Below, piece after piece: positions 1 to 64,000 of a stretch of DNA of 64,000 nucleotides (within the stretch, counting starts at the first letter, position 1; each line of letters starts with the position of its first letter). The DNA is from an uncultured Candidatus Binatia bacterium (lineage in GTDB: Bacteria; Desulfobacterota; Binatia; UBA9968; JAJDTQ01). The notes beneath the pieces are model-generated. The model saw nothing but the letters and a program-made list of their open reading frames with translations. It did no database searches and was not told the DNA's origin. Location of the stretch: assembly GCA_965261895.1 (NCBI GenBank), contig OZ253480.1, positions 2,727,788-2,791,787 on the forward strand, read 5' to 3'. The position numbers and the translations under genes were made by a program.

Positions 1-729
1 CTGCACACCCCGCTCCACCATCAAGCCCCGGGCGCCGTTGACGGCCTCCTCGGTGGTGAAGGCATCGGCGATCCGGTAGATGTTGGCGGGCCCGTGGCCG
101 CGCTCGTCGTCGAGCACCACGGTGAAGGCCTCGGCCAACCGGTCGTTGAGCTCGTTGCCGCTCAACTGGGTGGCGGCGTAGAACAGGCCGCAACTGCCGC
201 CTTCGAGCAATCCCTGGGAGTTGATGAGACGCGCCCAGGACTCCTGGCGCGCCTCCTGTTCCTTGAATACCTCCGCCAGCCGTACCCATTCCGTCATATC
301 GGGCAGCGAGGGGTCGGGGTTCCAGCGGTTGTACCGGCGCACCACCTCCTTGATGTCCAGGGGCTCGCCGGTGAGCCACTCGATGATGTCGACGCACCGG
401 TTGCCGTGGTTGAGCTCCTGCTTGGTCCGGAAGAGGTTCTCCTCGAGCCAGTTCCGGTCCACGTCTCCGCCCCACTGGTCGACCCAGTACTGGTCCGATT
501 TGGTGAGGTCCCCGCCCACCTTCTCGACGATCTCCTTGAGGGCGGTGAAGGTGCTCTCGATCTCCCGGCCCGCCTGTTTGGTGAGCCAGATGACCTCCTT
601 GCCGCGGTCCCGCTGGTCCCAGTTGAAATAGGTATCGGCGATCTCCGCCTCGCCCGCGGCGAAGACCGCCGCCACCCGCGCCAACTCCCGGGTTGCCCTT
701 TCGGTAAAACCGTTCCCGGCGTCGCTCAT
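1..729 (-). CDS. Partial CDS (N-terminal 243 codons in window; continues beyond window start): ferritin-like (ExxH-motif) protein of unknown function, paralog of 11965..12813
   Basis: Manual minus-strand translation from ATG at 727-729 is open to the window edge (MSDAGNGFTERATRELARVAAVFAAGEAEIADTYFNW...DDERGHGPANIYRIAD). It shares blocks with the 11965..12813 protein (AGEAE..TYF; EGG..FY; DDERGHGP vs HDEMRHGP). The ATG overlaps the TGA stop of the upstream large-subunit gene (ATGA). Not in the ORF track because it runs off the window edge. Confidence 0.55.
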   Translation of the reverse strand, partial: MSDAGNGFTERATRELARVAAVFAAGEAEIADTYFNWDQRDRGKEVIWLTKQAGREIESTFTALKEIVEKVGGDLTKSDQYWVDQWGGDVDRNWLEENLFRTKQELNHGNRCVDIIEWLTGEPLDIKEVVRRYNRWNPDPSLPDMTEWVRLAEVFKEQEARQESWARLINSQGLLEGGSCGLFYAATQLSGNELNDRLAEAFTVVLDDERGHGPANIYRIADAFTTEEAVNGARGLMVERGVQ

Positions 730-3137
730 CCCTGTTCTCCTGTCGTCTTGATGTTCTGTTCGTGTATCGCCCGCCAGATGTTCTCCGGCTTGAGCGGCAG
801 CCTCATGATCTTCACGCCCAGCGGCGCCAGCGCATCCTCTATGGCGCTGGCCAGGACCACCGGCGGGCCGATGGCGCCGATCTCCCCCACTCCCTTGAAC
901 CCGCCGGGGGTGAAGGGCATGGGCGTCACCATGTGATGGAGCTCCAGATCCGGCATCTCCGCCATGGACGGTATCAGATAGTCGGCGAAGGTGCCTGACA
1001 GGAGCTGTCCCTGCTCGTCATACACCAGCTCTTCGAGAAACGCGCCCCCTACGCCGTGGGAGATGGCGCCGGTGATCTGGGTCTGAACGATCATCGGGTT
1101 CACCATGTTGCCGCAGTCGTCTACGCCGAGATACTTCAGGATCTTTGTCTCACCTGTGGCGACGTCGACCTCCACGTAGGCCACGTGCACCGCATAGGGA
1201 AAGGTGGAGAAGTTCGAGGTCCGGCCCTTGGCGTCGGGCTCGAAGCTGGTGTTGGGGTTGATGAAGTAGTGGGTGTCGTGGAGCCCCGGGTCCATGCCCG
1301 GCGGCAACTGGTTGATGGAGTAGTAGGCCAGGTTGGCGATCTCCTTGACCGTCAGCGCGACGCCGGGCTTTTCCCGGCTCAACACCATGCCGCCGGTGCA
1401 TTCGAGGGCGGCGGGATGGGTTCGCAGCGCGTGCGCGGCGATGGCCAGCATCTTCCTCTGCACCGCCTGACAGGCCTTGATGGCGGCCGAAACCGTCACC
1501 GTGGAGAACCGGCTGGCGTAGGAGCCGCTGGACGACGACACCAGGGCGCTGTCGCCTTCGAACACCTGCACGTCCTCGAAGCGGATGCCGAGCCCGTCCG
1601 CCACCACCTGGGACAGCGTGGTCTTGTGGCTCATGCTCATGTTCACGTCGCCCGAGAACACCCAGGCCTTGCCCACCGGGTCCACCCGCACCGTGACGGT
1701 CTCGTAGCCCGCGTTGTAGGCGTTGGGCCGGAGCGAGCTCAGGGGCTCCAGGATGAACGCCAGGCCGATGCCACGGTAGCGGCCCTCCCGGCGGCAGCGG
1801 TCCCGGTCCGCCAGCAGGCCGCCGTAGTCCGCGTGCTCCAGCGCCTTCCGCAGGCACGTCGGATAGTCGCCGCTGTCGTAGGTGGAGCCCGTGACACAGG
1901 TGTAGGGAAACTCGTGGGGCTGGATCAGGTTACGCAGCCGGATCTCGTCCTTGCCCAGGCCCAACTCCAGGGCGGCCCGGTCCATCACCCGCTCCATGAT
2001 GAAGTTGGACTCGGCCTTGCCGTTGGCCCGGTGGGGGCCGGCGGCGGTCTTGTTGGTGACCACGCCGAAGGACGTGGTGGCGTAGTTGTCGACGCGGTAG
2101 GGCCCGGGAATGAAGTTCGCCGTGACGAAGGCCAGGGAGGTGCCGCCGCTGGGGTAGGCGGCGCCGAGGTCCACGATCACCTTGGTCTTGAGGGCGGTGA
2201 TGCGGCCGGAGCGGTCGAAGCCAGCCTCGACGTAGTCCACCTGCGCCCGGGAATGGTGCGAGGCCACCATGTGCTCGCTGCGGCTCTCCCGCCAGCCCAC
2301 CGGCCGGTTGAGCTGAAGCGACAGCAGCGGCATCAGCACCTCTTCGGGATAGAACGCCCACTTGATGCCGAAGCCGCCGCCCATGGTGGGCGAGATCACC
2401 CGGATCTTGAGATCCGTGCGTCCCAGCGTGTCCAGCACCAGGTTCGGGAGCGCGTGCGGCACCTGGGTGGAACTCCACAGCGTCAGCAGATTGTCCCGCC
2501 GGTCGGCGCTGGCGATGACCCCGCGTGTTTCCATCGGCGTCCCGGTGTAACGGTGCTGCACAATGCGCTCCCGGATCACCACCGGGGCCTCCTTCAGCAG
2601 CTCGTCCACCGGGCCCTCGCTGAAGCGAAACTCGTACTGGATGTTGTCGGGCCACGCCTCGTAGAGCCGGGTGGTCCCCGACTCCAGCGCGGCCTCCACG
2701 TCAACCACCGGCGGCAAGGCTTCGTACTCGACCCGTACCGCCTCCGCCGCGTCCGCCGCCGCGTAACGGTCTTCCGACACCACCACGGCCACCGCCTCGC
2801 CCACGTGGCGCACCCGGTCTACCGCCAGACAGTAGTGGTCGGCGAACCGCACGCGCGGGTAGTCGCTGGTGTACGGCTTGGTCTTGGTGAAGGGAAAAGG
2901 CGACAGGGGACGGGACAGCCGCCGGACGTCCTCGCCACTCATGGCCGCCACGACGCCGGGCTGCGCAAGCGCTTCCGACAGGTCCACTCGCGTCACGCGT
3001 GCGTGGGCGTAGGGACTGCGGTGGATGCAGGCGTGGAGCATCCCGGGCACCTCGATATCGCTGATATAGGTGTTTTTCCCCTGGATGGAGTCGAAGGACT
3101 CCTTCCGCTTGATGCTCTTGCCGACGTAGGTCGCCAT
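726..3137 (-). CDS. Molybdopterin-binding large subunit of a xanthine dehydrogenase / CO dehydrogenase / 4-hydroxybenzoyl-CoA reductase family hydroxylase (CoxL-like)
   Basis: ORF 726..3263 with a GGGFG-containing molybdopterin hydroxylase signature (PTMGGGFGIKW). The likely start is the ATG at 3137 (MATYVGKSIKRKESF); upstream residues of the ORF translate the intergenic palindrome. No VAYRCSFR active-site loop seen, so not called a bona fide CO dehydrogenase. Confidence 0.85.
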   Translation of the reverse strand: MATYVGKSIKRKESFDSIQGKNTYISDIEVPGMLHACIHRSPYAHARVTRVDLSEALAQPGVVAAMSGEDVRRLSRPLSPFPFTKTKPYTSDYPRVRFADHYCLAVDRVRHVGEAVAVVVSEDRYAAADAAEAVRVEYEALPPVVDVEAALESGTTRLYEAWPDNIQYEFRFSEGPVDELLKEAPVVIRERIVQHRYTGTPMETRGVIASADRRDNLLTLWSSTQVPHALPNLVLDTLGRTDLKIRVISPTMGGGFGIKWAFYPEEVLMPLLSLQLNRPVGWRESRSEHMVASHHSRAQVDYVEAGFDRSGRITALKTKVIVDLGAAYPSGGTSLAFVTANFIPGPYRVDNYATTSFGVVTNKTAAGPHRANGKAESNFIMERVMDRAALELGLGKDEIRLRNLIQPHEFPYTCVTGSTYDSGDYPTCLRKALEHADYGGLLADRDRCRREGRYRGIGLAFILEPLSSLRPNAYNAGYETVTVRVDPVGKAWVFSGDVNMSMSHKTTLSQVVADGLGIRFEDVQVFEGDSALVSSSSGSYASRFSTVTVSAAIKACQAVQRKMLAIAAHALRTHPAALECTGGMVLSREKPGVALTVKEIANLAYYSINQLPPGMDPGLHDTHYFINPNTSFEPDAKGRTSNFSTFPYAVHVAYVEVDVATGETKILKYLGVDDCGNMVNPMIVQTQITGAISHGVGGAFLEELVYDEQGQLLSGTFADYLIPSMAEMPDLELHHMVTPMPFTPGGFKGVGEIGAIGPPVVLASAIEDALAPLGVKIMRLPLKPENIWRAIHEQNIKTTGEQG

Positions 3138-3172
3138 GGTCGTCTTCTTGCCTTCTATATCAGACCGGGCCA

Positions 3173-3193
3173 GGGCGGGTTTGAAACCCGCCC
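3173..3193. repeat. Solo 21-bp core palindrome GGGCGGGTTTGAAACCCGCCC (same core as the MITE family)
   Basis: Perfect inverted repeat between the large-subunit start and the small-subunit stop. The adjacent CCTAC supplies the small-subunit TAG stop (3194-3196). Confidence 0.8.
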
Positions 3194-3670
3194 CTACGAG
3201 CGCATCCGCTCCGCCGCCTGCTTGACCGCCTTGATGATGTTCAGATAGCCGGTGCAACGGCACAGGTTGCCGGAGTAGGCCCGGCGGATCTCCTCGTCGG
3301 ATGGGTCAGGGTTCTCGTCGAGAAACGCCACCGTGGTCATCAGCATGCCGGGGGTGCAGAAGCCGCACTCCAGTGCGTCGCATTCCCAGAACGCTTCCTG
3401 GATCGGATGCAGCTCTCCGTTCGGGGCCAGGCCTTCCACCGTGCGGATCTCCGCCCCGTCGGCCCGGGGCGCCAGCACCTGGCACGATTTCACGGTGAGG
3501 CCGTTCATGATGACGGTGCAGGCGCCGCAGTTGCCGGTGTCGCAGCCCACGTGAGTGCCCTTGAGGCCGGCCTTGTCGCGGATGAGATCCACCAGCAGGA
3601 GGCGCGGCTCCACCTCGAACGAGTAAGCCGTTCCGTTGATGGTGGTGTGGACCGTGATCCGTTGCATCAA
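3194..3670 (-). CDS. [2Fe-2S]-binding small subunit of molybdenum hydroxylase (CoxS-like)
   Basis: 158 aa with a plant-type ferredoxin motif ([11 protein letters not shown]) and a second cluster motif (CGFCTPGM...CRCTGY). Confidence 0.9.
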
Positions 3671-3727
3671 CCGTCATCCGTGAAGGGAACCCATTCGGAC
3701 TGCCTGTTGTCGAATGGCTTGACCCGC

Positions 3728-3968
3728 AAATCCAAACCCTCTCCCTTTTGGGAGAGGGTGGCCTGGTTCCGTCCCAAATCCAACCCCTCTCCCTTTGGGA
3801 GAGGGTGGCCGAAGGCCGGGTGAGGGCGCCCCAACAGCCCTCGTTGTCCCATTCCTTGCCGCATCCAAACTGGCAGCTTTCATCGGCGGACCCTCACCCC
3901 AACCCTCTCCCAGAGGGAGAGGGGGTCGGAGGCTGCTTTCTCCAAAACCAGAGAGGGGGTCGGAGGCG
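3728..3968. repeat. Tandem REP-like hairpin repeats (unit about 47 bp; palindrome CCCTCTCCC-TTTT-GGGAGAGGG) in the coxM-like/coxS-like spacer
   Basis: Palindromes at 3735-3761, 3782-3808 and 3901-3933, plus a half copy at 3947-3968. Units start with CAAATCCAA(C)CCCTCTCCC. Seen only at this locus in the window. Confidence 0.75.
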
Positions 3969-3987
3969 TTGCGGAAGAGGTTTTCCT

Positions 3988-4875
3988 TCAAGATACCGGC
4001 CCCTCGTCCAGCCGCGCATGGGCTCTTTCCCGCGCCCGGGTCAGGGCCCGGGTGACCACCACCGGGGTCATTTCCCTGCGGTACTCCGCGGACGCGTGAA
4101 CGTCGCTCACCGGATCCGCAGCCTTTCCGGCCAGCGCGGCGGCTTCCGCCAGGTCGGCGTCCGTCAGCTTCGTGCCCCGGAGCGACCGGCCCGCGGCTTC
4201 ACAGACGAGGGCCGTGGGGCCGACCGCGCAGAGGGCGACGCGGGCATCGCTGCAGGAGCCGTCCGGCGACAGGCTCACCAGCGCCGCGGCACCCACCACC
4301 GCGTAGTCGCCGGCCCGGCGCGTGAGCTTGATGTAGGCGTGGCCCCAGACACCTGCCGGAACCGGGACGTCCACGGACGTTACCATCTCGTCATGGGACA
4401 GACAGGTGTCGAACGGACCGGAAAAGAAATCGTGGGCGGCGATGGTGCGGCTTCCGCCGGCGGATCGGGCCGTCAGGGTGGCCCGTAGTGCCAGCACCGC
4501 GGGGGCGAGGTCGCCCGACGGGTCCGCCTGGCTCAGGGTGCCGCCGAGGGTGCCGAGATTCCGGATGTGGATGTCGCCGATGCTCGCGGCGGCCTCGGAA
4601 AGGAGCGGCTGACGCCGCAGGAACGTACGTTCAAGGGTCCGCTCGGTCACCAGCGCGCCGATCCGCACGGAATCCGCGTCCTCTGTTACGTCGGTCAACT
4701 CCCGGAGTCGTCCGATGTCGATGATCACCCGCGGCCGAATCAGCCTCAGCTTCAGCATCGGCAGGAGGGACTGCCCTCCCGCCATGAGCCGCGCCTCTTC
4801 GCCATACTCGCGGAGCAGCGCGAGCGCTTCGGGAATCGAATCCGGCGCCCGGTACTCGAAGGGAGGGGGGATCAT
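3988..4875 (-). CDS. FAD-binding medium subunit of molybdenum hydroxylase (CoxM-like)
   Basis: 295 aa with FAD-binding PCMH-type motifs (MAGGQSLLPMLKLRL). Confidence 0.85.
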   Translation of the reverse strand: MIPPPFEYRAPDSIPEALALLREYGEEARLMAGGQSLLPMLKLRLIRPRVIIDIGRLRELTDVTEDADSVRIGALVTERTLERTFLRRQPLLSEAAASIGDIHIRNLGTLGGTLSQADPSGDLAPAVLALRATLTARSAGGSRTIAAHDFFSGPFDTCLSHDEMVTSVDVPVPAGVWGHAYIKLTRRAGDYAVVGAAALVSLSPDGSCSDARVALCAVGPTALVCEAAGRSLRGTKLTDADLAEAAALAGKAADPVSDVHASAEYRREMTPVVVTRALTRARERAHARLDEGPVS

Positions 4876-4890
4876 TCGAAAGGGGGCGCG

Positions 4891-5889
4891 CTACCCGCGG
4901 GAGCGCGCCAGCTTCCACTCCTCTCCGCGAACGGTCTCGTGAAAGAGCTCGTCCACGTTGGGTTCCTTCTTGATCATGCCCTGCTCCCGGGAGTAGCGCG
5001 CCAGGGTCCCGAAGTTGTTGCGGTTGGTGTCGTTGAGCCCGTAGACCCACGGGTCCTCGCCCAGCAGCTCGATCTGCTCCTCCCAGGAGTCCCGGAAGAA
5101 CGCCAGCGGCACGACACGGGGATTGTCCATCCTCCGGTAGGCTGCCTGCTTGGACTTCTCGAACGCCACCATCATGTTCATGGGCACCCAGGGGTGCTTG
5201 TCCACGATCTCCTGCTTGATGACCGTGGTGTGCATGATGGGAAAGATGCCGGTGCGCTGGAAATAATCGAGCTCGACCTTCTTGGGATCGTCGAAGATGC
5301 GCTTGACCCGGGTGTCGCCCTCCAGGACCGGCGCGATGATGTCGGGATAGATGACGGCATCCAGCTCGCCCTCGGCGAGCATCTCCTCGACCCGCTTCCC
5401 CTTGGGAAGGCGTTCCATCCGGAGACCTTCCGGCGGATCGAAGGGGACGTCCTCTTCCTTCTCGGCCCGCCATTCAATGTCCTTGAAAGAGACGCCGTAC
5501 TCGTCCTGCAGGGTGCCGCGGATCCACAAGAGCGCCGTGGCTTGCCAGTTCTTGAGCCCCACGGTCTTGCCTTTAAGGTCCTTGGGCTCCTGGATGCCCT
5601 TGTTCGCGTTGATGAAGATGAAGCCGTGGCGGAACCGGCGGTGGAGAAAAACCGGGATGGCCGTGAGATCGTCCGCCTCGCCCCGGTCCTTGGCCAGCAG
5701 ATAGGACGAGCCCGATTGCTCGGCGACGTCGAACTCGCGGAAACGCGACACGCGCCAGTGCCGCGTGGACGAGTCCATGTCCGTCAGCACGGTGAGCTCG
5801 ATGCCGTCCGGCTGCACCGTTCCCTCCTTGAGGGCCCGGATACTCTCGTAGTCGCCGCAAGCCAGTGTCAAATGAAGTTTCTCGGCCAT
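4891..5889 (-). CDS. PhtD/4,5-dihydroxyphthalate decarboxylase-like protein (NMT1/THI5 periplasmic-binding-like fold, no signal peptide)
   Basis: ORF 4891..6009. Probable start is the ATG at 5889 (MAEKLHLTLACGDYE) with a GGAGG RBS. It is a paralog of 47265..48257. The stop lies 15 bp upstream of the coxM-like start, suggesting one operon. The functional name is inferred from family resemblance only. Confidence 0.55.
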   Translation of the reverse strand: MAEKLHLTLACGDYESIRALKEGTVQPDGIELTVLTDMDSSTRHWRVSRFREFDVAEQSGSSYLLAKDRGEADDLTAIPVFLHRRFRHGFIFINANKGIQEPKDLKGKTVGLKNWQATALLWIRGTLQDEYGVSFKDIEWRAEKEEDVPFDPPEGLRMERLPKGKRVEEMLAEGELDAVIYPDIIAPVLEGDTRVKRIFDDPKKVELDYFQRTGIFPIMHTTVIKQEIVDKHPWVPMNMMVAFEKSKQAAYRRMDNPRVVPLAFFRDSWEEQIELLGEDPWVYGLNDTNRNNFGTLARYSREQGMIKKEPNVDELFHETVRGEEWKLARSRG

Positions 5890-5954
5890 TTCGTTACCTC
5901 CGAAGTCTCGCGCGGCCTGGAACCCCGGGAGCCAAAAGCCGCTGGAATACGAGG

Positions 5955-5981
5955 TTGTAGGGGCGGGTTTCAAACCCGCCC
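5955..5981. repeat. Solo core palindrome (TTGTAGGGGCGGGTTTCAAACCCGCCC)
   Basis: Same 21-bp palindrome as 3173..3193, in reverse orientation. Confidence 0.8.
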
Positions 5982-6033
5982 GCGCCCGCATTGCGCCGTC
6001 GCCCGACACGGGCCGGCAGCGCGGAGTATCCGT

Positions 6034-6735
6034 TCAGTCGATGGCGAGCCGTTTCGCCCGCCGCACGAAATAGTCCCACATGCTGCCCAGCCGGTGCGGC
6101 GTGTAGATCTGGTCGTACTTCTCGCGCGCCTCCTCGTCGTTACTCCAGGTGGGATCTCCGGCAGCGGCGGCAAGGAGCTGTATGCGACACGCCTTTTCCA
6201 GAAAGATCGCGTACAGGGTGGCGGTCTCCACCGATTCGGCCACGACGGTGGAGCCGTGGTTTTTCATCAGCACGGCCCGGTACCCTTCCAGCTTCTTGGC
6301 CAGCTCCACCCCCAGCTCGGGCGTCCGGATCAGGATCGTGGTGTAGTCGAAGAGCGGGAGCCCATCGTGGAAGATGGAACCCTCGTGGCTCACGGGGCGC
6401 AGCGGCTGTCTCAGGGAGCCGAATGCGGTGGCGTAGGGCGGATGGCTGTGGATAACGCAGTTCACGTCCGGCCGCGCCCGGTAGATCTCCGTGTGGATGA
6501 ATACCTCGGAGTGGCGCTCGTAATCGCCCTCGATCTTGTTGCCGTCGAAGTCCACCTTGATGATGTGGTACGGGCGGATCTCCTCGAAGCCGTAGCTGTG
6601 GGGCTTCATCAACATGACGTTCTCGCCCGGCACCCGGGCCGACACGTGCCCCAGGATATTGTCCCAGTGCCCTTCGAGGGCCAGGATGTTGCACGAAATC
6701 GCCACCTTGTCTCTCAACGCTACCAAGTCGTCCAT
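6034..6735 (-). CDS. Class II aldolase/adducin-domain protein
   Basis: 233 aa with conserved aldolase II metal-binding histidines (HSHPPYATA). Confidence 0.75.
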   Translation of the reverse strand: MDDLVALRDKVAISCNILALEGHWDNILGHVSARVPGENVMLMKPHSYGFEEIRPYHIIKVDFDGNKIEGDYERHSEVFIHTEIYRARPDVNCVIHSHPPYATAFGSLRQPLRPVSHEGSIFHDGLPLFDYTTILIRTPELGVELAKKLEGYRAVLMKNHGSTVVAESVETATLYAIFLEKACRIQLLAAAAGDPTWSNDEEAREKYDQIYTPHRLGSMWDYFVRRAKRLAID

Positions 6736-6750
6736 GAAACCCCCTTGAAA

Positions 6751-6888
6751 GTCCTTCGACTCCGCTCCGCTTCCTTCGACTCCGCTTCGCTACGCTCAGG
6801 ACGAACGGTTGTGGAAGGCCTCTCTCCGTTCGTCCTGAGCGTAGCGAAGCGGAGTCGAAGGAAGCGGAGCGGAGCGAAGTCGAAGGAC
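6751..6888. repeat. 138-bp near-perfect hairpin (about 58-bp arms, 17-nt loop) between the aldolase start and the CoA-ligase stop
   Basis: The left arm gtccttcgactccgctccgcttccttcgactccgcttcgctacgctcaggacgaacgg is reverse-complementary to 6826-6888. The arms also contain an internal direct repeat. Confidence 0.8.
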
Positions 6889-6897
6889 CGCATTATC

Positions 6898-8442
6898 CTA
6901 TCCCCTGAGCTTGAACCGCTGTATCTTGCCAGTCACCGTCTTGGGCAGATCGTCCACGAATTCCACCCAGCGCGGGTACTTGTACGGTACCAGACTGCCC
7001 TTGACGAAGTCCTGCAGCTCCTGGGCCAGCCCGTCGGCGCCGTGGTGCTCGGTCTTGAGGATGACGTAGGCCTTGGGCTTGATGAGGCCGTCGGCGTCGG
7101 CCTGTCCGGTCACCGCCGCCTCGAGCACCGCCGGATGCTCCATCAGCGCGTTCTCCACCTCAATGGGCGAGACCCACAGGCCGCCCACCTTGAGCATGTC
7201 GTCGGAGCGGCCACAGTACCAGAAATAGCCGTCGTCGTCCCGATAGTACGTGTCGCCGGTCTTGAGCCACTCCCCGAGCATGGTGCGCTGGGTCTGCTCG
7301 TGTTTGTTCCAGTAGTAGGGTGCGGTGGCGTCGCCGCTGACGTACAGGTTGCCCACCTCGCCGTTGGGCACTTCACGTCCCTCGTCGTCCACCACCTTGG
7401 CCACGAAGGCCGGCGTCACCTCGCCGCTGCTTCCCGCCTTTGCCCGTCCCGGCCGGTTGGCGAGGAAATCGTGGGTCGCCTCGGTGGAGCCTACGACGTC
7501 CAGCAGCTCCACGCCGACTTTCTCCCGCCACTGGTTGAAGAGGGCCGGCGGCAGCGGCTCTCCGGAGGACAGGCAGACCTTCAGCGAGCTGAGGTCGTAC
7601 TCCTTCTCCACCCGCAGCATGCGGGCGTAGAGCGTCGGCACCGAGAAGAAGAAGGTGGGCCGGTACCGCTCGATGGTTTGGAGTATTTTTTCCGGATCCG
7701 GCCGTTCGGGCCACAGCACGCCGGCGGCTCCGAAACGGAAGGGGAAGTAAAGGGAGTTCCCCAGCCCGTAGGAAAAGAACAGTTTGGAGGCGGACAGGCA
7801 GACGTCGTCCTCGGTCATGCCGAGCACGGGCTTCACGAACAGATCGGTGATGGTGATCATGTCGTGCTGGAGATGGACCGCGCCCTTGGGGTTGCCTGTG
7901 CTCCCCGAGGTGTAGTTCCACATGACGACGTCGTCGCGTCCGGTGGGTTCCGCTTCGAGCTCCGCGGACTGGCCCTCCAGCAGGGCGTCCCAACCCATGG
8001 CGCTACCCCGCGGGGTTCCCACCACCACCACGTGGCGCAGGTGGCGCGGCCTTTCGCTGATGGCCTCGATCTCGGGCAGCGCGGACTCGTGCACCACGAC
8101 GATGCGAGCCCGGCTGTCGTTGAGGAGGTACTCGTAATCCCCGGCCTTCATCCAGGGATTCACCGGAATGGGGACGGCGCCGATCTTGATGGCGCCGAAG
8201 AAGCTGAAAGCGAACTCCGGGCAGTCGGGAAGCACCAGCAGGACGCGCTGTTCCGTGTCAAGCCCGAGTCCGCGGAATGCGTTCCCGGCGCGGTTGACCG
8301 CCTCCTGGACCTGCCGGTAGGTGATCCGCTGGTCCTCGTACAGGATCGCGGTGCGCTCGCCGCGGCCGGCGGTGACGTTGTCGTCGACGAACGTGGTGGC
8401 CGCGTTGTAGGGGTCCGGCAGTTCGAGTCGCGGAGCGCTCAT
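6898..8442 (-). CDS. AMP-dependent aryl/acyl-CoA synthetase (benzoate-CoA ligase-like)
   Basis: 514 aa with the AMP-binding motif YTSGSTGNPKG and C-terminal GKIQR. Confidence 0.8.
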   Translation of the reverse strand: MSAPRLELPDPYNAATTFVDDNVTAGRGERTAILYEDQRITYRQVQEAVNRAGNAFRGLGLDTEQRVLLVLPDCPEFAFSFFGAIKIGAVPIPVNPWMKAGDYEYLLNDSRARIVVVHESALPEIEAISERPRHLRHVVVVGTPRGSAMGWDALLEGQSAELEAEPTGRDDVVMWNYTSGSTGNPKGAVHLQHDMITITDLFVKPVLGMTEDDVCLSASKLFFSYGLGNSLYFPFRFGAAGVLWPERPDPEKILQTIERYRPTFFFSVPTLYARMLRVEKEYDLSSLKVCLSSGEPLPPALFNQWREKVGVELLDVVGSTEATHDFLANRPGRAKAGSSGEVTPAFVAKVVDDEGREVPNGEVGNLYVSGDATAPYYWNKHEQTQRTMLGEWLKTGDTYYRDDDGYFWYCGRSDDMLKVGGLWVSPIEVENALMEHPAVLEAAVTGQADADGLIKPKAYVILKTEHHGADGLAQELQDFVKGSLVPYKYPRWVEFVDDLPKTVTGKIQRFKLRG

Positions 8443-8491
8443 GCTCGTTTCAATTCGGAGCCCGTACCGGCCGACAGCGCGATACGGGCGC

Positions 8492-8512
8492 GGGCGGGTT
8501 TGAAACCCGCCC
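8492..8512. repeat. Solo core palindrome GGGCGGGTTTGAAACCCGCCC
   Basis: Perfect 21-bp inverted repeat followed by CTACA. Confidence 0.8.
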
Positions 8513-8562
8513 CTACACTCTCGCCTTCCTGCGGCGTCGACACCTGGCGGGACGGGTTCGGG

Positions 8563-10020
8563 CTATTCGCCTCCCACCATCTCCGACCGTTGTTCCGTGG
8601 CCACGACCACGGACTTGACCTCGCTGTAGTGCTCCACCGCCTCGTTGCCGTGCTCCTTGCCGACGCCGCTCTGCTTGACGCCGCCGAAGGGCAGCTCGTC
8701 GTAGATGATCTGCGCCGAGTTGACCCAGGTGTAACCGGCATCGAGCTTCTCGGCGGCGTACAGGGCCTGGTCGATGTCCTGGGTCCAGATCGAGGAGCCC
8801 AGGCCGAAGATGGAATCGTTGGCTTGAGCCAAGCCCTCTTCGAGATTCTTGATCCGAACCACCGGCAGTGCGGGGCCGAACACCTCGTCTTTCAACAGCT
8901 TGGACTCGAGGTCGACATCCACCACGACGGACGGATTCAGAAAGTAGCCCTTGTCGTACTCGTCGCCGGTGGGGCGGTCGCCGCCCACCAGCACCTCGGC
9001 GCCGCGCTGCACCGCGTCCGCCACCTGCTCCTCCACCTCTTCGCGCTGCGCCTTGGTGTGCAGCGGACCGAGCATGGTGCCGCGCGTCAGGCCGTTGCCC
9101 ACCCGCAGCTTGCGGACCTTCTCCACCAGCTTCGCGATGAACTCGTCGGCGATCTTGTCCTGGAGGTAAAGCCGCTTCACCGCCAGGCACGCCTGGCCGC
9201 AGTTGAAAAAACGGCCCACGGAAGCCGCGCTCACCGCCCGATCGATGTTGGCGTCGTCGCACACGATCATGGGGTCGCTGCCGCCCAGCTCGAGGGTGAC
9301 CCGCTTGACCTCCTGGGCGGCCACCTCCATGATCCGTTTGCCGGTATCGGTCGCGCCGGTGAAACCGATCTTCCTGATGACGGGGTGCCGCAGAATCTCC
9401 TCGCCCACGGTCCCGCCCGGCCCGGTCACCATGTTGATGGTGCCCTTGGGAAGGCCCGCCTGCTGCACCAGCTCGACGCACCGGGTCGCGGTCAGCGGCG
9501 TGGTGCTGGCGGGTTTGATGACCATGGCGTTGCCGGCGAGCAGCGCCGGGCCCACCTTGTTGCCCATCAACGACACCGGGAAGTTCCACGGTATGATGGA
9601 GCCCACGACGCCCATGGGCTTGCTGATGATCAACCCGTAGCGCCCGTCATCCAGCTTCACGTAGCCGCCGCGCAAGGTCTTGGCCATGCCGGCGTAGTGC
9701 TCCAGGGTGTGGGCGAAGCGGCGGATTTCCAGCACCGACTCGCGCAATGCCTTGCCCTGCTCCTTGGTGAGTAGCTGGGTGAGCTCCTTCTCGTTCTCCA
9801 GCACCAGACGCGCGGCCTCGGACAGGCAGGCGCCGCGCTTGGCCGCAGAAAATTTACCCCACTCCACCGCCGCCTCTGCCGCGGCCGCCACCGCCCTCTT
9901 GACGTCTTCGGCCGTACCCTTGGGTACGGTATCCACCAACTCGCCGGTGGCGGGGTTGTGGATGGACGTGGTCTCGCCGCTTGCGGTATCCGTATACTCA
10001 CCTGCAATGAACATTTGCAT
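8563..10020 (-). CDS. NAD(P)-dependent aldehyde dehydrogenase
   Basis: ORF 8563..10194. Probable start is the ATG at 10020 (MQMFIAGEY). ALDH motifs are present (catalytic Cys in FFNCGQAC; ELGGS). Confidence 0.85.
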   Translation of the reverse strand: MQMFIAGEYTDTASGETTSIHNPATGELVDTVPKGTAEDVKRAVAAAAEAAVEWGKFSAAKRGACLSEAARLVLENEKELTQLLTKEQGKALRESVLEIRRFAHTLEHYAGMAKTLRGGYVKLDDGRYGLIISKPMGVVGSIIPWNFPVSLMGNKVGPALLAGNAMVIKPASTTPLTATRCVELVQQAGLPKGTINMVTGPGGTVGEEILRHPVIRKIGFTGATDTGKRIMEVAAQEVKRVTLELGGSDPMIVCDDANIDRAVSAASVGRFFNCGQACLAVKRLYLQDKIADEFIAKLVEKVRKLRVGNGLTRGTMLGPLHTKAQREEVEEQVADAVQRGAEVLVGGDRPTGDEYDKGYFLNPSVVVDVDLESKLLKDEVFGPALPVVRIKNLEEGLAQANDSIFGLGSSIWTQDIDQALYAAEKLDAGYTWVNSAQIIYDELPFGGVKQSGVGKEHGNEAVEHYSEVKSVVVATEQRSEMVGGE

Positions 10021-10227
10021 CGAACGAACTCTCCTCGTGTATCTTGATTTGCAGCCCGCGGGACTTGGCCGGAATTTTGCGACCGAACCGGAGAGGGTCC
10101 GTTTCGGCGAATTTTCGTCAGTCGAAGGCTGAAACAGAATGAACCACGTCAGCGCAGGCCTGTCAAGGAACCGTGTTGACCGGACCCGGGGCATTCTGTA
10201 TCAATAAGTCGGGTAGGAGCGATTCAA

Positions 10228-10515
10228 ATGACCGTCGATATTTCGGCAATCGCCATCATCGTGTCAGTCGTGGGGGTGGGGGTCGCGTTGGGCAGAATGA
10301 TACAACGCCTGCGCGCGGACATGCATAGGGAAATGGACCAGCGATTTGCCGAGGTCGGCAGGCGTTTCGTCGATATGGGCCAGCGCATCTCCGACAACGG
10401 CCAGCGTATTTCCGAACTGCGCGAGGACGTGCGCGAGATGCGGCAGGACGTCAGCAGCCTGCGTGAAGAAATGGGGGCTCTGCGCGAGCGCACAACCCAA
10501 GCCGCCTCTGCATGA
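10228..10515 (+). CDS. Small membrane-anchored coiled-coil protein, function unknown
   Basis: 95 aa with an N-terminal hydrophobic helix and then repeated QRISD/QRISEL heptad-like segments. AGGAG RBS 8 nt upstream. Confidence 0.5.
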   Translation: MTVDISAIAIIVSVVGVGVALGRMIQRLRADMHREMDQRFAEVGRRFVDMGQRISDNGQRISELREDVREMRQDVSSLREEMGALRERTTQAASA

Positions 10516-10560
10516 ATCCGAAAGACCCCCGTGTTCCGGGGAGGGCGACCTCGGAACACG

Positions 10561-11772
10561 TCAAAACCGTGTCCGGGTCTCCTTGCCGCTCATCTCGACG
10601 TAGACCTTCTCCGACGTGACCGGCTTGCCGTCGAGGCAGTCCTTGAGCCAGTCCACGATGATGGTGCGCGCCGCCGGGTTGCGGATGGAGTGGCGCTCGC
10701 CCTCGTAGACATAGAGGACCTTGGGACAGGTAGCCTCGTCCATGAGCTGGTAGACGAACTCGATGGGACAGAGCTCGTCGTCTTCTCCCGCCGCCACCAT
10801 GTAGGGGCACTGGATCTTGGCCGCCACCCCTTCGAGGGTCAGGGTCTTGCAGAATTCGTCGAACTTCGCCTCGTCGTCGTAGCCGGCCATGTACATGTAG
10901 TTGAGCTTGAAGGTCGGGGCGGCGGTGTTGAAGATGGTGTACTGGCTGGGCTCCATGCACACGCCGGCCACGGCGCAGGCCTTGAAGCCGGGCTCGGCGG
11001 CCGCCATGCGCGTGCCCCAGTAGGAGCCCATGCTGGAGCCGTAGATGGCCATCCGGTCGCCGTCGATCTCGGGACGGGTCTTGAGATAGGCGTAGGCCGC
11101 CTTGGCGCCGTCCTCGCAGTTGGAGGCGGTGACGGTGATGCCGCGTTCCCGGGTCTCGCCCTGCCCCGGCCCGTCGATGGAGAGGATCGCCATTCCCCGC
11201 TGCAGCAGCGGATCGCCCATGAGCGGATTGTCCTCCTTCACGCCGTCCATGCCCGGCTGATACAGGATGCACGGGAACCGCTCCCCCGGCGCCGGCTTGT
11301 GCGGCAAATGCAACAAAGCCGCCTGCTTACCGCCCGGCACGGAAAGGTCCACCCGTTCGATGGGATGATCGGCGAACCCGATGTAGCGGTCGTAACAGTC
11401 TCGCTTGCTCTCCGCCCAGGCCATCCGCTGCGGGTTGCCGTCCTCGAAGATCCCCCACTGGGCGGCGGTATAGTAGGTCGCCGCCACGTAGTAGTGCTCG
11501 CGGGCCTCCACCGTGTGCCCCAGCGCCTCGGCGGCGCGTCCCTGCTGCTCCCGCTTCTCGGCGGCGCGGGAGAACTCCCGCGGGAAGTCCGTGAACTTCT
11601 GAACCCGCTGTCCGATGCCCCTTAGCTCCCCGGCAATGCCCGGACCGCAGTTCCGCAGCATCTTGCCCGAGCGCCCCTGATCGAAGTCGAGGCCGCTCAC
11701 CTTGATGACCTGATCGAGTATCCAGCGTTGCTCCTGCCAGCGTTTCGTTTTTCTCTCGGTGCTCGCGCGCAT
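10561..11772 (-). CDS. Alpha/beta-hydrolase fold protein (esterase/peptidase-like)
   Basis: 403 aa with a GSSMG nucleophile elbow. Confidence 0.65.
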   Translation of the reverse strand: MRASTERKTKRWQEQRWILDQVIKVSGLDFDQGRSGKMLRNCGPGIAGELRGIGQRVQKFTDFPREFSRAAEKREQQGRAAEALGHTVEAREHYYVAATYYTAAQWGIFEDGNPQRMAWAESKRDCYDRYIGFADHPIERVDLSVPGGKQAALLHLPHKPAPGERFPCILYQPGMDGVKEDNPLMGDPLLQRGMAILSIDGPGQGETRERGITVTASNCEDGAKAAYAYLKTRPEIDGDRMAIYGSSMGSYWGTRMAAAEPGFKACAVAGVCMEPSQYTIFNTAAPTFKLNYMYMAGYDDEAKFDEFCKTLTLEGVAAKIQCPYMVAAGEDDELCPIEFVYQLMDEATCPKVLYVYEGERHSIRNPAARTIIVDWLKDCLDGKPVTSEKVYVEMSGKETRTRF

Positions 11773-11964
11773 GGTGCGTTTCTCCTTGCCGATTGGTGTT
11801 CCGGGTGCCGGCCGATCCGTGGAACGGCATGCGCCGCCGGTTCTTGATTCTTTCGCTCAGGTCTATATACAATCGCCGCGGCCGTAATCAATGTCCGAGA
11901 GCGAAACCCGTAACTTGTCGCCTGCAACAATACCGGCCACCGGCGGCCTTCGAGCGAGGGTGAG

Positions 11965-12813
11965 ATGGCGAGGCTTGAACCGGACGCGAAACTCGATGAG
12001 CGTATAGCGGTGCTCGAAGCCGCCCCCTTGCGCTGGTGGGCCGGGGAGGCCGAAGTGGTCCGGACCTACTTCTCCAATCCCCGGACCCGGGAGGACGACC
12101 TGCACTGGCTAAGGCTGCAGGCGGCGCGGGAGCTGGGTACGGTGGAACGGCTGCTCCAGGCCCTGCCCCACGACCTCGCGCAGATCGAGACGGCAGTCAG
12201 CCGCGGTTCCTTCGAGGCCTCGACGCGGTCCATCTACGAAGAGACGCGGCATTACCGGCTCCTGGCGAACATCATGGAGCAGATCGCCGGGGAGAGACCG
12301 GATCCACAAGAGCTGCTGGCCCTCTCGGGTTGCCAGCGTGAACGCAGGGGGCACCCCGACCTGCCGGCCATGACCGCTGAGATCGAGGCCACCAAGCGGC
12401 TCCACGAAACCTACGGTGATCTTGCGGAGGTGGCACTGGGCTTTTCCGAGGGGGCGGGAGCGGCCATCTTCTACATCGGGAACAGGCTTCTTGAACTCCC
12501 CTACACCTCCTATTCCGGCGGCGCCGTCGAAAGGGCCATCGCCGAGGCTATGGGCGTCATCTTCCACGACGAGATGCGTCACGGACCCGTTCACATTCCC
12601 CGCATCGCCAAGGCGATTCGCAACGACGACGACCTGGAGAAGGCGAGGCAAATCATCACCGAGAAGGCCATTGCCCACCTGAGGCTCCGCAACGAAACCT
12701 TCGGCCATCCGTTGACCGAAGCACGCATGGCCGAGATCGATGCCGGCGTCCATGTCGAGCCTCTGCCGGTGGATTACAGGAACATCACGCCTGTTTCTCC
12801 GTACTCGGCGTGA
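11965..12813 (+). CDS. Ferritin-like (two ExxH motifs) protein of unknown function; paralog of the partial CDS at 1..729
   Basis: 282 aa with EETRHY and HDEMRHGP motifs. Blocks are shared with the 1..729 protein. Confidence 0.55.
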   Translation: MARLEPDAKLDERIAVLEAAPLRWWAGEAEVVRTYFSNPRTREDDLHWLRLQAARELGTVERLLQALPHDLAQIETAVSRGSFEASTRSIYEETRHYRLLANIMEQIAGERPDPQELLALSGCQRERRGHPDLPAMTAEIEATKRLHETYGDLAEVALGFSEGAGAAIFYIGNRLLELPYTSYSGGAVERAIAEAMGVIFHDEMRHGPVHIPRIAKAIRNDDDLEKARQIITEKAIAHLRLRNETFGHPLTEARMAEIDAGVHVEPLPVDYRNITPVSPYSA

Positions 12814-12829
12814 GGCGTCCGCCACTCTT

Positions 12830-12857
12830 CCGTGACCCACGCGTCACGGTCAGTGAC
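12830..12857 (+). terminator. Possible hairpin terminator after 11965..12813 (no T-run)
   Basis: CCGTGAC-CCACGC-GTCACGG is followed by a second small palindrome GTCAC-GGTCA-GTGAC. Confidence 0.25.
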
Positions 12858-12987
12858 TTCGTTCGCTTCCAGACACGTGCCTGCCTGGTGCTCGTCATCA
12901 GGCGGTTGGACACACAATACTTTTCTGGGTTAGGATGCCGCCAGCTCTCGCAAACAATGCCCAAACGGGGGGGTAGTTGGGGTTTTC

Positions 12988-13497
12988 ATGAGGATTCGGC
13001 CGCAGACTGTCTTCAGTTTCCTGGTCCTCCTGTTTTTTGCCTTCGTGATCTGGGGGGCTAAGGATTGGCCCGTGAAGGCGCAGCTCTACCCCTGGGTGAT
13101 CGGCATTCCCATGCTTGTGTTGGCCGCCCTCCATCTCGTCATGGATTTTAAGGAGGGAAGCGGAAAGAGCACTTCTCCGTCCACGCTGGCCAACGCTCCA
13201 GGGACCACGCCGGCCGACTTCCAGTTCACGAAAGGCATCGACCCCGTCCTGGCCAGGCAGCGGACGATCAATATCTTTTCGTGGATTTTCGGTTTCCTCC
13301 TGGCATGCTGGCTCGCCGGTCTTTCCGTGACGGTCCCACCGTTCGTCTTCCTCTACCTTAGGGTCAAGTCGGGCGAGGGATGGGCCCTGTCTCTCGTGCT
13401 GACCGGCGCCATCTGGCTCCTGTATTGGGGTCTCTTCGAACAGTTGCTTCGGCTCCCAATTCCCGAGGGAAAAATCTATTTCTGGCTGGGGCTATGA
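12988..13497 (+). CDS. TctB-family small membrane subunit of a tripartite tricarboxylate-type transporter
   Basis: 169 aa, about 4 TM helices, immediately upstream of the TctA-family gene. Confidence 0.6.
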   Translation: MRIRPQTVFSFLVLLFFAFVIWGAKDWPVKAQLYPWVIGIPMLVLAALHLVMDFKEGSGKSTSPSTLANAPGTTPADFQFTKGIDPVLARQRTINIFSWIFGFLLACWLAGLSVTVPPFVFLYLRVKSGEGWALSLVLTGAIWLLYWGLFEQLLRLPIPEGKIYFWLGL

Positions 13498-13564
13498 CAA
13501 TGTGTGGCGTCTCGAAGCATGGGTTGTGTGACGCATTGGCAGCTTGCCGGCGTAAGAGGGTCCC

Positions 13565-15079
13565 GTGATTGACGCCGCCATAAGTGGTTTGCTCCAGGTA
13601 CTGTCCTGGCCGGCTTTCGGTTTCCTTCTGATCGGCGGAGGAATCGGCTTCGTCGTGGGCATTCTACCCGGCCTTGGGGGGTTGACCACCCTGGCCCTGA
13701 TGCTCCCCTTCGCCTACACGATCCAGGAGCCCATCGCGGCCTTCTGCTTCCTGCTTGGAATGCACGCCATCACCGGTACCACCGGAGACATCACCTCCAT
13801 CCTCTTCGGCATCCCGGGCGAGGGAACCTCGGCAGCTACGATCATGGACGGCTACCCCATGACCAAGAACGGCCAGGCGGGAAGGGCTCTGGGGGCTGCC
13901 CTGATGAGCTCACTCGTAGCCGGACTTGAAGGCGCCGTCATTCTGGCTATCTCGATCCCGATCATGCGGCCTCTCGTCCTGTTTTTCGGCGCACCCGAGC
14001 TTTTCATGCTCGCCATCCTGGGGATCACTTTTCTGGCCACTCTCAGCAGTTCTTCGCTCAGCAAGGGCGTCCTGGCCGGCGGTATCGGGCTCGCGATCTC
14101 CTCGGTTGGCATTGAAGATCATACGGGGACGCTTCGCTATACCATGGGGACCATCTATCTCTGGGAGGGATTGAGTCTGGCGCCTGTCGTCGTGGGGCTC
14201 TTCGCCTTTCCGGAGATCGTGGACCTGGCGGTGAGGGGTTCAAGCATTGCCGAATCCAAGGTGGGCAAAATCAGTGGAGTGATGGAGGGGGTCAAGGATA
14301 CCTTCCGGCATTTCTGGCTCACCATGCGTTGCGGCATGATCGGCGTTCTTGTCGGGGCCGTGCCCGGAGTAGGGGGCGGCGTCTCCCAGTGGATGGCTTA
14401 CGCCCATGCGGTGCAGAGTTCCAAGGACAAGCACCGTTTCGGCAAGGGGGCGGTGGAAGGAGTACTGGGACCCGGCGCCGCGAATAACTCCAAGGAAGGA
14501 GGGAACCTCATCCCGACCGTAGCCTTCGGAGTTCCGGGGACCACAGGAATGGCGATTCTCCTCGGGGCTTTTCTGATCGTCGGCCTGACGCCCGGCCCGG
14601 AAATGCTGACCAAGCACCTCGACGTCACCCTCGCGATGGTCTGGATACTGGTCATCTCCAATATCCTTGCCGCCGGCGTCGCTTTCCTGTTTCTCAGCCA
14701 GCTCGTCAAGCTCACCTTCGTGCGGGGAAATCTGCTCATTCCTTTCCTGGTTGTGTTCGTATTCCTCGGCGCCTTTTCGGCAAACAACGATTTCGCGGAT
14801 ATCGTGGTGGCCTGTGTTTTCGGCGTGCTGGGCTATTTCATGGTCCTTTTCGGATGGCCGAGGGCTCCGTTCGTTCTCGGTCTGGTCTTGGGGCGCCTGG
14901 CGGAGAGGTACCTCGGGATCTCGCTGGGCGCCTACGGCACCGGCTGGCTTCTCCACCCGCCCGTAATCGTCATGATAGTGATATTGTTGGGCAGCGTTTC
15001 CTATAGTGTGTACAAGAGGATGAGAAACAGCGATCAGGCGGTTGAGGGCCGCGTAGAACAGGACGAAGAAGGGGTATGA
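13565..15079 (+). CDS. TctA-family large membrane subunit of a tripartite tricarboxylate-type transporter
   Basis: 504 aa polytopic membrane protein with TctA signature blocks (GIPGEGTSAATIMDGYPM). Confidence 0.85.
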   Translation: MIDAAISGLLQVLSWPAFGFLLIGGGIGFVVGILPGLGGLTTLALMLPFAYTIQEPIAAFCFLLGMHAITGTTGDITSILFGIPGEGTSAATIMDGYPMTKNGQAGRALGAALMSSLVAGLEGAVILAISIPIMRPLVLFFGAPELFMLAILGITFLATLSSSSLSKGVLAGGIGLAISSVGIEDHTGTLRYTMGTIYLWEGLSLAPVVVGLFAFPEIVDLAVRGSSIAESKVGKISGVMEGVKDTFRHFWLTMRCGMIGVLVGAVPGVGGGVSQWMAYAHAVQSSKDKHRFGKGAVEGVLGPGAANNSKEGGNLIPTVAFGVPGTTGMAILLGAFLIVGLTPGPEMLTKHLDVTLAMVWILVISNILAAGVAFLFLSQLVKLTFVRGNLLIPFLVVFVFLGAFSANNDFADIVVACVFGVLGYFMVLFGWPRAPFVLGLVLGRLAERYLGISLGAYGTGWLLHPPVIVMIVILLGSVSYSVYKRMRNSDQAVEGRVEQDEEGV

Positions 15080-15100
15080 GCACCGATAGGTACGGGACCA

Positions 15101-15289
15101 CTAGTGTGGTGTGTCACAAATACGGTTATGAAGATGCGAGGGCATTTTGGTTGTCGGCAAGGCGCGATGACTTGTAGGGGCGACCGGCGGTCGCCCCCCA
15201 GTGGCGTGCACCACGCGAGGAAGAGCAACGCAGCCGACGGCCAAAAGGACCCGCAGATTCATAACCTTATTTGTGAGACACCACACTAG
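15101..15289. mobile_element. MITE copy A (189 bp; TIR CTAGTGTGGTGTGTCACAAATAC; core variant GGGCGACCGGCGGTCGCCC)
   Basis: Terminal inverted repeats ctagtgtggtg...caccacactag. It sits between the TctA-family gene and the DUF1989 gene. ORF-track entry 15104..15289 is its translation. Confidence 0.8.
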
Positions 15290-15304
15290 ATTCAGGGAGG
15301 GCCA

Positions 15305-15937
15305 ATGATGAGCACCGATGCAGACAAGATCCCCGGAAAAATCATCGACGACAGAATCATCGGACCAAGGGGGCATTGCGCCTGGGAAGTCCGGGAAGGA
15401 GAGGTGTTCCGCATCGTCGATATCGAGGGGCAGCAGGTGATGGATTTCCTGGCTTTCAATCTGAATGATTTGGATGAAAGACTCTCCCCGGAGAACACCT
15501 TGAACCTTAACAAGCAGATTTATCCGACGGTCGGCTACACCCTGCTCTCGGATAAAGCCGGCAAGCTCATGACGATTGTGGCGGATACTTGCGGCACCCA
15601 CGACATGCTCGCAGGGGCCTGCTCCAGCTATACCAACGAATACCGCTACGGTGTTCCGGGCGCTGCCAATTGCCGGGACAACTTCGTCGCCGCTCTCAAA
15701 CCGTGGGGACTTGGATGGAAAGACATACCCTACAACATGAACGTCTTTATGAATTGCCCCATCCAGGCTGACGGGACGTTCTCCATCGAACCACCGAAAT
15801 CCAAGGCGGGCGATTACATCGACTTCAGGGCCGACATGGATGTCCTGGTTGCCGGGTCGAACTGCCCCCAGGTGCTCAATCCCTGCAACTCCGGGGATTT
15901 GAAGCCGTTGCGGGTGGTCCACTACAGGCCCGGATAG
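15305..15937 (+). CDS. DUF1989 (urea-carboxylase-associated) family protein
   Basis: 210 aa with the family-typical C-terminal block (GDYIDFRADMDVLVAGSNCPQ). Confidence 0.6.
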   Translation: MMSTDADKIPGKIIDDRIIGPRGHCAWEVREGEVFRIVDIEGQQVMDFLAFNLNDLDERLSPENTLNLNKQIYPTVGYTLLSDKAGKLMTIVADTCGTHDMLAGACSSYTNEYRYGVPGAANCRDNFVAALKPWGLGWKDIPYNMNVFMNCPIQADGTFSIEPPKSKAGDYIDFRADMDVLVAGSNCPQVLNPCNSGDLKPLRVVHYRPG

Positions 15938-15980
15938 CAAGATCTTCTTCTGGTCCCAAACAAGGGGAGCTTCTAACCAT

Positions 15981-17072
15981 ATGAAGGGAGGCAACACCAT
16001 GAAGTGGGCGAGTAAGACCTTGATCCTGGCGGTTGCGGTCTGGGTATTTCAGGGCTCGATGCCGGGAACTCCGGGATCAGCCCAGGCCCAAACGAAACCG
16101 TACTATGAGGGCAAGACCATCCTGGTCATCGTCGGGTCCGGGCCCGGTGCGGGAAATGACATAAGGACGAGGTTGTTTGCCCGGCACGCGGCCAGGCATC
16201 TGCCCGGCAAGCCGCATCTCGTCGTGCAAAACAGGAGCGGGGGCGGTGGTCTCCGAGCGCGCAACTACCTCTACAACATCGCCAAACCGGATGGTTTCAC
16301 CATTGCGGAGATCATCAGAGGCACGGGTCTCCAGCACGCCATCAACGAACCGGCGGCGCGCTTCGAGGCCGACAAGTTCAACTGGATCGGAAACCTGACC
16401 ACGGCGACGGCGATCTGCACGGGTCGTATCGACCGGGTAGGGGCGAATCTCGAAGAGGCTATCAAGCGTTCCAAGAAGACCCAGTTGCGTAGCGGCGAAA
16501 CGAGCGGGAACAGCACCGGCGCGGCCATAGGGAAGATGCTGAAGAGGTTTACCGGCATCAACACGAGGCTGGTGGTGGGCTATCAGGGCGGCGCGCCCAT
16601 CGATCTGGCCATGGAGAAAGGGGAGGTGGACATGCGCTGCGGCTTCGTGTGGAGCTCGGCCAAGACCAGGAAACGGCACTGGTTCGCTCGCCTGGGAAGC
16701 AAGACGCCTTTCACCTCCGTGCTCGTCCAGGTCGCGACGAAGCGGCATCCCGAGCTGTCGGACATTCCAACACTGATAGAACTCGCACCGGACAAGGCAT
16801 CAAAAGATGTCGCGGAGATGCTGACGTTGACGTACCGGAATGCCTACCCGATGCTCGCCCCTCCGGGAACGCCCAAGCACGTGGTAAAGATTTTGCGGGA
16901 TGCCTTTTGGGCCACCGTCAATGACCCGCAGTACCTCGCGGACGCAAAGAAGATCGGCTATCTGGACGACGAACCGCTGAGGGGGCAGGAGGTGCAGGAA
17001 CTCATCGGAAAGATCGTGTCGGCGCCGGAGGAATCCAGAAAACTCATGGCCAAGATCATTGCCGCACAGTGA
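15981..17072 (+). CDS. TctC/Bug-family periplasmic substrate-binding protein
   Basis: 363 aa with a signal peptide and Bug-family fold blocks. Confidence 0.8.
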   Translation: MKGGNTMKWASKTLILAVAVWVFQGSMPGTPGSAQAQTKPYYEGKTILVIVGSGPGAGNDIRTRLFARHAARHLPGKPHLVVQNRSGGGGLRARNYLYNIAKPDGFTIAEIIRGTGLQHAINEPAARFEADKFNWIGNLTTATAICTGRIDRVGANLEEAIKRSKKTQLRSGETSGNSTGAAIGKMLKRFTGINTRLVVGYQGGAPIDLAMEKGEVDMRCGFVWSSAKTRKRHWFARLGSKTPFTSVLVQVATKRHPELSDIPTLIELAPDKASKDVAEMLTLTYRNAYPMLAPPGTPKHVVKILRDAFWATVNDPQYLADAKKIGYLDDEPLRGQEVQELIGKIVSAPEESRKLMAKIIAAQ

Positions 17073-17160
17073 TTTAGCACAGGGCGTCACGGGGGTCGCT
17101 GTCCGGAGTCTTCCCCCGTGACGAAGCCATGCGACAGGTCGAAAAGGAAGGCTGGGAAGG

Positions 17161-18555
17161 ATGTCCTTGTCAATGAAACCGGATCCCGGTTCCGGGGGAG
17201 AAAAGTCCGTGGATGAAAGCCCAAGTACAGCGACGCAAGGTTTGTCTCGTCAAATCGCCGAATTCACCGTGTCATTGAGCCTGGACCGGCTTCCCGCCAA
17301 CGTACTGTCCAACGCCAAACTTGCCATTCTCGACTGTCTCGGCGTGTCCGTTTTGGCCGCGGGTGAAGAGATCGGCGACAAGTTGCTGCGGTACGCCCGC
17401 AACAACCTCGGGCCGGGATCATGTACGGTTTGGGGGTCCGATTTCACGTTGAATCCAAGAGATGCCGCGCTGGTGAACGGGACTCTGGCCCATGGCCTGG
17501 ATTTCGACGACAGGGGCCATGCCTCCACCTACACGTTGGCGGCCGCGTTGGCGGCAAGCGAAGGCTGCCAAGCGTCCGGCGCCAGGACATTGGAGGCGTT
17601 TATCGCGGGTCGCGAAGCCATGATGACCCTGGAACCCCTCTTCGCCAGACGAAGCAGCGGCATTGGGCCTGGGGCGCGGGGGTGGCATAGCAATGGGATC
17701 CTTGGCCCCATCGCGGCTGCCTGTGCCGCAAGCAAGATCCTCGACCTCGATGTCTCGCAGACCCTTACCGCCATCGGGCTTGCCACCGGCTCATGCGGGG
17801 CATTGACCAGAGATGGCGGGACCATGGCGAAACCGTTTCGGGTCGGCCACGCCGCATCCGCGGGCCTCACTTGCGCATACTTGGCCCAGGAGGGGTTCAC
17901 CAGCGATGAGACCGCCGTCGAGGGCTCATACGGCCTTCTGGATGCCGTCGGCCCGCTCCAGGACGATATACTGGAGGCCCTGGGAAGGGGGCTCGGGACC
18001 GATTACCGCCTCGGCAAGGAGGTCAAGCTGAAGCGGTTCGGTTCCTGCACCGCTACGCATGACGGGGTCGAGGCGATGCTGAGGATGGTTCAGGAGAATA
18101 GGCCACTGGCGCCTTCCGAAATAGACTTCATCGAGTGCGACATGCACCCGTACCCGCTGGTGAGAATGCAACCGGAACGGGGTTTTGAAGGACGGTTCAG
18201 CATGGCCTACTGCCTCTCCCTGGCTCTCCTTTACGGAGGACTGGACCCTGAGAACTTCACCGACGAACGAGCCCGGGATCCGGAGTTGAGGAACCTGCTC
18301 GGGCGCGTTCGCCACGTTCCCGGATCGGACTCGCTGGTCGTGCGTTTGAAGGACGGCACAACCGTCACCGAACCTGTTCGAACCCCGGCGGATCTGAAGG
18401 GACGGGAGGCGGTGCTGGACAAGTTCAACGACAGCGTTGACAGGATTCTGTCCGAGGCGCAAAGGGCGGCCGTACCGGACCTCGTGGACCGCCTGGAGCA
18501 AAGCCCCTCGATCGAGCCGTTGATGGAAGCGCTCCGCCGGCAGCCGGCCTACTGA
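17161..18555 (+). CDS. MmgE/PrpD-family protein (2-methylcitrate dehydratase-like)
   Basis: 464 aa with conserved MmgE/PrpD N- and C-terminal domains. Confidence 0.85.
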   Translation: MSLSMKPDPGSGGEKSVDESPSTATQGLSRQIAEFTVSLSLDRLPANVLSNAKLAILDCLGVSVLAAGEEIGDKLLRYARNNLGPGSCTVWGSDFTLNPRDAALVNGTLAHGLDFDDRGHASTYTLAAALAASEGCQASGARTLEAFIAGREAMMTLEPLFARRSSGIGPGARGWHSNGILGPIAAACAASKILDLDVSQTLTAIGLATGSCGALTRDGGTMAKPFRVGHAASAGLTCAYLAQEGFTSDETAVEGSYGLLDAVGPLQDDILEALGRGLGTDYRLGKEVKLKRFGSCTATHDGVEAMLRMVQENRPLAPSEIDFIECDMHPYPLVRMQPERGFEGRFSMAYCLSLALLYGGLDPENFTDERARDPELRNLLGRVRHVPGSDSLVVRLKDGTTVTEPVRTPADLKGREAVLDKFNDSVDRILSEAQRAAVPDLVDRLEQSPSIEPLMEALRRQPAY

Positions 18556-18664
18556 GTCGAGCCCGAGACGTTTACGTTTGCCTACGCCTTCGTCGAGACG
18601 GTACCGCCGAGATCTCCGAACTGCGGGGCGCCGGAGCGCGCCCCGGTTTCGAAATCGCGGAATA

Positions 18665-19816
18665 TCACCCTATTCCATAGAATTTGGCGGCATTCTCCCA
18701 CGTAAGCTGCCGCTCCACCGCATCGGACATACCTTCGAACTGGCGCTTGACGGCCTCCCTTGATTGAGGCCAGGTCGCACCGCCGTGTGGATAGTCACTA
18801 GCCCACATGATGTTGTCGAGCATCCCGAAGACTTCCGCTCCAAGAATGCCGGCGCGATCCTCCTGGAACGTCACGTAAACCTGGCGTCTTATCATTTCAC
18901 TGGGAAGTGCCGAATCCCTACCCGCCACCGAGGCCTCGGATCGGGCTCTTTTCAAGGCGGAATCCATGCAGTTCAAATAGGGCACGATCCAGGAGAGGTC
19001 ATACTCCGCAAAGACCACACGCAGCCGTGGATGATTCTCAAGCGCCCCTCCAAACGTCAGCTCCGTCAGGAGCCCGAGAGGCTCCAGGATGCCGCGTCGC
19101 AACGAGTTTTGACCCTGTTGAACCGGCGAGATCTTCTTGAGCCGCGCCCGCATCCTGTCCACGCCCTGCAGGATATTGACATGAATGTGGATGGGGAAAT
19201 CCATGTCCTCGGCTTTGGTCCACAGGGGTTCAAATTCCGGATCGGCATAGCTCATTCCTTCGGGCAAACCGGAAGGTATGAGCGCGCCTTTATGTCCGAG
19301 CTTGGCACAGCGCTCCATTTCCTTCAGCGACCACTCGACATCGAGCGCCGACAGAATACATAAGGCGACAAGACGATCGGGCGCGACGTTGGCGTATTCG
19401 ATAAGCCAGTCGTTGTATGCGATGAGGCCCGCTTTCTGCAGCTCGGTCTCCTCCCCCTTGAGCGAGAAAAAATTGCGAGTCAGACTCGGGTAGAGCACCT
19501 CCGTCCTGACTCCGTCGAGGTCCATGTCGCTCAAACGTGCCGTGGGGTCCCAGGGACCACGCCAGTCTTCCCACTGGAAATTCTCGATAACATCGATGAT
19601 TTTGCCACCCTTCGCTTGTACCCCGGCGGTAAAGGTCATGCCTACCGGGTCCGGTTCATGGCCATCGAAAACCATGTAGAGACCCTTCTTTCCCGGCGGA
19701 TCCTGGACAAAGTGAGGTCCGTGTTCGCGTAGTCTCTTCGGTATTCGCTCCCAAGCCTCCGGCGGCTCATTGACATGCGAATCCGCGGAGAAGAACCTTA
19801 CCTGTTCCGGTGCCAT
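18665..19816 (-). CDS. Amidohydrolase-2 (ACMSD-like metal-dependent hydrolase/decarboxylase) family protein
   Basis: 383 aa with an N-terminal SHVNEP metal-binding start typical of amidohydrolase 2. Confidence 0.8.
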   Translation of the reverse strand: MAPEQVRFFSADSHVNEPPEAWERIPKRLREHGPHFVQDPPGKKGLYMVFDGHEPDPVGMTFTAGVQAKGGKIIDVIENFQWEDWRGPWDPTARLSDMDLDGVRTEVLYPSLTRNFFSLKGEETELQKAGLIAYNDWLIEYANVAPDRLVALCILSALDVEWSLKEMERCAKLGHKGALIPSGLPEGMSYADPEFEPLWTKAEDMDFPIHIHVNILQGVDRMRARLKKISPVQQGQNSLRRGILEPLGLLTELTFGGALENHPRLRVVFAEYDLSWIVPYLNCMDSALKRARSEASVAGRDSALPSEMIRRQVYVTFQEDRAGILGAEVFGMLDNIMWASDYPHGGATWPQSREAVKRQFEGMSDAVERQLTWENAAKFYGIG

Positions 19817-19837
19817 GGCTTGCCTCCTCTGTTCTCG

Positions 19838-19885
19838 ATTTGAGAACCACCTACACTAGTCATCGCGTCTTGCCGACAAAAGAGT
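19838..19885. repeat. Degenerate MITE remnant (TIR-like ...gagaaccacctacactag joined to internal segment tcatcgcgtcttgccgacaaaag)
   Basis: Resembles the right TIR plus an internal core-flank segment of the MITE family, in the divergent promoter region. Confidence 0.35.
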
Positions 19886-20097
19886 CCCGCGTAGCTTGCC
19901 ACGCGTTGATGTGGTACAGGCCACTACTCAGCCTTTGTGAAACCTTGGTCGTTATGACCGAGGACCGAAGAGAACCCAGTGGAGAGTATCTATAAGTATG
20001 TCCGACTGTCAAACACGCAAAACTCACGGTAGTGCCACACGATATTCTACAACGCGGAGGGCAAAATTCCCCGTCATCTGATTCATGAACGAACAGC

Positions 20098-21249
20098 GTG
20101 AACGAGATGCGGTTCATCGCTGTCCGGTTCTGGCTGATCCTGATCTTGGGAGGCGGTCGCCAGGACTCTCTTGGTGTCACATGCCGGGTTTACTGCTTCT
20201 GCCTGGCGACGGCCCTTTTGTGTCTCTTGCCCGGGCCGGTGCAGCCAGCCTCGCTGGACGACGAGTTCGTTACCTCCAAGCGTCACTGGGCCGTCACCGA
20301 CACGAAGTTCGAGCTCTCGTCCAAGCGCTATCGTCTCAACAAGAATGTACGGCACCCGCAACCCGTCATCCTCATCCACGGCCTGTTGGTGAACAGCGGC
20401 TTCCTCGACTTTGGCGGCGCCAGCCTGGCCGAATACCTGGCAGAGGCGGGGTTCGACGTCTGGAACCTGTCGCTCCGAGGCACCGGCCGGAGCCTCAGCC
20501 CTCTGGGTTGGGGGCAAAAGCCCTGGACCCTGGACGAAATCCTGAAGGACGACCTCCCGACGGTCATCGGATACGTCAAGAAGACCACCGGTAGCGCGAA
20601 CGTCTTTCTGGTGGGTTACGAGCTGGGCGGGGCGTTGGCCTTCGCGCATGTCGGCAAGGATCGAGAGCACGGAGTCGCCGGGATCGTCGGCATCGCCTCG
20701 CCGATGTCCTTCGACAGCCCCGAGCAGGACCGGCTCGACGTCCTGGTCAAGCTCGACCGCCAGCCGGTCCTGCGTAACACCCTTCTCTATGCGAACTCGT
20801 CCGGGCTGAACCGGTTTCTCTTCATGGTTCCCGGGTTCGAGGACACTTTCTACAATCCCGGGAACATGACGGAGCGGGTCAAAAAAGAGTTGCTGGAATC
20901 CCTCCTGGTCTCGGTCAACCCCGGCGTGCTGGATCAACTCATTACAACCGTGAACAAGGACGAGTTCGTCTCCGCCGACGGCGCTTCCAGCTACCGCGAC
21001 ACGCTGTCCGAAATTCGTATCCCGGTTCTCCTGATAGGGGGCGCGGCCGACCCCATCGCACCGCCGGAAGCCCTGAAAAAGCTCTACTCGGAGCTTGGCT
21101 CGGAGGACCGGGACCTCATGATCTTCTGGTCGGATCCCGACGAGGACATCAGCTACGGCCATTTCGACCTGATTCTCGGGAAGAACGCCGAAGCCGACGT
21201 CTTTCCGCTCGTCCGGGGATGGCTCGAATCCAGAAGCCTGTCCCAGTAG
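20098..21249 (+). CDS. Secreted or membrane-anchored alpha/beta-hydrolase fold protein
   Basis: 383 aa with an N-terminal hydrophobic segment. The HGLLVNSG oxyanion region is present, but the nucleophile elbow reads GYELGG (Glu where Ser is expected). Confidence 0.6.
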   Translation: MNEMRFIAVRFWLILILGGGRQDSLGVTCRVYCFCLATALLCLLPGPVQPASLDDEFVTSKRHWAVTDTKFELSSKRYRLNKNVRHPQPVILIHGLLVNSGFLDFGGASLAEYLAEAGFDVWNLSLRGTGRSLSPLGWGQKPWTLDEILKDDLPTVIGYVKKTTGSANVFLVGYELGGALAFAHVGKDREHGVAGIVGIASPMSFDSPEQDRLDVLVKLDRQPVLRNTLLYANSSGLNRFLFMVPGFEDTFYNPGNMTERVKKELLESLLVSVNPGVLDQLITTVNKDEFVSADGASSYRDTLSEIRIPVLLIGGAADPIAPPEALKKLYSELGSEDRDLMIFWSDPDEDISYGHFDLILGKNAEADVFPLVRGWLESRSLSQ

Positions 21250-21368
21250 GCGAATCGTAGCCGATTCGGCTGACTCGCCCAGGTTCCTGGGGACCCACCT
21301 GAATCACCGCTCCCAAAACCTGAATCACCGCTCCTAAAGATTGGCCGTCCGGTGCCGACAATCTTTTT

Positions 21369-22163
21369 ATGGATTCGTTCTTCATGGCCGGCACCATGGT
21401 CACGGAAGTGCTCGAACAGAACTGGGGACCTGTTCTGCTGTTCGTTCTCGGGTCCTGTATCGGGAGCTTCCTGAACGTCTGCATCACGCGCATACCGGCC
21501 GGTGAATCCATCCTCTTCCCCCCATCCCGTTGCCGCGCCTGCAAGACGCGGCTTCGCGGTCGGGCCAACATACCCCTGATCAGCTACATCCTGCTGCGCG
21601 CGCGATGCGCTCACTGCGGCGCCCGCATCTCCCGGCGCTACTTCCTGGTCGAATTGTGCACTGCCGCCATGGCGCCGGCGTGCTACCACCGCTTCGGCCC
21701 GGGCGGACTCTTCTTCGCACGCCTGTCCTTTGCCTGCGCGCTGCTGGTGACGGCGGTCATCGACTTCGAGACGGGTATCATCCCCGATGCCATCAGCGTC
21801 TCCGGCACGGCGGCGGGACTCGTGCTGTCGTGTATCGCCCCCGCGCTCTCGATTCAGGACATGCCGTCACCGGCGAGCGCACTCCTGGGCGCCTTTCTGG
21901 GCGGGGGCTTGTTGTTGGCGACGGCCCGCGGCTACCGCGCCATGACCGGGAGGGACGGCCTGGGCGGCGGCGACGTCAAACTGATGGCGATGATCGGCGC
22001 CTTCGCCGGCTGGGACGGCGTCTCCGGCATTCTATTCTGGAGCGCTCTCACGGGAAGCTTCTGGGGCATCGGGCTCATGATCCTCCGAAAGGACGTTGCG
22101 CTGACGACTCCCTTGCCGTTCGCCCCGTTCCTGTGTCTCGCTGCCCTGCTCCACATGTGTTGA
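21369..22163 (+). CDS. pilD: Prepilin peptidase (A24 family)
   Basis: 264 aa with the N-terminal CxxC...CxxC tetracysteine and a DUF/peptidase A24 core. Confidence 0.85.
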   Translation: MDSFFMAGTMVTEVLEQNWGPVLLFVLGSCIGSFLNVCITRIPAGESILFPPSRCRACKTRLRGRANIPLISYILLRARCAHCGARISRRYFLVELCTAAMAPACYHRFGPGGLFFARLSFACALLVTAVIDFETGIIPDAISVSGTAAGLVLSCIAPALSIQDMPSPASALLGAFLGGGLLLATARGYRAMTGRDGLGGGDVKLMAMIGAFAGWDGVSGILFWSALTGSFWGIGLMILRKDVALTTPLPFAPFLCLAALLHMC

Positions 22164-22177
22164 AGACGGGAGTGCCG

Positions 22178-22636
22178 ATGCTGCAAGCGTTCAAACAAAC
22201 CGCCGGATTCTCATTGCTGGGTCAACTGATCACGCTGACCCTGGCCGGCATCATGCTGTCCATCGCCGTACCGGGTTACCTGAAGGTTATGCCCAGGCAT
22301 CGCCTGAACGGTGCGGTACGGCTACTCACGGGCGATCTCATGTGGGCACGCATGAAAGCCATCGAAAGAAACAACCGCCACCGGATCTTTTTCCTCAACG
22401 ATCACCAGTATCGGATCCTTGACGACGCGGACAACGACGGCGCCGTGGACCCGGGAGAATGGACGCTCACCAGGGACCTGCGAACCGACTATCGAGACGT
22501 GGTGATGAGCTCCACCAACAATCCGGTCTTCAGTCCCAGAGGTACGGCCAGCAGTCTGGCTACCATTACGCTGGCCAATGCCGCCGGCTCGAAACGCATC
22601 AGCATCAGCATTGCCGGCCGCGTGCGGATCCGGTGA
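22178..22636 (+). CDS. GspH/FimT-like minor pseudopilin
   Basis: 152 aa with a prepilin-like N-terminus (QTAG|FSLLGQLITL), but Gly rather than Glu at +5. Confidence 0.55.
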   Translation: MLQAFKQTAGFSLLGQLITLTLAGIMLSIAVPGYLKVMPRHRLNGAVRLLTGDLMWARMKAIERNNRHRIFFLNDHQYRILDDADNDGAVDPGEWTLTRDLRTDYRDVVMSSTNNPVFSPRGTASSLATITLANAAGSKRISISIAGRVRIR

Positions 22637-22647
22637 AGGGACAGGCA

Positions 22648-23016
22648 ATGGAGCCGCTGCGTCCGTCCAGCCAGGGCTTTTCCATGATCGAGCTGCTTGT
22701 GGCGATGTTGATCCTGTCGACGGCGTTATTGGGAATCGGCCGTCTCACCATCGGCGTCATCGAGGGAAACCTCAAAAGCCGGAACCACGGCGTCGCCACC
22801 CTGCTGGCCCAGGACCGGATCGAGGCCCTCAAGGGTCTGGGCGCGGGAAGCGCAACTTCAACCACGGAGGACTATGGGACCATGCCCGGATTCCCGCACT
22901 ACAAGCGAGTCACCGACGTGCGGCGCGATGTGCCCGAGGCCGGCTTGAGCACCATCACCGTAACCGTGTATTGGGACCGAGGCTCGGTCGTCCTGCACAC
23001 CCTGCTGGGCCCATGA
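22648..23016 (+). CDS. pilV: Type IV pilus modification protein PilV-like minor pilin
   Basis: 122 aa with the prepilin motif SQG|FSMIELLVAM. Confidence 0.65.
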   Translation: MEPLRPSSQGFSMIELLVAMLILSTALLGIGRLTIGVIEGNLKSRNHGVATLLAQDRIEALKGLGAGSATSTTEDYGTMPGFPHYKRVTDVRRDVPEAGLSTITVTVYWDRGSVVLHTLLGP

Positions 23017-23657
23017 CGTCGCACACCTCCAGACCCTTGTGGCCGGGTTTCCGGAAGCCAGGTTCCGGCACATCCCGACAGCGGCGCGACGACCGGGGTT
23101 TCACTCTGATCGAGCTGCTCGTGGTCCTGGCGATCCAGGGAATTCTACTGGCGGCGGTGGTCACGAGCTTTACCGGCCAGCTCACCACCCATGACCTCCA
23201 GGAACAGATCAATGCCATGCAACAGAACGCCCGGGCGGCCATAACCCTGGTGATCCGGGACGCGAGAACCGCCGGGTACGACCCAGCGCGGGCGGGGATC
23301 ACCGGTCTGGCATACGCTCCGGCCCGTCTGATCATCGCGGCCGACCACAACGGCGACGGTGACCTCAGCGACGCCAACGAACGGATCGTCTACTTCCACG
23401 ACCCCGCCCGCCTGGTACTCAGGCGCGACACCGGCGGCGGCGGGCAGCCCCTGGCGGAAGACGTGCAGGGGTTCACCGTGGAATACCTCGACGCCGCAGG
23501 CAACGTCACCACCGCAACCACCGCGATTCGGCAGCTCAGGATCAGCGTAACGACACGGACCGGCAAACAGGATCCGCGCTACCCCCGGAACGGCGGTTAC
23601 CGAACCCACACGCTGCGATCGGTCGTGACACCCGCCAACCTGGGGCTGGGACCATGA
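23013..23657 (+). CDS. pilW: Type IV pilus assembly protein PilW-like minor pilin
   Basis: 214 aa with the prepilin motif RG|FTLIELLVVL. ATGA overlap with the pilV-like gene. Confidence 0.65.
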   Translation: MTSHTSRPLWPGFRKPGSGTSRQRRDDRGFTLIELLVVLAIQGILLAAVVTSFTGQLTTHDLQEQINAMQQNARAAITLVIRDARTAGYDPARAGITGLAYAPARLIIAADHNGDGDLSDANERIVYFHDPARLVLRRDTGGGGQPLAEDVQGFTVEYLDAAGNVTTATTAIRQLRISVTTRTGKQDPRYPRNGGYRTHTLRSVVTPANLGLGP

Positions 23658-23663
23658 GGTACG

Positions 23664-23876
23664 TCAAAGGGGTTCCGGAGAATCGTCGCCGGGCCGGACC
23701 AGGACGTATTCGCAACCCTGCTTGTCCGGCAACTCGCGGAGCTGCGCGATGATGCCTTCCGCTTCTTCCCGGGAGTAGTACAGCCCGACGGTGCTGACCT
23801 GGCCGTCGGGCCTGTGCTCATGCAGGTAGAACTTGTCCACGGCTACCGCCTCAGTACGTCGGAGTTTTGTACCCAA
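23664..23876 (-). CDS. Small hypothetical protein (70 aa)
   Basis: ORF only; it overlaps the 3' end of the neighbouring Fe-S protein gene in another frame. Confidence 0.3.
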   Translation of the reverse strand: MGTKLRRTEAVAVDKFYLHEHRPDGQVSTVGLYYSREEAEGIIAQLRELPDKQGCEYVLVRPGDDSPEPL

Positions 23877-24753
23877 CTCGCTTGCGCTCCTTCATGAAGG
23901 TCTTGAAGGTGGTTCGGTGACTGCGCACGTTGTAGGGGCAGACGTCGACGCACAGGTGGCAGTACTCGTCGCGCAAGCGGGAATACGGGTAGCATTTCTC
24001 GAGGTCGATCAACCAGCGCTTGATGCCGTCGGTCATCACGTGGTCCTGGGGAATCGCGTCCCCCGGACAGTTCTGCATGCACACGTTACAGTTCGTGCAG
24101 AAGTCCTGCACGCCGAACTCCCGCGGCTGGTCCTCGTCCAGCGGCAGATCGGTGGTGACGAAACCGGGCCGGAAGTCCGCCCCGTACTTCTCGTTGATGA
24201 GGCTGCCATGCCGCCCCAGCTCGCCGAACCCGACCTGATAGAACACCGGAATGGCCTGCACCTCCCGGACGCCGTTGTGATGGGCCCAGGCGGGATACCC
24301 CAGGTCGCGAATGTAGGCCGCGAGGTCGGTGGAAAGGTCGGAGACCACCGCGTACACCCGCATGGCCTCTTCCTCCACCGCATCGGCGCCGTCCAGGACC
24401 TTGTGGTAGTCCTCGCTCACGCAGGCCGCGATGACGTACTCGTGGGGAACCTCTTTCCCCAAATCGATCATGGACGGCTTGAGCCGGCAGATGCCCACCA
24501 GGTCCGCGCCCAGCTCGCGAGCCTTGGCCTTGATCCGCGCGGTCACGGCGGACCGGTCGGCCACCTCCACCCGTTGCGGGTTTACCGCACCGTCGCGGAA
24601 CTTGGCGTTCTCCACGCATCGGTTGGTGTATCCGACCACGGTCTCCGAACGGCTGGCGTAGTGGGGCACCTCGTCCGCCCCCATGGAATGAACCATGGAG
24701 GCCAGCACGGGATCAGCCATTCCCTGCATTCGTCTCGGCGTTGTACCGCGCAT
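23851..24753 (-). CDS. QueG/reductive-dehalogenase-superfamily iron-sulfur protein (two C-terminal 4Fe-4S ferredoxin motifs)
   Basis: ORF 23851..24939. Probable start at 24753 (MRGTTPRR). Motifs CTNCNVCMQNCP and CHLCVDVCP. The N-terminal extension of the ORF runs into the MITE. Confidence 0.55.
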   Translation of the reverse strand: MRGTTPRRMQGMADPVLASMVHSMGADEVPHYASRSETVVGYTNRCVENAKFRDGAVNPQRVEVADRSAVTARIKAKARELGADLVGICRLKPSMIDLGKEVPHEYVIAACVSEDYHKVLDGADAVEEEAMRVYAVVSDLSTDLAAYIRDLGYPAWAHHNGVREVQAIPVFYQVGFGELGRHGSLINEKYGADFRPGFVTTDLPLDEDQPREFGVQDFCTNCNVCMQNCPGDAIPQDHVMTDGIKRWLIDLEKCYPYSRLRDEYCHLCVDVCPYNVRSHRTTFKTFMKERKRVGYKTPTY

Positions 24754-24922
24754 GGAGAGCTCCTTTGCCAGGCAGGGACGCCGTTTCCAGGCGACCGCGT
24801 CCGGGTGTGTTCGACCTGCACACCCGTACCAGAACCGGCACCCGCATGGCAATACAGACGCGCCCCCGCCGCCTGCCGCGGCCGGTTGGGCAGCCGTCTC
24901 GTTCTCGTGTAATAATATCGTG

Positions 24923-25111
24923 CTAGTGTGGTGTCTCACAAATACGCTTATGAAGCTGCGAGGGCATTTTGGTTGTCGGCAAGGCGCGATGACTTGTAGG
25001 GGCGGGTTTCAAACCCGCCCGTGTGGCGGGCACCACGCGAGGAAGAGCAACGCAGCCGACGGCCAAAAGGACCCGCAGATTCGTAAGCGTATTTGTGAGA
25101 CACCACACTAG
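24923..25111. mobile_element. MITE copy B (189 bp; canonical TIR; core GGGCGGGTTTCAAACCCGCCC)
   Basis: ctagtgtggtgtctcacaaatacg ... cgtatttgtgagacaccacactag. Confidence 0.85.
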
Positions 25112-25293
25112 TGTCCTGTCCGGTTAATTCGCATGGTAAGATGCGCAGGATTTTTCGTCGTCGACAAGGCGCGATGACGTGTAGGGGCGACCGGCGGTCG
25201 CCCCCGTGGCGGGCACCACGCGAGGAAGAGCAACGCAGCCGACGAGAAAAAGACCAGCAGATTACCGTGCGAATTGACCGGACAGGACACTAG
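25108..25293. mobile_element. MITE copy C (186 bp; alternative TIR CTAGTGTCCTGTCCGGTTAATTCGCA; same core family), tandem to copy B and sharing one CTAG
   Basis: ctagtgtcctgtccggttaattcgca ... tgcgaattgaccggacaggacactag. The internal segment is near-identical to copy A. Confidence 0.8.
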
Positions 25294-25301
25294 GGCGTGG
25301 A

Positions 25302-25949
25302 ATGTTGCGTTTCGTGACCATCGAAGGAGGTGGCGGTTCGGGAAAGACCCGTCAGGTCGAGTTGCTCAACGAGTATCTGGGCTCTCGCGGAGTGTCCCGG
25401 CTGCTGACCCGCGAGCCGGGTGATACCCCGCTGGGGAAGGAACTCAGAAGACTCCTGCTCGAAGGCCATCCGGAATCCCTCTCGGACGAGACCGAACTGT
25501 TCCTGATGCTGGCGGACCGGGCACAGCACGTTCGCGAGGTCATCAGGCCCGCCCTCGAGCAGGGCAAGCTGGTGGTTTCGGACCGCTTCGCGGATTCGAC
25601 TTTGGCGTACCAGGGTTACGGCCGGGGCATGGATCTGGCGTTGCTGCGCCGGTTGAATGTCATGGCAACGGGCGGCACCATCCCCGACCTCACCATCATC
25701 CTGGACTGTGCGGTGGAGGTGGCGCTGGCCCGTGCGGCGGAAAGGCGGGACCTGCAGGCGGCGCGCGAAAACCGGTTCGAGGCCGAAGGGATCGCGTTTC
25801 AACGCCGGGTGCGCGAGGGATTCCTCGAGCTGGCCGAGGAGGAGCCTTCACGTTGCGTGGTGGTCCAGACCGACGGTCCGGTGATGGCGGCCCAGGAGAA
25901 GATGAGACGGATCATCGATGAACGGCTTCACGCCGGCGCGGGCCGGTAA
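25302..25949 (+). CDS. tmk: Thymidylate kinase
   Basis: 215 aa with a P-loop (GGGGSGKT) and the DRF/LID region (VVSDRFADSTLAYQG). Confidence 0.85.
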   Translation: MLRFVTIEGGGGSGKTRQVELLNEYLGSRGVSRLLTREPGDTPLGKELRRLLLEGHPESLSDETELFLMLADRAQHVREVIRPALEQGKLVVSDRFADSTLAYQGYGRGMDLALLRRLNVMATGGTIPDLTIILDCAVEVALARAAERRDLQAARENRFEAEGIAFQRRVREGFLELAEEEPSRCVVVQTDGPVMAAQEKMRRIIDERLHAGAGR

Positions 25950-25967
25950 AGCGCGGATGCCGGAGGC

Positions 25968-26954
25968 GTGATGCTGCGATTCCAGGACATCATCGGCCAC
26001 CAGGGACAAATCGAGTTGCTGCGGCGAGCCGTGGACCGCGACCGGCTTCACCACGCCTATCTTTTTGTCGGCCCCGAGGGCACGGGAAAGAGAACCGTGG
26101 CCACCGCCCTGGCGGCCGCCATTCAATGCGAGACCGTCGCCGGCGACGCCTGCGGCGAGTGCCCGAGCTGTCTGTGCATTCGCGACGGGAACCATGCGGA
26201 CGTGCATTGGCTGGAGCAGCGCAAGGGCAAGCGGGACATCACCATCGAGCAGGTGCGGGAGTTGCAGAGACAGTTGGTGCTGCACCGCTTCACGGGGATC
26301 AAGAAGATCGCCATCATCGACCCGTTGACGCTGGTGAACCTCCACGCCCAGAACGCACTCCTCAAGACGCTGGAGGAGCCGCCGGACCATTCCCTGCTGA
26401 TCCTGATCGCGGAGAGCACGGGAGGTGCCCTGCCGACGGTGCTGTCCCGTTGCCTCCGGCTGCAATTCTTCCCTTTGGCGGTGGAGCAGGTCGCCGCCAT
26501 CCTGACCCGGCGCAAGGGGCTTCCCGAAGACCGCGCCCTGCTGCTGGCCGCCCTCAGCTACGGGAGCCTCGGCACCGCGCTGGAGAGCGACGAGGCGGAA
26601 CTGCTGGACCAACGGCAGGACTGCATTCGCAGGCTGGCAGCGCTTTCGTCCGACGACATGCGCGGCATTACAGCGCTGGCCGAGGAAATGGGCAGCGACC
26701 GGGAGAAGGCGTTGAAGTTCCTGGACTGGGTCAAGGGATGGCTGCGCGACGTCATGGTGCTTCAGGTCACGGGCTCCACCGCGACGGTCTACAACCGCGA
26801 CCTGCTGGAACAGCTCCAGCAGGTCGCCGCGGGCCGCCGCGTGCAGCAATCGACGTCCGCCCTGGCCGAGATCGACAACGTGACCCGGGCCATTCACCGG
26901 AACTACAACCGGCGCATGGTGCTGGAGGGCTTTATTCCCAGACTCCTGAACTGA
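25968..26954 (+). CDS. holB: DNA polymerase III delta-prime subunit
   Basis: 328 aa with an AAA+ core (FVGPEGTGKRT) and a zinc-module Cys cluster (CGECPSC). Confidence 0.8.
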   Translation: MMLRFQDIIGHQGQIELLRRAVDRDRLHHAYLFVGPEGTGKRTVATALAAAIQCETVAGDACGECPSCLCIRDGNHADVHWLEQRKGKRDITIEQVRELQRQLVLHRFTGIKKIAIIDPLTLVNLHAQNALLKTLEEPPDHSLLILIAESTGGALPTVLSRCLRLQFFPLAVEQVAAILTRRKGLPEDRALLLAALSYGSLGTALESDEAELLDQRQDCIRRLAALSSDDMRGITALAEEMGSDREKALKFLDWVKGWLRDVMVLQVTGSTATVYNRDLLEQLQQVAAGRRVQQSTSALAEIDNVTRAIHRNYNRRMVLEGFIPRLLN

Positions 26955-26972
26955 AGGGACCCGAAGACTGCC

Positions 26973-28526
26973 ATGGATCGCTTATATTTCACCACGCCGC
27001 TCTACTACGTGAACGCCCAACCGCACCTCGGGCACACCTACACCACCATCATCGCGGACACGCTGAAGCGCTACCACCGGATGCGGGGCAAGGACGTCTA
27101 TCTGCTCACCGGCACGGACGAGCACGGCGACAAGATCGCCCAGGCGGCGGCCGCGGACAACACCGAGCCCAAGGCGTATGCGGACCGGATCAGCGCGCTG
27201 TTCCGGTCCACCTGGGACACCTGCGGCATCGCCTACGACCACTTCATCCGGACCACCGACGACTACCACAAGGCGACGGTCAGCCGGATCCTGCAACACA
27301 TCTACGATGCCGGCGACATCTATTTCGGGGAGTACGGCGGTTACTACTGCTACGGCTGCGAGCGTTTCTACACCGAGAAGGAGCTGCAGGACGGCAAGTG
27401 CCCGGACCACCAGACCGCGGCCACCTACATCGAGGAGAAGAACTACTTCTTCCGCATGAGCAAGTACCAGGACCGCCTGATCGAGCACATCAACGAGGAC
27501 CCCGGCTTCATCACGCCGCAACGGTACCGCACGGAGGTGCTGTCCTTCCTGCGTGAGCCCCTGGAAGACCTGTGCATCTCCCGGCCCAAGAGCCGGCTGG
27601 AGTGGGGTATTCCCTTGCCCTTCGACGGGGACTACGTCACCTACGTGTGGTTCGACGCGCTGATCAACTATGTAAGCGCCGTAGAGATCAAGGGCGCGGA
27701 TTTCTTCAACACCTACTGGCCCTGCGCCAACCACATCATCGCCAAGGACATCCTCAAGCCCCACGGCATCTTCTGGCCCACCATGCTCATGGCCGCGGGG
27801 TTGCCGCTGTACCAGAGGCTCAACGTGCACGGCTACTGGATCATGGACAGCGGCAAGATGTCCAAGAGCCTGGGCAACGTCATCCGCCCGCTCGACATGA
27901 AGGAACGCTACGGCATGGACGCCTTCCGCTACTACCTGCTGCGGGAGATGGTGTTCGGCCAGGACGCGACCTTTTCCCTGGAAGCGTTCGTGAACCGGGT
28001 CAACGCCGACTTGGCCAACAACTTCGGCAACCTGGTGAGCCGCGTCCTCGCCATGCAAAAACGGTATTTCGGCGGGGTCGTTCAACCCATGGGCGACGGC
28101 GCCCGAGCCGAAGACCGGGGATTGAAGGAAGCCTTTCAGACGGCGGCCGCCAACGTGGAAAGGCACATGGAGGAGATGGCCTTCCACCGGGCGCTGGAAT
28201 CGATCTTCGTCGCGCTGGACAAGACGAACCAGTACATCGTGCAGACGGCGCCGTTCACGCTCGTCAAGGAACCGGACCAGAAGGCGCGGGTGGGCGAAAT
28301 CCTGCACCACGTCCTGGAAGGCGTACGTATCACCGGCGAACTGCTGGCGCCCTTCCTCCCGGAGACAGGCTCCGCGGTCCGGAACCTTCTGGGACTCCCC
28401 GCCAGTGACGCGCTCCGGACCGAGTGGGGCGGCTCCTTCCCCGAAGGACACCAGGTCCAACCGCCCGAAATGCTCTTCCCCAGGATCGAGGAAACGGAGA
28501 GCGACGGCGACGGGAGCCCGTCGTAG
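26973..28526 (+). CDS. metG: Methionyl-tRNA synthetase (short form)
   Basis: 517 aa with HLGH (HIGH) and KMSKS motifs. Confidence 0.92.
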   Translation: MDRLYFTTPLYYVNAQPHLGHTYTTIIADTLKRYHRMRGKDVYLLTGTDEHGDKIAQAAAADNTEPKAYADRISALFRSTWDTCGIAYDHFIRTTDDYHKATVSRILQHIYDAGDIYFGEYGGYYCYGCERFYTEKELQDGKCPDHQTAATYIEEKNYFFRMSKYQDRLIEHINEDPGFITPQRYRTEVLSFLREPLEDLCISRPKSRLEWGIPLPFDGDYVTYVWFDALINYVSAVEIKGADFFNTYWPCANHIIAKDILKPHGIFWPTMLMAAGLPLYQRLNVHGYWIMDSGKMSKSLGNVIRPLDMKERYGMDAFRYYLLREMVFGQDATFSLEAFVNRVNADLANNFGNLVSRVLAMQKRYFGGVVQPMGDGARAEDRGLKEAFQTAAANVERHMEEMAFHRALESIFVALDKTNQYIVQTAPFTLVKEPDQKARVGEILHHVLEGVRITGELLAPFLPETGSAVRNLLGLPASDALRTEWGGSFPEGHQVQPPEMLFPRIEETESDGDGSPS

Positions 28527-28529
28527 GAT

Positions 28530-28740
28530 CCCGCTTGGGTACGGGAATGGCACCGACACCCGCATTGTCATTCCCGCGCAAGCGGGAATCCAGGGGTGTG
28601 GAGGGGGCAAACGGGCATGCCTCCCCGCCCCACCCCTCCTGGATTCCCGCTTTCGCGGGAATGACGATTTCGGGGGTCGTTACCTCTCTCGGATGGCGTT
28701 TTGACACACCCTGTTTCGCGGGAATGACCCATGCCGGGCC
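28530..28740. repeat. Cluster of family-2 palindromic repeats (GTCATTCCCGCG-MAAG-CGGGAATCCAGG; ATTCCC-N8-GGGAAT type)
   Basis: Copies at 28567-28594 and 28638-28665, with a half copy at 28713-28728. An approximately 92-bp unit is nearly identical to 55132-55223. Confidence 0.75.
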
Positions 28741-28776
28741 TCGATGGCTTCTCCCTACCAACGACGGGGGTGTGCG

Positions 28777-29592
28777 ATGACTCCCGGCCTCCCACGCCTC
28801 ATCGACACCCACTGCCATATCCAGACCGAGGAGTTCGACGCGGACCGCGATGACGTGCTCGCCCGCGCACAAGAGGCCGGCGTCGACACCCTGATCGTCG
28901 TCGGGGGAGCCGGGGATCTTTCCACCAACGACGCGGCTGTGCGCCTCGCGGAAGCACACGCGAACCTCTACGCCACCGTGGGCATGCACCCGCACGACGC
29001 CAAGGACGTGAGCGCGGAGGCCATGGACCGGTTGCGCGGCCTCGCCGGCCATCCCAAGGTCGTCGCCATCGGTGAGACCGGCCTCGACTTTTACTACGAA
29101 CACTCGCCCCGCCAGGTCCAGAGAGACATGTTCGAGAGATTCGTGGCGTTGGCCGTGGAAACCGGGTTGCCCATCGTGGTCCACAACCGTGAATCGGACC
29201 GCGAGGTGGCGGAGACGATTCGAAACAGGGGCGGCGGAAGCCTGGAGGGGGTGATCCACTGCTTCACCAGCGACGCCGCGGCCGCGCGCACGTTCCTCGA
29301 CCTCGGCTTCTACCTGTCGTTCTCGGGCATCGTCACCTTCAAGACCGCCGAGGCGCTGCGGGACGTCGCCCGTTGGGTTCCTCTGGACCGGCTGCTCATC
29401 GAGACCGACTCGCCGTTCCTGGCGCCTGTTCCCCGGCGGGGCCGGCGCAACGAGCCCGCCTACGTGCGTTTCGTGGCCGAGACCCTGGCCCGGGTCCGGG
29501 GGGTGGGCGTTGACGAAATCGCCGATGCCGCCAGCCGCAACGCCCGGGCGCTGTTTCGGTTGCCGGCCTGCGAGACCACGCGGGAGTCATGA
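28777..29592 (+). CDS. TatD-family metal-dependent hydrolase/DNase
   Basis: ORF 28744..29592. Probable ATG at 28777 (MTPGLPRLIDTHCHI). Confidence 0.85.
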   Translation: MTPGLPRLIDTHCHIQTEEFDADRDDVLARAQEAGVDTLIVVGGAGDLSTNDAAVRLAEAHANLYATVGMHPHDAKDVSAEAMDRLRGLAGHPKVVAIGETGLDFYYEHSPRQVQRDMFERFVALAVETGLPIVVHNRESDREVAETIRNRGGGSLEGVIHCFTSDAAAARTFLDLGFYLSFSGIVTFKTAEALRDVARWVPLDRLLIETDSPFLAPVPRRGRRNEPAYVRFVAETLARVRGVGVDEIADAASRNARALFRLPACETTRES

Positions 29593-30479
29593 TCGACGGC
29601 ACCACGAAACTGCTGGGAGTGCTGGGATGGCCGGTGGAACATTCCATGTCGCCGGTGATGCACAACGCGGCCATCCAGGCCGCAGGCCTGAACGCCTGTT
29701 ACGTCCCCTTCCCGTGTCCGCCCGAGGCTTTGGGCGACGTCATCGCCGGCCTCCGCGGCATGGGGTTCCTCGGCGCCAACGTGACCATCCCGCACAAGCA
29801 GGCGGTCATCGAGCATCTCGATGGGTTGAGCGAGGAATCCCGCTTCACGGGAAGCGTCAACACCCTCTATTGGGAAGGGGACCGGCTGATGGGGACCACC
29901 ACCGACGCCCCGGGCGCCGTGCTGAATCTCCGCCAGGCCGGCATCGAGCTCGACGGCAAGCGAGTCACGATCCTGGGAACCGGCGGCGCGGCCCGGGCGC
30001 TGGCTTTCGTGCTGGTCCGGGGCCATTGCGCGGGCGCGAGCGGCGGGAGGGAGACTTTCCGGCTGCCGGAACTCACCCTACTGGGCCGGGACCCGGGCAA
30101 GGCCGACAGGTTGGCGCGGGACATCGCGGCGGGAAGCGCGGCGGGTACGGCGGTCCGCTCCGGGCTGCTGGCGGATTTCGCAACGCGCGGAAGCGCGGCT
30201 GACCTCATCATCAACTGCACATCGGTGGGCATGACTCCGAGCGTTCAGGGATGCCCCATCGACCCCGCGCTCCTCGAGCCGCGCCACGCCGTCTACGATA
30301 TCGTCTACCAGCCACGTGAAACAGTGCTGCTCAGGGAAGCCAGACGGAAGGGGTGCCGGACCGTGGAGGGCATCGGCATGCTGGTGCACCAGGGAGCCGC
30401 GTCGTTTCGTACCTGGTTCGGCCGTGACCCCGACACAGGGGTCATGTTCGCCGCCCTCGCGGCCTTTGGCTACGGTTGA
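29589..30479 (+). CDS. aroE: Shikimate dehydrogenase
   Basis: 296 aa with the SMSP motif and an NADP-binding GTGGAARA motif. Confidence 0.85.
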   Translation: MIDGTTKLLGVLGWPVEHSMSPVMHNAAIQAAGLNACYVPFPCPPEALGDVIAGLRGMGFLGANVTIPHKQAVIEHLDGLSEESRFTGSVNTLYWEGDRLMGTTTDAPGAVLNLRQAGIELDGKRVTILGTGGAARALAFVLVRGHCAGASGGRETFRLPELTLLGRDPGKADRLARDIAAGSAAGTAVRSGLLADFATRGSAADLIINCTSVGMTPSVQGCPIDPALLEPRHAVYDIVYQPRETVLLREARRKGCRTVEGIGMLVHQGAASFRTWFGRDPDTGVMFAALAAFGYG

Positions 30480-30653
30480 TGGCCGGGGAACGGGACACAT
30501 GGGGAGTCCCGCGCCGTTCAGCAAGACGCTACATGTGGGTGACAGCAATGGTGTCTCGCCCGGCCAATGATTGCTCCCGAATGCCTGCAAGAGCATCTTC
30601 CGGATCTGCGGAAACTCGTCTCGTCCACATCGACCATATACGAGCCGCAGCCT

Positions 30654-31019
30654 TCACCGACCTTCCTCTTCCCCTGTCCCAACATGGCGTATGATGTCCA
30701 TCGAATCGTGCAGGAGCCGGAGGACGTCAATCACAGGCGGCTCCTCTGGTCTGCCGACCCGATACAACACGACGTGCCGGCCTTTCCGCCCCCTGCGCGC
30801 CACGTGCAGTGTCATCAACCCTGCAGCAATTTCATCGCGTCTCCGCGATCCAGGAACCTCCGGCCCCGCCGCCAGCGATTCGATTGCCCAGATCAAGGTC
30901 TCGGCATAGACACGCGCCTGCTCCTCTCCAAACCGTTCGGATGTCCAGCGGAGAATGTTCCGGAAATCGTTTTCTGCCGCCGCTGCCAAACGGACTCGCC
31001 AACGGCCGCCGCTGCCCAT
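30654..31019 (-). CDS. parE: ParE-family type II toxin
   Basis: 121 aa with ParE/RelE-fold blocks (RVRLAAAAENDF...HVVLYRV...IDVLRLLHDSMD). The ATG overlaps the parD stop (TAATG). Confidence 0.8.
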   Translation of the reverse strand: MGSGGRWRVRLAAAAENDFRNILRWTSERFGEEQARVYAETLIWAIESLAAGPEVPGSRRRDEIAAGLMTLHVARRGRKGRHVVLYRVGRPEEPPVIDVLRLLHDSMDIIRHVGTGEEEGR

Positions 31020-31321
31020 TACGTCCTGTCGTCGTTGGATGAACTGCCGCCGAGCGTTTCGGCGGTAAGGGCGGACAGGCTCTCGCGCAGTGCCTCGGCC
31101 GCATCGAACGACCGATAGCGTCCCGCCGCAATATCGGCGATGCCGGCCTCTGCGGCTTCGCGCATGACCTTGAGGCGGATCTCGTCCGCCGCCTCCTGAC
31201 GCTCTATCAGCCTGAGACCTTCACGCATCACTTCGCTCGCATTCTGATAACGACCGGAGTTGACCAGCCTCGCGACCAGGGCCGCCAGATGATCCGAAAG
31301 AACCACGTTGCGCGTCGGCAT
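31019..31321 (-). CDS. parD: ParD-family (RHH) type II antitoxin
   Basis: 100 aa with the family start MPTRNVVLSDHLAALVARLVNSGRYQNASEVMREGLRLI. Confidence 0.8.
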   Translation of the reverse strand: MPTRNVVLSDHLAALVARLVNSGRYQNASEVMREGLRLIERQEAADEIRLKVMREAAEAGIADIAAGRYRSFDAAEALRESLSALTAETLGGSSSNDDRT

Positions 31322-31348
31322 GATCGATTCTCCTTTGCAGGTCTATAT

Positions 31349-31363
31349 TGGCATAATATGCCA
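31349..31363 (-). promoter_or_regulatory. Candidate ParD operator palindrome TGGCAT-AAT-ATGCCA just upstream of parD
   Basis: Perfect 6-bp inverted repeat 28 bp upstream of the parD start, within an AT-rich promoter-like stretch. Confidence 0.4.
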
Positions 31364-31454
31364 TTCCTGCCTGCCATGCAACGCTTTGGCTAGGCCGTTT
31401 TGCAAGAGGTCAGGTTATATATTTCTTGAAACAATTCACAAACTGACCGACAGC

Positions 31455-31488
31455 AAAAAAAGGGGAGGACCGAAGTCCTCCCCTTTTG
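31455..31488 (-). terminator. Rho-independent terminator of groEL (hairpin AGGGGAGGAC-CGAA-GTCCTCCCCT flanked by an A7 run and a T-run)
   Basis: GC-rich perfect stem 31461-31484. On the minus strand it is followed by TTTTTTT, 30 nt after the groEL stop. Confidence 0.85.
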
Positions 31489-31520
31489 GTTATCAGCTCG
31501 GATTTGAGCTTCAACGACGC

Positions 31521-33152
<1,632 letters not shown>

Positions 33153-33443
33153 CTATTCGACGATCCCGAGGATATCGTCTTCCCTCATGATGAGATGCTC
33201 GTCCCCGTCCAGTTCAATCTCCGTGCCGGAATACTTCCCGAACAGGACCTTGTCCCCTGCCTTGACGTCGAGAGCCAACACCTTGCCGTCCTCGCGCTTG
33301 CCCGAACCCACCGCCACCACCATGCCTTCCTGAGGCTTTTCCTTCGCCGCGTCGGGGATGATGATACCGCCCGCCGTCGTCTCCTCCTCGTCGACCCTCT
33401 TGACGATGATCCTGTCGTGCAAAGGCTTCACTTTTGCCGCCAT
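33153..33443 (-). CDS. groES: Co-chaperonin GroES
   Basis: 96 aa with a canonical GroES sequence ([11 protein letters not shown]...GGIIIPD). Confidence 0.95.
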
Positions 33444-33648
33444 AAGAACCTCCCTTTAAGAGTTTAGTGATAGGATTTAACCGAAATCTAAGCACGATTT
33501 GCCCGCAGTCAAGGGGGCGGCCGGGTGCAACCCGTTTGGAGAACGTTTTTGCGGGCCAAATCGTGGACCGAAATTGGCCAAGGCGGCAAAACCGCGTATA
33601 CTGTGTTCGATTTCATGATCGGTCTCATCACCTTGGTCTGGTGGCTAC

Positions 33649-33669
33649 GGGCGGGTTTGAAACCCGCCC
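33649..33669. repeat. Solo core palindrome GGGCGGGTTTGAAACCCGCCC
   Basis: Perfect 21-bp inverted repeat followed by CTACAC, 20 bp upstream of the GST start. Confidence 0.8.
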
Positions 33670-33689
33670 CTACACGGAGGTAACGCAAC

Positions 33690-34310
33690 GTGTTGAAAAT
33701 ATGGGGAAGAAAGACTTCATCCAACGTACAGAAGGTCCTTTGGTGCTGCGGAGAGCTGGAAATTCCGTTCGAGCGCGTGGACCTGGGCGGAGAGTTCGGT
33801 GGGAACAGGGAGCAGCCCTACCTGGACCTGAACCCCAACGGCGTGGTCCCGACCATCGAAGACGGCGACTTCGTCCTGTGGGAGTCCAACAGCATCGTCC
33901 GGTACCTGATCAACAAGTACAACGGCGGCAAGCTCGTCCCCGGCACTCCCGAGGGGCGGGGCAATGCCAACCGCTGGATGGACTGGCAGTTGACCACCCT
34001 GAACACGTTCATGGTGCCGATCTTCTTCGGCATCGTCCGGACCCCGGAAGCCGAACGTGACCCCGCCGCCATCGAGAAGGCGGTGGCGGCAGCGGTGCCC
34101 AAGTGGGAGATGGTCGAGCGTTACCTGGAAGGCCAGAGCTACCTGGCCGGTGATTCCTTCACCATCGGCGACATCCCCGTCGGTATCTGGGCCTACCGCT
34201 GGTTCACCATGCCGATCCAGCGCCCCTCGATGCCCAACGTGGAGGCATGGTACGCGCGCCTGTGCGAGCGCCCGCCTTACAAGGAGCACATCATGATCCC
34301 GCTTTCCTGA
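33690..34310 (+). CDS. Glutathione S-transferase
   Basis: 206 aa with GST N- and C-domains. GTG start. Confidence 0.8.
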   Translation: MLKIWGRKTSSNVQKVLWCCGELEIPFERVDLGGEFGGNREQPYLDLNPNGVVPTIEDGDFVLWESNSIVRYLINKYNGGKLVPGTPEGRGNANRWMDWQLTTLNTFMVPIFFGIVRTPEAERDPAAIEKAVAAAVPKWEMVERYLEGQSYLAGDSFTIGDIPVGIWAYRWFTMPIQRPSMPNVEAWYARLCERPPYKEHIMIPLS

Positions 34311-34316
34311 GCGGGA

Positions 34317-35153
34317 TCATGGCCCCGGTTCCGTCCCGCCCTCGTTCAGAAAGGCCTTGCGGTGGGAGAGCGCCGGCAGCCTGCGCCGCACGTTTTCCAG
34401 GTAGTCGAGGTCGATGGGGGCCAGGACCAAGCCCGGCTCGGTGTCGGCTTCGGCGATGACCTTGCCCCATGGGTCGACGATCATGGAGTGTCCGTAGGCC
34501 GACATGCTGGCCGGATGCTCGCCGGTCTGGTCCGGGGCAATGATGTACACTTGGTTCTCGATGGCGCGGGCGCGCAGCAGCGTTTCCCAGTGTGCCCGGC
34601 CCGTGGGGACCGTGAACACGGACGGCACGAAGATGACCTTGGCGCCGGCGGCGGAGAGCTGGCGGTAGAGCTCGGGGAAGCGCAGGTCGTAGCACACGGA
34701 AAGCCCCATGGGACACAGAGGGGTGTCCGCGACCACGACAGCGTCGCCGGGCCGGCGAAACTCGGATTCGCGGATTGGCGCTTCGCCCTCGATATCGACG
34801 TCGAACAGGTGGATTTTCCGGTACTTGGCGATGATCCCCGTTCCCGGGCGGATGAGCACGCTGGTGTTGAAGGCCCGGCCCGCCGAATCGGAGACTTCCA
34901 GAATCGACCCCGCCAGCACGTACAACCCAAGCTCGGCTGCCAGGGCAGTCATGCGCTCCGTCGAAGGCCCGGGCACCGGTTCGGCATTCGTCGCGGTGTC
35001 CTTGCCGCGCCCGCGCCAGTTGAACACCTCCGGCAGGACCACCAGTTGGGCGCCTTCGGCGTGCGCCCGGCGAATCCACCCTTCGGCTTCGCGAAGATTG
35101 GCTTCCTTATCCGATGTGGCCAGCATCTGGACCGCTGCGGCGAGAAATTGCAT
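34317..35153 (-). CDS. Carbon-nitrogen hydrolase (nitrilase superfamily)
   Basis: ORF 34317..35270. Probable ATG at 35153 (MQFLAAAVQM). Catalytic E-K-C context (VLPE...KIHLFD...SVCYD). Confidence 0.8.
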   Translation of the reverse strand: MQFLAAAVQMLATSDKEANLREAEGWIRRAHAEGAQLVVLPEVFNWRGRGKDTATNAEPVPGPSTERMTALAAELGLYVLAGSILEVSDSAGRAFNTSVLIRPGTGIIAKYRKIHLFDVDIEGEAPIRESEFRRPGDAVVVADTPLCPMGLSVCYDLRFPELYRQLSAAGAKVIFVPSVFTVPTGRAHWETLLRARAIENQVYIIAPDQTGEHPASMSAYGHSMIVDPWGKVIAEADTEPGLVLAPIDLDYLENVRRRLPALSHRKAFLNEGGTEPGP

Positions 35154-35378
35154 GGATTCTCTCCAACGACGCGAGAACACCGGGCGGCGCACAAACAGGG
35201 CTCTAAAACACGATAACAACACGCCGGCGTTTTTGAAACGCCCGAGCTCGTCCCCTGAACAGGGGTTCATACGGACTCGGTGTCTTCGGCTTCGACGGCC
35301 CGCGGCCGAAAAAGCCGTTCACGGAAGCATGACAATCCGATAAAAAAGTGCATATATGTGTGCAGCGGGGAGTTCTCA

Positions 35379-35566
35379 GTGGAAGCCAGGGCCGACCGCA
35401 TCAGGAGCCGGTTGGAAAAGGATGGATGGTTTCTGGCGCGTCACGGATCTGGCCATGACGTTTATAGGCACCCCGTATCAAGGGAATCATTACCCTTCCG
35501 CGGCACAAGACATTGTCACCCGGCGTCGTCCGCTCCATCGCAAGAAAGGCTGGATGGCCGGAATGA
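35379..35566 (+). pseudogene. hicA: hicA-like toxin gene interrupted by a frameshift (N-part in frame with hicB, C-part in the -1 frame)
   Basis: From GTG 35379, frame A gives RIRSRLEKDGWFLARHGSGHDVYRHP. Around 35475-35490 the HicA-like C-terminus continues in another frame (ITLPRHKTLSPGVVRSIARKAGWPE, stop 35564-35566). A possible homopolymer sequencing error cannot be excluded. Confidence 0.55.
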
Positions 35567-35591
35567 CGGAACGCGAAAGGAAACCCACAGG

Positions 35592-35978
35592 ATGGCACGA
35601 TATCCCGCGCTGATCGACGGCAAGAAAGGCGCCTACGGCGTTGCGTTTCCCGACCTGCCCGGTATCGTCGCCATGGGGAAGACCATTGACGAGGCAATGG
35701 TCAACGCCGAGGAAGCGCTTCGCGACTACGCGACCGAGGCGCTCAAGGACGGTGAAAAGATTACCCCGCCGAGCGACCTGGAGCGAGTGGAAACGCGGGC
35801 GGGACAGGCTCTCGTATCCGTTCCGCTAATCCGTCTTTCGGGCCGGAGCGTCCGCACCCATATGACGCTGGACGAGGGGGTCGCTGCCTTCATCGATGGC
35901 GAGGCGCGAAGGCGCGGCATGACCCGCACCGCGTACGTCGAGTGGATGGCGCGCCGCGTTGCGGAAATGGGCGGCTGA
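35592..35978 (+). CDS. hicB: HicB-family antitoxin
   Basis: 128 aa with an N-terminal UPF0150/HicB block (YPALIDGKKGAYGVAFPDLPGIVAMGKTIDEAMVNAEEAL) and a C-terminal RHH-like DNA-binding tail. Confidence 0.75.
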   Translation: MARYPALIDGKKGAYGVAFPDLPGIVAMGKTIDEAMVNAEEALRDYATEALKDGEKITPPSDLERVETRAGQALVSVPLIRLSGRSVRTHMTLDEGVAAFIDGEARRRGMTRTAYVEWMARRVAEMGG

Positions 35979-36016
35979 ATTTTCCAGACTACGCACAATG
36001 ATGATAATATAGGGCC

Positions 36017-36298
36017 ATGGCAGGAAAGACGTCAGCGAAGGACAACCGTCAGGAGAACCTGTTCCGGGAGCTTCGGAGCTTTGCGGAACAGTGCGGCATC
36101 GAGGTCCGGTGCGAGAAGTTGCCGCGCGACTTAGGCTATCGCGTGCGTAGCGGCGGTTGCACGGTCAGAGGAAAGAAGTGGGTGATCGTGGACCGGACGC
36201 TCCCGGCCCGTGACCGGCTGGATCTGCTGGCCGACGAAATCAGGGAGTCGGTGAACGGGGAGTTGGAGATACCTGCCAGCCTTCGACCGTTCCTCTAG
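36017..36298 (+). CDS. Hypothetical protein (93 aa)
   Basis: ORF only; no recognisable motif. Confidence 0.35.
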   Translation: MAGKTSAKDNRQENLFRELRSFAEQCGIEVRCEKLPRDLGYRVRSGGCTVRGKKWVIVDRTLPARDRLDLLADEIRESVNGELEIPASLRPFL

Positions 36299-36328
36299 AG
36301 GTCATTCTCCCCTGCGGGTGCGGGCACG

Positions 36329-36437
36329 GGCGGGTTTGAAACCCGCCCCTACAACAGCCCGACCGAACGAATGCGAAGGGACCTTCGCCCGACGAGCCGT
36401 TGCCGTCGGTGACCCCCTACAACAGCCCGACCGAACA
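36329..36437. repeat. Solo core palindrome (36329-36349) plus direct repeat CCCCTACAACAGCCCGACCGAAC (36347-36369 and 36415-36437) downstream of nuoN
   Basis: Seen directly; it lies in the region between convergent genes. Confidence 0.7.
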
Positions 36438-36469
36438 CCGAGGGACCACCGGAGTGGTTCCGGCCACGC

Positions 36470-37954
36470 CTATTTCATGAAGAATACCAGCGAGCCGCTG
36501 GTATAGTCGAGCAACGGCCCCCAATACACTCCCAGCACCACGGTCAGCACCATGAGGGCACCGAGCAGCGGCACCGCGCTCGCGGTCGCGGCCACTGGAC
36601 CGTCCTCGGGAGTGGGGGCGTCCAGGAACATGGTCCGGACGATCCGCACGTAATAGTACAGCGAGATGACCGTGTTGATGAGCGCCACCACCGCGAGGAC
36701 GTAGAACTCGGCATTGATGATGGCGGCGAAGAGCAGAAACTTGCCGATGAAACCCGCGAAGGGCGGCAGGCCAGTGAGGGAGAAGAGGAACGCCCCCATG
36801 CAGATGGCCGGGAACGCGGCGCCCCGCCAGGCCAGCCCGCGGTAGGCCTCCAAGTCCTCGCGGCCGGTGGCGTTGGCCACCACCATGACCACCAGGAAGG
36901 CGCCCAGGTTCATGATCAGGTAGACCACCACGTAGAAGAGCATGGCGGTCAGCCCGTCGTTGTTCAGCACCACCAGACCCATCATGATGTAGCCCGCGTG
37001 GGCGATGCCGGAATAGGCCAGCAGGCGCTTGACGTTGTTCTGGTTGAGGGCCGAGAGGTTGCCCCAGGTCATGGTGATGATGCTGAGGGCCACCAGCACA
37101 TCCGTCCACTGGAGCGCGGGAAACGCCTGGAACGTCCAGCTCCCATCCGGTCCGAGGGTGGACACCGCGGGGTAGAAGAAGCGGATCAGGATGGCGACGC
37201 CGGCAGCGTTGGAGGCCACCGAAAGAAATCCGGTGAAGGGCGTCGGCGCCCCCTGGTACACGTCCGGCGACCACATGTGGAACGGCGCGAAGGCCATCTT
37301 GTAGCCGAAGCCGGCCAGGATGAAAATGAAGGCGATGAACAACCCTGTCTGGTTGCCGCTCCCTTGAACCATGGCCGCGTTGATGGCCGCGTAGTCGAGG
37401 CTGCCGGCCATGCCGAACACCCAGCTCATGCCGTAGATCATGGTGCCGGACGCGACCCCGCCGTAGATGAGATACTTGAGCGCCGCCTCCGCCGAGCGCC
37501 GGTTGTGCGGCAGCATGCCGGTCAGGATGTAGGACGTCAGGCTCACCAGCTCCAGGCCCAGGTAGGCCATCAGCAGGTTGCTGGCCGAGGCCATGAAGAA
37601 CATCCCCAGTCCGCAGGTCAAGAGCACGATATAGTACTCGCCCAGGTGCACCTGCCGGACCTCGCCGGATCCGATGGACATCCAGATGGCCGCCAGCAAC
37701 GCTGCCAGCGTGATCACCTTGAAGAACAGGCTGAAGTTGTCCAACGCCACCATGCGGTGGAACAGCAACGCCGGAGGCGTCCCGTAGAGTTCCAGGGCAG
37801 CGATCAGGGCGACGGCGCATCCGGCCAGACCCACGTACGCCAGCAGCCGCTTGTTGGCCACCAACAGGTCCAGGATCGTCAGCAGGATGATTGTTCCCGC
37901 GAGGACGATTTCCGGATGGAACAGCTTGATGCTTGCGAGGTTACCGAGGTCCAT
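36470..37954 (-). CDS. nuoN: NADH-quinone oxidoreductase subunit N
   Basis: 494 aa polytopic protein with a NuoN/ND2 signature. Confidence 0.9.
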   Translation of the reverse strand: MDLGNLASIKLFHPEIVLAGTIILLTILDLLVANKRLLAYVGLAGCAVALIAALELYGTPPALLFHRMVALDNFSLFFKVITLAALLAAIWMSIGSGEVRQVHLGEYYIVLLTCGLGMFFMASASNLLMAYLGLELVSLTSYILTGMLPHNRRSAEAALKYLIYGGVASGTMIYGMSWVFGMAGSLDYAAINAAMVQGSGNQTGLFIAFIFILAGFGYKMAFAPFHMWSPDVYQGAPTPFTGFLSVASNAAGVAILIRFFYPAVSTLGPDGSWTFQAFPALQWTDVLVALSIITMTWGNLSALNQNNVKRLLAYSGIAHAGYIMMGLVVLNNDGLTAMLFYVVVYLIMNLGAFLVVMVVANATGREDLEAYRGLAWRGAAFPAICMGAFLFSLTGLPPFAGFIGKFLLFAAIINAEFYVLAVVALINTVISLYYYVRIVRTMFLDAPTPEDGPVAATASAVPLLGALMVLTVVLGVYWGPLLDYTSGSLVFFMK

Positions 37955-37960
37955 ATTGTG

Positions 37961-39481
37961 TTACGACAGGTGCGTGATGACCATCTGGTTGATGTTGTTG
38001 AGGGAGGCCTGGAGCAGGTCGAGCACCACCCGAGGATACACGCCGACGATCACCACGATCACTCCCAGCGGGAACAACGTAAAGATCTCGCGGCCGTTGA
38101 TCTCGGGCAACGACCGGTACTTCTCGTTGGGCGGGCCGAGATAGACCCGCTGCATCATCCACAGCATGTAGCCCGCGGTGATGACGATGCCCAGGGCCGC
38201 GATGACGGTCAGGGCATGGTACCTCGGCCAGGCGCCCAGCAGGACCAGCACCTCGGAGACGAAGCCCGACAGCCCCGGAAGTCCCATGGAGGCGAAAAAG
38301 GCCAGCGCCGTAAAGCCGGCGTACACCGGCATGATGCCGGCCAGGCCGCCGAAGCCGTTGATGTCACGATGATGGGCGCGGTCGTAGATCACCCCCACGA
38401 GCAGGAAGAGCATGGCGGTGATGCAGCCGTGATTGAACATCTGGAGCACCGCGCCGTTGATGCCCTGGGTGTTGAAGGCCGCCATCCCCAGCATGACGTA
38501 GCCCATGTGGCTCACGCTGGAGTAGGCCACCAGCTTCTTCATATCCGTCTGCGCCATGGCGCAAAGGCCGCCATAGACGATGTTCCACGTTCCCAGGGCC
38601 GCGAGGAAGTAGAAGGCCAGGTCTGCCGTGGCCACCGGCAGCATGGGATAGTTGATCCGCAGGATGCCGTAGGTGCCCATCTTCAGGAGGATGCCCGCCA
38701 GGATCACGGAGATGGCGGTAGGCGCCTCCACGTGGGCGTCGGGCAGCCAGGTGTGGAACGGAAAGGCCGGAATCTTGATGGCGAAGCCGATGAACAGCGC
38801 CATCCACACCACGTGCTGGAAGCCCCATCCCCACACGTTGAACGGCCACATGGCCAGCGGCGTGGTGCTGTAGAGGCTGCTCCGGTCCATCAGCTTGGTC
38901 ATGTCGAAGGTGTTGGGCTCGGAGTAGAAATGCAGCGCCAGGATGGCGACCAGCATCAGCACGCTCCCGAGCAGCGTGTAGAGGAAGAACTTGATGGCGG
39001 CGTATTCCTTGCGCGGGCCGCCCCAGATGCCGATGAGGAAATACATGGGAAGCAGCATGACTTCCCAGAACACGTAGAAGAGCACGAAATCCAGCGCCAC
39101 GAACACCCCGGTCATGCCGGTGTCCAGGAGCAGGAACAGCGCGAAATAACCCTTGACCCCCTTGTCGATACCCCAGGAAGCGAAGATACAGATAAACGAC
39201 AGCAGCGCCGTCAGCAGCAGCATGGAGACGCTGAGGCCGTCGACGCCGATGAAGTACTCGATGTTGAACGCGGGGATCCACTCTGCCCGCTCGACGAACT
39301 GCATGGAGGTGGTGGCGGTGTCGAAGTTGGCGTACAGCCAGACGCCCAGAATCAGCGGCGGCACCGTGGCTGCGGCTGACACCCAGCGAATGAGATCATG
39401 GCGTCCGCTGGGCAGGATCAACACGACCAGCATCCCGGCCAAGGGGAAGAAGACCATGTAGCTCAGCACATGTTCGGTCAT
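37961..39481 (-). CDS. nuoM: NADH-quinone oxidoreductase subunit M
   Basis: 506 aa with a NuoM/ND4 signature. Confidence 0.9.
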   Translation of the reverse strand: MTEHVLSYMVFFPLAGMLVVLILPSGRHDLIRWVSAAATVPPLILGVWLYANFDTATTSMQFVERAEWIPAFNIEYFIGVDGLSVSMLLLTALLSFICIFASWGIDKGVKGYFALFLLLDTGMTGVFVALDFVLFYVFWEVMLLPMYFLIGIWGGPRKEYAAIKFFLYTLLGSVLMLVAILALHFYSEPNTFDMTKLMDRSSLYSTTPLAMWPFNVWGWGFQHVVWMALFIGFAIKIPAFPFHTWLPDAHVEAPTAISVILAGILLKMGTYGILRINYPMLPVATADLAFYFLAALGTWNIVYGGLCAMAQTDMKKLVAYSSVSHMGYVMLGMAAFNTQGINGAVLQMFNHGCITAMLFLLVGVIYDRAHHRDINGFGGLAGIMPVYAGFTALAFFASMGLPGLSGFVSEVLVLLGAWPRYHALTVIAALGIVITAGYMLWMMQRVYLGPPNEKYRSLPEINGREIFTLFPLGVIVVIVGVYPRVVLDLLQASLNNINQMVITHLS

Positions 39482-39503
39482 TTTCGCATCTCTCCTCTTC
39501 GAC

Positions 39504-41537
39504 TCAGCTCCAGTAGCGCAGCTTGATGATCAGGACGGCGACCACGGCTCCCACCACCACGTAGAGGTAGCTGTTGATGTTCCCGGTCTGGACCCTTCGG
39601 AAGTTGTTGCCTACCGCGAAGGTCACGTTGGCAACGGCGTTGACCAGCATGTCGACGACGTACTGGTCGAACAGGCCGTTGAACCAGGAGACGACGATAG
39701 TGAGCTTGGCCGTTCCGTCCACGATGGTGTCGATGATGTAGCGATCGAACGCCGCTCCGATCCGCGCCAGCAACAGGGTGCCGCCGACGAAAACGAACTG
39801 GTAGACCTCGTCCACGTAGTACTTGTTGTAGAGCAGGCGGTATGCGAACCCACGGGCCTCCGGCGACTCGTCCCGGGATGGGGTCCGGACGTAGTACAGG
39901 AACCACGCCAGCGCGACGCCCGCGACGCCGGCGACGATGGCCACGCTCATGACCCCGACCTCTTCCATCATCGCGTGGTGCTCGACGTGGGGGACGTGGA
40001 TCACCGGATCGAGCCAGTGGTCGAGCATGCTGCCGCCCATGAACGCCGGCAGCCCGATATAACCCACGACCACGGAGCCGGCCGCGAGAATCCACAGCGG
40101 ATAGGTCATGATCTTCGGAGACTCGTGCAGGTGCTCCTGCACGTGGTGGTCGGCGCGGCATTCGCCGAAGAACACCATGAAGAACTGGCGGAACATGTAG
40201 AAGGCCGTGAGCCCCGCCACGAACACGGCTACCCCCCACAGCGCTACGTTGTGAGTGGCCCAGGCCTGCCACAGGATCGCATCCTTGGAGAAGAAGCCCG
40301 CCAGGAAAGGCGCTCCGGCGATGGCCAGGACGGCGATGGTGAAGGTCCAGAAGGTCGCCGGCATCACCTTCCTCAAGCCGCCCATCTGCCGCATGTCCTG
40401 CTCCCCCTGCATGGCGTGGATGATGCTTCCGGAGCCCAGGAAGAGGCAGGCCTTGAAAAACGCGTGGGTCAGCAGGTGGAAGACTCCGGCGGAGTAGGCG
40501 GCCACGCCCATGGCCAGGAACATGTAGCCGAGCTGGCTGATGGTGGAGTAGGCCAGGACGCGCTTGATGTCGGTCTGGGTCACCGCGACGGTGGCGGCGA
40601 AGAACGCAGTGGCGGCGCCGACCACGGCGATGATCCCCAGGGTCACGGGAGCCGCGGAGAAGAGCGGGTTCAGCCGCGCGATCATGTAGACCCCGGCCGT
40701 CACCATGGTGGCGGCGTGGATCAGCGCACTCACGGGGGTCGGGCCCTGCATGGCGTCCGGCAGCCAGACGTAGAGCGGGATCTGCGCCGACTTGCCGGCG
40801 GCCCCGATGAACATCAGGATCGTCACCAGCGTGACCACGCCGATGCCCCAAAGCTCCATGTTGGCCAACAGCCCCACGTGCTCCTGGATCTCACGGAACG
40901 CCAGCGTTCCCTGGCCGTGCTCCGTCAGGCTCCAGAAAAGCAGGAAGATGCCCAGGACGAAGCCGAAGTCGCCGACGCGGTTGACGATGAAGGCCTTGTT
41001 GCCGGCGCGGGTGTTGGTGTGGTCCGTGTACCAGAACCCGATGAGCGCCCAAGAGCAGAGCCCCACGCCCTCCCAGCCCACGAACATCAGCAGCAGGTTG
41101 TCGCCGGTCACCAGCAGCAGCATGGAGAAGGTGAACAGGTTCAGGTAGGCGAAGTAGCGCCACAAGGACCGGTCCTCGTGCATGTAACCGATGGAGTAGA
41201 AGTGGATCAGTCCGCCGATGCCGCTCACCACCAGGATCATGATGGCCGACAGCGGATCCACCCAGAAGGCCACGTCCACGTTGAAGGAGCCCATGGGGAT
41301 CCAACTGTAGAAGTGGTCGATGAGAAACCGATCCTTGGCCGGCAGGGACAGCAACCGGCCAAAGGCCCACAGCGAGAACAGAAACGACAGGGTCACCGGG
41401 GCGCAGGCGATAACGGCCACCATCCGCTTGCCCGCGCGCTCCTGTATGCGGGCCCCCAGCAGACCGTTCACCGCGGCGCCCAGCAGCGGGAACAACACGA
41501 TCCAACGCAGAAAATCGGTTTGAACGGGGTGATCCAT
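39504..41537 (-). CDS. nuoL: NADH-quinone oxidoreductase subunit L
   Basis: 677 aa with a NuoL/ND5 signature including the C-terminal long helix. Confidence 0.9.
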   Translation of the reverse strand: MDHPVQTDFLRWIVLFPLLGAAVNGLLGARIQERAGKRMVAVIACAPVTLSFLFSLWAFGRLLSLPAKDRFLIDHFYSWIPMGSFNVDVAFWVDPLSAIMILVVSGIGGLIHFYSIGYMHEDRSLWRYFAYLNLFTFSMLLLVTGDNLLLMFVGWEGVGLCSWALIGFWYTDHTNTRAGNKAFIVNRVGDFGFVLGIFLLFWSLTEHGQGTLAFREIQEHVGLLANMELWGIGVVTLVTILMFIGAAGKSAQIPLYVWLPDAMQGPTPVSALIHAATMVTAGVYMIARLNPLFSAAPVTLGIIAVVGAATAFFAATVAVTQTDIKRVLAYSTISQLGYMFLAMGVAAYSAGVFHLLTHAFFKACLFLGSGSIIHAMQGEQDMRQMGGLRKVMPATFWTFTIAVLAIAGAPFLAGFFSKDAILWQAWATHNVALWGVAVFVAGLTAFYMFRQFFMVFFGECRADHHVQEHLHESPKIMTYPLWILAAGSVVVGYIGLPAFMGGSMLDHWLDPVIHVPHVEHHAMMEEVGVMSVAIVAGVAGVALAWFLYYVRTPSRDESPEARGFAYRLLYNKYYVDEVYQFVFVGGTLLLARIGAAFDRYIIDTIVDGTAKLTIVVSWFNGLFDQYVVDMLVNAVANVTFAVGNNFRRVQTGNINSYLYVVVGAVVAVLIIKLRYWS

Positions 41538-41558
41538 GGCGAGGCAGTTCGTGAAAGG

Positions 41559-41891
41559 CTAGTCCCTGAGCGTCTCGGTGGCCTCGACGTCGATGGTGGC
41601 GAAGAGCTGGTAGATGGAGAGCACGATGGCCAGGCCGATGGCGGCTTCGGAGGCCGCCAGCATGATGATGAAGACCGTGTAGATCTGCCCATCCACGTTC
41701 CCGGTGCTGAAGTGCGAGAACGCGACGTAGTTCAGTCCCGCCGAATTGAGGATGAGCTCGACACCCAGAAGAATGCTGATGGCATTGCGCCGGGTAAGAA
41801 CGATGTAGATGCCCAGCGCGAACAGGATGCCCGCGACCACCAGGTAGTGCCTCAGTCCGACGTCCGTCAACAGTGCAACGTATTCAGCCAT
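41559..41891 (-). CDS. nuoK: NADH-quinone oxidoreductase subunit K
   Basis: 110 aa with a NuoK/ND4L signature. Confidence 0.85.
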   Translation of the reverse strand: MAEYVALLTDVGLRHYLVVAGILFALGIYIVLTRRNAISILLGVELILNSAGLNYVAFSHFSTGNVDGQIYTVFIIMLAASEAAIGLAIVLSIYQLFATIDVEATETLRD

Positions 41892-41906
41892 CTCGCGAAA
41901 CTCTCG

Positions 41907-42425
41907 CTATTCCTTGATTTCCTTGCGCGACAGCGTGATGGCGCCGATGAGCGCCACCAACAGCACCACCGCGGCGATCTGGAACGGCAGCAGGTAGTCG
42001 CCGAGGAAGAGGTTGCCGATGGCCGCCGTGGTGGGCGCGAACGCCACTTCCTTGACCTGCACCCAGCCGGTCTCGCCGATGGCGTAGACCAGGATGCCAA
42101 GGAAGACCGCCACTGCCGCAAGCGCGGGAATGCGGCCCACCGTGCGGTTGGTGATCTCGATTTCGCTGATCCGATGGGTCAACATGACCGCGAACAGGAT
42201 CAGTACGAGAATGCCGCCGACGTAGATCAATACCTGCACCGCCGCCACGAAGTCCGCGCCGAGAAACACGTAGAGGCCGGCCACCCCGCCGAACGTACCC
42301 AGCAGCGAGAAGGCCGAATGCACGATGTTCCGGGAGAACGCGACGATGCAAGCGGACCCTATCACGACGAGGGAAACCAGATAGAAGATCAGGACGCCTA
42401 TGGAAATCTCCATGATCAAAACCAC
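41907..42425 (-). CDS. nuoJ: NADH-quinone oxidoreductase subunit J
   Basis: 172 aa with a NuoJ/ND6 signature. Confidence 0.85.
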   Translation of the reverse strand: MVLIMEISIGVLIFYLVSLVVIGSACIVAFSRNIVHSAFSLLGTFGGVAGLYVFLGADFVAAVQVLIYVGGILVLILFAVMLTHRISEIEITNRTVGRIPALAAVAVFLGILVYAIGETGWVQVKEVAFAPTTAAIGNLFLGDYLLPFQIAAVVLLVALIGAITLSRKEIKE

Positions 42426-42531
42426 CCTTTTACTTAGAAACCGGGAGGGTTGCGCCGTTTACGGTCGGCGGTGGGGCCAGGAGCGTGTCCGACGAAAAAG
42501 TCTCGTGAATCCTGCCATGGCCGGCGGGCCG

Positions 42532-43071
42532 TCATTTCTCCGGTTCGGCCACCTCGTCCAGGTACCTCAGTCCGATATCCACCTTCTGAACCATTCGGGG
42601 TTCCGTTTCCCCACCCTTCTTCGGCTTGTAGAGAGGCACTGTCTCGGTAACGAAATGCCGCACCAGACCGGCGGGATTGTTGCAGGCGCCCTCGAACTCC
42701 TGAGTGTGACGAATGGAGCCCGTGGGGCAGGCCTCCATGCACAGCCCACAATACATGCACTTGCAAATGTCGATGTCAAATTGGGTGAAGTCGCGCTGGT
42801 TCGTCTCCGCGTTCTTCTCGATGCCGATGGCGATGCAGTTGATCGGGCAGACCCTCTCGCACGCCAGGCAGCCCGTGCAGATGTCCATGTCGACCTCGAG
42901 GATGCCGCGGTAACGCAAGGGCAGGGTCGCCTGCACCTGTTGCGCGATGCGGTCGGGATACTGGATCGTCGACGGCTTGCGGACGAAGTGCGAGAAGGTG
43001 ATGGACATGCCTTCGAAGATGCTCGTCACCGTGTCTCGCACGTTCTGAAAGTATTCGATGACTCCATTCAT
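42532..43071 (-). CDS. nuoI: NADH-quinone oxidoreductase subunit I (2x[4Fe-4S])
   Basis: ORF 42532..43206. Probable start at 43071 (MNGVIEYFQ). Two CxxCxxCxxxCP motifs. Confidence 0.88.
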   Translation of the reverse strand: MNGVIEYFQNVRDTVTSIFEGMSITFSHFVRKPSTIQYPDRIAQQVQATLPLRYRGILEVDMDICTGCLACERVCPINCIAIGIEKNAETNQRDFTQFDIDICKCMYCGLCMEACPTGSIRHTQEFEGACNNPAGLVRHFVTETVPLYKPKKGGETEPRMVQKVDIGLRYLDEVAEPEK

Positions 43072-43099
43072 GGACGTTTCCCCGGACGATCGTTGGACC

Positions 43100-44311
43100 C
43101 TACACGTAGGGCTTGAGATACAGGGTCGGACGCGAGTGAATGATCTGAAAGACCACCCGCCAAAAAAAATAAAGGACCACGAGACCCGAAAACGCCAACG
43201 TGGCAACGGTCAGCGCGGTATTCCCTTCGGGCCAGAGCACCAACAGCGAAATCGTTCCGAACATGCAGACGAACGCGATGGGGACCATGTATTTCCAGCA
43301 CATGGCCATGAGCTGGTCCACCCGCACCCGCGGCAGGGTGCCCCGTACCCACATGGCGACGAAGGCCCACATGTACGCCTTGATGAAGAAGACCGTGAAC
43401 TCCAGCACACCCTTGAGCAGCGGGTGGTCCGCCATGACCACGCCGAAGATCGCCGCCGGTATCTGCCAGCCGCCGAGAAACAGGGTGGCCGCGATGGCGC
43501 CGATGACGTACAGATTGCCCCACTCCGCAAAGAAGAAGAATAGGAAGCGCATGCCGCTGTACTCGGTCACGTAGCCGGCTACCAACTCCGATTCGGCTTC
43601 GGGAATGTCGAACGGCGTCCGGTTACCCTCGGCCAGAGCCGCGGTGAAGAAGAGGAAGAAGGCCACCAGGGTGAAGGGGTTGTAGAAGATGAACCAGTTC
43701 CAGGGGGCCCATCCCTGGGCCTCGATGATCCCCTGCATGCTGAGGGTGCCCGACAGGAAGATCACCGTCAGCACCGCGAGCCCCGCGGGGATCTCGTAAC
43801 TGACGATCTGCGCAGCCGAGCGCATCCCCCCCAACAGCGACCATTTGTTGTTGGACGACCAGCCCGCCATCAGGATACCCACCACCGGCAGAGAGGTAAT
43901 GGCCAGGAGGTAAAGGATGCCGATGTTGAGGTCCGCGGCGATCAGCCAACTGCCGAACGGTATCACGACGAAGGCGCCGAGAAACCCCGAGAAGACGATA
44001 TAAGGGGCCAGCAGGAAGAGTTTCCGGTCGGCCGCAGTCGGGATGATGTCCTCTTTCTGGATGTTCTTGACCCCGTCGGCGAGCCACTGAAGCACTCCCT
44101 GCGGGCCGACCCGGTTGGGACCGACCCGGGACTGCATGCGCGCCCACACGCGCCGCTCCAGCCAGCTCGTCACGCCGGCGAGCGGCGCCACGAAGGCCGA
44201 CAGCACGACGACGGCCACCAGCACCACCGCAAGGGCATAGCCCAGGGCCGCCGGAACGGCCCCCGGCAGCAACCCCTGAATCAAGTCTTGAACGGTGAAT
44301 TCCATCGGCAC
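43100..44311 (-). CDS. nuoH: NADH-quinone oxidoreductase subunit H
   Basis: 403 aa with a NuoH/ND1 signature. GTG at 44311 or ATG at 44305. Confidence 0.9.
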   Translation of the reverse strand: MPMEFTVQDLIQGLLPGAVPAALGYALAVVLVAVVVLSAFVAPLAGVTSWLERRVWARMQSRVGPNRVGPQGVLQWLADGVKNIQKEDIIPTAADRKLFLLAPYIVFSGFLGAFVVIPFGSWLIAADLNIGILYLLAITSLPVVGILMAGWSSNNKWSLLGGMRSAAQIVSYEIPAGLAVLTVIFLSGTLSMQGIIEAQGWAPWNWFIFYNPFTLVAFFLFFTAALAEGNRTPFDIPEAESELVAGYVTEYSGMRFLFFFFAEWGNLYVIGAIAATLFLGGWQIPAAIFGVVMADHPLLKGVLEFTVFFIKAYMWAFVAMWVRGTLPRVRVDQLMAMCWKYMVPIAFVCMFGTISLLVLWPEGNTALTVATLAFSGLVVLYFFWRVVFQIIHSRPTLYLKPYV

Positions 44312-44314
44312 AGC

Positions 44315-44504
44315 CTCAGTGTCGTGTCCCGGAAATTGGCATGATCATTTGCTTGTCCTTTTTACCGTCGGCTACGTTGCTCTTCCTCACGTGGTGGCCG
44401 CCACACGGGCGGGTTTGAAACCCGCCCCTACAAGTCATCGCGCCTTGCCGACGACAAAAATTCCTGCGCAACTAATCATGCCAATTTCCGGGACACGACA
44501 CTAG
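44315..44504. mobile_element. MITE copy D (third TIR variant CAGTGTCGTGTCCCGGAAATTGGCATGAT; core GGGCGGGTTTGAAACCCGCCC) between nuoH and nuoD
   Basis: cagtgtcgtgtcccggaaattggcatgat ... atcatgccaatttccgggacacgacactag. The terminal CTAG (44501-44504) provides the nuoD TAG stop. Confidence 0.8.
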
Positions 44505-45637
44505 CGATCGATCTCGGGAGCGTCCACATCGAGGCTCGCGATCAAGGCGATCAGATCGGCGACCATGATTCCCGGGCTGATCTTGTCGATGATGCTCATG
44601 GCGGTGAAGGAACCGGTGCGGATCCTCACCCGGTAAGGATACTCGCTGCCGTCGCTGACCACGTAATAGCCCATGTCTCCGCGCGGCGCTTCGACGCGCA
44701 CGTAGGTTTCGCCTGCCGGCGGCTTGAACTTGCGCGCGACCTTGGCGACGGCCGGCCCGTCGGGTATCTTGTCGAGGCACTGGCGGAGAATCTTGCAACT
44801 CTCCATCAATTCCTCGATCCGGACCTGGTAGCGGTCGTAGGAGTCGCCCACGGTCCCCCGCACGCCCCGGCCCACCGGCACCTCGAAGTCGAGCTCGGGA
44901 TAGACCGAATAGGGAATGTCCCGGCGGATGTCCCACTGGATGCCGCACGCACGCAGGTTCGGACCCACCAGGTTGTACTGGAGAGCATCCTCCTTCGAGA
45001 TCACCGCGACGTTGGCCAGCCGCTCGATGAAGATCTTGTTGTACGACAAGAGCCGGTTGTATTCGTCGACGATGAGCTCGAAGTGGTCCAGGAACGCCGT
45101 AATCCGGCCGCACGTCTCCGGCTTGATGTCGTAGCCGACGCCGCCGATCCGGAGGTAGTTGTAGGTGAGGCGGGCGCCGCAGATCTCCTCCATGAGATCG
45201 TTGATGCTTTCCCGCTCCCGGAGCGCGTGCAGAAAAGGAGTGATGGCGCCGATATCCTGCCCGAAGGTGCCCACGGCGATGAGGTGGCTGGCGACGCGGT
45301 TGAGCTCGCAGGCGATCACGCGGCAGTACTCGGCGCGGGGCGGCACCTCGATGTTGCCCAGCCGCTCCGCCGCCATGCAGAAGCCCTGATTGGCGAACAT
45401 GGCGGCGAGATAGTCGGCCCGGTCGGTGTACGGGACGTAACCGTGCCACGTGCACTTCTCGCCGATCTTCTCGATGGAGCGGTGCAGGTAGCCGACGTCC
45501 GGGATGGCTTCGTTGATGACCTCGCCGTCCGTCTTGACCACGAACCGCAGCACGCCGTGGGTGCTCGGATGCTGCGGCCCCACGTTCAGCGTCATGTCTT
45601 CCGTGTGCAAGCCGGTCCTGGCGGTAGCCTCGCTCAT
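44501..45637 (-). CDS. nuoD: NADH-quinone oxidoreductase subunit D
   Basis: 378 aa with a NuoD/49-kDa signature. Confidence 0.9.
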
Positions 45638-45681
45638 GATATCATTCCTTCGTCAACCGACCCGATTGCGATGGTGGACGC

Positions 45682-45702
45682 GGGCGGATTTGAAATCCGC
45701 CC
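45682..45702. repeat. Degenerate solo core palindrome GGGCGGATTTGAAATCCGCCC
   Basis: A variant of the core with MITE-like flanks, next to MITE copy E. Confidence 0.6.
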
Positions 45703-45739
45703 CGACAAATCCATCGCGGCACACTGCCGACAAAAGGGT

Positions 45740-45928
45740 CTAGTGTGGTGTCTCACAAATACGCTTACGAATCTGCGGGTCCTTTTGGCCGTCGGCTGCG
45801 TTGCTCTTCCTCGCGTGGTGCACGCCACTGAGGGGCGACCGCAGGTCGCCCCTACAAGTCATCGCGCCTTGCCGACGACCAAAATGCCCTCGCATCTTCA
45901 TAACCGTATTTGTGAGACACCACACTAG
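45740..45928. mobile_element. MITE copy E (189 bp; canonical TIR; core variant GGGCGACCGCAGGTCGCCC) between nuoD and nuoC
   Basis: ctagtgtggtgtctcacaaatacgc ... gtatttgtgagacaccacactag. The terminal CTAG provides the nuoC TAG stop (45925-45927). Confidence 0.85.
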
Positions 45929-46431
45929 CGCATGTTCTCCGGGACCAACGGCTCGCGCTCGGTGCTGATGCCGTCGTACTCTTCCTGCTCCACGAAGTCC
46001 TTGCGCAGCGGATAACCCACCCAGTCCTCGGGCAACAGTATCCGCCGGAGGTCCGAATGCCCTTCGAAGATGACCCCGAAGAGATCGAACACTTCCCGCT
46101 CGAACCAGTTGGCGACCTTCCAGATGTCTTCCACCGTCGCGATCCGCGGCGCTTCCCGGTCCAAGTCGACCTTGATCACGGTCTGTTGCCGGGACTCGTA
46201 CGAGTACAGATGGTAGACGACCTGTATGATCTCCTCCTTCGGAAAATCCACGGCCGTCAGATCGGAGAGCACGTCAAATTTCAGCACGTCGTCGTCGCGC
46301 AGCGCCAGGAGCAACTCCTTGAGGCTGGCCGCCTTGACCTTGAAGAAAGGGTCCAGAACCTGCTCGTCAAGGTCGTCCACGCCCCCGGGACAAAGCTCCC
46401 TGGCGCGCTCGTATATCTCTTTTGCGGTCAT
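45925..46431 (-). CDS. nuoC: NADH-quinone oxidoreductase subunit C
   Basis: ORF 45925..46569. Probable ATG at 46431 (MTAKEIYERAREL); the upstream part of the ORF translates the MITE. NuoC/30-kDa signature. Confidence 0.85.
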   Translation of the reverse strand: MTAKEIYERARELCPGGVDDLDEQVLDPFFKVKAASLKELLLALRDDDVLKFDVLSDLTAVDFPKEEIIQVVYHLYSYESRQQTVIKVDLDREAPRIATVEDIWKVANWFEREVFDLFGVIFEGHSDLRRILLPEDWVGYPLRKDFVEQEEYDGISTEREPLVPENMR

Positions 46432-46480
46432 GTCGTCGCTATCTGCCCGGAAATCCTGCCCGTCCGAGCCGGCTGATGTC

Positions 46481-46669
46481 CTAGTGTGGTGTCTCACAAA
46501 TACGCTTACGAATCTGCGGGTCCTTTTGGCCGTCGGCTGCGTTGCTCTTCCTCGCGTGGTAACCGCCACACGGGCGGGTTTGAAACCCGCCCCTACTCGT
46601 CATCGCGCCTTGCCGACAACCAAAATGCCCTCGCATCTTCATAACCGTATTTGTGAGACACCACACTAG
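46481..46669. mobile_element. MITE copy F (189 bp; canonical TIR; core GGGCGGGTTTGAAACCCGCCC) between nuoC and nuoA
   Basis: ctagtgtggtgtctcacaaatacgc ... gtatttgtgagacaccacactag. The terminal CTAG provides the nuoA TAG stop (46666-46668). Confidence 0.85.
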
Positions 46670-47043
46670 TTCTTCACCCACTCCAGATCGCCCTTGCACC
46701 AGTCGTAGATGAGACCCAGAAACACGATCATGGTGAAGATGGAGATGGCCCCGAACGCAAAAAGTCCCGCGTCGTTCTGAAGCCAGTTGCGGAAGACCAC
46801 GGCCACCGGGAAAATGAAGGCGATCTCCACCTCGAAGATGATGAAGATGAGGGCGATGAAGTAGAACCGGACGTTGAAGTTGACCCAGGCACTCCCGGTC
46901 GCGGGCTCGCCGCACTCGTAGGTCGAGAGCTTTCTGAGCTGGGGATTGTTGGGCCGCAGCAAGCGGCCGATCAACAGGTTCACCCAGACGAAGGCCGCCC
47001 CCAACAACGTGAAAACCAGTACACTGGCGAAGTCGAAAAGCAT
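46666..47043 (-). CDS. nuoA: NADH-quinone oxidoreductase subunit A
   Basis: 125 aa with a NuoA/ND3 signature (STYECGEP). Confidence 0.88.
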   Translation of the reverse strand: MLFDFASVLVFTLLGAAFVWVNLLIGRLLRPNNPQLRKLSTYECGEPATGSAWVNFNVRFYFIALIFIIFEVEIAFIFPVAVVFRNWLQNDAGLFAFGAISIFTMIVFLGLIYDWCKGDLEWVKN

Positions 47044-47264
47044 TTGTCCTCGGGTAAGATAAAGAAATCAATAACCTTTTTCAGAGGGTCTTTATATACA
47101 CAAAAGCCTGTCCCGGTCAACAAACCGGCCGGTGTGCCTCCAGGACAGCCTTACACTCCCCAACCATTCCTGTTAGTTTGCTAACGAGCGGAGGAGGGGC
47201 GCCGATGCGGCTCCCGAGCTTCCGCGCCCGCGACAACCCGACCAAATGGGAGAACTGAACCGCC

Positions 47265-48257
47265 ATGTCCAATGTTAGCATCACCGTCGCCTGTTGGGAC
47301 TATGACCGGACACGCCCCTTGCAGGAGGGCCGCGTCCCCGTGGAAGGGGTCGACCTGACCTACCTGCCGTTCCGCGTGGAGGAAACCTTCTGGCGCATGC
47401 TGCGCTACCAGGATTTCGACGCCGCCGAGATGTCCATGGGGTCCTACCTGATGTCGAAGGACAAGGGAACCCCGCGGTTCGTGGCGATTCCCGTGTTCCC
47501 CTCCCGCGCCTTCCGGCACTCCGGGATCTACATCCACACCGGTTCCGGCATCAAGGAAGCCGGCGACCTTACAGGCAAGCGGGTCGGCGTCCCCGAGTAC
47601 CAGATGACCGCGGCCATCTGGCAACGTGGCATCCTGCAGCACGAGTACGGCGTGGAGCTCGATAAAGTGAACTGGTTCACGGGTGGGGAAGAGACCCCCG
47701 GCCGGGAGGAAAAGCTCCGTCCGGACCTGCCCGAGACCCTCTCCATCACCCCCATCGGCCCGGAACAGACACTGTCCTCCATGCTGGAGAACGGCGACCT
47801 CGACGCCATGATCTCGGCTCACATGCCGTCGCCGTTCGTGCGCCGCTCGCCCAAGGTGGCGCGGCTGTTCCCGGACTTCCGTTCGGTGGAGGAGGACTAC
47901 TTCCGCAAAACGGGCATCTTCCCCATCATGCACACCGTGGTCTTTCGGGAGGACGTGTACGAACGCCATCCCTGGGTGGCCCAGAACCTCTACAAGGCCT
48001 TCTGCGAATCCAAGCGGCTCTGCGCCGAGTCCATGTACGAGTACTCCGCGCTCAAGTACATGCTGGCCTGGTCCATCGAGCAGATGGAGAAGGAGAAGGA
48101 TCTCATGGGACCCGACCCCTGGTCCTACGGGCTGGAGCCCAACCGCCATATCCTGGAGACGCTGGTGGGCTACGCCCACGAGCAGGGCCTCATCAAGCAG
48201 CGGCTCGAGGTGGACAGCCTGTTCGCCCCCAGCACGCTGAACGAGTTCAAGGTGTAG
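47265..48257 (+). CDS. PhtD/4,5-dihydroxyphthalate decarboxylase-like protein (second paralog)
   Basis: 330 aa, clearly a paralog of 4891..5889 (shared KTGIFPIMHT, DPW.YGL blocks). Confidence 0.6.
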   Translation: MSNVSITVACWDYDRTRPLQEGRVPVEGVDLTYLPFRVEETFWRMLRYQDFDAAEMSMGSYLMSKDKGTPRFVAIPVFPSRAFRHSGIYIHTGSGIKEAGDLTGKRVGVPEYQMTAAIWQRGILQHEYGVELDKVNWFTGGEETPGREEKLRPDLPETLSITPIGPEQTLSSMLENGDLDAMISAHMPSPFVRRSPKVARLFPDFRSVEEDYFRKTGIFPIMHTVVFREDVYERHPWVAQNLYKAFCESKRLCAESMYEYSALKYMLAWSIEQMEKEKDLMGPDPWSYGLEPNRHILETLVGYAHEQGLIKQRLEVDSLFAPSTLNEFKV

Positions 48258-48334
48258 CGTCTCTTACAGGAGGCTTGCCGACGAAGAGGCACGGAATGAC
48301 TTGTCACCGGCAGGGCCCGGCCAAGGGTTTGTAG

Positions 48335-48355
48335 GGGCGGGTTTCAAACCCGCCC
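48335..48355. repeat. Solo core palindrome GGGCGGGTTTCAAACCCGCCC
   Basis: Perfect 21-bp inverted repeat preceded by TTGTAG. Confidence 0.8.
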
Positions 48356-48409
48356 GTGCCCAACGACGCGGGTCCGTGCGGCCAGACGAGAACCTTCCAC
48401 GAGAACGCC

Positions 48410-48994
48410 ATGTCCGATCCCGACAAACCCGAAGTTGAATCCCCCGCCACCGAGACAGCGGACGTCGGCGCCGGCGACACCACCGTTCAAGAGGTGAAGT
48501 GGTGGATCGACACAGGAAACAAGCAACAGTCGGAAACGGATGAACGGGTCCCCAAGGGCGTGATCGAGCGCTGGGCCTTCGACCTGCTGAAGGATTACCG
48601 GCAGGAACGGGCGCTGCAGAACATCGTGGATATCAACGGCCAGGTCCTGCGCGAGCTCGGCAACAACGAGGAAAGGTGGGTCTACCTGTCCCTCGGCGTC
48701 GGCGAGTTCCCCCCGAAACGGCTCAACTACATCAAGGATTCGCTGAGAATTCCGCGCTACGCCCGCGCCCTGGCCATTGACGCCGGCTATTCGATCCGTG
48801 TCCTCATCACCGGCAACCCTCCGGGCGAAAAAGTGCTGGACATCAACTTCACCGAAGCTCCGTCCATGGACTACTGGAACAGCGGCGAGCTGATCGAGGA
48901 GCAGATGTTCCGCTCCATCGAGGACGCCCTCAAACGGTTGCGGAACTCGATCCACCGCTACTTGCGCAAGAGCACCGTGGAGACGCAAATATGA
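48410..48994 (+). CDS. Hypothetical protein (about 195 aa)
   Basis: ORF 48356..48994. Probable ATG at 48410 (MSDPDKPEV). The stop overlaps the ATG of a small ORF (48991) leading into the DUF2384 frame. Confidence 0.5.
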   Translation: MSDPDKPEVESPATETADVGAGDTTVQEVKWWIDTGNKQQSETDERVPKGVIERWAFDLLKDYRQERALQNIVDINGQVLRELGNNEERWVYLSLGVGEFPPKRLNYIKDSLRIPRYARALAIDAGYSIRVLITGNPPGEKVLDINFTEAPSMDYWNSGELIEEQMFRSIEDALKRLRNSIHRYLRKSTVETQI

Positions 48995-49130
48995 AGACCA
49001 AGGCCGTGGAGCGTAGGTGCTCTGGCAGGGCTCTTGATGTCCTGACGGAAAGAAGGATTACGGACGAGGAGATCGGCTGCCCGATCATGAAACCCCGACC
49101 CTTTCCTACCAAAAAGCAGGGGGCGGGAGG

Positions 49131-49346
49131 TTGACGGTCGAAGAATCCGACCGCGCGGTACGGGTGGCTCGGGTCATCGCGCTGGCGGAGAGAACTTTCG
49201 CCAACCAGGACAAGGCCCACCGCTGGCTTCACAAGAACCTCGTTGCGTTGGATGATCGCCGGCCCATCGACATGATCCAAACGACAGCCGGAACCCGCTT
49301 GGTTGAAGACATGCTGGCAAAGATCGCCTGGGGCGCAGCGGCGTGA
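49131..49346 (+). CDS. DUF2384 (Xre/MbcA/ParS antitoxin C-terminal domain) protein fragment; the N-terminal part lies in a different frame (48991..49134)
   Basis: TTG start. The FANQDKAHRWLHKNLVALDDRRPIDMIQTTAGTRLVEDMLAKIAWG block matches the toxin-binding domain of RES-partner antitoxins. No RES toxin ORF follows. Confidence 0.5.
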   Translation: MTVEESDRAVRVARVIALAERTFANQDKAHRWLHKNLVALDDRRPIDMIQTTAGTRLVEDMLAKIAWGAAA

Positions 49347-49491
49347 TGGGTCTGTGGGGACTTTGAGACGCCGAGGATGCCGAATGCGATCCAAGGCTCC
49401 TCGCATGGGTTGACCGGGTGGCTCTCCCGCACGTCCATGTGCTTCTTAGGTCTCTTTTTGACTTAGATGGACTCGAAAAAACGCTCTTCGA

Positions 49492-49860
49492 TTACGATCT
49501 CTTCCTTTTCGATCCTGGGCGTCTTAACGCCTGTTCCCTTGCGTCCGCTTCTCTGACTCGTTGGTCTGAATCGAGACTTCGGCCGTGATCGGTTATTGAC
49601 CAAATCCCGCGTCTGCGTTTGTCAACGGCTCCGACATGCTTCAGGCGTGTTCTTGCCCATCCCGCTCTATAATCAAGCTTCGGTTGTCGGCTCTCTCCCT
49701 GAAGCTCCTCGAGGACCTCATCGGAAAGCTCCATGATCTCAGCAATCTCTTTCGAGATCTCCTGGACCGAAGCAGACCCGCCAGTCTTGACCAGGGCCTG
49801 CAATGTAGGCCACATCAAGTCGATTTGTGTTGGCATTCTGTGGTTGCTCACGTGAATCAC
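49492..49860 (-). CDS. Stand-alone Mrr N-terminal winged-helix domain protein (no nuclease domain)
   Basis: 122 aa with the family block IDLMWPTLQALVKTGGSASVQEISKEI...YRAGWARTRLKHVG...RGIWSITDHG. It lies in the lower-GC stretch. Confidence 0.55.
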   Translation of the reverse strand: MIHVSNHRMPTQIDLMWPTLQALVKTGGSASVQEISKEIAEIMELSDEVLEELQGESRQPKLDYRAGWARTRLKHVGAVDKRRRGIWSITDHGRSLDSDQRVREADAREQALRRPGSKRKRS

Positions 49861-49867
49861 TATTCAC

Positions 49868-50653
49868 TCAAGCAGATACGCGACTGAGAATCTTTCGCTC
49901 AAGATCGCCGGTCGATTCGAGCGAAGAGACCATTTCCCCGCCCACATCTGACAACCGTGCAAGATCCAGTCGTGGGATCTCTGCCTGATCTTCAAAGACC
50001 AGTATGGAATCGAACTTGAGACTATTCCGGTGGAAGTGTGACAGTATGATAGTGGTAAGTCGGGCCTTGTCTCGGTTCGGAATGCCGTAGAGGAACAACG
50101 GTCGATCATACCGTCCCTCAATTCTGTAGTCGACAGGGTAGGCTTGGGGATTCGGCAACCCCTCCGGCAGATAGTCGGCCTGTATCTTGTCCTCGTCGAT
50201 CCGGCTCTTCAGAAAGTCGGCAAGGTCGTCGTAGAAGGTCGACCTGACACGCGATCGAGACAAAAACGTCAAATCGTGGATTCTCGTCAACGCTTGTCCA
50301 AAGCGGAAGATAGCCTCAGGCAGCCGTTCGATAGGAGCATCCACATGGAACGCACCGCCATCCCGCTCGATTCCAGTCTCGCCGACGATGCGCTCCAACA
50401 GCTCTCCCCGCGCACCTTCCAGAAACGAGTCAATATCGTGGTCGTAGCTGAGGTGCGTGAGAGTATGGCCGCTATCCGACAGGCGAATGCCTCCGGTACC
50501 GGCTTCCGAGACATGCATCGGGAACCGGTCTCCGTCGGGAAACTCAAATTGCGTACGCAACATTAATGCGCCGTCAGGCCGTTCCGTTAGCTGAACATCC
50601 TCGCACAAACGTTCACACAAGAGCCGCTGCAGCGCATTTGTGTTGATCGGCAT
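49868..50653 (-). CDS. Hypothetical protein (261 aa), second gene of a coupled pair
   Basis: ORF 49868..50704. The ATG at 50651-50653 overlaps the TGA of the upstream gene (ATGA). Lower GC than flanking genes; no recognisable motif. Confidence 0.5.
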   Translation of the reverse strand: MPINTNALQRLLCERLCEDVQLTERPDGALMLRTQFEFPDGDRFPMHVSEAGTGGIRLSDSGHTLTHLSYDHDIDSFLEGARGELLERIVGETGIERDGGAFHVDAPIERLPEAIFRFGQALTRIHDLTFLSRSRVRSTFYDDLADFLKSRIDEDKIQADYLPEGLPNPQAYPVDYRIEGRYDRPLFLYGIPNRDKARLTTIILSHFHRNSLKFDSILVFEDQAEIPRLDLARLSDVGGEMVSSLESTGDLERKILSRVSA

Positions 50654-51126
50654 CAGAGTAACCTCGGGTGATCGTGGGCCGCAGTAAGTCCGACGACGTT
50701 GCAATCGTCAATCAGACAGGCCAATGCCCCCTCCAGGGTTTCGTAGCGACCCGTTTCTTCCGCTTCGCGTTCTGGCTTCAGCCCAGCCGCGATCGCTCTT
50801 TCCGTCGCCCGGTGGATATGTACCCGATAGTGTATGTCGCCGTGTTCGTGCCCCGGGCCGTTGTAGCGGGCCAGTGTGAGTCTGGAGCCGTCCAGGGCGA
50901 CGTAGACGATCCCGCAGGAGAAGTCCGACTGATCCAACAGACCCTCGCGTTGATAGATCTCGAATCGAGATTCCTCTCCCCCCTCGCCTACGGCCTTGAA
51001 CGATCGTTGCTTGTGAACCGGTGCTACGGTCGGCTTTTCCGACCATCGTGAGTTTACATTGGATACCCGTTTGCGCACGGAACGAAGTCGGTCCAACTCT
51101 TCGTCCGTATATAGCCGTTGCACCAC
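50653..51126 (-). CDS. Hypothetical protein (157 aa), first gene of a coupled pair
   Basis: ORF with a His-rich segment (YNGPGHEHGDIHYRVHIH). Lower GC; no recognisable family. Confidence 0.5.
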   Translation of the reverse strand: MVQRLYTDEELDRLRSVRKRVSNVNSRWSEKPTVAPVHKQRSFKAVGEGGEESRFEIYQREGLLDQSDFSCGIVYVALDGSRLTLARYNGPGHEHGDIHYRVHIHRATERAIAAGLKPEREAEETGRYETLEGALACLIDDCNVVGLTAAHDHPRLL

Positions 51127-51266
51127 GTCTTCAACCAGCCTGGCCGAATTCCGATATCACAGTCGGCTCGTCGATGGATAGCCGGTGAAATCGCTCATGC
51201 TGCTCGACACGCAAGCGAAACTGCCTAGCGACAACTACGGGCCACTTCTTTGTCCCGGCCACCGGG

Positions 51267-52376
51267 TCAACCGGCGGCGCCGCCCCGCCGGATGGTGCCG
51301 GGGCGCATGGGGAAGGGGACCGAGTCGGTGATCTCCAGGCCGTAGCCGGAGAGGCCCACGAGGTTTCTGGGGTTGTTGGTGACGAGCCGGAGCTTGCGCA
51401 CGCCCAGGTCGCGCAGGATCTGGGCGCCGATGCCGAAGTCGCGGAAGTTCCTGGCCTCTCTGGCTTCGGCGGTGCGCAGGCCCTTGCCTTCGGGCTGGAG
51501 GTAGAGCAGGACGCCCGCGCCTTCCTTGGCGATCAACTCCATGGACTGCTTGATGACCGACCCGGTGTCGAAGAACTCGAAGCCGAACACGTCGCCGGGG
51601 AGGAACTTGGTGCACACCCGCACCAGGGTCTCGCGGTCCTCGGAGATCTCACCCTTGATGAGGGCCAGGTGCTCGGCGGAATCCACGTGGGTGTTGTAGA
51701 CCACTGCCCGAAACTCGCCGCCGTAGCGCGTCGGCAAGCGGGTGGTGGCCACCCGGTGGATCAGCGAGTCGTGCTTGAGGCGGTACTGGATGAGGTCGGC
51801 GATGGTGCAGATCTTGAGGTCGTACTTCTCGCCGAACTCCTCGAGGTCCGCCAGCCGCGCCATGGTGCCGTCATCCTTCATGATCTCGCAGATCACGCTG
51901 GCGGGCCTGAGCCCCGCCAGCCGGCAAAGGTCCACGGAGCCTTCGGTCTGACCCGTGCGTACCAGCACGCCGCCTTCCCTCGCCCGCAACGGGAAGATGT
52001 GCCCGGGCGTGCACAGGTCGGCGGGTCCGGCGTCGTCGGCAATGGCGGCGAGGATGGTCTCGGCCCGGTCGGAGGCCGAGATGCCGGTGGTAACGTTCTT
52101 GACGCCGTCGATGGAGACCGTGAACGCGGTGCCGAAGGGCGCCGTGTTGTCCCTCACCATCATGGTGAGGCCGAGCTGGTCGACCTTGTCCTGGGTAAGC
52201 GGCAGGCAGATCAGGCCCCTCCCCCAGGTGGCCATGAAGTTGATGGCCTCCGGGGTGACCAGTTCCGCGGCCATGGTCAGGTCACCCTCGTTCTCGCGGT
52301 TCTGGTCATCCATCAGGATGACCATCTTGCCTTGCCTGATGTCTTCAAGCGCTTCTTCTATGGTGGCTACGGGCAT
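51267..52376 (-). CDS. ribBA: 3,4-dihydroxy-2-butanone-4-phosphate synthase fused to a GTP cyclohydrolase II-like domain lacking the zinc-binding Cys triad
   Basis: 369 aa. The N-terminal DHBP synthase is intact (RENEGDL, TAFTVSID). In the C-terminal domain the expected CxxGC...C pattern reads VCTKFLPGDVFGFEFFDTG. Confidence 0.8.
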   Translation of the reverse strand: MPVATIEEALEDIRQGKMVILMDDQNRENEGDLTMAAELVTPEAINFMATWGRGLICLPLTQDKVDQLGLTMMVRDNTAPFGTAFTVSIDGVKNVTTGISASDRAETILAAIADDAGPADLCTPGHIFPLRAREGGVLVRTGQTEGSVDLCRLAGLRPASVICEIMKDDGTMARLADLEEFGEKYDLKICTIADLIQYRLKHDSLIHRVATTRLPTRYGGEFRAVVYNTHVDSAEHLALIKGEISEDRETLVRVCTKFLPGDVFGFEFFDTGSVIKQSMELIAKEGAGVLLYLQPEGKGLRTAEAREARNFRDFGIGAQILRDLGVRKLRLVTNNPRNLVGLSGYGLEITDSVPFPMRPGTIRRGGAAG

Positions 52377-52467
52377 GGGTTCCTAACCTAACATTTCGCT
52401 TGCCAAGGTCAAAGATGGCGACGGAATCCCCCGGGGCAACTCCGAATCTTCCGCGCGACCGCCACAC

Positions 52468-52488
52468 GGGCGGGTTTGAAACCCGCCC
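52468..52488. repeat. Solo core palindrome GGGCGGGTTTGAAACCCGCCC
   Basis: Perfect 21-bp inverted repeat. The adjacent CCTAC supplies the pyrF TAG stop (52489-52491). Confidence 0.8.
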
Positions 52489-53220
52489 CTACAACAGCGT
52501 ACCAGCCATCTCGGCGACCACCGACCGAGCCGCGGCGACCGGGTCGTCCGCGGCGGTGATGGGCCTGCCCACGACGATGAAGTCGATGCCCGCGCGAACC
52601 GCGTCTCCCGGGGTCATGACCCGCTTCTGGTCGCCTGCCTGCTGACCCGCGGGCCGGATGCCCGGCGTGACCAGCATGAAGGAATCGCCGCAGGCGCGCC
52701 GGATCTCCGGGACCTCCTGGGCGGAGCAGACGACGCCCGCCAGACCCGCCTCCTGCGCCATGCCGGCCAGCCGTACGACCTGGGCGGGCACGCCGTTCCG
52801 GATCCCCAGCGCATCGAGGTCCGACCCGTCGAGGCTGGTGAGGACGGTCACGCCCAGCACCGACGGCCGCCGCAGTCCTTCCTTCCCGCACACTTCCTCG
52901 ACCGCCGCCGCGGTCTGCCGCATCATCTCCCGGCCGCCGGAGATGTGCAGGTTGAACAGCCGGACCCCGAGCCGGGCGGCTTCCACGGCCGCCGCCGCCA
53001 CGGTGTTGGGAATGTCGTGGAACTTGAGGTCGAGGAAGACCTCGCCGCCGAGATCGTGGATCATGCGGACGACGTTCGGCCCGGCGTTCACGAAGAGCTG
53101 CTTGCCGACCTTGAACATCCCCACTTCCGGGGCGAGGAGGGTGGCGAGGGTTCTCGCTTTCGCCGGATCGGCCAGGTCCAGGGCCACGATCAGGCGCTGC
53201 TTGATATCCGTGGCCGTCAT
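52489..53220 (-). CDS. pyrF: Orotidine-5'-phosphate decarboxylase
   Basis: Probable ATG at 53220 (MTATDIKQRLIVALD). DLKFHDIPNT and catalytic Lys context. The longer ORF 52489..54267 is an out-of-frame artefact overlapping proS. Confidence 0.85.
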   Translation of the reverse strand: MTATDIKQRLIVALDLADPAKARTLATLLAPEVGMFKVGKQLFVNAGPNVVRMIHDLGGEVFLDLKFHDIPNTVAAAAVEAARLGVRLFNLHISGGREMMRQTAAAVEEVCGKEGLRRPSVLGVTVLTSLDGSDLDALGIRNGVPAQVVRLAGMAQEAGLAGVVCSAQEVPEIRRACGDSFMLVTPGIRPAGQQAGDQKRVMTPGDAVRAGIDFIVVGRPITAADDPVAAARSVVAEMAGTLL

Positions 53221-54935
53221 GTCCGTCCGTTGCCGAGGGCCGCGCCGATGCGCGCCACGGCCTCGTCCACCGGGACTTCGGAGGTGGCGCCGTCCCCGCG
53301 CCAACGCAACTCCACGATGCCCTTGGCCAGACCCCTGGCGCCGATGGTGACCCGCAAGGGGATGCCCACGAGGTCGGCGTCCTTGAACTTGACGCCCGGG
53401 CGTTCGTCGCGGTCGTCCAGCAAGACCTCGTGTCCGGCCTCGCTCAGCCCCTGATAGATGTGGTCGGTGACTTCCCGAACGGCTTCTTCCTTGTAGTTGA
53501 GGGGCAATAGCTCGACGGAGAAAGGCGCGATGGAGGCGGGCCAGATGATACCGTTGGCGTCGTTGTTCTGCTCGATGGCGGCCGCCATGAGCCGGGTGAC
53601 GCCGATACCATAGCAACCCATCTCCATGAAGCGCTCGTGCCCCTCCGAGTCGAGTACCGTGGCGCCCATGGCCTCGCTGTACTTGCGCCCGAGGTAGAAT
53701 ACATGGCCTACCTCGATGCCGCGGTACTCTTCGATGACGCCAGCCTCGCAGCGCGGACACGGGTCCCCCGCCTTCACCAGGCGCAGGTCGGCAAAGCGGG
53801 CGGGGGTGAAATCCCTCGACTGGTTCACGTGGATGGTGTGGGCGTCGGGCTGGTTGGCGCCGGTGACGGCGTCGGTCATGCCCCGGACGGCATGATCGGC
53901 CCACACCTCCAAGGGCAGGTTCACGGGACCCAGAAAGCCCGGCGGCGCCCCCACCGCCTGCTGCACCTCGTCCTCGTCCGCCAGCTCCACCGCTATGGCG
54001 TCCAGCAGATTGCCCAGCTTGGTCTCGTTGACCTCGTGGTCGCCGCGCACGAGCACCGCCAACAACCCCCCGGACGGCGTCCGGTAGATCATGGTCTTGA
54101 TGAATCGCTCCGGTGGAACCTTCAAGAACTCGGCGACCTCCGGTACCGTCTTGAGTCCCGGCGTGGCCACGGTCTCGGGCGGGGCGTCCGCGTCGCCGCC
54201 GTCTTCTGGCGCCGGCTGGCGTGATTCCGCCTTCTGAACGTTGGCCGCGTAGTCGCACGAACCGCACGCGGCCAGCGCGTCCTCGCCCGATTCCGCCAGC
54301 ACCTGGAACTCGTGCGACAGGCTGCCGCCGATGGCCCCGGAGTCGGCCTCCACCGCGCGGAACTCCAGGCCGCAGCGGGTGAAGATCCGCCGGTAGGTGT
54401 CGTACATGTTCCGGTACTCGCGCTCCGCGTCCTCCCGGTCCAGGTGAAAGCTGTAGGCGTCCTTCATGATGAACTCGCGCCCACGCATCAAGCCGAAGCG
54501 CGGGCGCACCTCATCCCGGAACTTGGTCTGGATCTGGTAGAGGTTCATGGGGAGCTCCCGGTAGGAGCGGACGTCCCGGCGCACCAGATCGGTGATGACC
54601 TCCTCGTGGGTGGGAGCGAGACAGAAATCCCGCTCGTGGCGGTCCTTGAAGCGCAGCAGCTCCTTGCCGTAGATCTCCCAGCGGCCGCTGTCCTGCCACA
54701 GCTCCGCCGGCGACGTGACGGGCATCAACAACTCCTGGGCGCCGGCCCGGTTCATCTCCTCCCGCACGATGCCCTCGATCTTCCGCAGAGTCCGGAGCGC
54801 CAGCGGCAGAAAGTCGTACACCCCGCGGCTGACCTGCCGGATCATGCCGGCGCGCACCAGCAGCCGGTGGCTCGTCACCTCGGCATCCGACGGTACTTCC
54901 TTGAGGGTGGGTATGAATGACGTTCGCCAGCGCAT
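53217..54935 (-). CDS. proS: Prolyl-tRNA synthetase
   Basis: ORF 53217..55124. Probable ATG at 54935 (MRWRTSFIPTLKEVP); the upstream extension translates the repeat cluster. Class II aaRS motifs and a YbaK-like insertion are present. Confidence 0.9.
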   Translation of the reverse strand: MRWRTSFIPTLKEVPSDAEVTSHRLLVRAGMIRQVSRGVYDFLPLALRTLRKIEGIVREEMNRAGAQELLMPVTSPAELWQDSGRWEIYGKELLRFKDRHERDFCLAPTHEEVITDLVRRDVRSYRELPMNLYQIQTKFRDEVRPRFGLMRGREFIMKDAYSFHLDREDAEREYRNMYDTYRRIFTRCGLEFRAVEADSGAIGGSLSHEFQVLAESGEDALAACGSCDYAANVQKAESRQPAPEDGGDADAPPETVATPGLKTVPEVAEFLKVPPERFIKTMIYRTPSGGLLAVLVRGDHEVNETKLGNLLDAIAVELADEDEVQQAVGAPPGFLGPVNLPLEVWADHAVRGMTDAVTGANQPDAHTIHVNQSRDFTPARFADLRLVKAGDPCPRCEAGVIEEYRGIEVGHVFYLGRKYSEAMGATVLDSEGHERFMEMGCYGIGVTRLMAAAIEQNNDANGIIWPASIAPFSVELLPLNYKEEAVREVTDHIYQGLSEAGHEVLLDDRDERPGVKFKDADLVGIPLRVTIGARGLAKGIVELRWRGDGATSEVPVDEAVARIGAALGNGRT

Positions 54936-54939
54936 GCCA

Positions 54940-55255
54940 TCACTTATAGGAAGCCCCTGGGGACCTGTCAAATTCCGTCTGCCCTCCGCCCCCAACCCCG
55001 CCTGGATTCCCGCTTGCCAGGGTGTGTCAAAACTCAACTTCGGGGGACGAAAGGCCTCTCTGTCATTCCCGCGAAAGCGGGAATCCAGGGGTCCTGGAGG
55101 GGTCCCCACGCGCCGTTTCCCCACTCCACCCCGCCTGGATTCCCGCTTTCGCGGGAATGACGATTTCGGGGGCCGTTGCCCCTCTCGGATGGGGTTTTGA
55201 CACAGCCTGTTTCGCGGGAATGACGGAGTGGAGCACTACTGCCCAATGACGGAGT
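54940..55255. repeat. Second cluster of family-2 palindromic repeats (GTCATTCCCGCGAAAGCGGGAATCCAGG)
   Basis: Copies at about 55003-55020 (variant), 55061-55088 and 55132-55160, with a half copy at 55210-55225. A unit is near-identical to 28638-28728. Confidence 0.75.
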
Positions 55256-55299
55256 GGGGCGCCCTGCCTTTGCGTCGGGCAGCACACCGCTCCCGGTCC

Positions 55300-58200
55300 T
55301 TACGAATGCTCCGCGACGACTCCGTCGGGCGCCGCCGCGCCGAAGCGGAACCATCTCCGGGCTATCCCCTTGGCGTCGTCGAGCATGGCGTAGAGACAGG
55401 GGGTGAGGATCAGCGTGAGAACGGTGGCGAAGGACAGCCCCCAGACCACGGAGATGGCCATGGGCGAGAGGAACTTGGCCTGACCGGTGGCGAAGAAGGC
55501 CAGCGGAACAAGGCCGCCCACGGTGGTGACGGTGGTCAACATGACGGGCCTCAGGCGCACGACGCCGGACTGGATGATGGAGTCGTACGCCGACGTGCCG
55601 CTTCTTCGGCTGCGGTTGATGAAGTCCACCAGGATGAGGGAATCGTTGACGACGACTCCCGCGAGGGCGATGAAGCCCAGGAGGGACATGAAGCTCAGGT
55701 TCTCGCCCATGACGAGATGCCCGATCACGACGCCGCCGAGGCCGAAGGGAATCGCGGCCATGACGATGAACGGTTGTATGAACGATTTGAAGAGGGAACC
55801 CAGCACGAAGTAGATGACGAGCAACGTGATCAGAGAGATTTGCGGCAGGGAAGCCAGGGACTCCTCCATCTCCTGCCGTTCGCCCTTGACCACGACCCGC
55901 TGGCCGGGATAGCGCCGGCCGGCGTCGGCGAACTGCCGCTTCAAGGCGTCCGTGGCCTCCACCACGGTGGTTTTCCCCGTCTCCACCTCGGCAAAGACGC
56001 TCAGCGTCCGCTTGCGGTCGTCCCGGTTGATCTGGCTGGCGCTGATGCCGGTGCGAATGTCGGCGACGTCACGCAGGAAGACGCGCTCGCCGGAGGGCAG
56101 CGTGAGCTTCAGCCGCGACACGGTGTCGACGTGGCTGCGCTGGTCCCGGGGGAACCGGACGACGATGGGCACATCCTCGTCTCCGCGCTGGATGCTCGAG
56201 GCCTCGACCCCCTGGAAGCCCTGCTGCACCTGGCGCGCGAGGCCCCTCAGGTCGAGACCCAGGGTGCGGCCTTCCGGCTTGAGCCTGATGCGGATTTCCT
56301 CCTTGCCCGCGACGAGGTCATCGCGGATGTCCCGTACCCCGGGCAGGGTGGCCAGGAAGCCCTTGACCTCTTCGGTCAGGCGCCTGATGCTTGCGAGGTC
56401 CTCGCCGATGATCCGGGCCTCGATGGCGGGGCCTCCGGGCCCGGCCTGGAGACCGAGGAACTGGAGCTTGGTGATACCCGGTATCCGTTCCATCTTCCCC
56501 CGGAGATCGTCGATGACCTCGGCCGCCGTTCGGCTGTGGTCGTCGTGAAGCTCCAGCGTGAGCTGTCCCACGTTGCTTCCCCGCACCACCCGATTCACGT
56601 CGAGGAACGCGATGCCGACGGTCGTGGCCATGGACTTGAGCTCACCGGGGGGCAAACCCAGCACGATCTCTTCGGCCTGAACGGCCACGGCCTCGGTGTC
56701 TTCCAGCTTGGCGTTGGCCGAAGTCTCGAAGTTCACGAAGAACTGGCTCGACTCGAACTCGCGAAAGAGCACGAAGGGCACCCGGTACTGGGCCGCCGCG
56801 GCCAGCAGCACGCTCGCCGCCACGATCACGGTCACCGCCACGTAACGCCAGCGGACCGCGACTCCCAGGACCTTCTCATAGACATGGCGCAGGCTGGTCA
56901 ACCACAGGCGCTGGCCGGGCACGTGCAAACGGCGGAGACCGGTCAGCCGCTCCCGATGGCGCAGCCGGGTAAGCCACAGACGCTCGCCGCGGCGCAGCTT
57001 GTTGGCATAGGCGGGCGTGATGACGTCCGAAAGATGCGAGGGCAGGATGAACAACACCTCCAGCAGCGAGAGCAGCAGCGCGAAGGTCACCACGAAGGGG
57101 AGAGGCCGCAGGAAGAAGCCGATGGTTCCCGGGAGCAGCAGGAACGGGACGAACGCGGCGACGGTGGTCAGCACGGTGGTGACCACCGGCCAGGCAACCT
57201 CGTAGGTGCCCTGGAGGGCCGCCTCCTTGGGAGGCATGCCCTGCTCGACGTAGCGGTACACGTTTTCCGTAACGATGACGGCGTCGTCCACCAGAAGGCC
57301 GAGGACCAGGATCAGGCCGAATGCGGAGATCATGTTGAGGCTGAGGCCGATAACCGACATCAAGACCAGACAACCCAGCACCGCGAACGGAATGCCGAGG
57401 GAGGTCAGCAGGGCAATCCGTCCGCGGACGAAGACACAGAGCGTCGCGAGCACTATGGCCAGGCCGATGGCGCCGCTCTCGCCCAGGGTGCTCAAACGGT
57501 TTCGGATGAACACCGAGAAGTCATTGAAAACTCCCACGGAAACGGTCCCCGGCAAGGTCTTGCGGATTTCCGCCACGGAGTCGCGGACGCGTTCCGCGAC
57601 GCTGATGGTATCGCCGCTCCGCTCCTTGACGACCACAAGGTTGATCGACGGCTTTCCGTCGAAACGCGCCAGGAACGTCGGGTCCTCGAAGGACTCGCGC
57701 ACGGCGGCGACATCCCCCACCGTGAGAGCGTGTCCGGTGTCGGTGGAACGAAGGATCATGCGCTCCACGTCGGCCACGCCTGCGGCCACCCCCAGGGTCC
57801 GCACCAGGACCTCGCCCCGGGCGGTCTTGAGCGCGCCGCCGGGCACGTTGCGGTTCTGATTGTTCACGGCGGCGCGAATCTCGTCCAGGCTCAGCCGGTA
57901 CTGGTCGAGCTGTTCCGGGTCGATCTCGATGAGTATCCGGCTCTCGCGGATGCCGAAGATCGACACGGTGGCGACACCGTCGACGCGCCTGAGCTGATCC
58001 CGCACATCCTTGGCGATCTCCCGCAGCTCCTGCTCGAGTATGTCGCCGCTCAATGAGACGGTGATCACCGGGATGGTGGACACGACCTCGCTCACCCGGG
58101 GCTCTTCCGCCTCCTCCGGCAGGCCGACGACCCGGTCCAGGGCGGCTCTCACGTCCCCCAGAGCCCGGCTCATCTCGGTGTCCGACTGCATCTGCAGGCG

Positions 58201-58476
58201 GATTTCGGATTGCCCCTCGCGAGAGGTGGAGAGCATCTCGTTGACGCCGTCGACGTTGCGGACCTGGTCCTCGATCCTGGCGGTGATGAGCCCCTCCACC
58301 TCCTCGGGCGAGGCGCCCGCGTAGCGCGTATCGATGCGGACCACTCGGCGGGAGAAGTCGGGGAACAGCTCTCGCTTCAACCGCACGTAGGAGACCGCGC
58401 CGGAGATGAGGATCAGGAGCACCAGCAGGTTGACGATGACGGGGTTCCCGATGGAGAACTCGATCAGCTTCTTCAT
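55300..58476 (-). CDS. RND-family efflux transporter permease (AcrB/CzcA-like)
   Basis: 1058 aa with 12 TM helices and two large periplasmic loops; AcrB-family blocks. Confidence 0.9.
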   Translation of the reverse strand: MKKLIEFSIGNPVIVNLLVLLILISGAVSYVRLKRELFPDFSRRVVRIDTRYAGASPEEVEGLITARIEDQVRNVDGVNEMLSTSREGQSEIRLQMQSDTEMSRALGDVRAALDRVVGLPEEAEEPRVSEVVSTIPVITVSLSGDILEQELREIAKDVRDQLRRVDGVATVSIFGIRESRILIEIDPEQLDQYRLSLDEIRAAVNNQNRNVPGGALKTARGEVLVRTLGVAAGVADVERMILRSTDTGHALTVGDVAAVRESFEDPTFLARFDGKPSINLVVVKERSGDTISVAERVRDSVAEIRKTLPGTVSVGVFNDFSVFIRNRLSTLGESGAIGLAIVLATLCVFVRGRIALLTSLGIPFAVLGCLVLMSVIGLSLNMISAFGLILVLGLLVDDAVIVTENVYRYVEQGMPPKEAALQGTYEVAWPVVTTVLTTVAAFVPFLLLPGTIGFFLRPLPFVVTFALLLSLLEVLFILPSHLSDVITPAYANKLRRGERLWLTRLRHRERLTGLRRLHVPGQRLWLTSLRHVYEKVLGVAVRWRYVAVTVIVAASVLLAAAAQYRVPFVLFREFESSQFFVNFETSANAKLEDTEAVAVQAEEIVLGLPPGELKSMATTVGIAFLDVNRVVRGSNVGQLTLELHDDHSRTAAEVIDDLRGKMERIPGITKLQFLGLQAGPGGPAIEARIIGEDLASIRRLTEEVKGFLATLPGVRDIRDDLVAGKEEIRIRLKPEGRTLGLDLRGLARQVQQGFQGVEASSIQRGDEDVPIVVRFPRDQRSHVDTVSRLKLTLPSGERVFLRDVADIRTGISASQINRDDRKRTLSVFAEVETGKTTVVEATDALKRQFADAGRRYPGQRVVVKGERQEMEESLASLPQISLITLLVIYFVLGSLFKSFIQPFIVMAAIPFGLGGVVIGHLVMGENLSFMSLLGFIALAGVVVNDSLILVDFINRSRRSGTSAYDSIIQSGVVRLRPVMLTTVTTVGGLVPLAFFATGQAKFLSPMAISVVWGLSFATVLTLILTPCLYAMLDDAKGIARRWFRFGAAAPDGVVAEHS

Positions 58477-59726
58477 GAGGACAGATCCCGGCGCGTGACC
58501 ATGCGGATGCGGGCGCCGTCCAGCAGCAGGCGCTGTCCGGCGGTCACGAGGAGGTCCCCGGGTTCAAGGCCCGCGGCGATCATGTAACGCGCCCCGAACC
58601 GCCGGGCGATGCGGATCGGGCGTCGCGTCGCCAGCCCCGAATCAGGATTCGCCACGAAGACGCTCGGCTTGTCGTCCTCGAAGATGACGCTTTCCCGCGG
58701 AATCATGATGGCCCCGGGATAGTTGCGGACCGGGATGACGGCCCGCGCGAACGTCCCGGGAAGAAGCTTGCGGCCCGGGGAGTTGGACATGTAGATCTCG
58801 ACCGGAAACGAACGGGTTTGCTGGTCCGCTCGCGGGCCGATGTTGGCGACCCGTCCGGTAAATGTCTCGTCCAAACCACGCACCCGAACGTTGGCAACGA
58901 TTCGAGAGTCGAGCCGGTGGATGTCCGCGGCCGGAATGCGCACGTCGAGTTTCACCGTCTCGACATCGGCCAGTTGGAAGAGCACCTGGCCCGGAGCGAC
59001 ACGCTCCCCGAGAGTCACGTTCTTGCGCGCGATGACGCCGGCGAAAGGCGCGCGGATCTCGGTATCTTTCAGGGTCGCTTGCGCCTGCTCCAGTTGAACG
59101 TTGGCCAGGGCGAGATCCGCCTCGGCGATGGCGTGTAGCGCTTCCGTCTCCCGCTCTCCGCTCTTGGCCGACTCGAGCTCTTCCTCGATTCGCCGCCAGG
59201 CCAGTTCCTGCCGCTCCGCCGCCTGGTTGGACACCAGCTCCTTCTTCAGGAGCTTGGTAAACCGCTCGTGCTCCGCGCGCGCCAGCCGCAACTGTTGGCG
59301 GTTCAGTTGCACCGACTTGCGCTGCCTTTCGATATCCACCGAAGCCTTCCGGACCCTTGCCTTCGCGCCGGCCACCTGCGCCGCCGCTTTCCGCACGGCG
59401 ATCTCGTAGTCCCGGGACTCCACTTGTGACAGCAGCTCGCCGGCCCGAACCACGCTGCCGAGATCGATATTCGGGGGAATCCGGACGATCCGGCCGCTGA
59501 TCTCCGCGCTGACCGGACCTTCCCGCACGGGGGAGATCGTCCCCAAAGCCTCGATCCGGTGGACGAAATCGGTGGCCACCACCACGCCCACCTCCACCGG
59601 CACGGGCGCGGCTGCCGGTTCCAGCCGGGGCTTCTCTTCGACATCGCTGATGACGTACACGCCGACAGCGGCGACGGCGCTCACCAGGAGGATGAGCAAT
59701 ATCGAGATGGCGATCCGGACCTTCAT
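58473..59726 (-). CDS. RND efflux periplasmic adaptor (membrane fusion protein, HlyD family)
   Basis: 417 aa with a signal anchor, coiled-coil hairpin and beta-barrel domains. ATGA coupling with the permease gene. Confidence 0.8.
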   Translation of the reverse strand: MKVRIAISILLILLVSAVAAVGVYVISDVEEKPRLEPAAAPVPVEVGVVVATDFVHRIEALGTISPVREGPVSAEISGRIVRIPPNIDLGSVVRAGELLSQVESRDYEIAVRKAAAQVAGAKARVRKASVDIERQRKSVQLNRQQLRLARAEHERFTKLLKKELVSNQAAERQELAWRRIEEELESAKSGERETEALHAIAEADLALANVQLEQAQATLKDTEIRAPFAGVIARKNVTLGERVAPGQVLFQLADVETVKLDVRIPAADIHRLDSRIVANVRVRGLDETFTGRVANIGPRADQQTRSFPVEIYMSNSPGRKLLPGTFARAVIPVRNYPGAIMIPRESVIFEDDKPSVFVANPDSGLATRRPIRIARRFGARYMIAAGLEPGDLLVTAGQRLLLDGARIRMVTRRDLSS

Positions 59727-60322
59727 TCAAGGCTCCTCATGACCGTTCGTGTGAGGAAGTCCGTCATCTCGTCCAGGTCGAAGGCCTGCTGGTCGTACAG
59801 CCAGTGCAGCGCCAACCCGTCGACGCACGCGAGGATGTGTTCGGCGGCGAGCCTCGGGTGGTCGCAGTGGAAGAAGCCGCCGGCGACACCCGCCTCGACC
59901 ACCAGCACCAGGTCGTCGATGGAGGATTGGTAGGCGTCCCGCAACTGCATGCGCAAAAGGCTCTGCTGCTCGGCCCGGCCGGCTTCGGCCCAAACATCGC
60001 AGAAAACGTAGAAGAAGGGCTCCCATTGACGGAAGCTGGCGAGAGCGGCGGCCAGGAAACCCGCGATGATCTCGGGAGGCTCCTCGATGCCCTTCAGTTT
60101 CTCGGCATAGTAGTCCTTGAGCTTGGCCAGCATGTAGCCGTGCAGCGCCTGGAGGAGTTGATGCTTGCTCTCGAAGTACTCGTAGATGGTCCCCTTGCCG
60201 ATCTTGGCGGCAGCCGCTACTTCCTCCATCTTCGAACGATGGAAGCCCTTGCTGGCAACGACGGTCATTGCCGCTTCCAGGATCTCCGAGCTCTTGCGCT
60301 CCTTGTCGACGACGATAGGCAT
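59723..60322 (-). CDS. TetR-family transcriptional regulator
   Basis: 199 aa with an N-terminal TetR HTH (GFHRSKMEEVAAAAKIGKGTIYEYFESK). Overlaps the adaptor gene start. Confidence 0.8.
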   Translation of the reverse strand: MPIVVDKERKSSEILEAAMTVVASKGFHRSKMEEVAAAAKIGKGTIYEYFESKHQLLQALHGYMLAKLKDYYAEKLKGIEEPPEIIAGFLAAALASFRQWEPFFYVFCDVWAEAGRAEQQSLLRMQLRDAYQSSIDDLVLVVEAGVAGGFFHCDHPRLAAEHILACVDGLALHWLYDQQAFDLDEMTDFLTRTVMRSLE

Positions 60323-60325
60323 TTT

Positions 60326-60394
60326 TCAATAGGCATTCGTCAATAGACACTCGTCAATAGAGGCATTTGTCGATTGACCGGTCAGCCGGTCAAT
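60326..60394 (-). promoter_or_regulatory. Candidate TetR operator/promoter: direct repeats TCGTCAATAG (x2-3) and palindrome ATTGACCGG-TCAG-CCGGTCAAT
   Basis: Perfect 9-bp-arm inverted repeat at 60373-60394. TCAATAG repeats at 60327-60360, immediately upstream of the tetR-like start. Confidence 0.45.
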
Positions 60395-60451
60395 TTAAAA
60401 ACTATATCCACGCACCCCACAAGTCAATGATTCATTCACTGCTTTGCCGCT

Positions 60452-61294
60452 CTACTGATCGTCGCCGGCGGGTTCCGCCCCGGTGGCCTTCCGGTCCCCT
60501 TCAGGGATGATCAGAAGCCGGCGGAAGGCACCGCTGCCGACGCTTTCGGTGGTGAGCCAGGGGTCATCCTTCAGGGCCAGATGAACGACACGCCGGTCCC
60601 GGGCGCTGAGGGCGTCGAGCTCCTGGGTCTTGCGGCTGCGCTTGGCGTTCTCGCCCATGCGCAATGCCATGTCCTCCAGGGATCTCACACGCTTGCCGCG
60701 GTAGTCTTCCGCATCGACGATGGGCTGAGGGTCGTCCGGCCCCAGTTTCTCGGCCACGATACGGCTCAGGATGTGCTGGAGAGCCTCCAAGGTCTGACCC
60801 CTCCGGCCTATGAGCAGGGCGGTGCTGTCGCCCCGGATATCGAGGACGAACTCCGACGGACCCGTGCCCGGCTTGACCACCACCTCCGCGGCCACACCCA
60901 TGAGCCGGAGTATCTCCGTGAGCACGTCGACGCTGACCCTGCGGATCTCCGCGAAGTCTTCATCCGTGTCCGCGAATTCCTCAACCGCCTCGCTGTCTTC
61001 AGGCTCGCTCGCCGGGGGCTCGGGCGGCGCGGGCTCCGCCTGCGGCGTTTCGGCCGGCTTGTTTGACGGCGCCCCGGCGGCCTGGCTGTCCCTGGGATCT
61101 TCGGCCGGCGCTACCGCCACCGCCTCCCGGATCGTGGCGCGGACGCGGGCGTTCTGGCGTCCAAAGCCGAGCAGACCCACCTTTTCCTCTGCCAGGATGT
61201 CCAGCGACACTCTGTCCCGCTCGACGCCCAGCAGGTTCAGGGCCTTGGTGATGGCCTCGTCAAGGGTTTCTCCTTCCGTCTCCACTTGCTTCAT
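60452..61294 (-). CDS. jag: Jag/KhpB-like R3H/KH RNA-binding protein
   Basis: Probable ATG at 61294 with a GGAGGAGAGG RBS. N-terminal Jag domain, acidic linker, KH and R3H motifs (GRRGQTLEALQHIL). Confidence 0.8.
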   Translation of the reverse strand: MKQVETEGETLDEAITKALNLLGVERDRVSLDILAEEKVGLLGFGRQNARVRATIREAVAVAPAEDPRDSQAAGAPSNKPAETPQAEPAPPEPPASEPEDSEAVEEFADTDEDFAEIRRVSVDVLTEILRLMGVAAEVVVKPGTGPSEFVLDIRGDSTALLIGRRGQTLEALQHILSRIVAEKLGPDDPQPIVDAEDYRGKRVRSLEDMALRMGENAKRSRKTQELDALSARDRRVVHLALKDDPWLTTESVGSGAFRRLLIIPEGDRKATGAEPAGDDQ

Positions 61295-61349
61295 CACAAA
61301 CCTCTCCTCCACGGGGCGCGACAGACCTGGGGTTGCCGGGCGCAGGCCG

Positions 61350-62981
61350 TCAACGCTCTTTTCGGTTGATCAAGTATTGCTGAAGGATGCTCAGAAGATT
61401 GTTCACGAACCAATAGATCGTGAGCCCGGATGGGAAGCTCACGAAGATCACGGTAAACACCAGCGGCATGAGCATCATCATGCGCCGCTGGTTCGGATCG
61501 CCGACGGCCGGGGACATCCACTGCTGGATGAACATGCTCGCGCCCATGAGCAGAACGAGCACCGGAATGCCCACGTCATAGCCGAAAGCGGAGAAGGGGA
61601 GCGCTTCCCAGTCCGGACGGGAAAGGTCCTTGATCCACAGAAAGGTCGCGTGACGCAGTTCGATGGGTGTGAGCAGGGCGTTGTAGAATCCGATGAAAAA
61701 GGGAAATTGAAGGAGCATGGGCAGACAGCCTCCAAGCGGGTTCGCCTTGTTCCGCTTGTAGAGGTCCATCATCTCCTTGTTGAGCCGGGTCTTGTCGTCT
61801 CCGAACTTTTCCTTGAGGCGCTGCATCTGCGGCTGAAGCTTCTGCATCCGCTTCATGGAGACGAAGCTCTTTTGCGTCAGCGGCCACAACAGCAGCTTGA
61901 TGACAAGCGTGAGCAGGATGATGGCCAGACCGTAGTTGCCCGTGTACGTCTGGAGAAAATGCAGCGCGCGCAGCATCGGCACCGAGATGAAGCCGAAGTA
62001 ACCGAAGTCGATGGACTGCTCGAGATCCAGTTCGAAGGACTTGAGCAGGTTGAGCGCCTTGGGGCCCATGAAGAGCTGGTAGCGGGCGGTGCGTTCCTGA
62101 CTCGAGATGAGCCGGCCGCGGGTTTCCAGGACAAAACCCCCATCCCGGCCCGCACTTGGCGCCACCGTCGCATCCGCCTCCACTCCTTCCGCGGGGATGA
62201 GGGCCGAAAAGAAATAGGTGTAGCCGAAGCCGACCCACGAAAGCGGAGCGTTGAGGTTGATCCGGGCTTCGATGTCGTCCGGCCATTCCCGTGTCAGATC
62301 GCCCTCGTGCAGCGCGATGACGCCCTCGAAAAGAGCATCGCCCTTGACGCCCTTGTTCTTGCCACTGGTGGTCAAGAGCAACGTGGCGCCCTGCGGCGAC
62401 CCCGCGATCGAGACGCCCACGTCCACCGCGTAGCTCGAACCGCTGAAGGTGAACTGCTTGACCACACGTTGACCCGACGGCGTCGCGCCGACGAAGGTGA
62501 GACTCCCGTCACGACCCTCCTGCAGGTTCAGGTCCGCGCCCCGGACTTTGTAGACGATGCCTTGATCGGTACCGGTGGGCGTATCGGCCAGGCGGAGGCC
62601 CAGGGGATGTTCCATCCCGGGTCCACGGGTAACCATCTCGATCAACGGGCTGTCGACGTCCACCCCGGCGCGGTACCGCGTCAAACGGAAGCTCTTGAGC
62701 CGGGCCCCCTGATTGGTAAAGCGTGCGATGTAGTCAGGGGTCTCCACCGTCACTTCCCGGATCGGGACGACCGGGACGTTCCGGGCCGCCTCGGCGGGAG
62801 CGGCCTGTGCTACCGGCGGCGGCTTCGGCGCCGCCCGCGGGGCAGGGGGCTGCTCCAGAGGCCGTGTTGCGGTCTCCTTGGCCGGAGGCGCCACCGGCGG
62901 ATAGAAACGCCTCATGTACTCCTGGTAGAGGATGATGACGAGGATCGAGATGACGACTGCTATGAAGGCTCGCTTTTCCAT
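61350..62981 (-). CDS. yidC: Membrane protein insertase YidC
   Basis: 543 aa with an N-terminal TM, a periplasmic domain and a conserved 5-TM C-terminal core. Confidence 0.9.
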   Translation of the reverse strand: MEKRAFIAVVISILVIILYQEYMRRFYPPVAPPAKETATRPLEQPPAPRAAPKPPPVAQAAPAEAARNVPVVPIREVTVETPDYIARFTNQGARLKSFRLTRYRAGVDVDSPLIEMVTRGPGMEHPLGLRLADTPTGTDQGIVYKVRGADLNLQEGRDGSLTFVGATPSGQRVVKQFTFSGSSYAVDVGVSIAGSPQGATLLLTTSGKNKGVKGDALFEGVIALHEGDLTREWPDDIEARINLNAPLSWVGFGYTYFFSALIPAEGVEADATVAPSAGRDGGFVLETRGRLISSQERTARYQLFMGPKALNLLKSFELDLEQSIDFGYFGFISVPMLRALHFLQTYTGNYGLAIILLTLVIKLLLWPLTQKSFVSMKRMQKLQPQMQRLKEKFGDDKTRLNKEMMDLYKRNKANPLGGCLPMLLQFPFFIGFYNALLTPIELRHATFLWIKDLSRPDWEALPFSAFGYDVGIPVLVLLMGASMFIQQWMSPAVGDPNQRRMMMLMPLVFTVIFVSFPSGLTIYWFVNNLLSILQQYLINRKER

Positions 62982-62987
62982 GGAATT

Positions 62988-63209
62988 TCACGGAACGGGG
63001 TCGTACCCTCCGGCGTGGAGCGGGTGGCAGCGCAGAATTCTGAAGGCGCCCAGGCGAAGCCCCTTGACAACGCCGTGACGGTCCACCGCCTGCAACGCGT
63101 AGGCCGAGCACGTCGGAAAGAACCGGCAAGAGCGCGGCAGCAACGGCGAGAGAAACCGCTGGTAGGCCCGGATGCAGATTCGCACGGCGGTACGGGCAAT
63201 CGTGGTCAT
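62988..63209 (-). CDS. yidD: Membrane protein insertion efficiency factor YidD
   Basis: 73 aa with the family block [26 protein letters not shown]. Confidence 0.85.
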
Positions 63210-63213
63210 TGGA

Positions 63214-63570
63214 TCATCGGGACTGTCCGTTCGGGCCGACTACTTTGCGGAGTTCTGCGGTCATCTCCGCGTGACTCAACTCTCCCGCCCCTCTGCGGGC
63301 AATGACGACCGTATCCTGGTCGGGGCGAAAATTTTTGCGCCCGCGACGGAAGAACTCGCGCAGCCCGCGCTTCACGCGGTTGCGCACCACCGCGTTCCCC
63401 ACCTTGGAACTGACCGTGACTCCCAGCCGTTTCCCCAGATGGTCGTTGTGGTTTCGGATTATGATGAAGTGCGGCGTGTAGAATTTCCTGCCCCTGCGAG
63501 ACAGCAGCAGGAACTCGGAACGTCTAGTCAGGCGGGCTTCCCTTGGGAAACTCTCGCGGACACAGGACAA
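63214..63570 (-). CDS. rnpA: RNase P protein component
   Basis: 118 aa with the RNR motif region ([15 protein letters not shown]). TTG start as listed; the exact start is uncertain. Confidence 0.78.
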
Positions 63571-63579
63571 CGGCTTGTC

Positions 63580-63741
63580 CTAGGAACGAGGACCCTTTGG
63601 TGGGATGACGACGGTCAACCGCTTTCTTCCCTTGGCCCTCCGGCGCCTCAGCACATTGCGTCCGCCAGGGGTCTCCATTCGCGCAAAAAAGCCGTGGGTT
63701 CTTTTTCGTTTCAGATTGCTTGGTTGATAAGTCCGTTTCAT
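63580..63741 (-). CDS. rpmH: 50S ribosomal protein L34
   Basis: Manual translation gives [53 protein letters not shown] (53 aa). Below the ORF-track size cut-off. Canonical rpmH-rnpA order. Confidence 0.85.
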
Positions 63742-64000
63742 TTCCGCACCCTCATTTTCTTCAGTGCTCTATTTCAAGCATACGCGGGAGGGCTTGTCAA
63801 TTTGCGGAAGGCGCCGGGTGAATCTACCGGAAAGGGTTTTGGATTGCCCGGCGACGGGAGCCGCCACGCTTCCGCGCCCACGGCTTACACCGCTCGACGC
63901 ACCTTCGGTGCTAGTTAGTGTCTGCCAGAAAACCCCCACTTGTGCACGGGAACTGCGACGAACCGCGACAGTTTCGGCGAGGTTTCAGCCACGGAACGGG

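Follow-up and report, generated by a model that had tools for sequence, protein, structure and literature searches.

The nuo operon described here raises two questions: how a complex I operon came to be without nuoB, the gene for the subunit carrying cluster N2, and whether the MITEs standing at the junctions of its missing genes had any part in the loss. The operon was read within a 64-kb stretch of DNA, referred to below in its entirety as the window, while relatives were read as 21-kb loci. The host, a soil bacterium, belongs to the uncultured class Binatia. All ten genes lie on the minus strand and were identified by Pfam in the order nuoA-[MITE]-nuoC-[MITE]-nuoD-[MITE]-nuoH-I-J-K-L-M-N: nuoA (46666-47043, 125 aa; PF00507, E 5e-31), nuoC (45925-46431, 168 aa; PF00329, E 3e-43; ATG at 46431), nuoD (44501-45637, 378 aa; PF00346, E 3e-90), nuoH (43100-44305, 401 aa; PF00146, E 1e-112), nuoI (42532-43071, 179 aa; Fer4 families), nuoJ (41907-42413, 168 aa; PF00499), nuoK (41559-41891, 110 aa; PF00420), nuoL (39504-41537, 677 aa; PF00361 and PF00662), nuoM (37961-39481, 506 aa; PF00361) and nuoN (36470-37954, 494 aa; PF00361). 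Gene calls also support nuoH, nuoI and nuoJ, and nuoC was called as a 168-aa gene in the independent contig L001 and the near-identical strain L002.

The place expected for nuoB (PF01058, the N2 cluster subunit) in an 11-subunit operon is between nuoA and nuoC, where it is absent. No nuoE, nuoF or nuoG was found between nuoD and nuoH, nor was nuoEFG found anywhere within the 64 kb. A tblastn search with E. coli NuoB as the query revealed no NuoB-like sequence in any frame of the 64 kb (E<1e-5). A motif scan of the window with three nuoB patterns gave no match either; this negative carries less weight, because the pattern CC..EM misses the Binatia form CCAIEL. The gap between nuoA and nuoC measures 237 bp, of which the MITE accounts for 189 bp, compared with 52 bp in L002; the gap between nuoD and nuoH measures 198 bp, again with 189 bp of MITE. 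Pfam, tblastn and gene order therefore uphold the preliminary description, which had claimed an operon without nuoB and nuoEFG, with about 50 bp between the upstream MITE and nuoC (49 bp before the ATG), and had named a nuoB ORF in another frame as the evidence that would count against it.

An 11-subunit complex I-like enzyme without nuoEFG (nuoABCDHIJKLMN) is present in many bacteria, among them Desulfitobacterium hafniense (PMC11238625), in agreement with the earlier remark that such complexes are known in some lineages. The operon of the window shares with this enzyme the gene order, in which nuoD is followed by nuoH, the lack of an NADH-oxidising module, and intact NuoD, NuoI and antiporter-like subunits. 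It differs in that, throughout the window's clade, the operon is missing nuoB, leaving ten genes, whereas nuoB-bearing Binatia relatives are ordinary members of the type. We found no description in the literature of a nuo operon without nuoB or of complex I gene order in Binatia.

To place the operon among its relatives, 63 related loci were compared, nearly all of which are labelled Binatia or Deltaproteobacteria. The nuo genes follow the same order in more than 60 relatives, and those with nuoB read A-B-C-D-H...N. With or without nuoB, all relatives are EFG-less and have nuoD directly followed by nuoH, with a gap of 5-25 bp where no MITE is present. The comparison of synteny with MITE-free relatives, proposed in the preliminary description, yielded 26 species-level relatives that have neither nuoB nor a MITE in a nuoA-nuoC gap of 25-70 bp (adjacency with such gaps in L007-L030 and L061; also in L031, L032, L057, L046 and L069). 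In neighbour-joining analysis the main clade without nuoB, a second group without nuoB and the nuoB-bearing clade each received a bootstrap of 100; the nuoB-bearing clade grouped with the second nuoB-less group at 98, and all nuoB-less loci grouped together at 2. This topology indicates that nuoB left the operon at least twice within Binatia. That a single class has repeatedly shed the N2 iron-sulfur subunit gene from a complex I operon that is otherwise conserved is a modest but real finding.

The three MITEs of the operon are each 189 bp long. MITE F (46481-46669), between nuoA and nuoC, has perfect 24-nt terminal inverted repeats (CTAGTGTGGTGTCTCACAAATACG) with a duplicated CTAG on both sides, and folds as a near-perfect hairpin (-116 kcal/mol, z = -14.8). 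MITE E (45740-45928), between nuoC and nuoD, belongs to the same E/F subfamily and also has perfect terminal inverted repeats. MITE D (44316-44504), between nuoD and nuoH, represents another subfamily, 73% identical to E, and the target copy on its right side is degraded to CTGAG. Outside the operon, the window contains a full-length E/F copy (15101-15289) and a tandem pair (24923-25291) in which an E/F-type element (24923-25111) and a D-type element (25108-25291) have one CTAG in common; full copies in the 64 kb number six. The elements are almost wholly self-complementary and non-coding, and Rfam detected no known RNA family in the MITE region. At each of the three junctions the window and L002 differ in their MITE copies: MITE F is missing from L002, only a half copy lies at the position of MITE E, and a second MITE is inserted in the CTAG of the nuoD stop. 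MITE D is common to both and is therefore older than E and F. The elements are non-autonomous palindromic transposable elements that represent recent insertions. No terminator-like site was found on the sense strand inside them, and judging from their sequence the insertions probably do not terminate transcription, although a transcript of the operon would have to pass three hairpins of -116 kcal/mol.

According to the preliminary description, the MITEs donate the stop codons of the genes that precede them. The TAG stops of nuoA (46668-46666), nuoC and nuoD do coincide with the TAG of the CTAG that ends each element, but the donation itself did not hold up. At the nuoA stop, L002 has an empty site (...AACTAGGAC..., reading AAC-TAG-GAC), where the window has CTAG-element-CTAG; L002 reads GTGAAGAACTAGGACATC at the position of the window's CTAG[MITE]CTAG. 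Since the empty site carries the TAG, the stop pre-existed, and CTAG is the insertion target, whose duplication is seen by comparing the empty site with the filled one. C-TAG stops on nuoA, nuoC and nuoD are also already present in MITE-free relatives. Because CTAG is palindromic, a duplication of CTAG and one of TA look alike, and both fit the empty and filled sites.

CTAG occurs 19 times in the window against 217 expected, and 10 of the 19 occurrences are MITE ends. The only four CTAG sites of the operon are the C-TAG stops of nuoA, nuoC, nuoD and nuoK, the last of which has no MITE. CTAG is thus found in the operon only where a TAG stop follows C, and insertions consequently land exactly on stops. 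This is a clear case in which a scarce target sequence directs a MITE to stop codons. What is left of CTAG consists mostly of C+TAG stops, so that a MITE can sit in a tightly packed essential operon with no frame damaged. The reported presence of MITEs at the A/C and D/H junctions was confirmed, but not a special link with the missing genes: three of the five occupied CTAG sites fall among the operon's four, of 14 sites in the window (hypergeometric p = 0.095), and the co-location is not significant once target sites are counted. In other species the family occupies other nuo spacers (nuoI/J in L013; also in L020).

Mobile elements at the sites of "missing" genes look causal, and the preliminary description had offered MITE-associated deletion as one origin of the operon. 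On such a reading nuoB, and perhaps nuoEFG, would have belonged to a fuller operon until recombination between elements, or their imprecise excision, took them out. The elements stand exactly at the two junctions concerned, and copies do recombine, as seen from the half copy in the nuoC/nuoD spacer of L002. Comparison with relatives shows otherwise. The 26 species-level relatives lack nuoB with no MITE at the junction, all nuoB-bearing relatives already have nuoD and nuoH adjacent, and L002, whose NuoD is identical to that of the window, has an A/C site that is empty and clean. MITE F arose after the divergence of these two near-identical strains, whereas nuoB had gone before the diversification of a clade with dS ~0.3-0.5. 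Because whole clades without the MITE are without nuoB too, the elements did not remove nuoB, and we regard such a deletion as extremely improbable. Repeat collapse during assembly, raised earlier as an objection, could in principle have dropped nuoB and nuoEFG at the MITEs, since three near-identical 189-bp repeats lie within 2.4 kb and the short-read contigs L003 and L004, from other samples, break inside the same flanking elements. However, the same order was recovered in the independent assemblies L001, whose arrangement is identical to that of the window, and L002, as well as in ~17 assemblies at chromosome scale, from related species whose junctions are free of repeats. The objection was not borne out, and the chance of such an artefact appears negligible.

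We consider it likely that the locus as a whole represents a ten-gene Binatia operon with an ancient loss of nuoB, later MITE insertion at CTAG, and NuoB supplied in trans. The nuoACDHIJKLMN operon would derive from the 11-subunit NuoEFG-less complex I type (nuoABCDHIJKLMN), with the absence of nuoEFG being ancestral to the whole operon family. The ancestor of a clade comprising at least 26 species would have lost nuoB cleanly from its place between nuoA and nuoC, well ahead of the arrival of the MITEs, and a further, independent loss would have taken place in another lineage of Binatia. The 189-bp elements would insert at CTAG, which is roughly tenfold under-represented in this genome, and duplicate either CTAG or its central TA, the left copy of the duplicated target still serving as the stop.

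The dN/dS values of 0.06-0.17 obtained for each of the ten genes within the clade without nuoB indicate strong purifying selection on every gene that the operon retains. NuoD has kept both the HPSTHG loop and the PYTDR tyrosine motif, and the two CxxCxxCxxxCP motifs of NuoI are intact. We infer that the operon is functional and that NuoB, the carrier of cluster N2, is provided in trans by a stand-alone chromosomal nuoB. A complex that functions in the absence of a canonical NuoB, or with a partner that is highly divergent or not homologous to it, or an operon that is an inactive relic, seems very unlikely given this selection and the intact quinone-site and cluster motifs; to our knowledge, quinone receives its electrons from cluster N2 on NuoB in every complex I characterised so far. 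The point in favor of these alternatives is that chromosomes of the nuoB-less clade are present in the protein database and yet none contributed a NuoB among the best 120 matches or among 15 of up to 2187 cluster members. This absence among the listed matches weakly suggests room for a divergent NuoB or for none.

Instead of a stand-alone gene, the donor of NuoB might be a complete second nuo operon elsewhere in the same genome. Other lineages, including some labelled Binatia, possess a related operon type with nuoB and an extra 176-aa NuoB paralogue beside NifU/Rrf2 (L070, L071 and L157), and the matches listed include no stand-alone nuoB from the high-GC clade of the window. This second operon type, to which the rejected candidates P0095 and P0111 on chromosome-size contigs belong, was nevertheless found in other organisms, with a GC content of 0.52-0.55, a NuoD just 69% identical and no MITE, and the NuoB of one complex cannot usually replace that of a paralogous complex. 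We therefore consider a borrowed NuoB unlikely.

The preferred source, a stand-alone nuoB, is known from Binatia-type contigs, in which its product is 87-97% identical to operon NuoB and has intact N2 cysteine motifs. The gene usually adjoins an iscA/erpA-like gene and often sufB, in the arrangement GT-GH130-CarD-desaturase followed by nuoB, a PF01521 iscA-like gene, a Zn-ribbon gene, and sufB or PGM; a second context reads HPF ... nuoB ... FKBP. All loci of this kind that were recovered have a GC content of 0.50-0.56. Among the matches listed, none was tied to a genome with a nuoB-less operon, and no nuoB of the host or of its high-GC clade was found. The proteins encoded around stand-alone nuoB have no counterpart in the window, and the use of the MITE or its hairpin as a lineage marker gave no matches in these loci. 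A solitary nuoB might also be a surplus copy in genomes whose operon still contains the gene. The earlier suggestion that nuoB is encoded elsewhere is favored indirectly, by stand-alone nuoB in related contigs and by purifying selection on the operon, although the matches listed did not include the host's own gene. Other candidates were discarded: P0005, P0041 and P0106 proved to be ordinary operon copies, and the high-GC stand-alone nuoB-iscA pair of L125 belongs to Myxococcota/Polyangia and not to Binatia.

The solitary nuoB next to Fe-S assembly genes in related contigs hints at separate control of the N2 subunit. It is tentatively possible, though we would not count on it, that nuoB repeatedly left the Binatia operon to stand alone in the company of an A-type Fe-S carrier gene, of sufB and in some cases of an Rrf2 regulator, and that N2 supply and assembly of the quinone-reducing module are co-regulated with Fe-S biogenesis and not with the other subunits. 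A bolder variant of this idea would have the high-GC clade of the window without any canonical NuoB. Split complex I sets are known from the cyanobacterial and chloroplast ndh genes, which are spread over several loci, and from the partial second nuo clusters of actinomycetes. In Binatia, too, a single complex appears to be encoded at more than one locus, but only the N2 subunit has left the operon, repeatedly within one class, with the solitary nuoB usually by an A-type Fe-S carrier gene and often by sufB. "Nuo-Partial" clusters have been counted (bioRxiv 10.1101/2025.03.13.643058).

The MITEs of the window resemble other small bacterial elements in several respects. The Correia elements of Neisseria, which have a TA target, and ERIC/IRU are bacterial MITEs with long inverted repeats that lie between co-transcribed genes. 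Like these, the present elements are small, non-coding and multicopy, have terminal inverted repeats and target duplication, occupy intergenic positions in operons, differ in presence between strains and form a strong RNA hairpin. In contrast, they show no sequence relationship to them, their target is CTAG, and their central REP-like hairpin is also found alone. Elements of the IS630/Tc1-mariner group insert at CTAG and duplicate TA, and IS5 produces a 4-bp CTAG/YTAR duplication; the elements of the window similarly have CTAG at both filled ends and a single CTAG when the site is empty. A cognate autonomous element or transposase with matching ends was found neither in the window nor in ~170 other loci. 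The nuoA stop of L026 carries an excision-like footprint, CTAG-ACACGACA-CTAG. The nuoC/nuoD spacer of the window further contains a remnant of an older element or a REP-like hairpin (45650-45739), with the hairpin GGGGCGGATTTCAAATCCGCCC at 45682-45703, and the same hairpin is present in this spacer in several MITE-free relatives. A stand-alone copy of the core hairpin GGGGCGGGTTTCAAACCCGCCC lies just downstream of nuoN (36327-36349) and is conserved at the same place in the relatives L009 and L061.

The ten minus-strand genes between positions 36470 and 47043 of the window were identified with Pfam as nuoA, C, D, H, I, J, K, L, M and N (E-values down to 1e-112). Three 189-bp repeats (MITEs F, E and D) occupy the nuoA/C (46481-46669), nuoC/D (45740-45928) and nuoD/H (44316-44504) spacers, and the TAG in the terminal CTAG of each is the stop codon of nuoA, nuoC and nuoD, respectively. 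Between the first repeat and the nuoC start there are 49 bp. No NuoB-like sequence was detected in any frame of the whole 64 kb by tblastn with E. coli NuoB as query, and a NuoB motif scan of the window also gave no match, one of its patterns being of a kind that would overlook the Binatia form of NuoB. The preliminary description of the operon and its repeats was thus accurate. Directly downstream of nuoN (35600-36300), two small genes form a pair, one encoding a HicB-like antitoxin (PF15919) and the other its 93-aa partner; the pair is kept in the related contig L001 (19340-20046) and in that of a near-identical strain, L002.

Relatives were collected by a NuoD protein scan with one genome per species, and all Nuo proteins and NuoB were mapped onto the resulting 63 loci to compare gene order. 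Nearly all of these are from metagenome-assembled genomes labelled Candidatus Binatia, or formerly Deltaproteobacteria/Syntrophobacterales, and many are chromosome-scale assemblies. nuoEFG were absent from every relative (nuoD-nuoH gap 5-25 bp), and this absence is ancestral. In this respect the Binatia operons match the 11-subunit complex I without NuoEFG, which is a known type (PMC11238625). The order nuoA-B-C-D was found in relatives with a NuoD identity of 82-86%. The 26 closest species-level relatives (L007-L030 and L061; NuoD identity 92-97%) have a nuoA-nuoC gap of 25-70 bp containing neither nuoB nor a repeat, and the two genes are likewise close, with no nuoB and no repeat, in a second B-less group (L031, L032, L057 and the short contigs L046 and L069). 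A neighbor-joining tree of the ten concatenated proteins (100 bootstraps) recovered the main B-less clade, the second B-less group and the clade with nuoB in the operon (B+) at 100% each. The B+ clade was joined with the second B-less group at 98%, and all B-less lineages were united in only 2%. Given B+ outgroups, nuoB was lost from the operon on two or more occasions in Binatia, giving a gene order that is conserved in a clade. A MITE-associated deletion of nuoB, one of two explanations put forward earlier, is refuted by the 26 B-less species-level relatives without any repeat at nuoA/C, and assembly collapse at the repeats is excluded by independent assemblies with the same arrangement. Apart from a variant gene order in which nuoB is absent, this is an ordinary operon for EFG-less complex I.

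Median pairwise dN/dS within the B-less clade was 0.06-0.17 for all ten genes, and the NuoD quinone-site motifs and both NuoI cluster motifs are intact. The B-less operon is kept by selection and by implication has a NuoB partner. When metagenomes were scanned with a Binatia operon NuoB as query, 14 contigs with nuoB but without adjoining nuoA or nuoC were found besides many A-B-C-D operons, their NuoB being 89-94% identical to the query; further stand-alone NuoB proteins that were looked up gave the same picture, the largest of their contigs measuring 2.86 Mb. Most stand-alone loci share one homologous neighbourhood, in which nuoB is followed by PF01521 (iscA/erpA-like), zinc-ribbon, and sufB or phosphoglucomutase genes, with glycosyltransferase, GH130, CarD, and desaturase or CBS genes on the other side; in one variant, rubrerythrin-Rrf2 lies upstream. 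The context differs in a further set of loci (hibernation factor ... nuoB ... FKBP). The stand-alone proteins retain the N2 cysteine motifs and adjoin operon NuoBs in the NuoB tree. The GC content of their loci (0.50-0.56) resembles that of the second B-less group (0.51-0.55) and not that of the window's clade (mostly 0.62-0.67). Neither the MITE nor its hairpin was present in any stand-alone nuoB locus examined. A stand-alone nuoB and a B-less operon were not found on one contig among the matches listed; nor was nuoB of the window's own clade, whose chromosomes are present in the protein database and absent among the NuoB matches listed. B-less chromosomes include OZ244869.1, OZ220710.1, OZ244617.1, OX638375.1, OY761465.1, OY729432.1 and, from the species of the window itself, ERZ26694339:contig_38; the second B-less group includes OZ244621.1 and CAXXLF010000002.1. 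We infer, with good reason, that nuoB is encoded elsewhere in this genome, where it would be expected close to an iscA/erpA-like gene and sufB. On a high-GC Myxococcota/Polyangia contig (L125, 1922-2991), too, an iscA/erpA-like gene follows a stand-alone nuoB, so this pairing outside a nuo operon extends beyond Binatia.

The MITEs end in TGTGGTGTCTCACAAATACG and fall into an E/F subfamily, with perfect 24-nt terminal inverted repeats and four copies in the window, and a D subfamily with two copies. The RNA of one copy is predicted to fold into a near-perfect 189-nt hairpin (-116 kcal/mol, z = -14.8), and Rfam gave no match for the element. It had been proposed that the MITEs donate the stop codons. 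The decisive comparison was with L002, a 1.89 Mb contig from another sample whose NuoD is identical to that of the window. Its nuoA stop reads ...GTGAAGAACTAGGACATC..., with one CTAG and no element, against CTAG-element-CTAG in the window; at its nuoD stop there is a tandem pair, the extra element again sitting in the CTAG, and half an element is all that its nuoC/D spacer holds. The TAG stops are therefore older than the insertions, and MITE-free species already have C-TAG stops at nuoA (most species), nuoC and nuoD; together, these observations refute the donation of stop codons. The duplicated insertion target is CTAG or its central TA, and the elements have moved after the divergence of the two near-identical strains. 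Members of the family also occupy different operon spacers in other species (for instance nuoI/J in L013 and nuoC/D in L020). The nuo operon has been colonised recently by a CTAG-targeting MITE.

The spacer at the nuoA stop of another species (L026, about 9300-9340) reads CTAG-ACACGACA-CTAG. Here two CTAGs enclose a match to the outermost bases of the D-type MITE, as if an element at this same target had been excised or deleted and had left a footprint. At 24923-25291 of the window, MITEs of two different subfamilies stand head to tail with one CTAG in common, an arrangement also seen at the L002 nuoD stop; the new CTAG end made by an insertion is itself a target for the next. L002 further carries, just upstream of nuoA, an inserted 421-aa gene (7491-8756) with a faint integrase-core (rve) match that is absent from the window, and this insertion and the MITE differences together show that mobile DNA near the operon turns over rapidly. 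NuoD and NuoC are 100% identical between window and L002, whereas NuoN and NuoK are only 92% and 96% identical, which suggests within-operon recombination between strains.

A special link between MITEs and missing-gene junctions was not borne out once target sites were counted. CTAG is about tenfold under-represented in the window (19 observed, 217 expected from base composition), MITE ends make up 10 of the 19 occurrences, and within the operon CTAG is found only at the nuoA, C, D and K stops. Three of the five occupied sites are in the operon, which holds 4 of 14 sites in all (p = 0.095), as target availability predicts. Inside the elements, the sense strand showed no terminator-like structure, which makes transcriptional read-through plausible.

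In the window, 11 sites (0 expected) carry the GC-rich palindrome GGGGCGGGTTTCAAACCCGCCC of 22 nt. They include 3172-3194, 5960-5982, 8491-8513, 33648-33670, 36327-36349, 48334-48356 and 52467-52489, and, within MITEs, 24999, 44406 and 46571. The hairpin stands alone in intergenic DNA at seven or eight of the 11 sites and forms the centre of the MITEs. Its conservation downstream of nuoN and between nuoC and nuoD in related species points to a REP-like element, which the MITE either carries or was built around.

A further lineage (L070, L071 and L157; GC 0.52-0.55, NuoD 69% identical) has a complete nuoABCDHIJKLMN operon, preceded by Fe-S assembly genes for two Mrp/ApbC-like ATPases, a 2Fe-2S ferredoxin, an FNR-like reductase and NifU. 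An extra NuoB paralogue of 176 aa (L070 8364-8894, L071 8363-8893, L157 8410-8940) is encoded there as well, with just 42% identity to the NuoB of the operon, and is followed by an Rrf2 regulator, giving a single nuo locus with two NuoB-family genes.

What the first reader, a model, noticed from the sequence alone, without database searches (positions are those of the whole stretch)
48410..49346. Frameshifted Xre/DUF2384-type antitoxin without its RES-type toxin, translationally coupled to an unknown upstream gene
The DUF2384 toxin-binding domain (49131-49346, TTG start) is preceded by a 47-codon ORF in another frame (48991-49134). Together they approximate the size of MbcA-like antitoxins, suggesting a frameshifted antitoxin. 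No RES-domain ORF follows; the sequence instead runs into the lower-GC islet. The upstream 195-aa unknown protein (48410-48994) has its stop overlapping the ATG of the small ORF. It is therefore co-translated with the antitoxin, which is unusual for RES-Xre modules (order antitoxin then toxin). The upstream protein could be a different toxin partner, or the locus is a decayed module disrupted by the islet insertion.
Basis: partly seen in the sequence, partly recalled or inferred. Interest (0 to 1): 0.5.

Follow-up and report, generated by a model that had tools for sequence, protein, structure and literature searches.

The report
Decayed RES-Xre toxin-antitoxin remnant
This is the wreck of an ordinary RES-Xre toxin-antitoxin cassette: the antitoxin is split by a real one-base deletion and the toxin is cut down to a 13-codon stub; it sits in a spot between two conserved genes where related Binatia genomes carry different cargo, and the upstream 194-aa gene is a conserved neighbour, not a toxin.

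Summary
The three ORFs, both 4-nt start/stop overlaps and the DUF2384 (PF09722) hit are real. The antitoxin is truly frameshifted, but by a 1-nt deletion at 49097/49098, not at 49120-49140. Intact relatives at the same locus (L026, L011) show one 117-aa Xre-HTH+PF09722 antitoxin followed by a 157-aa RES toxin.

In the window only the first ~13-17 codons of the toxin survive (49345-~49397), with a stop at codon 7. They abut a 3'-truncated Mrr-type restriction gene.

The deletion is present in at least 3 assemblies, including strains ~1% diverged, so it is not a sequencing error.

ORF1 (48410-48994) is not a toxin partner. It belongs to a small, highly conserved family that keeps the same synteny (nuo operon / 330-aa protein / ORF1 -> <- ribBA) in all 27 Binatia-type loci examined. 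Six of them have no cassette at all.

The ORF1-ribBA gap (24-3702 nt) varies in cargo. The ATGA overlap arose because a deletion or cassette exchange joined the antitoxin ATG to the end of ORF1.

One thing is left open: the 71-aa toxin-binding domain is kept intact in several toxin-less relatives (dN/dS 0.11-0.19), and in L028 it sits next to an intact toxin. It may still work as a stand-alone antitoxin.

The parts
48410..48994 (+). ORF1. A conserved 194-aa protein of unknown function that forms the left flank of the variable site. It is not part of the TA module.
48989..48994 (+). Left junction of the cassette. ORF1's last codon (ATA) and its stop come from non-flank sequence. The ATGA is the ORF1 stop overlapping the antitoxin start.
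   Evidence: Flank homology (97-98% to L024-L026) ends at 48985-48988. L026 reads GAGACGCAATTGTAA where the window reads GAGACGCAAATATGA.
48991..49097 (+). Antitoxin 5' part (Xre-like HTH region), read in the frame of ORF2.
   Evidence: It aligns to residues 2-35 of the intact L026 and L011 antitoxins at 52-59% identity. dN/dS against L026 is 0.78, with differences spread [8,7,6] over the three codon positions.
49097..49098 (+). Site of the 1-nt deletion that shifts the antitoxin reading frame.
   Evidence: There is a single gap in the DNA alignments to L011 and L026. The same deletion is present in L001/L029, L030 and L031, which come from different assemblies.
49098..49346 (+). Antitoxin 3' part, in the frame of ORF3. 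It holds the end of the HTH region and the PF09722 toxin-binding domain (about 49185-49334).
   Evidence: 89% amino-acid identity to L026 residues 36-117. PF09722 E=9.5e-15. The repaired 118-aa protein passes both PF20432 (26.6 bits against 25.8) and PF09722. It also hits the P. putida Xre antitoxin 6GW6_B at E=7.5e-12.
48991..49134 (+). ORF2 as encoded: 47 aa, made of 35 fully native antitoxin residues, an Arg codon that spans the deletion, and 11 out-of-frame residues.
   Evidence: The stop TGA at 49132-49134 overlaps the TTG of ORF3.
49131..49346 (+). ORF3 as encoded: 71 aa with a TTG start, containing only the toxin-binding domain.
   Evidence: The GGAGG lies directly against the TTG with no spacer, so any translation would have to be by reinitiation. 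That last step is inferred.
49345..49397 (+). 5' stub of the RES toxin gene. It reads MGLWGL*DAEDAE, with the stop codon at 49363-49365.
   Evidence: The DNA aligns to the start of the L026, L011 and L028 RES genes (MRLWRLSNAEDAE) up to about 49387-49397, after which homology is lost.
49492..49860 (-). 3'-truncated Mrr-type (type IV) restriction gene. Only the N-terminal domain remains.
   Evidence: PF14338 Mrr_N E=1.7e-23. The PADLOC mREase_IV model matches only at positions 3-91 of 317. Further eroded copies are seen in L027 and L018.
49868..50704 (-). DUF1828 protein, cargo of the islet.
   Evidence: PF08861 E=1.3e-16. PADLOC candidate defence protein PDC-M24B E=9e-15. Also present in L016, L018 and L027.
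50653..51126 (-). Unknown ORF of 157 aa (called as 94 aa in L001), paired with the DUF1828 gene.
   Evidence: No family hit.
51267..52376 (-). ribBA (DHBP synthase / GTP cyclohydrolase II), the right flank of the variable site.
   Evidence: Pfam families in the gene tables. Flank homology resumes at about 51255-51267.

Best explanation
The segment 48989-51266 is variable cargo between two convergent conserved genes (ORF1 and ribBA) of a Candidatus Binatia-type genome. Its left end is a degenerate RES-Xre type II toxin-antitoxin cassette.

In the intact state, seen in relatives, a 117-aa antitoxin (N-terminal Xre-like HTH plus a C-terminal toxin-binding domain) is followed, with an ATGA overlap, by a 157-aa RES toxin. 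RES toxins consume NAD+ or act as ADP-ribosyltransferases.

Three lesions are seen in this window:
- The spacer and promoter between ORF1 and the antitoxin are gone, so the antitoxin ATG now overlaps the ORF1 stop.
- One base is missing at 49097/49098. This splits the antitoxin into a 47-aa HTH fragment and a 71-aa toxin-binding fragment.
- All but the first ~13-17 codons of the toxin are deleted, together with the 3' part of a convergent Mrr-type restriction gene. The stub also carries a stop codon.

The locus therefore cannot act as a TA module. ORF1 is an unrelated conserved neighbour.

Shown: the homology, the lesions, the synteny, and the presence of the deletion in several strains. Inferred: the order of events, and that the remnant is now at most a stand-alone antitoxin fragment transcribed with ORF1.
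For: - Domain hits: ORF3 matches PF09722, TIGR02293 and NF049845 over their C-terminal parts only.
- Intact modules at the same locus: L011 has an antitoxin of 117 aa (PF20432 + PF09722) and a RES toxin with PF08808 E=9.6e-24. L026 has flanks 97% identical to the window.
- Frameshift: single-base gap at 49097/98 in the DNA alignments; two tblastn HSPs in two frames; the repaired protein passes both Pfam domains and hits 6GW6_B.
- Toxin: the stub is aligned to the start of the RES genes, and there is no other RES gene in the 64-kb window.
- The deletion is real: the exact 47-aa frameshift product occurs on at least 5 contigs from at least 3 ENA analyses. L030 and L031 differ from the window by about 1% elsewhere but share the deletion.
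- The HTH part shows relaxed constraint (dN/dS 0.78, differences even over codon positions), against 0.16 for the C-terminal domain in the same pair.
- ORF1 is independent of the cassette: it keeps the same synteny in all loci. Six loci have only a 24-139-nt gap to ribBA and no Xre or RES gene. Other loci carry unrelated cargo.
- Literature: in RES-Xre systems the C terminus of the antitoxin plugs the toxin's active site, and the mbcA-mbcT (Rv1990c-Rv1989c) genes form one operon (PMC6436930). That the antitoxin gene comes first is seen in the intact relatives here. Orphan antitoxins from degrading TA pairs are common (PMC7192599).
Against: - The C-terminal domain shows no sign of decay. It has no stops, is 89% identical to an intact relative, and has dN/dS 0.16. 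'Dead remnant' may therefore be too strong for that part.
- The RES/Mrr deletion joint itself (somewhere in 49398-49491) could not be mapped to the base, because no relative with both genes intact was found.
- The order of the three lesions is inferred, not shown.
Confidence: 0.85

Rival explanations
1. The 71-aa toxin-binding fragment (ORF3) is a functional stand-alone antitoxin without the HTH. It would be transcribed from the ORF1 promoter and translated by termination-reinitiation (ATGA, then TTGA). It would be kept by selection because it neutralises RES toxins that enter by recombination at this site or from mobile elements (an anti-addiction or immunity role). This is compatible with the decay history; it differs only on the present function.
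For: - L028 has an ATG-started 71-aa HTH-less version that begins at the same codon. It overlaps the ORF1 stop (ATGA) and is followed by an intact 157-aa RES toxin.
- 13 of the 18 nearest homologue clusters are short PF09722-only proteins of 56-89 aa.
- Six toxin-less copies (window, L004, L007, L016, L025, L027) all keep an open C-terminal domain, while their 5' parts differ.
- Four of the five codon-aligned toxin-less copies (L004 was left out) have pairwise dN/dS of 0.11-0.19 at dS 0.5-1.2, the same as between intact copies (0.14).
- The window, L027 and L016 share the Xre-C / DUF1828 adjacency with nested deletions between the two genes. This suggests an old toxin-less state.
- The C terminus of the antitoxin is the part that blocks the toxin (PMC6436930).
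Against: - The start is TTG with the GGAGG directly abutting it (no spacer), so efficient initiation is doubtful.
- Low pairwise dN/dS can be inherited from the time when each copy was still part of an intact module.
- L025 shows relaxation (dN/dS 0.27-0.41).
- There is no RES gene in the 64-kb window for it to act on.
- A shared toxin-loss event for the window, L027 and L016 is plausible but not proven.
Confidence: 0.25
2. One reading: ORF1 is a new toxin, or a third component, partnered with the DUF2384 antitoxin in reversed gene order.
For: - ATGA overlap of ORF1 with the antitoxin start in the window, and independently with the short antitoxin in L028 and L004.
- ORF1 has no known function.
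Against: - ORF1 is present, at 50-97% identity, in every relative. These include six loci with no Xre or RES gene and others with unrelated cargo.
- In the intact modules the antitoxin lies about 190-400 nt downstream of ORF1 and has its own RES toxin.
- ORF1 is always preceded by the 330-aa gene, in an operon-like arrangement.
- Flank homology ends 2 nt before the antitoxin ATG, so the overlap is a junction.
- No toxin family hit in Pfam, NCBIfam or PADLOC.
Confidence: 0.02
3. The frameshift is an assembly or sequencing error and the antitoxin is really intact.
For: - Related long-read contigs from the same projects do contain indel errors (L004; single gaps in ORF1 of L025 and L026).
- The site lies next to a C4 run.
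Against: - The identical deletion is found on at least 5 contigs from at least 3 analyses. One is a 56x contig and one comes from a differently named scaffold assembly. The strains differ by about 1% elsewhere.
- The missing base is not inside a homopolymer.
- The HTH part upstream shows radical replacements of conserved hydrophobic residues and dN/dS 0.78.
- The toxin is deleted in any case.
Confidence: 0.02
4. A programmed or compensatory -1 ribosomal frameshift within the 34-nt frame overlap (49098-49131) restores a full-length antitoxin. A candidate site is C AAA AAG at 49110-49116, a run created by a G-to-A change relative to L026.
For: - AAA AAG is a known slippery hexamer in E. coli dnaX (my own knowledge, not tested here).
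- The window reads CCAAAAAG where L026 reads CCGAAAAG.
- A possible CGGTCG...CGACCG hairpin lies downstream (read; not folded).
Against: - Intact relatives encode the protein in one frame.
- Only the window and near-identical strains carry the shift.
- The X XXY YYZ rule is not met at the P-site position.
- The HTH region shows relaxed constraint.
- No toxin is left to regulate.
Confidence: 0.03

Closest known systems
RES-Xre type II toxin-antitoxin systems (P. putida RES-Xre, PDB 6GW6; M. tuberculosis MbcTA; ParST; NatRT; KnaAT; SlvTA)
   Same: - The antitoxin domain architecture (Xre-like HTH PF20432 plus the C-terminal toxin-binding domain PF09722) is recovered once the missing base is restored.
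- The gene order is antitoxin then toxin, with an ATGA overlap.
- The closest solved structure is 6GW6_B (E=7.5e-12).
- Intact homologues at the same locus carry a 157-aa RES toxin that matches 6GW6_A, 9R35_A and ParT 6D0H.
   Different: - In the window the antitoxin is split by a frameshift.
- The toxin is reduced to a 13-17-codon stub with a stop codon.
- The region upstream of the antitoxin, where its own promoter would be expected (inferred), is missing.
- The antitoxin start is fused onto the stop of an unrelated host gene.
Orphan antitoxins and the anti-addiction hypothesis (survey of Klebsiella genomes, PMC7192599)
   Same: - An antitoxin-derived ORF lies in the original genomic context, with the toxin side replaced.
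- Several toxin-less copies exist across related genomes.
   Different: - Here only the toxin-binding half remains as an ORF, with a weak TTG start.
- Function as an orphan antitoxin is not demonstrated.
Variable cargo sites (defence or TA islets) between conserved core genes
   Same: - The ORF1-ribBA gap ranges from 24 to 3702 nt over 27 loci.
- It carries RES-Xre modules, a DUF1828/PDC-M24B-like gene, Mrr remnants, an IetA-like AAA ATPase and a 1035-aa Laminin_G/PPC protein.
- Cassette alleles are far more diverged than the flanks (Xre-C dS 0.52 against ORF1 dS 0.10).
   Different: No integrase, tRNA gene or flanking direct repeats were found. Exchange is probably by homologous recombination through the flanks, which is inferred.

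Membership tests
RES-Xre type II TA module | The antitoxin carries the C-terminal Xre/MbcA/ParS toxin-binding domain (PF09722 / DUF2384). | tested here: met
   ORF3 scores 54.8 bits against a cut-off of 24.5 (E=9.5e-15). TIGR02293 scores 72.2 bits against a cut-off of 57.
RES-Xre type II TA module | The antitoxin has an N-terminal Xre-like HTH (PF20432) in the same reading frame as the C-terminal domain. | tested here: not met
   As encoded, the two halves lie in different frames because of the 1-nt deletion at 49097/98. NF049845 stays below its cut-off (78-85 bits against 90).
RES-Xre type II TA module | A RES-domain toxin gene (PF08808) lies immediately downstream of the antitoxin. | tested here: not met
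   Only a stub at 49345-~49397 remains, with a stop at codon 7. There is no RES match anywhere in the window. It is present and intact in relatives L011, L026 and L028.
RES-Xre type II TA module | Toxicity (NAD+ degradation or ADP-ribosylation) that is neutralised by the antitoxin. | not testable with these tools
   This needs expression assays. It is moot here because the toxin gene is deleted.
Novel toxin paired with a DUF2384 antitoxin (ORF1 as the toxin) | Conserved co-occurrence and adjacency of ORF1 homologues with an antitoxin gene. | tested here: not met
   An ORF1 homologue was found in all 27 related loci examined (28 loci counting L006, which is too short to show the site). Xre sequence is present in only about 11 of them, and six loci have an empty site.
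Novel toxin paired with a DUF2384 antitoxin (ORF1 as the toxin) | Sequence or fold similarity of ORF1 to a known toxin class. | tested here: not met
   [not shown]
Programmed -1 ribosomal frameshift gene | The frameshift is conserved among homologues and there is a canonical slippery site at the shift. | tested here: not met
   Homologues are in a single frame (L011, L026). The shift is seen only in the window and near-identical strains. There is no X XXY YYZ motif at 49097, only a partial C AAA AAG at 49110-49116.

The most novel reading that the evidence does not exclude
The 71-aa DUF2384 fragment is not dead. Under this reading, HTH-less mini-antitoxins made of the toxin-binding domain alone, expressed by translational coupling to the conserved host gene ORF1, are a working form in this Binatia lineage. 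In L028 one guards an intact RES toxin. In the window and other toxin-less loci they would be kept by selection as immunity against RES cassettes that circulate through this variable site by recombination. The window would then be a natural example of a host gene capturing an antitoxin as an anti-addiction device.
Probability: 0.2. Interest if true: 0.5.

Novelty: new member of a known kind. Interest (0 to 1): 0.25.

Why it matters
For annotation:
- 48991-49346 should be marked as a frameshifted Xre-family antitoxin pseudogene.
- 49345-~49397 should be marked as a RES toxin remnant.
- ORF1 should not be annotated as a toxin.

Biologically, the locus is a clear and ordinary example of how chromosomal TA modules decay. 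The toxin goes first and the antitoxin's toxin-binding half goes last. This happens inside a site whose cargo differs between closely related, uncultured (MAG-only) Binatia-type genomes.

Only one point is of wider interest: the possible retention of HTH-less antitoxin fragments as stand-alone neutralisers. That is testable but not shown here.

Tried and rejected
This moved the frameshift to 49097/98.
- Flanking direct or inverted repeats that could mark site-specific insertion: only short matches at chance level. The 15-nt inverted pair 49408-49422 / 51258-51272 was not pursued.
- Rfam scan of 48000-52800: no hit.
- The promoter/terminator scan gave no informative sites near the junctions.
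- P0079, an apparent ORF1-DUF2384 fusion protein, turned out to lie on an error-rich contig (L004) that has the L028-type ATGA junction. It is not a real fusion.
- Pairwise dN/dS cannot separate a recently orphaned copy from one held under selection.

Full report
**1. Observation**

The ORF list and the sequence confirm the three ORFs.
- ORF1 is 48410-48994 (194 aa).
- ORF2 is 48991-49134 (47 aa). Its ATG overlaps the ORF1 stop as ATGA.
- ORF3 is 49131-49346 (71 aa). Its TTG overlaps the ORF2 stop as TTGA.
- Each ORF lies in a different frame.

ORF3 matches PF09722 (Xre/MbcA/ParS C-terminal toxin-binding domain, formerly DUF2384) at E=9.5e-15. It covers only the C-terminal parts of the full-length antitoxin models: NF049845 positions 43-112 of 112, and TIGR02293 positions 64-133 of 133. 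ORF1 and ORF2 have no family hit. GC drops from about 0.60-0.63 to 0.52-0.58 downstream.

**2. Where the frame breaks**

Reading ORF3's own frame further upstream, where there is no start codon, scored 85.3 bits and extended the match to model position 29. The break therefore had to lie further upstream.

Relatives with intact genes settled it.
- L011 and L026 carry, at the same genomic position, a 117-aa antitoxin (PF20432 Xre-like HTH plus PF09722) followed by a 157-aa RES toxin (PF08808, E=9.6e-24) with an ATGA overlap.
- DNA alignments show one missing base in the window between G49097 and A49098: CCCCG-ACCC in the window, CCCCGAACGC in L026, CCCCGCACAC in L011.
- tblastn of the L026 antitoxin gives residues 2-45 in one frame (48997-49128, 52% identity) and residues 36-117 in another (49098-49343, 89% identity).
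- With the base restored, the 118-aa protein passes both Pfam domains. It also hits the P. putida Xre antitoxin 6GW6_B at E=7.5e-12.

ORF2 is thus the true antitoxin N-terminus: 35 fully native residues, an Arg codon that spans the deletion, then 11 out-of-frame residues.

**3. Is the deletion real?**

- The exact 47-aa frameshift product is encoded on at least 5 contigs from at least 3 ENA analyses.
- L030 (a 56x contig) and L031 (a scaffold from another assembly) differ from the window by about 1% over 1.7-3.1 kb, yet share the deletion.
- The HTH part has radical replacements (GFSV to RCSG, LII to PIM).
- Its dN/dS against L026 is 0.78, with changes spread evenly over codon positions [8,7,6]. 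The C-terminal domain in the same pair gives 0.16 and [4,1,14].

A sequencing error is therefore very unlikely.

**4. The toxin**

Directly after the antitoxin stop, an ATG at 49345 (ATGA overlap, as in the intact modules) opens a stretch homologous to the start of the RES gene. The window reads MGLWGL*DAEDAE where relatives read MRLWRLSNAEDAE. There is a TGA at 49363-49365, and homology is lost at about 49387-49397. No other RES-like sequence exists in the 64-kb window.

The next gene, 49492-49860 on the minus strand, is only the N-terminal domain of an Mrr-type type IV restriction enzyme. It matches PF14338 and positions 3-91 of 317 of the PADLOC mREase_IV model. One deletion between the two convergent genes would account for the loss of both 3' parts. 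This is an inference; the exact joint within 49398-49491 could not be mapped.

**5. ORF1 and the site**

ORF1 belongs to a small, strongly conserved family.
- There are 79 clusters at 50-97% identity, with 57% mean column identity in a 35-sequence alignment.
- Only 69 representatives were found among 1.84 billion proteins.
- All 17 hits among species-representative genomes are metagenome-assembled genomes. Eleven are labelled Candidatus Binatia; the rest are labelled Thermodesulfobacteriota, Deltaproteobacteria, Syntrophobacterales or Bryobacterales.

In the related loci the order is nuo operon (minus strand), a 330-aa substrate-binding-like gene, ORF1, then convergent ribBA-pyrF-proS. The most distant locus, L005, keeps only the ORF1-ribBA convergence.

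The distance from the end of ORF1 to the end of ribBA ranges from 24 to 3702 nt. The site holds:
- nothing in six loci (L003, L008-L010, L017, L020);
- an intact RES-Xre module in L011 and L026;
- a short antitoxin plus an intact toxin in L028;
- toxin-less Xre C-terminal fragments in the window, L004, L007, L016, L025 and L027;
- DUF1828 with or without the 157-aa partner in the window, L016, L018 and L027;
- RES fragments without Xre in L013, L015 and L019;
- unrelated cargo, such as a 1035-aa Laminin_G/PPC protein in L002/L012 and an IetA-like AAA ATPase in L024.

Flank identity to the closest strains is 97-98%. It stops at 48985-48988 on the left and resumes at about 51255-51267 on the right. 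Inside the site, the Xre DNA is only 77-86% identical to those same strains. Between the window and L027, synonymous divergence is 0.10 for ORF1 but 0.52 for Xre-C. The cargo therefore has a different history from the flanks. Exchange by recombination is inferred. No integrase, tRNA gene or flanking repeats were found.

**6. The ATGA overlap with ORF1**

In L026 and L011 the antitoxin ATG lies about 190-400 nt downstream of the ORF1 stop. In the window, flank homology ends at GAGACGCAA (48988). The next bases are AT, then the antitoxin ATG. ORF1's last codon and its stop therefore come from the junction.

The overlap is the scar of a deletion or of a cassette exchange. It also removed whatever lay upstream of the antitoxin; that this included the module's own promoter is inferred. 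It is not a sign of partnership.

L028 and L004 carry a different ATGA junction. There ORF1 overlaps an ATG placed exactly at the codon that is TTG in the window, giving a 71-aa HTH-less antitoxin. In L028 an intact RES toxin follows it.

**7. What it does now**

Most likely it does nothing as a TA system. There is no toxin, no intact DNA-binding domain and no upstream spacer of its own (confidence 0.85).

One reading stays open, at about 0.2-0.25: the 71-aa toxin-binding fragment may still be made and still be useful.

For this reading:
- L028 shows that such a fragment coexists with an intact toxin.
- 13 of the 18 closest homologue clusters are short PF09722-only proteins.
- Six toxin-less copies keep an open C-terminal domain while their 5' ends differ.
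- Pairwise dN/dS among four of the five codon-aligned toxin-less copies is 0.11-0.19 at dS 0.5-1.2, as between intact copies.
- The window, L027 and L016 share the Xre-C / DUF1828 adjacency, with nested deletions between the two genes.
- In solved RES-Xre complexes the antitoxin C terminus is what blocks the toxin's active site (PMC6436930).
- Orphan antitoxins are common and have been proposed to act as anti-addiction modules (PMC7192599).

Against it:
- The start is TTG with GGAGG touching it and no spacer.
- Low pairwise dN/dS may date from before the toxin was lost.
- L025 shows relaxation.

A programmed -1 frameshift (partial slippery run CAAAAAG at 49110-49116) and a sequencing error are both judged unlikely (0.03 and 0.02).

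**8. Verdict**

This is a known kind of system (RES-Xre type II TA) in a decayed state, located in a site of variable cargo. Of its interpretations, the decay option is right and the ORF1-as-toxin option is wrong. Interest is low to moderate (0.25). The one follow-up worth making is whether HTH-less DUF2384 fragments act as stand-alone antitoxins.

Noticed in passing
L028:3408-4689 (JGI 3300012932, 50-kb contig): The ORF1 homologue's stop overlaps (ATGA) an ATG-started 71-aa PF09722-only antitoxin that has no HTH. That antitoxin in turn overlaps (ATGA) an intact 157-aa RES toxin next to ribBA. This looks like a TA module that has lost its DNA-binding domain and is driven by a host gene.
   Followed up: partly
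window 48334-48355, also 3172, 5960, 8491, 24999, 33648, 36327, 44406, 45682, 46571, 52467: A 22-30-nt REP-like palindrome (GGGGCGGGTTTCAAACCCGCCC) occurs 11 times in the 64-kb window. The three copies checked against the ORF list (46571, 48334, 52467) lie between genes. It also occurs in the related loci. It translates to the recurring 'GGFETRPY' and 'GAGFKPA' peptides seen in spurious ORFs.
   Followed up: partly
window 48989-51266 and the equivalent site in L002-L028: The gap between convergent ORF1 and ribBA varies from 24 to 3702 nt in Binatia-type genomes. Its cargo includes TA modules, a DUF1828/PDC-M24B-like gene, Mrr remnants, an IetA-like AAA ATPase (L024:5977-8064) and a 1035-aa Laminin_G/PPC protein (L002:4594-7701). 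No integrase or att-like repeats were seen.
   Followed up: partly
window 49868-51126 (minus strand): A DUF1828 protein (PADLOC candidate PDC-M24B, E=9e-15) overlaps an unknown 94-157-aa ORF. The pair recurs in L016 and L018, and L027 has the DUF1828 gene alone. It could be a small defence or TA-like pair of its own.
   Followed up: no
window 49492-49860 (minus strand): An ORF holding only the Mrr N-terminal domain, with no nuclease domain. Progressively shorter remnants are seen in L027 and L018. It appears to be a decaying type IV restriction gene.
   Followed up: partly
[not shown]
   Followed up: partly
L013, L015, L019 (between ORF1 and ribBA): RES-like fragments (57-65% identity to the L026 toxin, partial coverage) occur without any Xre match. 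They may be remnants of a second, more divergent RES cassette type at the same site.
   Followed up: no
window 49408-49422 and 51258-51272: A 15-nt inverted repeat (14 of 15 bases complementary). One arm lies just after the toxin stub and the other spans the ribBA stop at the right edge of the cassette. By my own rough estimate a match of this size could arise by chance in 2.5 kb.
   Followed up: no
window 48465-48973 compared with L030 and L031: Between strains that share the frameshifted cassette, SNPs cluster in ORF1 (19 SNPs in L030 between 48465 and 48958, about 4%). The Xre remnant has 0-1 SNP in 510 nt. This suggests that the cassette recently spread across diverged ORF1 alleles.
   Followed up: no

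What the first reader, a model, noticed from the sequence alone, without database searches (positions are those of the whole stretch)
49350..51260. Lower-GC islet with an uncharacterised, translationally coupled two-gene operon next to TA/restriction remnants
Between the DUF2384 antitoxin fragment and ribBA the base composition drops visibly. The islet carries a stand-alone Mrr N-terminal winged-helix protein (49492-49860, no nuclease domain). It also carries two overlapping (ATGA) minus-strand genes, 50653-51126 (157 aa) and 49868-50653 (261 aa). The 157-aa protein has the His-rich segment YNGPGHEHGDIHYRVHIH. Neither protein matches a family I can recognise. The combination of compositional anomaly, tight coupling, small protein followed by mid-size protein, and adjacency to degraded toxin-antitoxin and Mrr-like genes is the typical signature of a horizontally acquired defence or addiction module. 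This is the best candidate in the window for an undescribed system.
Basis: inference. Interest (0 to 1): 0.7.

Follow-up and report, generated by a model that had tools for sequence, protein, structure and literature searches.

The report
Conserved two-gene candidate phage-defence module
The low-GC islet holds a tightly coupled gene pair, a small four-histidine protein plus a sensor-nuclease-like protein, that travels as a unit between distant bacteria and prophages, often sits inside restriction-modification operons, and is a distant relative of an untested candidate anti-phage system (PADLOC PDC-M24).

Summary
Window 49350-51260 is the lowest-GC 1.9-kb stretch of the window. It carries two translationally coupled minus-strand genes, A (157 aa) and B (261 aa), followed by a stand-alone Mrr_N gene.

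The proteins are not family-less. B has a Pfam DUF1828 N-terminal domain and a C-terminal domain with a PD-(D/E)xK restriction-endonuclease-like fold. A is a divergent branch of Pfam DUF6978, with four near-invariant histidines and no fold match among solved structures.

A is followed immediately by B in 83 of 83 related loci from 13 or more phyla, and the stop/start overlap is kept. In 38 of 81 distinct loci the pair is embedded between the helicase and methylase genes of a Type III-like R-M operon. Other copies of that operon carry known defence cargo in the same slot. In proteobacterial prophages the pair lies just downstream of the cI repressor.

Phage-borne homologues hit both PADLOC PDC-M24 models, so this is a distant member of a catalogued but untested defence candidate. 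The Mrr_N gene and the antitoxin fragment are incidental neighbours. In this Binatia lineage the pair is inherited at a fixed site after ribBA. Mechanism is unproven; interest is moderate.

The parts
50653..51126 (-). Gene A: 157-aa stand-alone protein, a divergent DUF6978 / PDC-M24A-like relative, with a confident predicted fold that has no solved relative
50812..50868 (-). Conserved core of A: R87-Y-N89-G90-x-x-H93-x-H95 ... H103-x-H105. Inferred to be a metal-binding or catalytic site.
   Evidence: K19, R60 and R87 are invariant. S70, G72, L85, N89, G90, H93, H95, H103 and H105 are at least 90% conserved in an alignment with 29% mean column identity.
49868..50653 (-). Gene B: 261-aa two-domain protein (DUF1828 domain plus restriction-endonuclease-like domain), PDC-M24B-like
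   Evidence: Pfam DUF1828 E=1.1e-16. PADLOC PDC-M24B E=7.9e-15, matching residues 18-150 only. phrog_5059 E=2.9e-31. 1247 homologues. AF2 pLDDT 88 with two domains.
50261..50653 (-). B N-terminal domain (residues 1-131; Pfam DUF1828 covers residues 34-125). Inferred sensor or partner-binding domain.
   Evidence: Conserved polar residues across both subfamilies are C13, C17, D40-G-D42, S59-D60, T64, S69-Y70, D73, R82, E92, Q120 and R124.
49871..50236 (-). B C-terminal domain (residues 140-261) with PD-(D/E)xK-like alpha-beta-beta-beta-alpha-beta topology
50651..50665 (-). Coupling junction: GAGG ribosome-binding site (50662-50665) and TGATG stop/start overlap (50651-50655)
   Evidence: Sequence. 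The stop/start overlap is kept across the family: -4 nt in 30 loci, -1 nt in 28, -17 nt in 11 and -11 nt in 10, of 83.
51137..51263 (.). 127-nt lineage-specific insertion between the ribBA stop and the A start. It is not part of the module; syntenic genomes have a 13-nt gap here.
   Evidence: Alignment. The sequence is unique in the window. No promoter-like site was found in it.
49492..49860 (-). Neighbour, not part of the module: a stand-alone Mrr_N winged-helix gene in the variable spot downstream of B
   Evidence: Pfam Mrr_N E=1.7e-23. Absent from all 83 other A-B loci. Absent from the syntenic locus L017.
49131..49346 (+). Neighbour, not part of the module: an N-terminally truncated Xre/ParS (DUF2384) antitoxin remnant without its RES toxin
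   Evidence: Pfam Xre_MbcA_ParS_C E=9.5e-15. NCBIfam models are matched only over their C-terminal 70 positions, below the cut-offs.

Best explanation
Genes A and B form an autonomous, horizontally mobile two-gene module of the DUF6978 + DUF1828 (PADLOC PDC-M24) type. Its most likely role is anti-phage defence or superinfection exclusion.

Proposed working, all of it inferred and none of it shown: the two proteins are made in a fixed ratio by translational coupling and act as a complex. B is the effector. Its C-terminal domain has a restriction-endonuclease-like fold and would cut nucleic acid once its N-terminal DUF1828 domain is engaged by a trigger or by A. A is a compact protein whose conserved four-His/Arg/Lys/Ser/Asn cluster probably binds a metal. 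It would be the obligate partner that gates or senses for B.

The module is expressed from whatever operon it lands in. Here that is downstream of ribBA. In about 40% of genomes it is inside a Type III-like R-M operon. In prophages it is in the cI repressor operon.
For: Shown:
- The pair is a strict unit. B follows A in 83 of 83 loci, and the stop/start overlap is conserved.
- A and B distance matrices correlate (Mantel r=0.76; 0 of 999 permutations reach it).
- Both genes are under purifying selection: dN/dS 0.10-0.14 for A and 0.07-0.09 for B.
- Transfer is wide: 54-86% identity across 13 or more phyla. GC is below the flanks in 74 of 78 loci.
- Embedding: in 38 of 81 loci the pair lies on the same strand between, or next to, a ResIII helicase and a PADLOC MTase_III methylase, often with overlapping stop and start codons.
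- The pair is facultative cargo: 0 of 80 other copies of that operon carry it. About 20 of those copies hold Fic/SoFic-like, GmrSD_N, Schlafen/AlbA_2, DUF4062 or DUF3800 genes in the same slot.
- It also occurs inside or next to Hma-type loci.
- Prophage context: in Pseudomonas aeruginosa, Comamonas and Kushneria prophages the pair follows the cI-like repressor on the repressor strand.
- Homology: the phage pair is 37-38% identical to A and B and hits PDC-M24A (E=1e-8) and PDC-M24B (E=1e-13). Window B hits PDC-M24B directly.
- Fold: two methods place the B C-terminal domain among PD-(D/E)xK nucleases.
Against: - No member of the family has been tested. PDC systems are explicitly untested candidates.
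- Window A does not itself hit the PDC-M24A or DUF6978 models. The link is transitive.
- B lacks a canonical (D/E)xK on the third strand, so nuclease activity is uncertain.
- REC-like alpha/beta domains superpose on part of B about as well as the nucleases do.
- The window's own copy is not embedded in a defence system. It follows ribBA and has been kept vertically in three Binatia genomes.
- More than half of the immediate neighbours outside R-M contexts are ordinary genes.
Confidence: 0.6

Rival explanations
1. A purely selfish addiction (toxin-antitoxin-like) module. One protein is toxic (B as a nuclease, or A as a metal-dependent enzyme) and the other neutralises it. This would stabilise the DNA segment that carries the pair, such as R-M operons and prophages, without protecting against phage.
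For: - The layout is a small gene followed by a larger gene with translational coupling.
- The pair shares the R-M cargo slot with bona fide MNT/HepT toxin-antitoxin pairs, found in 14 and 9 loci.
- Its distribution is mobile and patchy.
Against: - Both proteins are unusually well conserved for a toxin-antitoxin pair. A is a well-folded protein with an enzyme-like conserved cluster, with no Pfam match to a DNA-binding or any other known family and no long low-confidence segment in the model.
- No hit to any toxin or antitoxin family in Pfam, NCBIfam or PADLOC.
- The position in the prophage cI operon is typical of exclusion genes.
- Many toxin-antitoxin systems also defend, so this rival overlaps with the best explanation.
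Confidence: 0.2
2. An accessory or regulatory component of methylase-based defence operons. It might control the timing of restriction versus methylation, or act as a backup that fires when the surrounding R-M is inhibited. On this reading it is not an independent system.
For: - 38 of 81 loci are embedded in the same Type III-like res/mod/UvrD operon, on the same strand and often with overlapping stop and start codons.
- Other loci are in Hma-type methylase systems.
- There is precedent: PrrC within Type I R-M, as discussed in the paper read.
Against: - 0 of 80 other copies of that operon carry the pair, and most have res and mod directly adjacent.
- The pair occurs with no methylase nearby in the window itself, in L004 and L017, and in prophages.
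Confidence: 0.1
3. A phage-encoded counter-defence or lysogeny-control function that has been domesticated in bacterial chromosomes.
For: - Both proteins match PHROG families of unknown function.
- The pair occurs in temperate phages next to cI/cro.
Against: - Most occurrences of the window-type subfamily are chromosomal, inside defence operons, with no phage genes nearby.
- No window-type copy was found in IMG/VR viral contigs.
- Anti-defence genes are normally expressed early in the lytic cycle, not from the repressor strand.
Confidence: 0.05
4. A housekeeping function linked to riboflavin synthesis or metal handling, since the pair lies directly after ribBA in three Binatia genomes and A has a histidine cluster.
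For: - The gap between ribBA and A is 13 nt in L004 and L017.
- Four histidines are conserved.
- dN/dS is close to that of the housekeeping flanks.
Against: - The ribBA context is confined to one lineage. The other 78 or more loci have unrelated neighbours.
- GC is lower than in the host.
- The pair also occurs in prophage and R-M contexts.
Confidence: 0.03

Closest known systems
PADLOC PDC-M24 (two-gene 'phage defence candidate', cassette FAM_00129>>FAM_00065; Payne et al., bioRxiv 10.1101/2024.01.29.577857)
   Same: - Same two-gene order and sizes: about 150-170 aa followed by about 255-260 aa.
- Window B hits PDC-M24B (E=8e-15).
- Phage homologues of A and B hit PDC-M24A and PDC-M24B.
- Same habit of lying embedded inside multi-gene defence operons.
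   Different: - Window A has no hit to any PDC-M24A model, so a model-based PADLOC scan should miss the A component here.
- Window B matches only the N-terminal half of the PDC-M24B profile.
- The embedding host here is a Type III-like res/mod/UvrD operon, whereas the PADLOC screen used BREX, DISARM and Type I R-M.
- PDC-M24 itself is untested, so nothing is known about its function.
Pfam DUF6978 (PF22398) and DUF1828 (PF08861)
   Same: - B passes the DUF1828 threshold (61 bits against a cut-off of 22).
- Relatives of A pass the DUF6978 threshold (46 bits against 29.6).
- Adjacent DUF6978 and DUF1828 genes are seen in prophages of three genera.
   Different: - Window A does not reach the DUF6978 model, even at E=10.
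- Neither family has an assigned function.
- The C-terminal domain of B is not covered by any Pfam model.
Two-domain sensor-plus-PD-(D/E)xK nucleases (NucS/EndoMS, SfsA, Can2/Card1) and CCGG-family Type II restriction enzymes (PspGI, AgeI, NgoMIV)
   Different: - There is no sequence similarity.
- The N-terminal domain of B is DUF1828, not CARF, OB or the NucS N-domain.
- The canonical (D/E)xK on strand 3 is absent.
- B needs a conserved partner gene.
Lambda rexAB, sieB and other exclusion genes in prophage immunity regions
   Same: The position and strand are the same: directly downstream of the repressor gene, and so presumably expressed in the lysogen. That rexAB occupies this position in lambda rests on my own knowledge.
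   Different: No homology was found: no Rex family hits in Pfam. Neither protein matches a Pfam membrane-protein family; transmembrane segments were not predicted. The resemblance is positional only.
PrrC in Type I R-M, and BrxU/GmrSD in BREX (embedded backup defences)
   Same: These too are defence genes nested on the same strand inside a methylation-based system (discussion in the paper read). GmrSD_N genes occupy the same res|mod slot in other copies of the operon.
   Different: The proteins are unrelated, and no functional link between A-B and the host R-M has been shown.

Membership tests
PADLOC PDC-M24 | Gene B homologous to the PDC-M24B models | tested here: met
   PDLC04539 E=7.9e-15 and PDLC04540 E=1.4e-13. 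Only residues 18-150 match, against profile positions 17-147 of 255.
PADLOC PDC-M24 | Gene A homologous to the PDC-M24A models | tested here: inconclusive
   Window A has no hit at E<=0.1. Its phage homologue (38% identity, E=9e-34) hits PDLC04538 at E=1.2e-8, and other family members hit weakly. Membership is therefore transitive only.
PADLOC PDC-M24 | Two adjacent same-strand genes in the order A then B | tested here: met
   True in the window and in 83 of 83 related loci.
PADLOC PDC-M24 | Found embedded within known multi-gene defence systems | tested here: met
   Met for the family: 38 of 81 loci are in or next to a Type III-like res/mod operon, and others are in Hma-type loci. Not met for the window's own copy, which follows ribBA.
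PADLOC PDC-M24 | Anti-phage activity | not testable with these tools
   PDC systems are described as untested candidates. No paper mentioning PDC-M24, PF08861 or PF22398 was found.
Pfam DUF1828 (PF08861) | Score above the gathering threshold | tested here: met
   61.3 bits against a cut-off of 22, over residues 34-125 and the full profile 1-91.
Pfam DUF6978 (PF22398) | Score above the gathering threshold | tested here: inconclusive
   Window A has no hit even at E<=10. Homologues L084:5001-5519 (46.2 bits), P0343 (39.2) and P0367 (35.5) pass the 29.6-bit cut-off. The precomputed Pfam annotation gives DUF6978 for the prophage partner genes.
PD-(D/E)xK nuclease superfamily (B C-terminal domain) | Restriction-endonuclease-like alpha-beta-beta-beta-alpha-beta core fold | tested here: met
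PD-(D/E)xK nuclease superfamily (B C-terminal domain) | Catalytic D on strand 2 and (D/E)xK on strand 3 | tested here: inconclusive
   D175 (in P-V-D) is conserved at the start of strand 2. Strand 3 (PLFLYG) has no acidic residue or lysine. A conserved D195-K196 lies at the start of the next helix and D143 lies in helix 1.
Type II toxin-antitoxin system | Recognisable toxin and antitoxin domains, with an antitoxin carrying a DNA-binding or disordered region | tested here: not met
   No toxin or antitoxin family hit for A or B in Pfam, NCBIfam or PADLOC. A is modelled as a compact fold with pLDDT 92. Toxicity is not testable here.
Mrr-type Type IV restriction enzyme (neighbouring gene C) | Mrr_N domain plus a C-terminal Mrr catalytic domain | tested here: not met
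   Only Mrr_N is present, in a 122-aa protein. The mREase_IV profile is matched at positions 3-91 of 317.
Lambda RexAB-like exclusion genes | Homology to RexA or RexB | tested here: not met
   No such Pfam hit for A or B. Only the position downstream of cI is shared.

The most novel reading that the evidence does not exclude
The DUF6978 + DUF1828 pair is a genuine anti-phage system with a mechanism not yet seen. A small tetra-histidine metalloprotein of a fold absent from the PDB would gate, or work with, a DUF1828-sensor/PD-(D/E)xK-like nuclease. The system would serve both as an embedded backup inside methylation-based defence operons and as a prophage exclusion cassette. The window-type clade would be a habitat-specific lineage, apparently in marine-sponge symbionts, exchanged among more than a dozen phyla.
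Probability: 0.4. Interest if true: 0.65.

Novelty: new member of a known kind. Interest (0 to 1): 0.5.

Why it matters
If the pair defends against phage, it would give two large domains of unknown function (DUF6978 and DUF1828) a role, and it would validate one of the 145 untested PADLOC candidates. Gene A alone has 990 clusters at 50% identity.

It would also add a protein fold with no solved relative to the defence repertoire. And it would give a clear example of one cassette used both as cargo inside R-M operons and as a lysogen-expressed prophage gene.

Relatives exist in cultivable Pseudomonas aeruginosa, Comamonas and Kushneria prophages, so the question is directly testable. For this window, the practical result is that the islet is a stable, functional module rather than debris, and that the Mrr_N gene and antitoxin remnant next to it are unrelated passengers.

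Tried and rejected
- Mrr_N gene as a third component: rejected. It is absent from all 83 other loci and from the syntenic locus L017.
- A-B as an integral part of the Type III-like R-M operon: rejected. 0 of 80 other copies of the operon carry it.
- Sequence relatives with solved structures: none for A, with either a close or a diverse profile. Only chance-level hits for B.
- The AlphaFold-database libraries were not available, so A could not be compared with predicted structures.
- Homology between A and B (an internal duplication): none, hhalign probability 0.9%.
- Fusions of A that might hint at function: a few longer proteins were found. One has an AAA_14 region upstream of the A-like part and may be a gene-call artefact; the others have no extra domain.
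- Plasmids: no hit. IMG/VR viral contigs with the window-type profile: none. With the phage-type query: 5 identical UViGs.
- RNA elements: no Rfam family or tRNA anywhere in the window.
- Terminal repeats or transposon ends around the islet: only short, probably chance, repeats.
- Promoter upstream of A: none found by the sigma-70 scan.
- Literature on DUF1828, DUF1829, DUF6978, PDC-M24 and the Pfam accessions: no functional study found.
- A structure prediction of the A-B complex was not possible within the quota.
Full report
**What is in the sequence.**
Window 49350-51260 has GC 0.558, against 0.631 +/- 0.026 for all 1.9-kb windows, and is the lowest such stretch in the 64 kb. Three minus-strand genes are packed there:
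- A: 50653-51126, 157 aa, GTG start.
- B: 49868-50653, 261 aa.
- C: 49492-49860, 122 aa.

The A stop and the B start share one base (TGATG), and a GAGG lies 8 nt upstream of the ATG. C is an Mrr_N winged-helix domain only (E=1.7e-23) with no catalytic domain. On the plus strand, 49131-49346 matches only the C-terminal 70 positions of Xre/ParS antitoxin models, and no RES toxin follows, so it is a remnant. The window has no tRNA or Rfam element. The islet has no convincing terminal repeats.

**The two proteins have families.**
B carries Pfam DUF1828 at residues 34-125 (61 bits, cut-off 22) and hits PADLOC PDC-M24B (E=8e-15, N-terminal half only) and phrog_5059. A has no Pfam, NCBIfam or PADLOC hit of its own, but it matches phrog_27326 at E=3e-36.

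A has 489 close homologues of 60-99% identity, nearly all 157-160 aa. It has 990 clusters at 50% identity in an exhaustive profile search, almost all stand-alone proteins of about 155-165 aa. A homologue in temperate Pseudomonas phages (38% identical, E=9e-34) passes the Pfam DUF6978 threshold (46 bits against 29.6) and hits PADLOC PDC-M24A (E=1e-8). Its downstream neighbour is 37% identical to B and hits PDC-M24B. The window pair is therefore a distant branch of the DUF6978 + DUF1828 pair that PADLOC lists as PDC-M24.

PDC-M24 is a two-gene cassette (FAM_00129>>FAM_00065). It is one of 145 candidates found by 'guilt-by-embedding', and the authors state that these candidates are untested. I found no functional paper on DUF1828, DUF6978 or PDC-M24.

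**Structure.**

Residues conserved across both subfamilies of B include D143, D175 (in YPVDY), D195-K196, S216, D230 and R233. Strand 3 lacks the canonical (D/E)xK, so nuclease competence is plausible but not established. The DUF1828 domain keeps many polar residues: C13, C17, D40-G-D42, S59-D60, T64, S69-Y70, D73, R82 and E92. That fits a binding pocket. A and B are not related to each other.

**The pair is a unit.**
A scan of one genome per species found 181 relatives of A. In all 80 fetched loci, and in 3 more from contig look-ups, B lies immediately downstream of A. The stop/start overlap is -4 nt in 30 loci, -1 nt in 28, -17 nt in 11 and -11 nt in 10 of the 83. Pairwise distances of A and B correlate (Mantel r=0.76; 0 of 999 permutations reach it). 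The Mrr_N protein C occurs in none of these loci.

The hosts span Binatia, Acidobacteriota, Chloroflexota, Gemmatimonadota, Alpha- and Gammaproteobacteria, Nitrospirales, Entotheonella, Spirochaetia, Rhodothermales, Acidimicrobiia, Latescibacterota, Verrucomicrobiota and Thermodesulfobacteriota, at 54-86% identity. That pattern implies horizontal transfer. The pair has lower GC than its flanks in 74 of 78 loci.

**History in this lineage.**
Two other Candidatus Binatia genomes (L004 and L017) carry ribBA-A-B at the same chromosomal place, flanked by the same pyrF/proS side and nuo side. Flank identities are 81-95%, A is 83-87% and B is 90-91%. dN/dS is 0.10-0.14 for A and 0.07-0.09 for B, close to the flanking housekeeping genes at 0.03-0.14. 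The pair is therefore functional and vertically kept here, not freshly acquired.

The variable part is the spot downstream of B. L017 has a 107-nt intergenic region there, the window has gene C plus the antitoxin remnant, and L004 has other genes. The window also has a private 127-nt insertion between the ribBA stop and the A start; the other two genomes have 13 nt there.

**Genomic company elsewhere.**
I called genes myself and clustered the five neighbours on each side in 81 distinct loci. Two families recur:
- A protein of about 1027 aa upstream, on the same strand, in 32 loci. It has a ResIII helicase domain and weak REase_III hits.
- A protein of about 930-1100 aa downstream, on the same strand, in 37 loci. 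It is an N6_N4_Mtase and hits PADLOC MTase_III model PDLC03632 at E=0.

Both occur together in 31 loci, and either one in 38. A UvrD/GajB-like helicase follows the methylase in 9 loci. MNT/HepT pairs (14 and 9 loci) and DUF2283 genes (7 loci) recur among the five neighbours on either side, usually in the same res-mod gap. Other loci lie inside Hma-type (DUF1156/DUF499) systems, or next to AAA_15/21 ATPases, IetA and similar genes. Many remaining neighbours are ordinary genes.

To ask whether A-B is integral to that operon, I fetched 80 metagenome loci that carry the same helicase at 65-70% identity; there were at least 600 hits. None has A or B. In about 50 of them res and mod are directly adjacent. 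In about 20 the gap holds other cargo: Schlafen/AlbA_2+HATPase_c_4, Fic/SoFic-like, GmrSD_N, DUF4062, DUF3800 or ORF6N. The res|mod junction is therefore a cargo slot, and A-B is one facultative occupant beside known defence genes. This independently reproduces the logic by which PDC-M24 was nominated.

**Prophages.**
In Pseudomonas phages (PQ758389 and relatives) and in prophages of P. aeruginosa (243 index blocks of the collection), Comamonas aquatica and Kushneria sinocarnis, the gene order is cro <- | -> cI-like repressor (Peptidase_S24), then 0-2 small genes, then DUF6978, then DUF1828. In lambda, rexAB occupies this position as lysogen-expressed exclusion genes; that comparison rests on my own knowledge. 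No window-type copy was found in IMG/VR or in plasmids.

**Interpretation.**
The best-supported reading is an autonomous, mobile, two-protein module that works in conflicts with mobile elements, most likely phage defence or exclusion (confidence about 0.6). B would be a sensor-nuclease effector and A its obligate metal-binding partner. The unit character, selection, transfer, embedding, prophage position, homology to PDC-M24 and the nuclease-like fold are shown. The activity, the A-B complex, the trigger and the catalytic competence of either protein are inferred.

The rivals are:
- a purely selfish toxin-antitoxin-like addiction module (0.2);
- an accessory of the surrounding methylase operon (0.1);
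- a phage counter-defence or lysogeny function (0.05);
- a housekeeping role tied to ribBA (0.03).

**Novelty and score.**
The pair is a new, divergent member of a catalogued but uncharacterised candidate family. Because A has no hit to the PDC-M24A models, a model-based scan would probably miss it. It is not categorically new. The points of interest are the fold of A, which has no solved relative; the very high conservation across phyla; the double life as R-M cargo and prophage gene; and the availability of cultivable hosts for a direct test. I score interest at 0.5.

Noticed in passing
window 51137-51263: A 127-nt insertion between the ribBA stop (51267-51269) and the start of gene A. It is absent from the syntenic Binatia loci L004 and L017, where the gap is 13 nt. 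It is unique in the window and has no sigma-70-like promoter match. Its origin is unknown.
   Followed up: partly
window 48995-49867; L004:9256-11662; L017:9260-9366: The spot downstream of B is variable among three syntenic Binatia genomes. It is 107 nt in L017, holds Mrr_N plus a truncated Xre antitoxin in the window, and holds about 2.4 kb of other genes in L004. It looks like a small integration hotspot.
   Followed up: partly
L020-L040 and L085-L164 (e.g. L033:4748-7831, L040:9280-12105, L027:12193-14265): A very conserved three-gene operon: a ResIII helicase of about 1027 aa, a PADLOC MTase_III (PDLC03632) of about 940 aa, and a UvrD/GajB-like helicase of about 690 aa. It has at least 600 metagenome hits at 65-70% amino-acid identity. 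Its res|mod junction acts as a cargo slot for A-B, MNT/HepT, DUF2283, Fic/SoFic-like, GmrSD_N, Schlafen/AlbA_2, DUF4062, DUF3800 and ORF6N genes. The helicase gives only weak REase_III hits, so the operon may not be a standard Type III system.
   Followed up: partly
window 49868-51126 compared with L004 and L017: Synonymous divergence of A and B between the window and L004/L017 (dS 0.56-0.97) is about twice that of the flanking genes (0.26-0.41). Between L004 and L017 it equals the flanks. This could reflect allelic replacement by recombination in the window lineage, or weaker codon bias.
   Followed up: no
locus list (L004-L083): Hosts of the window-type pair look like marine-sponge symbiont consortia: Entotheonella, Caldilineaceae, Vicinamibacterales, Binatia, and bins named COS/RHO/Plut/SB06. 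A GPP34 gene lies near the pair in L003. None of the 80 metagenome loci with the same R-M operon (habitats not recorded) carries the pair. Habitat metadata were not checked.
   Followed up: partly
window 49300-49316 and 51121-51137: A 17-nt imperfect inverted repeat (88% complementary) brackets genes C, B and A. One arm is the native start region of A and the other lies inside the antitoxin remnant, so it is probably chance.
   Followed up: no
window 14601-16511 and 18501-20411: These are the next-lowest GC stretches of the window (0.576 and 0.575). The gene at 18665-19816 (-) is an amidohydrolase_2/PtmU3-like enzyme. The gene at 15101-16000 (-) has no solved relative. They appear metabolic rather than defence-related.
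   Followed up: partly
window 48356-48994 (+): A 212-aa ORF with no hit in Pfam, NCBIfam, PADLOC or PHROGs. It is conserved at 79-82% identity in L004 and L017 as a 195-aa gene, so it is a lineage-specific protein of unknown function.
   Followed up: no
protein P0277 (342 aa): An A-like domain (residues 192-328) preceded by an AAA_14 ATPase region. It is either a rare fusion or a merged gene call.
   Followed up: no
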